Shown here: one piece after another, positions 1-21,835 of the stretch
Numbering within the stretch: the first letter of the stretch is position 1
How the letters are laid out: the number at the start of each line of letters is the position of its first letter
Origin: Alphaproteobacteria bacterium
Lineage (GTDB): Bacteria; Pseudomonadota; Alphaproteobacteria; UBA7887
Assembly: GCA_047517485.1 (NCBI GenBank)
Contig: JAKZSU010000063.1
Location: 1 to 21,835 of the forward strand
Direction: 5' to 3'
DNA length: 21,835 nt
The notes under the pieces: model-generated
Told to the model about the DNA's origin: nothing
What the model saw: the letters and a program-made list of their open reading frames with translations, nothing else
Databases searched by the model: none
Position numbers and translations under genes: made by a program

Positions 1-73
1 GGACGAGCCAAGCTCGCCCGCATTTACCACAGGCCCATCAACAGCAACTTTCTTCTCAAAATTATCGGTCATG
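1..73 (-). CDS. Hypothetical protein, N-terminal 24 codons only (gene continues beyond window start)
   Basis: The reverse complement of 71-86 reads AAGGAGGA-(5 nt)-ATG, a strong RBS plus start. The frame is open to the window edge (MTDNFEKKVAVDGPVVNAGELGSS...). Codon third positions are AT-rich, unlike the rest of the window. Confidence 0.3.
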
Positions 74-98
74 TTCCGGTCCTCCTTGGACACTTCGA

Positions 99-404
99 TT
101 AAGCCAATTCTGTGTCCAAGGAAATCGGGTCCGACTCAACCGCAAGAACAGCGAGCACGATCAGTCCGGCCTTGACCAGCGAGCGTACCGGGCGCCCGGG
201 CACGCACAGCGGCACCAGATTGAACGCCAGGCCGCCGAGGACGACCAGGCCGGCGCCGATCGAGAACAGGGTTTGGCTGAACGGCTGAAAGATCATCACC
301 AAGGACGCCACGCAAAGGCCGATGATCGACATTTCGACCGCCTTGGCGCTGCGTCGTGTGAGCAGCGCGCGCGCCGGTTTTTCGCTGTCGCCGAGATTGG
401 TCAT
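99..404 (-). CDS. Small hydrophobic membrane protein (about 3 TM segments), function unknown
   Basis: ORF-track frame 99..458 with internal ATG giving MTNLGDSE... Its ATG overlaps the stop of the upstream ABC-ATPase fragment (ATGA-type overlap). It has long hydrophobic stretches (IIGLCVASLVMIF, GAGLVVLGGLAFNLV, LIVLAVLAV). Confidence 0.4.
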   Translation of the reverse strand: MTNLGDSEKPARALLTRRSAKAVEMSIIGLCVASLVMIFQPFSQTLFSIGAGLVVLGGLAFNLVPLCVPGRPVRSLVKAGLIVLAVLAVESDPISLDTELA

Positions 405-787
405 GCCCGCACCAGCTCCCTGTCGGCGTTGAAAATATGCGCTTGCCCCGGCTTGCACCGCATATGAACGCGTTCGCCGAGTTCGAGCGGGGTGCCGCGC
501 GGCACCACAACGCGAACGTCGACGCCCGATTCGAGCATGTGCACCAAAATCTCGGCGCCCATCGGCTCGACGATATCGATCACCGCGCTGAAAGTGTCCG
601 GCCCCTCGCCCGGCGCCAATTTATAGGCGCGCGGGCGAATGCCGAGGGTGACCGTGCCGCCATCGGCGACGTCGGGAAGCGCCTTGACGGTCTCCGGCGC
701 CAAGCTGAGCGACACCTCCTGGTCGATCACACGAAAGCGTGCGACAGTGCCCTCGCGCTCGATCAGGGTGCCTTCGAGTAAATTCAT
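401..787 (-). pseudogene. C-terminal TOBE/regulatory domain fragment of a MalK/UgpC-type ABC transporter ATPase; the N-terminal ATPase domain is missing
   Basis: Translation ...GIRPRAYKLAPGEGPDTFSAVIDIVEPMGAEILVHM...PGQAHIFNADRE is the characteristic C-terminal domain of sugar ABC ATPases. There is no Walker A/B or LSGGQ upstream in frame. The region upstream is occupied by a different gene fragment on the opposite strand. Confidence 0.6.
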
Positions 788-799
788 TCCCGGGGTGCC

Positions 800-1046
800 G
801 ATAAAGCCGGCGACGAAGGTGCTGCGCGGCTTGGCAACGCGGACCCCGGCGGGGCATCCCGAAGGCTATCTCGAAGCGTTCGCCCAGCTCTATTGCGATA
901 AGGCGGAGCAGATTACCGCGCGGATCCAAAATCGCGCGCCGGACGCCACCGCGATGCTGGTGCCGACGGTCCATGACGGTGTCATGGGCGTGCGCTTTAT
1001 CGCCGTCGCCTCGACCGCGAACGGCGCGGCCTGGACGGCGGTATGA
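800..1046 (+). pseudogene. C-terminal fragment (about 70 aa) of a Gfo/Idh/MocA-family oxidoreductase
   Basis: Translation ...RTPAGHPEGYLEAFAQLY...APDATAMLVPTVHDGVMGVRFIAVASTANGAAWTAV* matches the conserved C-terminal signature of Gfo/Idh/MocA dehydrogenases (GHxEGYxEAFANxY ... YPTVxDG). No Rossmann N-terminus is present, and the upstream frame is antisense of the ABC fragment. The 5' boundary is approximate. Confidence 0.5.
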
Positions 1047-1076
1047 CACAGACTGTGTTCGAAGGGAGACGACGCC

Positions 1077-1844
1077 ATGACGTCTGATGCGATTTACCCA
1101 AGTCTCGAGGGCCGCAACGTGTTCATCACCGGCGGCGGGTCCGGCATCGGCGCGGCGATCGTCGAGAAATTTTGCGCCCAGCGCGCCAATGTCACTTTTG
1201 TCGATATCAATGTCGAGGCGAGCGAGGCCTTGGTGGCACGGATGGCGGCGGCGGGATATCCCGCGCCGACCTTCATCGAATGCGATCTGCGCGACATCCC
1301 GGCGTTGCAGGCGACGATCCGCGGGGTGATCGACCGGACCGGACCGATTAGGGTGCTGATCAATAACGCCGCGAACGACGATCGTCATGCCTTGCAGGAC
1401 GTCACGCCGGAATATTTCGACGACCGCATCGCGGTCAATCTCAAGCACCATTTGTTCACCACCCAAGCGGTCGAGGCGGCGATGGCCGAGGCCGGTGGTG
1501 GCGCCATCGTCAATTTGGGATCGGTCTCATGGCTGGTCGGTCAAGGCGGCATGCCGGTCTATTCGGCGGCCAAGGCGGCGATCGCCGGCCTCACCCGTTC
1601 GCTGGCACGCGATCTCGGCCCCAAGAACATCCGCGTCAATTCGGTCCTCCCCGGATGGATCATGACCGAACGCCAGCTCGACAAGTGGATGACCCCGGAA
1701 GGCGAGGCGACGCTGCTCGAGCATCAATGCCTGAAGCGCAAACTGACGCCGGAGGATCTCGCCCGGGTGGTGCTGTTTTTTGCGTCCGACGACAGCGGCA
1801 TCTGCACCAATCAGAATTATATCGCCGACGGCGGCTGGGTTTAG
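1077..1844 (+). CDS. Short-chain dehydrogenase/reductase (SDR) family oxidoreductase
   Basis: N-terminal TGGGSGIGAAI (TGxxxGIG) cofactor motif, NNAAND, and catalytic YSAAKAAIAGLTRSLA (YxxxK). 255 aa is typical for classical SDRs. Confidence 0.9.
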   Translation: MTSDAIYPSLEGRNVFITGGGSGIGAAIVEKFCAQRANVTFVDINVEASEALVARMAAAGYPAPTFIECDLRDIPALQATIRGVIDRTGPIRVLINNAANDDRHALQDVTPEYFDDRIAVNLKHHLFTTQAVEAAMAEAGGGAIVNLGSVSWLVGQGGMPVYSAAKAAIAGLTRSLARDLGPKNIRVNSVLPGWIMTERQLDKWMTPEGEATLLEHQCLKRKLTPEDLARVVLFFASDDSGICTNQNYIADGGWV

Positions 1845-1853
1845 AATTCCCCC

Positions 1854-2726
1854 GTGGCCGAAGACGTCGAGTGCATCTGGCCGGCGGGCGCCATTCTCGG
1901 CGAGGGCCCGCTTTGGGTCGCCGACGAAGCGGCGCTCTATTGGGTCGATATCAAGGCGCCGGCGATCCATCGCTATGAGTCGCGGACCCGCGCGCGCGAC
2001 AGCTGGCCGATGCCGGAGCCCATCGGCTGTCTGTGCCGGCGGATGAGCGGTGGCTTCGTCGCCGGATTGAAGAGCGGTTTCGCGTTCCTCGATTCCGATC
2101 TCGGCAACCTCGAGCGGTTCGACGGTCCCGAGACCGATTCATCCGGCAATCGCACCAACGACGGCAAGGTCGACGCCCAAGGCCGGCTGTGGGCCGGAAC
2201 CATGGACGATGCGGAAATCGAAGCGACCGGCGCGCTTTACCGCCTCGACCCGGATCACGGCTGGCAAACCATGGACACCGGTTACGTGATTACCAACGGC
2301 CCGGCCTTCAGTCCCGACGGCAACACGCTCTATCACACCGATACGTTGGCGCGGACGATCTTCGCGTTCGATCTGTCGGACGATGGAAAAATTATGAATA
2401 AACGATCATTCATTAAATTTCCGGATCTACACGGCTATCCCGACGGCATGACCGCCGATGCCGAGGGATACCTCTGGGTGGCCCATTTCGGCGGTTGGCG
2501 GGTAACGCGGTTCGACCCCAACGGCGAGGCGGAACGGGTGATTCGGCTGCCGGTCTCGAATATCACCAGTTGCACCTTCGGCGGGCCGGATACCACGCAG
2601 CTCTTCATCACCACCGCAACCAAGGGCCTGGACGACGCGGCACTCGCTGGCCAACCCTTGGCCGGGGGTTTGTTTGCCGTGGAAACTGGGATCGAAGGGC
2701 TTCCTACCCCCGCCTATGCCGGATGA
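1854..2726 (+). CDS. SMP-30/gluconolactonase/LRE-like sugar lactonase (GTG start)
   Basis: Motifs GEGPLWVADEAALYWVDI, NDGKVDAQGRLWAGTM, ITNGPAFSPDGNTLYHTDT and YPDGMTADAEGYLWVA are typical of the regucalcin/gluconolactonase beta-propeller. It starts 9 nt after the SDR stop. Confidence 0.88.
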   Translation: MAEDVECIWPAGAILGEGPLWVADEAALYWVDIKAPAIHRYESRTRARDSWPMPEPIGCLCRRMSGGFVAGLKSGFAFLDSDLGNLERFDGPETDSSGNRTNDGKVDAQGRLWAGTMDDAEIEATGALYRLDPDHGWQTMDTGYVITNGPAFSPDGNTLYHTDTLARTIFAFDLSDDGKIMNKRSFIKFPDLHGYPDGMTADAEGYLWVAHFGGWRVTRFDPNGEAERVIRLPVSNITSCTFGGPDTTQLFITTATKGLDDAALAGQPLAGGLFAVETGIEGLPTPAYAG

Positions 2727-3598
2727 ATTATTGGTTTGAACGAGACCCGCGCCGATAAGGTTTCGCCCGGCGCGAGCGCCCGCATACTGGTATTCGGCGC
2801 GCCGTCGGCGGCCCGGTTGAAGGCATCGGTCATGTGGCTGACCGGCTCGACACAGAAAAAATCGCCGCCGGGAGGGGCGTACACGACCAACTTTCGCAGC
2901 GCTGTATCCGCCGCGATCTCAAGCGATGCGCCTTCGTCGGGCCACGCGATGCTGGCGCGACCGCTCCAGCTGTCAAATCCATTGTCGATCGCCATGTCGC
3001 GAACTTCGACCCCCGTCGCCAAGTCCCAACTTGGCGGCGGGCGTACCCGCTTGGTCGGCATGACTTCGTCGTCGGTCAACCAAACGGCATCGACATCGGC
3101 GCCGAGCGTCGCGTTCGCGCGCAGCGGAAAATAGGGGTGGAGGCCGAGCCCCGCCGGCATTTTCTCAATCGACAGATTGCGCACCGAGACTTCGATCTCG
3201 AGCGCGCCGACCGAAAGGCGAAATGATTGTCGCGCCTCGTATTCAAACGGCCAGGCATCGGCGGCATGGCGATTGACGAGATCGAGTCGGTCGGCGCCTT
3301 GGTCGGCGATCTGCCACGGCGCTTGCCAGCCGTGGCCGTGGATACTGTGGGGGTGATCGGCGAAATTGAGTGGCAGCGCGATTTCCCGGTCGGCGAAGTG
3401 AAAACGACCGTTTCGTATCCGGTTCGAATAGGGGACTAGCGGAAAGCACGCCGCCGAAAGAGCGTCGGTGCCACTGGCGGCCTTGAACCAATCGATCCGC
3501 CCGGTGCGCGCCTCGGTCCAGAAGGCGGTGACGATCCCGCCAGCATTCGGCGCTACCTCCAGACAAAGGTTCTCAGCGCGTAACGAAATCCGATCCAT
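2714..3598 (-). CDS. Aldose 1-epimerase (galactose mutarotase-like) family protein
   Basis: Motifs HPHSIHGHGWQ, LGLHPYFPL and FFCVEPVSH fit the aldose-epimerase fold signatures. It is convergent with, and overlaps by 13 nt, the lactonase gene. Confidence 0.75.
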   Translation of the reverse strand: MDRISLRAENLCLEVAPNAGGIVTAFWTEARTGRIDWFKAASGTDALSAACFPLVPYSNRIRNGRFHFADREIALPLNFADHPHSIHGHGWQAPWQIADQGADRLDLVNRHAADAWPFEYEARQSFRLSVGALEIEVSVRNLSIEKMPAGLGLHPYFPLRANATLGADVDAVWLTDDEVMPTKRVRPPPSWDLATGVEVRDMAIDNGFDSWSGRASIAWPDEGASLEIAADTALRKLVVYAPPGGDFFCVEPVSHMTDAFNRAADGAPNTSMRALAPGETLSARVSFKPIIHPA

Positions 3599-3607
3599 CG
3601 AGGTGGA

Positions 3608-4078
3608 TCAGAGCAAATCCGAGCATTTTCGCAGTGCCTTGGCGGTCGCGTAATCATAGGCCGTCGCCTCGTCGCCACCGCGCACCTTGCCGGCCGAGAA
3701 CGATACGCCGCCCACCGAGCCGGTCCGAGTACCGCCGCCGCTCACCCGCCCGGAGCCAAACTGCGACTTGGAGGTGCCGCTTTCAGCCAAGGTGAGCTTG
3801 ACCATCACGGTCACCTCGTCGCCCTCGCGGCGGCGATCGGCGACCTCCCAGGTCCAGCCATCGGCGCCATAGCGGTCGTCGAGAAACCGCGCGACATCTT
3901 GGGCACCTTTCGGCACCGGCTGGCTCGCGGCGGCCGGTGCCGCCGACACGGTCGGCGCGGGCGACACGGTCGGCGCGGGCGCGCTGCCGCCGTCAAACAA
4001 GCTGTCGAATTGCTGGCGATTGCGGCTAAGCATGTCGTCGAACGATGACGCGAACCCCTGTTTCGGCGAATTAGTCAT
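3608..4078 (-). CDS. Hypothetical 156-aa protein with an uncharacterised conserved core (paralog of the HyuB N-terminal extension); weak Rad52/Rad22-like beta-hairpin/helix motif
   Basis: ATG overlaps the TGA of the upstream isochorismatase-family gene (ATGA) and it lies 9 nt upstream of the epimerase gene. Blocks DDMLSRNRQQFDSLF, DGWTWEV...VTVMVKLTLAESGTSKSQFGSGRV and ATAYDYATAKALRKCSDLL align with residues 20-140 of the 10392..12671 protein. A Pro/Ala-rich linker contains an 18-bp tandem duplication. Confidence 0.6.
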   Translation of the reverse strand: MTNSPKQGFASSFDDMLSRNRQQFDSLFDGGSAPAPTVSPAPTVSAAPAAASQPVPKGAQDVARFLDDRYGADGWTWEVADRRREGDEVTVMVKLTLAESGTSKSQFGSGRVSGGGTRTGSVGGVSFSAGKVRGGDEATAYDYATAKALRKCSDLL

Positions 4079-4767
4079 GCGACGGCGCTATCCTCTCGGT
4101 TCCACCAACTTTGGAAACCCGCGCCGTCCGCGGCACCGAGCGCGCGCAAATAGGACAGGACTTCGTGGCCGTCGATCACATCGCCATATTTGGCGTCGAT
4201 GTCGAACAGGTTGGCCTCGTGCGGCCCCGCGGCGCGATCGCCGACCGCGTCGCGGACGACGACGGTGCGGTAGCCGTACTGCATCGCATCGATCGCCGAG
4301 GCCCGCACGCAGCCGCTGGTGGTGGCGCCGACGATGACCACCGTATCGACGCCGTGCCCACGCAGGCGGGTGTCGAGGTCGGTGCCGAAAAAGGCGCTGG
4401 CGAAAAATTTCTCGAGCACCGGCTCGCCGCCGAGCGGGCGAATCCGATCATCGATGGCGACGGCGCGCGATCCCCGGACCAGGACCTTCAGCGACGGCAC
4501 CTTCTTGATGAACACGCCGGCGTCGCGCAGATCTTCATAGACCACGGTGGTGAACAGAATGGGGTGGCCGCCGGCGCGAAACGCCGCAAGCAGATCCGCC
4601 GTCACCTTGAGTTCGGACGGGTAATCGCCGCCGAGCGGGCTCGTCGGATCGGTGAAGCCGTTGCTGAAATCGACCACCAGGAACGCCGGCTTGACGCCAA
4701 AGCCCGAGCGCTCGGCGAGACCCTTCCGCTGGTAATCCTCGAACGTGCTTTGCCGCGACTGGTCCAT
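4075..4767 (-). CDS. Isochorismatase-family cysteine hydrolase (N-carbamoylsarcosine amidase / cysteine amidohydrolase-like)
   Basis: Motifs AFLVVDFSNGF (catalytic Asp region) and VVIVGATTSGCVRASAIDA (catalytic Cys) match the isochorismatase/CSHase fold. GGAGG sits 6 nt upstream of the ATG at 4767. The longer track ORF (to 5007) is an Arg-rich N-terminal artefact. Confidence 0.8.
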   Translation of the reverse strand: MDQSRQSTFEDYQRKGLAERSGFGVKPAFLVVDFSNGFTDPTSPLGGDYPSELKVTADLLAAFRAGGHPILFTTVVYEDLRDAGVFIKKVPSLKVLVRGSRAVAIDDRIRPLGGEPVLEKFFASAFFGTDLDTRLRGHGVDTVVIVGATTSGCVRASAIDAMQYGYRTVVVRDAVGDRAAGPHEANLFDIDAKYGDVIDGHEVLSYLRALGAADGAGFQSWWNREDSAVA

Positions 4768-4904
4768 GACCACCCTCCAACAACGATGAAACCCGCGGTG
4801 ACGATACCCAAGCCGCGACCGGCGATCAATGCCGGCCCTTGCCGGACGTGGGTGAGAAGACGCAAGATGCGGCCGGACGACAAAAGATCGACGGAGGATA
4901 CGCG

Positions 4905-5942
4905 ATGAGCGACGACAAGGATGGGAAATATTCCCCTGGCGCCGGACGGCTTGGTCGAGGCCCGAGCTACCGGCCGAGCTCGCTGATCGGCGGCGGCGGC
5001 ACGGCAACCAGCACCGAACGGACAGCGGGCGCGGCGGCCGGCGGCAAGAAAGAAATCCTCTGCGCCTTTGGCGTCGATGTCGACGCGGTCGCCGGCTGGC
5101 TGGGCTCCTACGGCGGCGAGGATTCGCCGTGCGACATTTCGCGCGGCCTGTTCTCCGGCGAGGTCGGGGTGCCGCGTCTGGTCAGACTGTTCGATCGCTT
5201 GGATCTGCAAACCTCGTGGTTCATTCCCGGCCACTCGATCGAGACCTTTCCCGATCAATGCCGCATGGTGGTCGACGCCGGTCACGAAATCGGCATGCAC
5301 GGCTACAGCCACGAAAATCCGATCGCCATGACCCGGGTCCAGGAAGAGGCGATCATGGACAAGTGCATCGACCTGATCGAAAAGTTGAGCGGCCGGCGGC
5401 CCACCGGCTATGTCGCGCCGTGGTGGGAATTCAGCGCGGTGACCAATGAGTTGTTGCTCAGCCGCGGCATCAAATACGACCACAGCTTGATGAACAATGA
5501 CTTCCATCCGTTCTATGTGCGGGTCGGCGACAGTTGGACGCCGATCGATTACTCGCAGCATCCCGACGTCTGGATGAAACCGCTGGTGCGCGGCGAGGAG
5601 ACCGATCTCATCGACATCCCCGGGTCGTGGTATCTCGACGATCTGCCGCCGATGATGTTTATCAAATCGGCGCCGAACAGTTTCGGCTTCGTCAATCCAC
5701 GCGACATCGAGGAATTGTGGCGCGACCAGTTCGACTGGGTGTACCGCGAGTACGACTACGCGGTGTTCACCATGACCATTCACCCCGATGTCTCCGGCCG
5801 ACCGCAGGTCCTGTTGATGCTTGAGCGGCTGATCGAATATATCCGCGGCCACGGCGGCGTGCGCTTCACCACGTTCGACGATATCGCCGACGATTTCGCC
5901 CGCCGCCATCCGCGCGAGGGGGCCAGCGTGGCCGCCGAATAG
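4905..5942 (+). CDS. Polysaccharide deacetylase (NodB-homology) family hydrolase, possibly a cyclic-amide/allantoin-type amidohydrolase
   Basis: Motifs [11 protein letters not shown] (Asp-x-Asp motif 1) and [13 protein letters not shown] (His-His metal motif) are present. GGAGGA sits 8 nt before the ATG at 4905. Confidence 0.85.
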
Positions 5943-5952
5943 GATTCTCGCA

Positions 5953-6273
5953 ATGTGCAGTCTGTGCGGCATGATCGGTGGACGGGGGCATTGGACCGAG
6001 AGCGGTAGCCACCCGGAAGCTTTCCGGCGCGAGACGCCGAGTACGCGTGGGCGCGAACGCCAGCACCGCACCCGGCAGGTCAATCGGGTGCTCGCGCACT
6101 ATGGCTTGGTGGTGTCCGACTTTTCAGGCTCGGGTTATGTGCTGCGCACCCGCACCGGCCGCAGCGCGATGATCGCCAATATGACCGAGCTGTGGGCCGA
6201 GGCCGAGCGCCTGACCGGGCGCGCCTGCGACCCGCTGGATGGCGCGCTGCTCACCGCGCTCGAAAGCTCGTAA
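5953..6273 (+). CDS. Hypothetical 106-aa protein with N-terminal CSLCG (CxxC) motif, in operon with COG0523 GTPase
   Basis: GC3-rich coding frame. It starts 10 nt after the deacetylase stop and ends 8 nt before the COG0523 ATG. No recognisable family. Confidence 0.45.
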   Translation: MCSLCGMIGGRGHWTESGSHPEAFRRETPSTRGRERQHRTRQVNRVLAHYGLVVSDFSGSGYVLRTRTGRSAMIANMTELWAEAERLTGRACDPLDGALLTALESS

Positions 6274-6281
6274 GGCCGGTC

Positions 6282-7274
6282 ATGGGCGCCTACGCCGACC
6301 TCATTCCCATTCACGTGCTGACCGGCTTTCTCGGTAGCGGCAAGACCACCGTGTTGAAGCGTTTGCTGCAATCGCCGCGCCTCCAAGATACCGCGGTCCT
6401 GGTCAACGAATTCGGCGAGGTCGGTCTCGATCACCATCTCATCGAGCACGCCAGCGAGAGCACGCTACTGCTCGACAATGGCTGCCTGTGCTGCGCCGTG
6501 CGTGGCGATCTGCAAGCCAGCTTGCGCGATCTGCTGGACCGCCGCGAACGCGGCGAGATCCCGCGCTTCGAACGCGTCGTCATCGAGACCTCGGGGCTCG
6601 CCGATCCAGTGCCGATCGCCTACACCGTGCTCGCCGATCCGCTGGTGCAACATCACTACCGCCTCGGCAATATTTTGACCGTCGTCGACGCGGTGAACAC
6701 GCTGGCCGGCCTGTCGCGCTTCCCGGAATCGGAAAAGCAGGTGTTGACCGCCGATCATCTGCTGATCAGCAAACTCGACCTCGCCGACGCCGAGGACCCG
6801 CGCGCGCTGCTCGCCCGGCTCAATCCGTCGGCCCGGATCAGCGACGCATCGGACCTCGATCCGGCGGCGCTGCTCGCCGACGATCTCTATACCGAGGCGG
6901 GCAAGAAGCGCGCGGTGGATACCTGGCGGCAAGCACCGACCGAGCATAGCCACGACAGCGCGGTGACCTCGTTCTGCCTGACCTTCGACGCGCCGCTCGA
7001 TTGGAGCGCCTTCGGCATCTGGATGACCATGCTGCTCAACCGCCACGGCGAAAAGGTTCTGCGCATAAAAGGATTGCTGAATGTCGCGGGGCTCAGCGCC
7101 CCGGTGCTGGTCAACGGCGTGCAGCACATAGTCCATCCGCCGACCCACCTCGACGCCTGGCCGGACGAGGACCGGCGGTCACGGCTGATTTTTATTACTC
7201 GCGATTTGCAGCGCGAACCGATCGAGGCGTCGTTGGCGGCTTTCAATGCGTTGGCGAATAGGCAGGCCGCTTAA
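6282..7274 (+). CDS. COG0523 / CobW-family metallochaperone GTPase (G3E family)
   Basis: Walker A GFLGSGKTT, signature DNGCLCCAV (GCxCC metal-binding motif), a switch region, and a CobW C-terminal domain. The real start is probably MGAYADLIPIHVLTG at 6282. Confidence 0.9.
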   Translation: MGAYADLIPIHVLTGFLGSGKTTVLKRLLQSPRLQDTAVLVNEFGEVGLDHHLIEHASESTLLLDNGCLCCAVRGDLQASLRDLLDRRERGEIPRFERVVIETSGLADPVPIAYTVLADPLVQHHYRLGNILTVVDAVNTLAGLSRFPESEKQVLTADHLLISKLDLADAEDPRALLARLNPSARISDASDLDPAALLADDLYTEAGKKRAVDTWRQAPTEHSHDSAVTSFCLTFDAPLDWSAFGIWMTMLLNRHGEKVLRIKGLLNVAGLSAPVLVNGVQHIVHPPTHLDAWPDEDRRSRLIFITRDLQREPIEASLAAFNALANRQAA

Positions 7275-7277
7275 GCG

Positions 7278-7808
7278 TTATTCCGCCGGCCCGCGCGTAA
7301 TGTCGCCGCGCCCCGGCGCCCGTTTCGGCCGCCAGCCGGAGCGGAAGGCGCGCACGACGTGGTGCAGCAGGTAGAACGCGACGGCGAGGATCACCAGCAA
7401 GACGATCGTCAGCAGGTGGCTGCCGAAGCCGCGGTCGACGGTCTCGGTTTGGCCGATCAAGGTCTCGCTCAGCATGACGATCGCCTGCAGGGTGGCGCCG
7501 GCGCAGAAGATGACCGCCACCAGGATCGAGATCTGCAGGGTGTCGAAAATCAATTCCTCGGCATTCAGTTCGCCGGCGCTGCGGAAAATCTTCGCCCGAA
7601 AGGTCTGCCAATGGGCAATCGCGTAGCCGACGACGCCGACCAGCGAGGCGAACCAGAAAATCAGATTGTCGGATTTGATGTGGGTGATGCCGTCGACGAC
7701 AAAGGCCTCGAACGGCTGATAAAAGTAGAGAAATATCAAGCCGATGATGATCGCGATGACCGTCATCCAAAACCGCGGCGTGCGCGCGCTCAAAGGCTTT
7801 TCGTCCAT
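7278..7808 (-). CDS. Hypothetical integral membrane protein (about 4 TM), function unknown
   Basis: 176-aa frame with hydrophobic helices (WMTVIAIIIGLIFLYFY, LIFWFASLVGVVGYAI, ISILVAVIFCAGATL, LLTIVLLVILAVAFYLL). The overlapping frames are Arg/Asp-rich shadow ORFs. Confidence 0.5.
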   Translation of the reverse strand: MDEKPLSARTPRFWMTVIAIIIGLIFLYFYQPFEAFVVDGITHIKSDNLIFWFASLVGVVGYAIAHWQTFRAKIFRSAGELNAEELIFDTLQISILVAVIFCAGATLQAIVMLSETLIGQTETVDRGFGSHLLTIVLLVILAVAFYLLHHVVRAFRSGWRPKRAPGRGDITRGPAE

Positions 7809-7873
7809 GTCCCTCGTCCAAACCCGCTGCCAACGGTGGGCGACGCTACACCATCGATCCCGGGTCGTCCACC

Positions 7874-8139
7874 TAGAGCCTTTCCGGGCCTAATTGAGCC
7901 GGTTTGATGGGCCAAATTGACTTTTCGGGTAGGCGCGGCGCGAAGGGCGATGCGGCGCATCGGCCGAGCGTTGCAACGCACGCGCAGAGCCAATTTGGCC
8001 CACCGCAGGCCGCGCTCCCTTGCGCCTCGGCGTCGTTGCGCGTCTTGCCCGATGCACCGCATCGCGCGGTGACGCACGCCTGGGCGCGACACAAGGGAGC
8101 GCGGTCAAACCGATTCAATTAGGGCCGGAAAGGCTCTAG
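7874..8139. repeat. MITE/REP-like palindromic element, family A copy 1 (about 266 bp) with about 35-bp terminal inverted repeats and nested internal inverted repeats
   Basis: Left end ctagagcctttccgggcctaattgagccggtttga versus right end tcaaaccgattcaattagggccggaaaggctctag (reverse complement 31/35). Internal IRs are gggccaaattg / caatttggccc and gcgctcccttg / caagggagcgc. About 60 bp of core recurs at 21749..21800. Confidence 0.55.
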
Positions 8140-8337
8140 CGCCGCGCCGCGCCGCGTCTATTGAGTTGACCGCGTATGGCCCGGTGAGAGATCATTGGCG
8201 CGCTCGCCGCCAGCCCCGGTGGACGGGCGTCGACAAGAAGGGGCGCGGGAGGAAGAAGTGGACCAGCCCGGTTTTCGGGCGGGCCCTTCCGGGTTACGCG
8301 GAAATTGGCGGTTATTGGAGACTGGATAACTTAACCT

Positions 8338-10395
8338 ATGGCTAGTCGTCTCGGGATTGATGTCGGAGGAACGTTTACCGACCTGCTGTTGTTCAACGAC
8401 GACAGCGGGGCCATTCAGCTGCTCAAGACGCCGTCCACCCCCGAGGATCAGTCGATCGGCATTCTCCAGGGCATCGAGAAAATTCTCGCCGAGAGCGGCA
8501 CCTCGCCGGCGGCGATCCAGTCGCTGCTGCATGGCACCACGGTATCGACCAACATCGTGCTCGAGGAGAAGGGCGCCAAGGTCGGCTTGATCGTCACCGA
8601 GAATTTCGAGCAAATCCTGCATATGGCGCGCTCGCAAACCCCGGGACCGCTGGCCGGCTGGATGATCATGATCAAGCCCGATCCGCTGGCCGATCTCGAG
8701 GTTACCCGCGGGGTACCCGAACGCGTCGATTCGCGCGGCCAAGTGGTGACCCCGCTCGACGAAAGCGCGGTCCGCACAGCCGTCGGCGAGCTCGCCGCCG
8801 CTGGGGTCGAATCGATCACCGTGTCGCTGCTGCACGCCTATGCCAACCCGGCGCATGAAGAGCGCATACGGGCGATTATCCGCGACATGGGTGTCGACGT
8901 GCCGATCTCGCTGTCGTCGGAAATCCTGCCCGAGTTTCGCGAGTACGAGCGCACGCTGGTGGCGGTGATGAACGCCTATGTTCGCCCGGCGATGCGGCGC
9001 TATCTCGCCAATTTCGAGGACAAGCTGGCGAATATTCAGTTTTCGCCGCATGTCAGCATCATTCGTTCGGACGGTGGGGTGATGAGCGTCGAGCGGGCCT
9101 CGGAATCGCCGGTCCACACCATGCTGTCGGGCCCCGCCGGCGGGGTCTCCGGCGCCGCCTTCGTCGCCGGTCTCGCGGGCCATCCGGAAGCGCTCGGCTT
9201 CGACATGGGCGGCACCTCGACCGATGTTTCGCTGATCCGCGACGGCAAGCCGACGATCTCGCGCCAGACCTCGCTGGGCTATTACCCGATCAAGATTCCG
9301 TCGGTCGAAGTCCATAGCGTCGGCGCCGGCGGCGGCTCGATCGCCCATGTGCCGATGACCGGGGCGCTGAGAGTCGGCCCGGAAAGCGCCGGCGCGGTGC
9401 CGGGGCCGGCGTGCTACGGCAAGGGCGGCGATCAGCCGACGGTGACCGACGCCAACGTGATGCTCGGCCGCCTGCCGCCGGCGCTGCTCGGCGGCGAGAT
9501 GCGGCTCGACGTCAAGGCGGCCGAGGACGCGGTACAGAAAATCGCCCGCGCGATCGGCCTCGATACCTATCAGGCAGCGCAAGGCATTCTCGATATCGTC
9601 AATGAGAACATGTTCGGCGCGCTGCGCCTGCTGACGGTGCAAAAAGGCTTGGATTCGCGCGATTTCGCGCTGGTCGCGTTCGGCGGCGCCGGACCGATGC
9701 ACGGCAATGCGCTGGGTATTCTCGCCGGCTGCTTCCCGGTGATCGTACCGCCGACACCGGGCGTCCTCTCGGCGCTCGGCTTTCTCTATTCCGACGTCAA
9801 GAACGAGTTCGCCCAGACCTTCATCCGCAATCTCGATGACGTGCAAGGCGAGCAAATCCGCGACGTGCTGTCGGGTCTCGGCCAGCAAGCGCGCGCTTGG
9901 CTGCAGGAAGAAGGCATCGAGGAAGCGCGCCAGACCCTGCATTACGAGGTCGACGTGCGCTACTTCCGCCAAGGCTATGAATTTTCGCTCGACGTCGGCC
10001 TCGAGGGCCTGGCGAACGGCGGTCTCGGCGACATCGCCGACCGCTTTGGCGCCGCCCACGAGCGCTTGTACGGCTTCCGCCTCGAGCAGCCGGTGGAATT
10101 GGTCAATTTGCGCTCGGTCGGCACCGGTGCCGTGGCCAAGGTACCGTCGCCCAAATTCGAGCGCGGCGAGGCGGACACCTCCGCCGCCGTGGTTGAACAG
10201 CACCGAGTGTTTTTCGATGGCAACTTCCTGACCGCGAACATCTATGATCGCAGCCTACTCACCGCCGGGAACCGGGTGACCGGGCCGGCGGTGATCATGC
10301 AGAAAGACACCACGACGGTGGTCCATCCGGGCCACGTCGGCGAAGTCGACGAGTATCTGAACATCTTGATTTGGCCGGAGACCGGACGCCAATGA
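8338..10395 (+). CDS. hyuA: Hydantoinase/oxoprolinase family subunit A (ATP-dependent hydantoinase / N-methylhydantoinase A-like)
   Basis: N-terminal GIDVGGTFTDLLL (actin-like ATPase fold motif of HyuA/OplA). The 685-aa length fits the family. The stop overlaps the hyuB start (ATGA). Confidence 0.9.
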   Translation: MASRLGIDVGGTFTDLLLFNDDSGAIQLLKTPSTPEDQSIGILQGIEKILAESGTSPAAIQSLLHGTTVSTNIVLEEKGAKVGLIVTENFEQILHMARSQTPGPLAGWMIMIKPDPLADLEVTRGVPERVDSRGQVVTPLDESAVRTAVGELAAAGVESITVSLLHAYANPAHEERIRAIIRDMGVDVPISLSSEILPEFREYERTLVAVMNAYVRPAMRRYLANFEDKLANIQFSPHVSIIRSDGGVMSVERASESPVHTMLSGPAGGVSGAAFVAGLAGHPEALGFDMGGTSTDVSLIRDGKPTISRQTSLGYYPIKIPSVEVHSVGAGGGSIAHVPMTGALRVGPESAGAVPGPACYGKGGDQPTVTDANVMLGRLPPALLGGEMRLDVKAAEDAVQKIARAIGLDTYQAAQGILDIVNENMFGALRLLTVQKGLDSRDFALVAFGGAGPMHGNALGILAGCFPVIVPPTPGVLSALGFLYSDVKNEFAQTFIRNLDDVQGEQIRDVLSGLGQQARAWLQEEGIEEARQTLHYEVDVRYFRQGYEFSLDVGLEGLANGGLGDIADRFGAAHERLYGFRLEQPVELVNLRSVGTGAVAKVPSPKFERGEADTSAAVVEQHRVFFDGNFLTANIYDRSLLTAGNRVTGPAVIMQKDTTTVVHPGHVGEVDEYLNILIWPETGRQ

Positions 10396-12671
10396 GTGAA
10401 TTCGACCGATCGCGCGTAGCGACATCGCTTGACGACCTGCTGAGGTCGAGCCGCGACCAGTTCGAGGCGGTGGTGGCGGGCCAGAAGACCGAAATCGGCC
10501 TGGTCAACGTCAGCCACGTCCCGGTGACCGCCGATCAGTTGGCCTCGGCCAGCCTGGCCTCCGAGGGCAACGGCGCGGGGGACGTGACCGCGACTTTGAA
10601 CGCACGCTTTGGCGACGACTGGTCGACGGAGATCGTCGAACATAAGGTCGAGCGTGGCCGGGTCACGGTGCTGTGCAAACTCACCGTCGGCGACACCAGC
10701 AAGATGCAATTCGGCAGCGTGCGGGTGAACGGCGACGAAGGCGCGGCGTTGCAAATGGCGGCCGACGACGCGCTCGACAAATGCGCCGCGATGTTCAACG
10801 GCACTGGCAACGGGGCGGCACCCGCCGATACCAAGGCGCCAGTGGCGCGGCCGGACGCCGAGCCCATTGCCGCCGCCGCGCCAGCGGCACGCCAGACGTC
10901 CGGCGCGCTCGATCCGATTACCTTGGACCTGATCGAGAACGCGCTGCGCAACGCGCGCCACGAAATGGACGCGGTGCTGTTCCGCTCGGCGATGTCGCCG
11001 GTGATCCGCGAGCAGCATGACGAGTTCCCGATGATCACCGACCGCCAGGGACGGATGATCGTCGGCCAATTCGGCTCCTACGTCCCGGAGATGCTGCGCA
11101 GTTTCGAAATCACTTTCGAGCCCGGCGACGTGCTGCTGCAGAGCGATCCCTACAAATGCGGCGGCGCGATCAGCCATATCAACGACTGGATGGTGCTGGT
11201 CCCCATCTTCCATCAGGGCGAACTGGTCGGCTTCAGCTCGATGTTCGGCCACATGATGGATGTCGGCGGCTGGGTGCCAGGCAGCATGCCGACCGCGGCG
11301 TCGTCGATCTTCGGCGAGGGCATCCGCATTCCGCCGATCAAGATCTACGAGCGTGGCGTGCTCAACAAGGGCGCGCTCGACTTGTTGATGAACAACACCC
11401 GCACCCCGGAGATGAATTACAGCGACTTGATGGCGATCGTCGCCGGTAGCCGCGCCGGCGAGAAGCGGGTGATCGAGATTTGCGACCGTTTCGGCGCCGA
11501 AACCTACAATAAGGCGTGCGACGCGTTGTTGGAGCGCACCAACCGCGCGATGCGGACGCTGATCACCCAGAACCTGCCCGAGGAGCCGCAATCGTTCGAG
11601 GATTACGTCGACGATGACGGCTGCGGCAACGGCCCGTTCAAAATGAAATTGACGGTGTGGCGCGAGGGCGATCACGCCTATTTCGACTGGACCGGAACCT
11701 CGCCGCAAGCCGAGGGACCGATCAATTTCTATCTCCACGATGGCATGTTCAAAATGTTCATCGGGGTCTACATGATCATGGTGTTCGATCCGCAGATCCT
11801 GTTCAACGACGGGTTCTACGACCTCATCCACGTAACCATGCCGGACGGCTCATTGGTGCATCCGACGTTCCCCGCGGCACTGGGGTGTCGCACCCACGCG
11901 TTGGCGCGCCAGTTCGATGTCCTGGGCGGCGCGCTGAGCAAGAACGCGCCGGAGATGGCGACCGCGGCGGGGTACGGATCGAGCCCGCATTTCCTCTACT
12001 CGGGAACCGATTCCGACGGCCGCGCCTTCCAGCTGATGGAAATTCTTTACGGCGGCATCCCGGGACGGCCGATCGGCGACGGCATGGACGGCCATTCGTG
12101 GTGGCCGCTGTTCGAAAACATTCCCACCGAATATCTCGAAAGCTATTACCCGATGCGGGTCGAGAGCTACGCGTCTATTCGCGATTCCGGCGGCGCCGGA
12201 CTGCATCGCGGCGGCAACGGGGTCGACAAGGTCTATCTGCTGCTCGAGGCCGGAGAAATCTCAATTCATGACGACCGGCACCTGACCCAGCCGTGGGGTA
12301 TTCTCGGCGGCAAACCGGGCGAATGTTCGGAGAAGTGGCTGGAGCGCGCCGATGGATCGCGCGAACCGCTGCCGTCGAAAATCGACAGTGTGAAAGTGGT
12401 CAAGGGCGACCGGATCATTTTCCGCACCGCCGGCGGCGGCGGCTGGGGCGATCCGTTGCAGCGCGATACCCAAGCCGTGCGCAACGATGTCGCGCGTAAA
12501 CTGGTGAGCGCCGCCGCGGCACACAACGAATACGGCGTGGTGCTCGGCGGCGACGCTATCACCGTGGACGCGCGCGCGACCGAGGATGCGCGCGCGAGCA
12601 TGCGTGCCAACCGCGCGACGCAGCCGCTGTTCGATTTCGGCGAGCGACCTTCGGGAGTACGTTCGAGTTAA
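10392..12671 (+). CDS. hyuB: Hydantoinase B/oxoprolinase family subunit B with an unusual about 175-aa N-terminal extension carrying an uncharacterised conserved core domain
   Basis: From about nt 10908 onward (LDPITLDLIENALRNARHEMDAVLFRSAMSPVIREQHDEFPMITD...) the sequence is canonical HyuB. Residues 1-175 are in frame with no stop and no internal start. They are paralogous to ORF 3608..4078 and joined by an Ala/Pro-rich linker. Confidence 0.88.
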   Translation: MSEFDRSRVATSLDDLLRSSRDQFEAVVAGQKTEIGLVNVSHVPVTADQLASASLASEGNGAGDVTATLNARFGDDWSTEIVEHKVERGRVTVLCKLTVGDTSKMQFGSVRVNGDEGAALQMAADDALDKCAAMFNGTGNGAAPADTKAPVARPDAEPIAAAAPAARQTSGALDPITLDLIENALRNARHEMDAVLFRSAMSPVIREQHDEFPMITDRQGRMIVGQFGSYVPEMLRSFEITFEPGDVLLQSDPYKCGGAISHINDWMVLVPIFHQGELVGFSSMFGHMMDVGGWVPGSMPTAASSIFGEGIRIPPIKIYERGVLNKGALDLLMNNTRTPEMNYSDLMAIVAGSRAGEKRVIEICDRFGAETYNKACDALLERTNRAMRTLITQNLPEEPQSFEDYVDDDGCGNGPFKMKLTVWREGDHAYFDWTGTSPQAEGPINFYLHDGMFKMFIGVYMIMVFDPQILFNDGFYDLIHVTMPDGSLVHPTFPAALGCRTHALARQFDVLGGALSKNAPEMATAAGYGSSPHFLYSGTDSDGRAFQLMEILYGGIPGRPIGDGMDGHSWWPLFENIPTEYLESYYPMRVESYASIRDSGGAGLHRGGNGVDKVYLLLEAGEISIHDDRHLTQPWGILGGKPGECSEKWLERADGSREPLPSKIDSVKVVKGDRIIFRTAGGGGWGDPLQRDTQAVRNDVARKLVSAAAAHNEYGVVLGGDAITVDARATEDARASMRANRATQPLFDFGERPSGVRSS

Positions 12672-12774
12672 ATTTGGGAGGGCCCGGCGCGACAACCATG
12701 CATCGGGTAAAATTGTGGCACGCTTCGTCACGTAACAATCAGGCGGCCCAAGGTCGCCGCACGGGTGGTCGAAA

Positions 12775-15519
12775 ATGGTCGAATTCTGGCTAACGCTCCT
12801 CATTGTCGTCATCGTCGTCATCGCCATCGTCTACATACTCTCGATTTGGGTATACAAGCGCGCGCCGGCGAACATGGCGTTCATCCGCACCGGTTTTTTG
12901 GGGACGAAAGTGTGCGTTGGACAGGGCGCGGTGGTGCTGCCGGTATTCCACGAGATCTCGTGGGTGAGCTTGGAAACCATCAAGCTGATCATCAGCCGGG
13001 CACGCGACCAGGCGGTGTTGACGTCGGATAAGATCCGTATCGATCTCGGGGTCGAGCTTTATGCCCATGTCGGCCGCGGCAACGACGAAGTGCTGACCGC
13101 GAGCCGCAGCCTGGGCGACAAGACCTTCGATCCGGACAAGGTGCGCAATCTGCTCGAAGCCAAGGTGGTAAGCGCGCTGCGCAGCTATGCCGCCACCAAG
13201 ACCCTGAACGAGCTGCACGAAAATCGCGATATCTTCGCCAAGGCGATCAGGGAGAGCGTGGTCGAGAGCTTTCACGCCAATGGTCTTATGCTCGAGGAAG
13301 TCACTGTCGTCGCGCTCGAGCAGACCGCTAAGGATTATTTCAAGACCGACAATGTGTTCGACGCCGAAGGTCTGAAAATCATCACCGAGATCACCTCGGA
13401 CGCGCGCCGCAAGGTGCATGCGACGGAAAAGCGCACCACGGTGGCAATTCGCCAGAAGGATCTCGACACCCAGCTCGAGCTGCTCGAGATCGAGCGCAAG
13501 GAAAGCTTCGCCCGCGCCAGCCAAGACATGGAAGTGTCGAATGAGCAGGCCTTGCGGCTCGGCGAAAAGCAGGTCTACGTGCTCGATCAGCGGATGTCGG
13601 TGGAACAGCGCGAGATCGAGAATGAAAAGGAACTCGAACGCTTGCGCACCGAGCGCGAAGTGGCGATCACCGAGGAAGCGCAAAAGCGCGAGGCGATGGA
13701 GATCCGCAAGGAGCTCGCGCTCGAGGCCGAGCGGCGGCAGAAGGAAATCACCCTGATCGCCAAGGCCAAGGAAGAGGAGCTCGCCAATATCGAGCGCCGG
13801 CTGTCGTTGGAGAAGGCCGAGAAGGATCGCGAGATCGAACTGGTTGCCAAGGCGGAGCAGGAAGAACTCGCCGAGATCAGCCGCGAACTGGCGCGCGAGA
13901 GCGCCGAAAAGCAACGTCAGATCGAATTGATCGGCAAGGAAAAAGAGCGCCAGCAAGCCGATATCCAGCGCGCCACCGCGGTCCTGGCGGAGGAAGAGAA
14001 GGCGCGCGACGAACGCCACAAAGTCGCCGAGGAAACCGTCGTCGCGATGCGCAAGCGCGCGCTCGACACCAGGCTCGCGGTGCTCGACATCGAAAAGGAA
14101 GAGGAATTCGCCGCCACCACCCAGGAGCGCGAAGTCTCCGATCAGCGGGCGCGCGAGCTCGCCGAGACCCAGCAGTTCCTGCTCGACCAGCGCTGGCAGG
14201 TGCAAAAGGCGGAAATCGACAAGGATCTCGCGGTGGAGAAGGCGCGGATCGTCAAGGAGGCCGAAGTCGCCGACCAGATGAAGGTGCGCGAGGCCGCCGA
14301 GGTCAGACGCGCGCTCGCCCGCGAGCAGGAAGAGCGCGACCGCGAGATCGCCCTGGTCGCCAAGGACGAGGAACTGCGCCGCGCCGAGGTGCGCCAAGTC
14401 AAGGCGATCGAGCTCGAGGAGCAGGACCGCGAAATCGAGCTGATCGAAAAAGAGAAAGAGCGCGAGACCGCGGATATCCGGCGCTTCCTCGCCCGTGAAC
14501 TGGAAGAACGCGAACGCGAAATCGCTTTGGTGCAGAAGACCCAACAACTCGAGGCCGCCGAAGTCGAACGTCTAAAGACCACGGCCGAGAAAGAGCGCGG
14601 CCAGCACGGCGTCGAGTCGGTACGCGTGGTCGCCGATGCCGAGCGCACCAAGGAGATCGAGCGGATCCGCGCCGAGCAGGAGGCCGTGGCGTCAACCATC
14701 GCCGAGGAAGCCAAGGCGGAAGTCTCGAAGATGCACGTGGTCACCCAGTCGGAAGCGCGCAATCAGGCGGCCGCCGAAGAGGCCAAGGCGACGATGACCC
14801 GGGCCAAGGCGCAGAGCGATGCGCAGAAGATCGGCGCCGAGGGTATCGAGCGCGAGGCCGGCGCCCAGGGTCGCGCGGAAATGGAGATCGACGCGCTGCG
14901 CGCCGCCAACACCCAACGGCTGTTGGAGGCGGAGGCGGCGGGCATCGAGGCCAAGGCCGACGCGCTGAAGAAATATAACGACGCGGCGACTTTCCTCGAA
15001 CTCGCCAAGCTCCATATCGAGGCCGAGCGCGATATCCACATCGACCAGGCGAAGGCGATGGGCAATGCGCTGCAGAACGCCCAGATCCGCATGTATGGCG
15101 GCGGCGGCGGCGATGGCGACGGTGGGACGATCGACACCATCCGCGGCCTGTTCACCCAGGGCTTCGGTCTTGGCGAGGTGTTGGAGGGAGTCGCGCAGTC
15201 GCTCCCCGAGGGGCTGAAACAACGCTTCGCCGCCAACGGCATACGCGGCCTGTTCGGCCGGCCCTATGGCTCGGGCAGCCTCAAGGAGGCCTTCGATCAG
15301 CTCAAGGCGCTGGTCGAACAAAGCATGCGCAGCCGCAAGGCCCGCGAGATTCCGCTGTCCGAGGCGTTGCCCAAACTTATCGAGCAGGCCGGCGACGACG
15401 ACGCGATGCGCCTCGCGGTCGACATGTTGAAGGACTTCAACGCCGAAGGCACCTTCGACGACGTGCCGTTCGAAACGGTGTGGACCTTGCTTCAAGCGGC
15501 CGCGCGCAACATCGACTGA
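12775..15519 (+). CDS. Flotillin/SPFH (band 7, YqiK-like) membrane protein with expanded E/R/K-rich coiled-coil repeat region
   Basis: N-terminal TM (LTLLIVVIVVIAIVYILSIWVY), then an SPFH domain (IRTGFLGTKVCVGQGAVVLPVFHEISWVSLETIKL...). It has a flotillin-type C-terminal EA-repeat region. The middle has repeated REIELVAK/REIALVAK/REIELIEK units. At 914 aa it is much longer than typical YqiK. Confidence 0.85.
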   Translation: MVEFWLTLLIVVIVVIAIVYILSIWVYKRAPANMAFIRTGFLGTKVCVGQGAVVLPVFHEISWVSLETIKLIISRARDQAVLTSDKIRIDLGVELYAHVGRGNDEVLTASRSLGDKTFDPDKVRNLLEAKVVSALRSYAATKTLNELHENRDIFAKAIRESVVESFHANGLMLEEVTVVALEQTAKDYFKTDNVFDAEGLKIITEITSDARRKVHATEKRTTVAIRQKDLDTQLELLEIERKESFARASQDMEVSNEQALRLGEKQVYVLDQRMSVEQREIENEKELERLRTEREVAITEEAQKREAMEIRKELALEAERRQKEITLIAKAKEEELANIERRLSLEKAEKDREIELVAKAEQEELAEISRELARESAEKQRQIELIGKEKERQQADIQRATAVLAEEEKARDERHKVAEETVVAMRKRALDTRLAVLDIEKEEEFAATTQEREVSDQRARELAETQQFLLDQRWQVQKAEIDKDLAVEKARIVKEAEVADQMKVREAAEVRRALAREQEERDREIALVAKDEELRRAEVRQVKAIELEEQDREIELIEKEKERETADIRRFLARELEEREREIALVQKTQQLEAAEVERLKTTAEKERGQHGVESVRVVADAERTKEIERIRAEQEAVASTIAEEAKAEVSKMHVVTQSEARNQAAAEEAKATMTRAKAQSDAQKIGAEGIEREAGAQGRAEMEIDALRAANTQRLLEAEAAGIEAKADALKKYNDAATFLELAKLHIEAERDIHIDQAKAMGNALQNAQIRMYGGGGGDGDGGTIDTIRGLFTQGFGLGEVLEGVAQSLPEGLKQRFAANGIRGLFGRPYGSGSLKEAFDQLKALVEQSMRSRKAREIPLSEALPKLIEQAGDDDAMRLAVDMLKDFNAEGTFDDVPFETVWTLLQAAARNID

Positions 15520-15529
15520 GGCCGGTCGC

Positions 15530-16612
15530 GTGCCCGACTATGACGTGGTCCTGGAAGGCGTCGACAAGACGTTCGACGGCGACGTGCGCGCGGTTATCGA
15601 TTTTAACGCGGAGATCGAGCGCGGCGAATTCGTCGCCATGCTCGGGCCCTCGGGCTGCGGCAAAACCACCACATTGCGGATGATCGGCGGTCTGGAAGAG
15701 GTCACCGCCGGACGCATACTCATCGCCGGTAAGGACGTGACCGACCTGCCGCCGTCGCTTCGCGAGACGTCGATGATGTTCCAGAGTTTCGCGCTGTTCC
15801 CCCACCGTACGGTGTTCCAGAACGTCGAATTCAGCATGAAGATGAAAGGCATCTCGCGCGAGGCGCGGGCGAAGCCGGTGTGGGATATGCTGGAAAAGGT
15901 CAGTCTCGAGCCGCTCGCATCGCGCTACCCGCAGGATCTGAGCGGCGGCCAGCAACAACGTGTCGCCTTGGCGCGCGCATTGATCAGCAATCCCACCGTT
16001 CTTTTGCTCGACGAGCCGCTGGGCTCACTGGATTATAATCTTCGCCAGACAATGATCATCGAACTCAAGAAAATCCAGCGCGAACTCAGTTTGACGTTCA
16101 TAATGGTCACCCACAGCCAAGAAGAAGCGATGTCGATGGCCGACAAAGTCATCGTGATGAGCGATGCGATGATTCAACAAACCGGAACATCGCGGAAAAT
16201 ATACGAAAGCCCGCGCACCCGCTTCGTCGCTGAATTTATTGGTAACAACAACCTGTTTACCGGAATCATCCGTTCGCGTAGTGGCAGCATCGTTATAATC
16301 GAGGTCGCCGACCACTTGTGCTATGTCGCCGCGCCGGAAAAAGGGCGGCGTGTCACGCTTGGCGAGGAAGTCGCCTTCTCGGTGCGTGCCGATGTCATGC
16401 ACACCGGCGAGCAAGCCGATATGGCCAACCGGATCGAGGGGCGCTACCTCACTACCGAGTTCAGGGGATCGTTGGAAACCGACGTGTTCGAGCTGACGCC
16501 GGGACATTTCGTCCGCGTCGAACAGCATCGTAACGTCTCCGACCAAATGTACGCGAGCGGCGACCGCGAAGTCATTTGCTGGCCGGCCGAGTCCGGCGTG
16601 CTGCTCGAATAG
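15530..16612 (+). CDS. ABC transporter ATP-binding protein, PotA/polyamine-type importer ATPase with C-terminal TOBE-like domain (GTG start)
   Basis: Walker A GPSGCGKTT, Q-loop, signature LSGGQQQRVALARAL, and Walker B LLLDEPLGSLD. It starts 8 nt after the flotillin stop. Confidence 0.9.
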   Translation: MPDYDVVLEGVDKTFDGDVRAVIDFNAEIERGEFVAMLGPSGCGKTTTLRMIGGLEEVTAGRILIAGKDVTDLPPSLRETSMMFQSFALFPHRTVFQNVEFSMKMKGISREARAKPVWDMLEKVSLEPLASRYPQDLSGGQQQRVALARALISNPTVLLLDEPLGSLDYNLRQTMIIELKKIQRELSLTFIMVTHSQEEAMSMADKVIVMSDAMIQQTGTSRKIYESPRTRFVAEFIGNNNLFTGIIRSRSGSIVIIEVADHLCYVAAPEKGRRVTLGEEVAFSVRADVMHTGEQADMANRIEGRYLTTEFRGSLETDVFELTPGHFVRVEQHRNVSDQMYASGDREVICWPAESGVLLE

Positions 16613-16620
16613 ATTTATAC

Positions 16621-16748
16621 CGCCCTGCACTGAGTGAAACTCATTGCAGGGCGACAAGCGCGCCCGAGCTTATGCGAGGCAGCCTGCGTGGCGTCTGAAC
16701 GCCCTACAAACCGCGATGAGTCTTGCTCACCGCGGTTCGGTATTACTT
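16621..16748. repeat. Intergenic repeat family B copy 1: a 15-bp-stem hairpin (16621..16653), then about 88-bp conserved unit containing a second hairpin (16710..16736)
   Basis: cgccctgcactgagt-gaa-actcattgcagggcg is a near-perfect palindrome. The unit gcgcgcccgagcttatgcgaggcagcctgcgtggcg...aaaccgcgatgagtcttgctcaccgcggttcggtatt recurs at 21601..21690 with about 90% identity. Confidence 0.5.
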
Positions 16749-17570
16749 CGTTCGCCGCGCCAAAAACGTGTAGATCGCCAAGAACAGCCCGATCATGCCG
16801 ATCGAGAACACCGTCGACGCGGTGCCCAGCGCGAACAAGGTCGGCCTGATGCGTTGGGTCATCGAGGCGTTGATGTCGAGCGGCAGAGTGTTGAATTCGC
16901 CGGCGAGCAAAGTGGTGCGCGCGAATTCGTCGTACGACAAGGTGAACCCGAACAGACCGGCGGCGACGATACCGGGGGTGATCAGCGGCAGAGTGATCTC
17001 CTTGAACACCGTCCATTCGTCAGCGCCCATGTCGCGCGCCGCCTCCTCCAGCGTGCCGTCGAAGCGGTTGAACACCGCCATCATTACCAGGAAGCCGAAC
17101 GGCAAGGTCCAAACGACATGGACCCCGAGCGCCGACGAGTACCAGGCGGGTGGAATGCCGATCTGTTTGAGCAAGGTCGCGAGACCGAGGCTGAGCAGAA
17201 TGCCGGGCACCATCAATCCGGCGAGGACGGTGTAGAACAGCACCCCGGCACCGCGGAACGGCTTGCGGAACGCCATCGCCAGCATGGTCGAGAACAAAGC
17301 GGTGATCAGCATGACGATGATCGCCAGGATCAGCGAGCGCATCAGCGCCCCTTGCATGTCGCCGACCGATGACGGTTCGATCAGTTTCGCCCACCAGTGG
17401 AAGCTGACGCCGCGCATCGGAAAGCTGGTGCCGCCGCGCTTGCCCTGGAAAGACAAGATGAACATGGCGATCATCGGGCCGTAGATGAACACCAGGAAAA
17501 TGACGTAATAGACGCTGAAGCCGGTCTTGATGCCCTGTTTGCGTCGCCGCTCGGGGGTCCACTTCGCCAT
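16743..17570 (-). CDS. ABC transporter permease (PotC-like inner membrane subunit)
   Basis: 275 aa with multiple TM segments and an EAA-like loop region (AARDMGADEWTVFKEITLPL). The start is 4 nt downstream of the preceding permease stop. Confidence 0.85.
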   Translation of the reverse strand: MAKWTPERRRKQGIKTGFSVYYVIFLVFIYGPMIAMFILSFQGKRGGTSFPMRGVSFHWWAKLIEPSSVGDMQGALMRSLILAIIVMLITALFSTMLAMAFRKPFRGAGVLFYTVLAGLMVPGILLSLGLATLLKQIGIPPAWYSSALGVHVVWTLPFGFLVMMAVFNRFDGTLEEAARDMGADEWTVFKEITLPLITPGIVAAGLFGFTLSYDEFARTTLLAGEFNTLPLDINASMTQRIRPTLFALGTASTVFSIGMIGLFLAIYTFLARRTK

Positions 17571-17573
17571 CGT

Positions 17574-18554
17574 CTACAATTCCTTGCGAATGTTGACGAC
17601 TTTCAGAATGATCACCACCCCGATCATCATCGCGATCATCAACATCAGCGCATTGACCGCGGCGAACGGATAATTGGCGATGGCGTAGTAATTGAGAATC
17701 ACGGTCCCGGTGGTTGATGTCTTGCCGCCGTAAACCACCACGGCGGAGGCGAATTCGCCCATCAGCATGACGAACAGGAAGATCATCCCGATCGCCACGC
17801 CGGGAAGCGACAACGGTCCGATGATCTCGCGAAAAATCTGGAACGGCGTGGCGCCCATGTCGCGCGCCGCCTCGAGAATATCGGGACTGATCTTGGCCAG
17901 CGAGAAAAACATCGGCCCGACACTGAGGACGACATAGAGCTGCACCAGCGCCACGGTGTAACCGAATTCGGAATAGAGCAGAAAGCCCGCCGGTTTGTCG
18001 AGAATGCCGAGATCGACCAGCATGCCATTGAGCAATCCGCGGCGACCCAGCATCGGCAACCAGGCGACGGCGCGGATCAAATAGCTGGTCCAGAACGGCA
18101 CCATGCCCATCAGGAACAACGCCATCTGCCATTTGAACGACTTCACCTGCATGGCGAGGAAATAGGCGATCGGATAACCGACGATCAGGCACAACACCAT
18201 CACCTCGGCGGTAAAACGAAAGGTCTCCCACACCGTCTTGATGAACACCGATATTCTGAGGAAGCCGCGGTCCTCGGGATCGAAGAACCCTTCGGTGACG
18301 AAGAATTCGCGATAATTTTCCAGCGACAGATCCGGCACCATGCCGTGGCCGGTACTGGTCCAGAAACTAAAGACGATGATGCTGGCGAGCGGAATGACCA
18401 AGAAGAGGATAAGCCACAACACCGCCGGCGCGACCAACCAGCCGACCGGAAAGCCCCCATCCCGGCGATAAGTCTTGGCCTGCTCGAGTTGCGCCGGCGC
18501 CACTGGCTGCTCGCCGATCAGGCCGCGATGCTGAATATGTTCCGCCTGTGCCAT
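17574..18554 (-). CDS. ABC transporter permease (PotB-like inner membrane subunit)
   Basis: 326 aa, 6 predicted TM segments, conserved EAA motif region EAARDMGATPFQIFREIIGPLSLPG. Confidence 0.85.
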   Translation of the reverse strand: MAQAEHIQHRGLIGEQPVAPAQLEQAKTYRRDGGFPVGWLVAPAVLWLILFLVIPLASIIVFSFWTSTGHGMVPDLSLENYREFFVTEGFFDPEDRGFLRISVFIKTVWETFRFTAEVMVLCLIVGYPIAYFLAMQVKSFKWQMALFLMGMVPFWTSYLIRAVAWLPMLGRRGLLNGMLVDLGILDKPAGFLLYSEFGYTVALVQLYVVLSVGPMFFSLAKISPDILEAARDMGATPFQIFREIIGPLSLPGVAIGMIFLFVMLMGEFASAVVVYGGKTSTTGTVILNYYAIANYPFAAVNALMLMIAMMIGVVIILKVVNIRKEL

Positions 18555-18578
18555 GGCTTCTGGTCGTTAACGATAGTC

Positions 18579-18605
18579 GACGGGCGGAACAATGCCCCGC
18601 CCGTC
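18579..18605 (-). promoter_or_regulatory. Intercistronic stem-loop between the SBP gene and the first permease gene (9-bp perfect GC-rich stem, 9-nt loop)
   Basis: gacgggcgg aacaatgcc ccgcccgtc lies in the 80-nt gap between 18635 (SBP stop) and 18554 (permease start). Confidence 0.35.
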
Positions 18606-18634
18606 ACACCTTTGAACGGCGTCTTGTTTACCGG

Positions 18635-19921
18635 TCAGGCGCTAATGAACTCGGTCCAGCGCTTCACCAGATAGTCGTTCTCGTCCATCAACGAGTTCCA
18701 TACGGCGATGTTGCGGAAGCGGTCCTCGTAGGAGCCGCCGTCGCGCACTTCGCCCTTCTCGACGATGATGGTGCCGAACGGATCGGGCAGCTCCCGCGCC
18801 GCCGGCTTGCCCATGTACCAGTAGTCCCACTCGTCGGAGTCGAGGTGCTTCTGCACATTGCCGGGCACCGACATGTAATAGCCCTGACGCGCGACAAACG
18901 CGCCGGCCCAGCCTGACAGCCACCAGTTGACGTATTCGTAGGCCTGATCGAGTGCCGCGCCGGATGTCGCGGCCGAGATCGCCAAACCGCCATGCCAGCC
19001 GCGCATGCCTTCCTTGGGCGAAGCATAGACGCAGCGCACGCCCTCGGCCTTGATCGCGGTAACCGCCGGCGACCACATGCTTTCGAGCACCACTTCGCCG
19101 CTGACCATGAGGTTCACCGATTGGCCAAAGGTTTCCCAGAAAGCGCGGAAATGGCCCGCCTGTTTCTTTTCGATGAGGAAGTCGATTAGGAAATCGATTT
19201 CGTCGCGAGTCATGTTGCCCTTGTCGCCGAAAGTGAGAAGGCCGAGCGCCTCGACACCGAGGGCGGCATCCATCACGCCGATCTGCGGAATGTTGAGCAA
19301 CGCCACCGATCCGGCGAAGTCTTCGCTGAACAGTTCCGCCCAACTGGTTATTTCGCGACCCGTATCGTCGGGGTTGTAGCCGATGCTGTCGGCATTATGC
19401 CAACCGGGTACCATCGAGATGTAGCGCGATGGGCCATCGACGCGATTGCCGTCGGCGTCGAGCCAGAGGAGGCGGAACGGGGCGTCGCCTTGGCCCGGAT
19501 TCGAGCCTGGGGTCAGCTGACCGGTCTTGCACAGATTGGAAACCGCGTCCCATTCCGGGATCCGCTGGGTATCGATCGGCTGCCAGACCTTCGACGGCGT
19601 GAACACGTCGAGATCGTTGAAATAGCCTTCCGCGACTTCGTATTGGTCGTTCTGATTGAGCATCTTGCCGAACATCGCGCCATAGCCCAGCGCTTGTCCG
19701 CGAACCTCGAAACCAAGGTCTTGCGATGCCTGGCTTTGAATCTCGTTGATTACGCTGACGCCGAGACCCACGGTGCGTACCGGATCCGCCGCGCGCACGA
19801 TATTTGGAAAGCCGGTAATCGTGGTCGCCGCGACCGCCCCGGCCGTGGTGCCCATGAACCGGCGCCGGGTCAAACCCTTGCCGGGCTTCTTGAATGAAGT
19901 CCGTATTTTCCTTGCCGACAT
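18635..19921 (-). CDS. ABC transporter periplasmic substrate-binding protein (family 1, PotD/PotF-like) with twin-arginine (Tat) signal peptide
   Basis: N-terminus MSARKIRTSFKKPGKGLTRRRFMGTTAGAVAATTITGFPNIVRAADP has an RRxF Tat motif and an AxA cleavage site. GGGAGGA sits 6 nt upstream of the ATG at 19921. The track ORF extends to 19951 via an alternative GTG. Confidence 0.85.
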   Translation of the reverse strand: MSARKIRTSFKKPGKGLTRRRFMGTTAGAVAATTITGFPNIVRAADPVRTVGLGVSVINEIQSQASQDLGFEVRGQALGYGAMFGKMLNQNDQYEVAEGYFNDLDVFTPSKVWQPIDTQRIPEWDAVSNLCKTGQLTPGSNPGQGDAPFRLLWLDADGNRVDGPSRYISMVPGWHNADSIGYNPDDTGREITSWAELFSEDFAGSVALLNIPQIGVMDAALGVEALGLLTFGDKGNMTRDEIDFLIDFLIEKKQAGHFRAFWETFGQSVNLMVSGEVVLESMWSPAVTAIKAEGVRCVYASPKEGMRGWHGGLAISAATSGAALDQAYEYVNWWLSGWAGAFVARQGYYMSVPGNVQKHLDSDEWDYWYMGKPAARELPDPFGTIIVEKGEVRDGGSYEDRFRNIAVWNSLMDENDYLVKRWTEFISA

Positions 19922-20094
19922 TGTCGTCCTCCCTAATCGCCCATCGGTCACTTTACAAACCGCTCAATGCTTGGGCCTCTGACCGGTTACTGCCCGCACG
20001 TGTTCGTCATGGCGGTTTCTTATCTGGTCGACGATCTGATACTACAGGGAGCGGCCCGAGTTTTGAACTGCAAAGCCCGCCCGGGGGAACGACA

Positions 20095-21579
20095 ATGAGC
20101 GTGTTGATCAAGAATGGTCGCGTGGTGACCGCCACCGACGACTACCACGCGGACATATTCATCAAGGATTCGACGGTCACCCTGATCGGCAAGGATCTGG
20201 TAATCGACGCCGACCGGGTGATCGATGCGGCGGGAAAGCTGGTGATTCCCGGCGGTATCGACCCGCACACTCACATGCAAATGCCGTTTGGCGGCACCGA
20301 GACCTCGGACACCTTCGAGACCGGGACCCGCGCCGCGGCATTCGGCGGGACCACGTGCATCGTCGACTTCGCCATCCAGTCCAAGGGCTCATCGACCATC
20401 GAGGCACTCGATACCTGGCATCAAAAAGCCGCCGGCAAGACCGCGATCGACTACGGTTTTCACATGATCATTACCGACATGCCGGATCACCGGGTGCCGG
20501 AAATGCGCCGCCTTTCGGACGAGGGGATCACCAGTTACAAGCTGTTCATGGCCTATCCGGGGGTGTTGTTGTCGGACGACGGCACGATTTTTCGCGCCAT
20601 GCGCAAGGCCGGCGAGGATGGCACCCTGGTGTGCATGCACGCCGAGAACGGCGTGGTGATCGACGAGTTGGTCAAGCTCGCCCTGGCGCAAGGCCATATC
20701 GAGCCGAAATATCACGCCTATACCCGCCCGACCCGGCTCGAGGCCGAGGGCGCGCACCGTGCGCTGGCGATCGCCGAAGTCGCGCGCTCGCCGGTCTACA
20801 TAGTCCATTTGAGCGCCTATGATTCGCTGAAGGAACTGCGCGACGCCCAGGCGCGTGGCGTCATGGCGCACGCCGAGACCTGCCCGCAGTATCTCTTGCT
20901 CGACGTCGACGCCTATGATCAGCCGGGATTCGACGGCGCCAAATATGTCCTGACCCCGCCGCTGCGCGAGAAATGGAACCAGGACGAATTATGGTCGGGC
21001 TTGCGCACCGGCGATCTCAGCGTGATCTCCACCGACCATTGCCCGTTCTGCCTCAAGGAGCAGAAAGAACTCGGCAAGGACGATTTCAGCCAGATCCCCA
21101 ATGGTGGCCCGGGGGTCGAGAACCGGATGAGCCTGATCTACCATTACGGTGTCAACATGGGCCGCATTGGGCTCAATAAATTCGTCGAACTGACTTCGAC
21201 CGGGCCGGCGAAGATCTTCGGTCTGTTCCCGAAAAAAGGCACCATCGCGGTCGGCAGCGACGCCGATATCGTCATCTTCGATCCCGAACACGAAGAGACC
21301 ATCAGCTATTACAATGCCAAAACCCACCACATGAACATCGACTACAACGCCTATGAGGGCTTTCCGGTGAAAGGCTTCACCGAGACCGTGCTCAGCCGCG
21401 GCAAGGTGATCATCGACAAGGGCGAATATGTCGGCCGCGCCGGCGATGGCGCGTTCGTCAAACGCGGCCCCTATGGTGGCATGTACGCCTCGGTGGCCGA
21501 GGCCAACCGACGCGAGGGCCCGGCCAGCCCGCTGTCCGAACAAGGCGGCGCGATGGCGCGCAAAATGGCGGCGGAATAG
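20095..21579 (+). CDS. Dihydropyrimidinase / D-hydantoinase (cyclic amidohydrolase superfamily)
   Basis: Start MSVLIKNGRVVTATDDYHADIFIKD. Metal-binding DPHTHMQMPFGG (HxH), with carboxylated-lysine and His/Asp ligand regions. At 494 aa it is typical for D-hydantoinases. A GGGGGAA RBS precedes the ATG at 20095. Confidence 0.9.
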   Translation: MSVLIKNGRVVTATDDYHADIFIKDSTVTLIGKDLVIDADRVIDAAGKLVIPGGIDPHTHMQMPFGGTETSDTFETGTRAAAFGGTTCIVDFAIQSKGSSTIEALDTWHQKAAGKTAIDYGFHMIITDMPDHRVPEMRRLSDEGITSYKLFMAYPGVLLSDDGTIFRAMRKAGEDGTLVCMHAENGVVIDELVKLALAQGHIEPKYHAYTRPTRLEAEGAHRALAIAEVARSPVYIVHLSAYDSLKELRDAQARGVMAHAETCPQYLLLDVDAYDQPGFDGAKYVLTPPLREKWNQDELWSGLRTGDLSVISTDHCPFCLKEQKELGKDDFSQIPNGGPGVENRMSLIYHYGVNMGRIGLNKFVELTSTGPAKIFGLFPKKGTIAVGSDADIVIFDPEHEETISYYNAKTHHMNIDYNAYEGFPVKGFTETVLSRGKVIIDKGEYVGRAGDGAFVKRGPYGGMYASVAEANRREGPASPLSEQGGAMARKMAAE

Positions 21580-21593
21580 GGGTTAATACCAAG

Positions 21594-21690
21594 CGCGACC
21601 GCGCGCCCGAGCTTATGCGAGGCAAGCCTGCGTGGCGCTTGAACGCACGACAAACCGCGATGAGTCTTGCTTATCGCGGTTCCGTATTTG
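21594..21690. repeat. Intergenic repeat family B copy 2 (about 97 bp), flanked by a 12-13-bp direct repeat ggtta(a)taccaag
   Basis: 21601..21690 matches 16658..16745 at about 90% identity. The direct repeat ggttaataccaag (21581..21593) and ggttataccaag (21691..21702) borders the element, consistent with a target-site duplication. Confidence 0.5.
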
Positions 21691-21727
21691 GGTTATACCA
21701 AGGGTGGATATTAATGACCCATTTGAT

Positions 21728-21835
21728 GGCCCGAGGTGGTTTTCCGGGCAGGCGCGACGCGCCGCGCGATGCGGTGCCATCGGGCAAGCGGCGCAACGCA
21801 CCCGGAAAGCCACCTCGGGCCACCGAAGGCCGCTC
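21728..21835. repeat. Family A-related palindromic element, copy 2: a 21-bp inverted repeat enclosing the about 55-bp conserved core; runs to the window edge
   Basis: ggcccgaggtggttttccggg ... cccggaaagccacctcgggcc (20/21 complementary). The enclosed core caggcgcgacgcgccgcgcgatgcggtgccatcgggcaagcggcgcaacgcac matches 7930..7982 of copy 1. Confidence 0.5.

What the first reader, a model, noticed from the sequence alone, without database searches (positions are those of the whole stretch)
10392..10920. HyuB carries an in-frame 175-aa N-terminal extension with an uncharacterised conserved core domain that has a standalone paralog in the same window
Hydantoinase B/oxoprolinase subunits normally begin at the DPITLE...EM motif. 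Here that motif starts at about residue 175. The hyuB ATG is the one overlapping the hyuA stop (ATGA at 10392-10395), so the extension is translated as part of HyuB. There is no stop or plausible internal start before the core. The extension aligns block by block with the 156-aa ORF at 3608..4078:
- SLDDLLRSSRDQFEAVV versus SFDDMLSRNRQQFDSLF
- DDWSTEIVEHKVERGRVTVLCKLTVGDTSKMQFGSVRV versus DGWTWEVADRRREGDEVTVMVKLTLAESGTSKSQFGSGRV
- AALQMAADDALDKCAAMF versus ATAYDYATAKALRKCSDLL
Both copies have Pro/Ala-rich linkers. The core pattern is GW-x-x-E[IV], then a beta-hairpin V-x-V-x-[LC]-K-L-T ... S-[KS]-x-Q-F-G-S-x-R-V, then a helix A...A..AL[RD]KC. It is reminiscent of the Rad52/Rad22 N-terminal signature (GWS..[IV] ... 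VRVTLkDGtyhEDiGyG ... AvTDALKRalr.FG). That resemblance is weak and could be coincidental. A DNA-annealing fold fused to a metabolic ATPase would be very unusual. The domain is more likely a pathway-specific accessory module of unknown function, such as scaffolding, regulation or substrate delivery.
Basis: partly seen in the sequence, partly recalled or inferred. Interest (0 to 1): 0.8.

Follow-up and report, generated by a model that had tools for sequence, protein, structure and literature searches.

The report
Rad52-fold module fused to hydantoinase HyuB
A metabolic enzyme subunit (hydantoinase HyuB) in a group of uncultured soil and marine Alphaproteobacteria carries a conserved N-terminal module with the fold of the DNA-annealing protein Rad52, and a free-standing copy sits next to the next enzyme of the pathway, so a DNA-repair fold seems to have been reused here, probably as a protein scaffold.

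Summary
hyuB (10392-12671, 759 aa) starts at the ATG that overlaps the hyuA stop. The Hydantoinase_B domain begins only at residue 174. Residues 1-173 are paralogous to the 156-aa ORF at 3608-4078(-) (BLASTP E = 9e-15).

The fusion is not an artefact. The exact 759-aa protein occurs on 8 contigs. Of 44 related species genomes, 36 have an uninterrupted 747-774-aa ORF, and 3 more are open to the contig end.

The Rad52 DNA-binding residues and hairpin are mostly absent, and the core is acidic. The context is metabolic: the standalone copy always follows an N-carbamoylsarcosine-amidase-like gene, and the fused copy sits on an N-methylhydantoinase-like HyuB followed by a flotillin gene.

The most likely role is a self-assembling scaffold or tether that links two consecutive enzymes. 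This is inferred, not shown. I rate it a new variant of a known fold family.

The parts
10392..12671 (+). hyuB, a single 759-aa ORF made of the N-terminal module plus the Hydantoinase_B core. Its start ATG overlaps the hyuA stop (ATGA).
   Evidence: The exact protein is on 8 contigs. An uninterrupted ORF is present in 36 of 44 related genomes.
10410..10490 (+). N-terminal amphipathic helix of the module (residues 7-33). Conserved motif: S-x-[FL]-D-[DE]-[ML]-L-x-x-[NS]-[RK]-x-x-[FL]-[DE]-x-L.
   Evidence: The AF2 helix spans residues 7-33, pLDDT about 64. In an 86-sequence alignment F13, D14, L17 and R21 are conserved in 77-97% of members. The motif occurs only twice in the six-frame translation of the window.
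10491..10577 (+). Disordered linker 1 (residues 34-62).
   Evidence: pLDDT is below 50 over most of it (residues 31-46 and 48-62 are the low-confidence segments). Length and sequence vary among homologues.
10578..10796 (+). Rad52/SSAP-fold core (residues 63-135): helix 63-73, strands 77-87, 90-99 and 102-111, helix 116-135.
10797..10910 (+). Disordered Pro/Ala-rich linker 2 (residues 136-173), joining the module to the HyuB core.
   Evidence: pLDDT is below 50. No detectable conservation.
10911..12671 (+). HyuB catalytic core (Hydantoinase_B/oxoprolinase).
   Evidence: Pfam PF02538, E = 1e-149, residues 174-688. The best solved relative is an N-methylhydantoinase, 7hk5, E = 5.7e-69. JGI names cluster members 'N-methylhydantoinase B'.
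3608..4078 (-). Standalone 156-aa paralog of the module: helix 8-28, linker, Rad52-fold core 60-155 with an extra Gly-rich beta-hairpin at 118-129. Its ATG overlaps the stop of the upstream amidase gene (ATGA).
4075..4767 (-). Isochorismatase-family hydrolase, N-carbamoylsarcosine-amidase-like. The true start is probably Met81 of the long ORF 4075-5007. It is translationally coupled to the paralog.
   Evidence: Pfam Isochorismatase. Best solved relatives are N-carbamoylsarcosine amidohydrolases: 26st_A E = 1.2e-65 and 1nba E = 2.6e-37. It sits directly upstream of the paralog in all 16 metagenome loci and in most genome loci.
8338..10395 (+). hyuA (Hydantoinase_A-type subunit), translationally coupled to hyuB.
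   Evidence: NCBIfam CapA-like, E = 8e-160, below the equivalog cut-off.
12775..15519 (+). Flotillin-like SPFH/Band_7 protein of 914 aa with a long coiled coil. It lies directly downstream of hyuB in the related clusters.
   Evidence: Pfam Band_7 at residues 36-181. Found after hyuB in 41 of 44 genome loci.
7278..7808 (-). Conserved 176-aa multi-pass membrane protein of the cluster, function unknown.
   Evidence: No Pfam hit. Present in 41 of 44 loci at about 58% identity.
4839..7274 (+). Cluster context: a polysaccharide-deacetylase-family enzyme (4839-5942), a conserved 106-aa ORF (5953-6273) and a CobW-type GTPase (6192-7274).
15530..16612 (+). ABC-transporter ATPase gene, directly after the flotillin gene.
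   Evidence: Pfam ABC_tran. Conserved position in 40 of 44 loci.

Best explanation
Residues 1-173 of HyuB form a real, conserved, lineage-specific module. It consists of an amphipathic docking helix, a flexible linker, a divergent Rad52/SSAP-fold core (alpha-beta-beta-beta-alpha) and a second flexible linker, joined to an ATP-dependent N-methylhydantoinase-like beta subunit. A free-standing paralog of the same module is translationally coupled to the gene of the next enzyme in such a pathway, an N-carbamoylsarcosine-amidase-like hydrolase.

Shown: the fusion, the paralogy, the fold assignment, the loss of the Rad52 DNA-binding signature, and the invariant metabolic gene context.

Inferred: the Rad52-fold cores keep the superfamily's habit of assembling into rings or filaments. 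Together with the shared N-terminal helix, they would then act as a protein scaffold or tether rather than a DNA annealer. The scaffold would cluster HyuAB with the amidase so that the ring-opened N-carbamoyl intermediate is passed on directly. It may sit next to the flotillin and ABC-transporter proteins encoded just downstream.
For: Fusion and paralogy.

Fold:
- The two AF2 models have core pLDDT of about 85 and about 90.
- The top 10 Foldseek hits are all RAD52, E from 7e-4.
- hhalign against a 30-sequence Rad52 alignment gives E of 6e-5 and 1e-4, with family positions F73, G74 and W77 on RAD52 F79, G80 and W84 and family G108 on RAD52 G125. Continuing that register into the last helix by eye puts the family's helix alanines on RAD52 A142 and A146.
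- Rad52_Rad22 is the only Pfam family hit by several members: 6 of 17 and 6 of 86, best E = 0.002.

Not a DNA annealer:
- There is no counterpart of the R55/Y65 hairpin.
- The K152 equivalent is mostly Ala, and the R156 equivalent is mostly Glu, Ala or Asp.
- The core has median pI 5.6 and charge -2, against pI 8.6 and charge +2 for the same region of Rad52.
- No recombination genes occur in the cluster.

Link to two consecutive enzymes:
- HyuB's best solved relative is an N-methylhydantoinase, and the amidase's best is an N-carbamoylsarcosine amidohydrolase.
- Both module genes start in an ATGA overlap with the upstream enzyme gene.
- The standalone copy follows the amidase gene in 16 of 16 metagenome loci.
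- The exhaustive search found the family in two main forms, fused to HyuB or standalone, plus one 347-aa isochorismatase-module protein (P0152).

Purifying selection: the core is 68% identical across 44 species, while the linkers are not conserved.

Tether-like build: the helix and core are separated by disordered linkers.
Against: - Oligomerisation was not tested, because the tools offer no multimer prediction. The scaffold role is an inference from what Rad52-fold proteins usually do.
- The sequence evidence for homology is modest. hhalign probability is only 56-64%, Pfam scores are below the gathering cut-off (12.9 against 20.3 bits), and a family HMM does not retrieve RAD52 from PDB sequences.
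- Some members have a basic core (21 of 86 have pI above 8), and the R153-equivalent position is Lys or Arg in about 60%. Nucleic-acid binding is therefore not ruled out.
- The standalone paralog is not physically fused to the amidase.
- In a few loci (L012, L016, L025, L059) only one of the two modules lies within the stretch fetched.
- The substrates of the enzymes are inferred from similarity only. NCBIfam equivalog cut-offs are not reached.
Confidence: 0.5

Rival explanations
1. The module still binds nucleic acid (ssDNA or RNA). It could tether HyuAB and the amidase partner to the nucleoid or to their own mRNA, for example for autoregulation or co-translational assembly, or it could keep some annealing activity.
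For: - The closest structures are all ssDNA-annealing proteins, and the next-best fold is the dsRNA-binding domain.
- The R153-equivalent position is Lys or Arg in about 60% of members, and position 121 is Arg in 45%.
- 21 of 86 cores have pI above 8.
- The standalone subfamily has an Arg-rich strand preceding the beta1-beta2 turn (ERRREGDE).
Against: - The hairpin that carries R55 and Y65 is missing.
- The K152 and R156 equivalents are not basic.
- The median core charge is -2, and the window's fused copy has pI 4.7.
- No nuclease or recombination partner is nearby, and the context is strictly catabolic in 60 loci.
Confidence: 0.15
2. The resemblance to Rad52 is convergent. The core is an unrelated small alpha-beta-beta-beta-alpha domain that acts as a ligand-sensing or regulatory domain of the pathway (for example allosteric control by substrate or product), or as an assembly chaperone, and does not form a multimeric scaffold.
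For: - hhalign probability is below 65%.
- Pfam hits are below threshold.
- Highly conserved polar residues (R72, E80, K96, K104, Q106, E116) could line a ligand site.
Against: - The sequence register matches Rad52's structural invariants: F79, G80, W84, G125, A142, A146, L151, F158.
- Of 24,736 Pfam models, only Rad52_Rad22 recurs.
Confidence: 0.15
3. The module is mainly a targeting device. Its conserved N-terminal helix would dock HyuAB and the paralog (with the amidase) onto the flotillin-like SPFH assembly or the conserved 176-aa membrane protein, placing the pathway next to the ABC importer.
For: - The flotillin gene follows hyuB directly, and an ABC ATPase gene follows it, in 40-41 of 44 genomes.
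- The helix motif is the best-conserved part of both paralogs and is separated from the core by a disordered linker, as in known targeting peptides.
Against: - The motif is found only on the two Rad52-fold modules and never on other cluster proteins, so it may belong to the fold (an alpha1 equivalent) rather than being a portable tag.
- No interaction data exist.
- L059 has the amidase and paralog without a flotillin gene within 8 kb.
Confidence: 0.15
4. The fusion is an assembly or sequencing artefact, and the module is really a small separate gene between hyuA and hyuB.
For: Several database proteins of 150-217 aa look standalone. Gene callers split the region in L001-L005.
Against: - Those proteins are truncated, or carry frameshifted tails that read into the HyuB core in the +1 frame.
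- The loci that split it also have frameshifts in hyuA, hyuB and other genes.
- 36 of 44 species genomes, including the short-read assemblies long enough to hold the whole gene, have one uninterrupted ORF.
- The exact 759-aa protein recurs on 8 contigs.
Confidence: 0.02

Closest known systems
Rad52 / Rad22 / Mgm101 N-terminal annealing domain (Rad52 SSAP superfamily, Pfam PF04098; fold definition in PMC9870868)
   Same: - It has the three most conserved fold elements: a three-stranded antiparallel sheet, helix alpha3 packed across the sheet, and the preceding helix alpha2.
- These are the best structural matches.
- It shares the structural sequence motifs FG..W, the Gly after strand 3, and A...A...AL.[KR]....[FL] in the last helix.
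   Different: - There is no beta-hairpin or alpha1 in the Rad52 position. The paralog has a hairpin inserted elsewhere.
- The DNA-binding residues R55, Y65, K152 and R156, and the HED motif, are not conserved.
- The core is acidic rather than basic.
- It scores below the Pfam threshold.
- It is fused to, or coupled with, metabolic enzymes instead of recombination partners.
Phage Rad52-like SSAPs (Sak / DUF1071, Red-beta, Erf)
   Different: They are weaker matches than eukaryotic Rad52 and Mgm101. Phage SSAPs sit next to exonuclease or recombination genes and bind ssDNA. This family occurs only in a catabolic cluster. PHROG hits are marginal and go to families of unknown function.
HyuA/HyuB ATP-dependent hydantoinases (N-methylhydantoinase, caprolactamase, oxoprolinase, acetone/acetophenone carboxylase family)
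   Same: Residues 174-759 are a full-length Hydantoinase_B subunit, and a cognate HyuA is encoded upstream.
   Different: Canonical HyuB proteins start at the DPIT.. motif (profile position 1; 6yra_B residue 5). The 173-aa module belongs to no described member and is confined to one lineage.
Terminal targeting helices on flexible linkers (microcompartment encapsulation peptides, encapsulin cargo-loading peptides). Comparison from general knowledge, not tested here.
   Same: A short conserved amphipathic helix at a terminus, joined by a poorly conserved Pro/Ala-rich linker to the rest of the protein.
   Different: The cluster has no shell or encapsulin genes. The helix is always attached to the Rad52-fold core and is not found on other enzymes.

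Membership tests
Rad52 SSAP superfamily (fold definition of PMC9870868) | Antiparallel three-stranded beta-sheet with helix alpha3 packed across it | tested here: met
   AF2 models: strands 77-87, 90-99 and 102-111 with helix 116-135; strands 75-85, 88-97 and 103-111 with helix 133-155. RAD52 superposes at rmsd 1.3 Å over 83 residues.
Rad52 SSAP superfamily (fold definition of PMC9870868) | Helix alpha2 preceding the sheet and packing with alpha3 | tested here: met
   Helix 63-73 and helix 60-70. It carries the L..R[FY]G motif, which aligns to Rad52 LANEMFG.
Rad52 SSAP superfamily (fold definition of PMC9870868) | Beta-hairpin and helix alpha1 N-terminal to alpha2 (variable elements in the superfamily) | tested here: not met
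   The region before the core helix is disordered (pLDDT below 50) and has no hairpin. The paralog has a hairpin at 118-129, but it lies between strand 3 and the last helix. The N-terminal helix could be an alpha1 equivalent, but this is unproven.
Rad52 SSAP superfamily | Basic ssDNA-binding groove (human R55, Y65, K152, R153, R156; residue roles from established Rad52 literature, from memory) | tested here: not met
   R55 and Y65 have no counterpart. The K152 equivalent is Ala in 44 of 86. The R153 equivalent is Lys or Arg in 52 of 86. The R156 equivalent is Glu, Ala or Asp in 52 of 86. Core median pI is 5.6, against 8.6 for Rad52.
Rad52 SSAP superfamily | Assembly into rings or helical filaments | not testable with these tools
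   Only single-chain prediction was available.
Rad52 SSAP superfamily | ssDNA binding and annealing activity | not testable with these tools
   This needs biochemistry.
Pfam PF04098 Rad52_Rad22 | Score at or above the curated gathering threshold (20.3 bits) | tested here: not met
   The paralog scores 12.9 bits, E = 0.1. The best family member has E = 0.002. Pairwise hhalign E is 6e-5 to 1e-4, probability 56-64%.
Hydantoinase B / oxoprolinase (Pfam PF02538) | Full-length match above the gathering threshold | tested here: met
   499.8 bits, E = 1e-149, residues 174-688 on profile positions 1-519.
N-methylhydantoinase / N-carbamoylsarcosine amidase pathway (creatinine-type catabolism) | HyuA and HyuB, plus an isochorismatase-family amidase most similar to characterised enzymes of that pathway | tested here: inconclusive
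   The best solved relatives are an N-methylhydantoinase (E = 5.7e-69) and N-carbamoylsarcosine amidohydrolases (E = 1.2e-65 and 2.6e-37). NCBIfam equivalog cut-offs for related enzymes are not reached. The substrates are unknown.
Flotillin / SPFH | Band_7 domain followed by a long coiled coil (gene downstream of hyuB) | tested here: met
   Band_7 E = 2.3e-12 at residues 36-181. The rest of the 914-aa protein is rich in Glu, Ala, Arg and Lys.

The most novel reading that the evidence does not exclude
The Rad52/SSAP fold, so far known only from DNA-annealing proteins, has been repurposed in a clade of uncultured Alphaproteobacteria as a nucleic-acid-independent, ring-forming protein scaffold. 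One copy is fused to HyuB and one is partnered with the downstream amidase. They would co-assemble, using the shared N-terminal helix, into a multi-enzyme metabolon for a hydantoin- or creatinine-type pathway, organised at a flotillin platform next to its ABC importer.
Probability: 0.3. Interest if true: 0.8.

Novelty: new variant of a known kind. Interest (0 to 1): 0.66.

Why it matters
Rad52-superfamily proteins are treated as dedicated DNA-annealing machines. A conserved, selected family with this fold that lacks the DNA-binding signature, and that occurs only fused to or coupled with two consecutive catabolic enzymes, would be the first case I could find of the fold being used outside nucleic-acid metabolism. 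It would also give a natural, genetically compact scaffold for enzyme clustering.

The finding defines an uncharacterised domain family: 418 cluster representatives, with no Pfam or NCBIfam model. It also defines a tightly conserved gene cluster (amidase-module, deacetylase, CobW, membrane protein, HyuA, module-HyuB, flotillin, ABC ATPase) in abundant but uncultured soil and marine Alphaproteobacteria. The link between a flotillin and a soluble ATP-dependent hydantoinase is unexplained and can be tested.

Tried and rejected
- Single-sequence and profile HMM searches of PDB sequences with the module found nothing meaningful and did not retrieve RAD52. Only fold comparison and profile-profile comparison see the relationship.
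- NCBIfam has no family for the module.
- PHROGs gave only marginal hits to families of unknown function.
- hhalign against a single RAD52 sequence was uninformative. It needed a Rad52 alignment.
- The afdb50 fold library was unavailable.
A narrower alignment worked.
- The idea that the module is normally a separate gene was rejected after reading the protein tails and frames.
- The idea that the N-terminal helix is a portable tag on other cluster proteins was rejected, because the motif occurs only on the two modules.
- The 176-aa membrane protein was considered as an NfeD-type flotillin partner. It has no Pfam hit and no soluble domain.
- Full-text searches for Rad52 with hydantoinase, flotillin with hydantoinase, and Rad52-like scaffold found no prior description. 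A review of the Rad52 superfamily mentions no metabolic fusions.
- The promoter and terminator scans were at background level.

Full report
**1. The observation**

The window encodes hyuA (8338-10395) and hyuB (10392-12671) on the + strand. The hyuB ATG overlaps the hyuA stop as ATGA. HyuB is 759 aa. Pfam Hydantoinase_B matches residues 174-688 from profile position 1 (E = 1e-149). A solved hydantoinase B chain aligns from its residue 5 to the first residue of this core. Residues 1-173 are therefore an extra N-terminal segment.

**2. Is the fusion real?**

A first homology search returned mostly proteins of 150-217 aa, which suggested a separate gene. Their sequences show otherwise. Many are cut by contig ends while reading into the HyuB core (…LDTVSLDLIENALRN). 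Others carry Arg-rich tails that are the +1 frame of that same stretch. The loci that split the gene are noisy long-read assemblies, most of which also have hyuA, hyuB or other genes in several frames.

A scan of one genome per species found 44 loci, all MAGs of Alphaproteobacteria, Xanthobacteraceae or 'Rhodospirillaceae':
- 36 have one uninterrupted ORF of 747-774 aa.
- 3 are open to the contig end.
- 5 are frameshifted.

The exact 759-aa protein of the window lies on 8 contigs. More than 10 cluster members of 759-762 aa come from ENA, JGI, NCBI and Logan assemblies. An artefact is excluded.

**3. Anatomy of the module**

An exhaustive profile search found 418 cluster representatives (E of 1e-3 or better). 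Apart from one 347-aa protein (P0152) in which an isochorismatase domain reads into the module, they have only two architectures:
- the module fused to HyuB;
- a standalone protein of about 140-195 aa that ends with the core's last helix (…AL[AR]KCAxxL).

All members share three features:
- an N-terminal amphipathic helix with the motif S-x-F-D-[DE]-[ML]-L-x-x-N-R-x-x-[FL]-D-x-L (F13, D14 and L17 are conserved in at least 92% of 86 sequences);
- a Pro/Ala-rich linker of variable length;
- a core with conserved L69, R72, [FY]73, G74, W77, E80, V93, C95, [KR]96, L97, K104, Q106, F107, G108, A110, E116, A119, A123, A127, L128 and C131.

AlphaFold2, run without templates, gave these results:
- Fused copy: helix 7-33 (pLDDT about 64), a disordered linker, then helix 63-73, strands 77-87, 90-99 and 102-111, and helix 116-135 (pLDDT 82-89 over residues 71-130), then a disordered linker.
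- Paralog, with an 86-sequence alignment: the same core at pLDDT about 90, plus an extra Gly-rich hairpin at 118-129.

Across the 44 species the core is 68% identical. For comparison, the HyuB core is 80%, HyuA 75% and flotillin 61%. The linkers are not detectably conserved. The module is under purifying selection.

**4. What fold is it?**

- Foldseek: the top ten hits are all human RAD52 (E from 7e-4).
- Pfam: Rad52_Rad22 is the only family hit by several members (6 of 17 and 6 of 86, best E = 0.002), always below the gathering threshold.
- hhalign: I built a Rad52 alignment from a search seeded with the human RAD52 N-terminal domain. Against this alignment hhalign gives E = 6e-5 (A2) and 1e-4 (A1), probability 56-64%.
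- Register: the hhalign alignment puts family F73, G74 and W77 on RAD52 F79, G80 and W84, and family G108 on RAD52 G125. Continuing that register into the last helix by eye puts family A119, A123, L128 and F135 on RAD52 A142, A146, L151 and F158.

By the published fold definition (PMC9870868) the module has the three universally conserved elements: the sheet, alpha3 and alpha2. It lacks the variable hairpin and alpha1 in their usual place.

I conclude with about 80% confidence that it is a divergent member of the Rad52 SSAP fold superfamily. It is not a member of Pfam PF04098 by that family's threshold.

**5. Does it look like a DNA annealer?**

No.
- The hairpin that carries R55 and Y65 is absent.
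- The K152 equivalent is mostly Ala.
- The R156 equivalent is mostly Glu, Ala or Asp.
- Only the R153 equivalent is often Lys or Arg, in about 60% of members.
- The core has median pI 5.6 and charge -2. The window's fused copy has pI 4.7. The same region of Rad52 has pI 8.6 and charge +2.

About a quarter of members are basic, so nucleic-acid binding is not excluded.

**6. Context**

The cluster is strongly syntenic in 44 genome loci and 16 metagenome loci. Its order is:
- isochorismatase-family hydrolase plus standalone module (- strand);
- polysaccharide-deacetylase-family enzyme;
- a conserved ORF of about 106 aa;
- CobW GTPase;
- a 176-aa membrane protein (- strand);
- HyuA;
- module-HyuB;
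- a flotillin-like protein of 850-1080 aa;
- an ABC ATPase.

The hydrolase's best solved relatives are N-carbamoylsarcosine amidohydrolases (E = 1.2e-65 and 2.6e-37). HyuB's best is an N-methylhydantoinase (E = 5.7e-69), and JGI names cluster members that way. In the creatinine/N-methylhydantoin pathway these two enzymes act consecutively. This is established biochemistry, and the substrates here are not known.

Both module genes begin in an ATGA overlap with the upstream enzyme gene: hyuA to module-hyuB, and amidase to module. In all 16 metagenome loci the standalone module directly follows the amidase gene. The helix motif occurs nowhere else in the window.

**7. Mechanism**

Shown: a tether-like build of helix, linker, Rad52-fold core and linker, attached covalently to HyuB and encoded in 1:1 coupling with the amidase.

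Inferred: the cores assemble into rings or filaments, as Rad52-fold proteins generally do. Together with the shared helix they would cluster HyuAB with the amidase, and perhaps place them at the flotillin/ABC-transporter site.

Rivals:
- residual nucleic-acid binding;
- a convergent small regulatory domain;
- a pure flotillin-targeting role.

None could be tested, because only single-chain prediction was available.

**8. Novelty**

No Pfam or NCBIfam family covers the module. Full-text searches found no description of a Rad52-fold domain on a hydantoinase or with a flotillin. I rate it a new variant of a known kind: the Rad52 SSAP fold in a non-recombination, enzyme-fused context. It is of real interest to people working on the Rad52 superfamily, enzyme scaffolding and SPFH proteins. 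The functional claim still rests on inference.

Noticed in passing
window 12775-15519 (+): A 914-aa flotillin-like protein. The Band_7 domain covers only residues 36-181 and is followed by a very long coiled coil rich in Glu, Ala, Arg and Lys. In 41 of 44 related genomes this gene directly follows hyuB and is itself followed by an ABC ATPase gene. This is an unusual partnership for a flotillin, and no NfeD-type gene was seen.
   Followed up: partly
window 5953-6273 (+): A 106-aa ORF (MCSLCGMIGG…) between the deacetylase and cobW genes. It has no Pfam hit but is conserved in 35 of 44 related loci at about 54% identity. It implies that cobW really starts near 6282 rather than at the GTG at 6192.
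   Followed up: partly
window 7278-7808 (-): A 176-aa protein with about four predicted membrane helices and no Pfam hit. It is conserved (about 58% identity) at the same position, divergent from hyuA, in 41 of 44 related loci.
   Followed up: partly
window 4075-5007 (-): The mechanical ORF of the isochorismatase-family gene is 310 aa, but its first 80 codons are Arg/Ser-rich and not conserved. Homologues start at the Met at 4767 (MDQSRQ…). The stop of this gene overlaps the paralog's ATG (ATGA at 4075-4078), mirroring the hyuA/hyuB junction.
   Followed up: yes
L004 1-2691, L022 216-4059, L032 237-4075 and most other related loci: Most relatives carry a second, divergent HyuA/HyuB pair (about 38% and 32% identity) next to the standalone module. 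That second HyuB has no N-terminal module and is called at about 710 aa. In the window this position is occupied by aldose-1-epimerase, gluconolactonase (SGL) and SDR genes (1077-3598).
   Followed up: partly
L005 19787-20888: ERF-family and YqaJ-family (phage recombination) genes lie about 7 kb downstream of the cluster in one related contig. This is probably an unrelated prophage, and it is not seen in other loci.
   Followed up: no
window 4839-5942 (+): The polysaccharide-deacetylase-family protein is strikingly similar to the Helicobacter pylori 'peptidoglycan deacetylase' structure 3qbu (E = 1.9e-151 over 291 residues). This is much closer than to PuuE allantoinase.
   Followed up: no
P0152 (347 aa, from the representative search): One database protein reads from an isochorismatase domain straight into the standalone-type module. 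It is either a true amidase-module fusion or a read-through. If real, it strengthens the amidase-module link.
   Followed up: no
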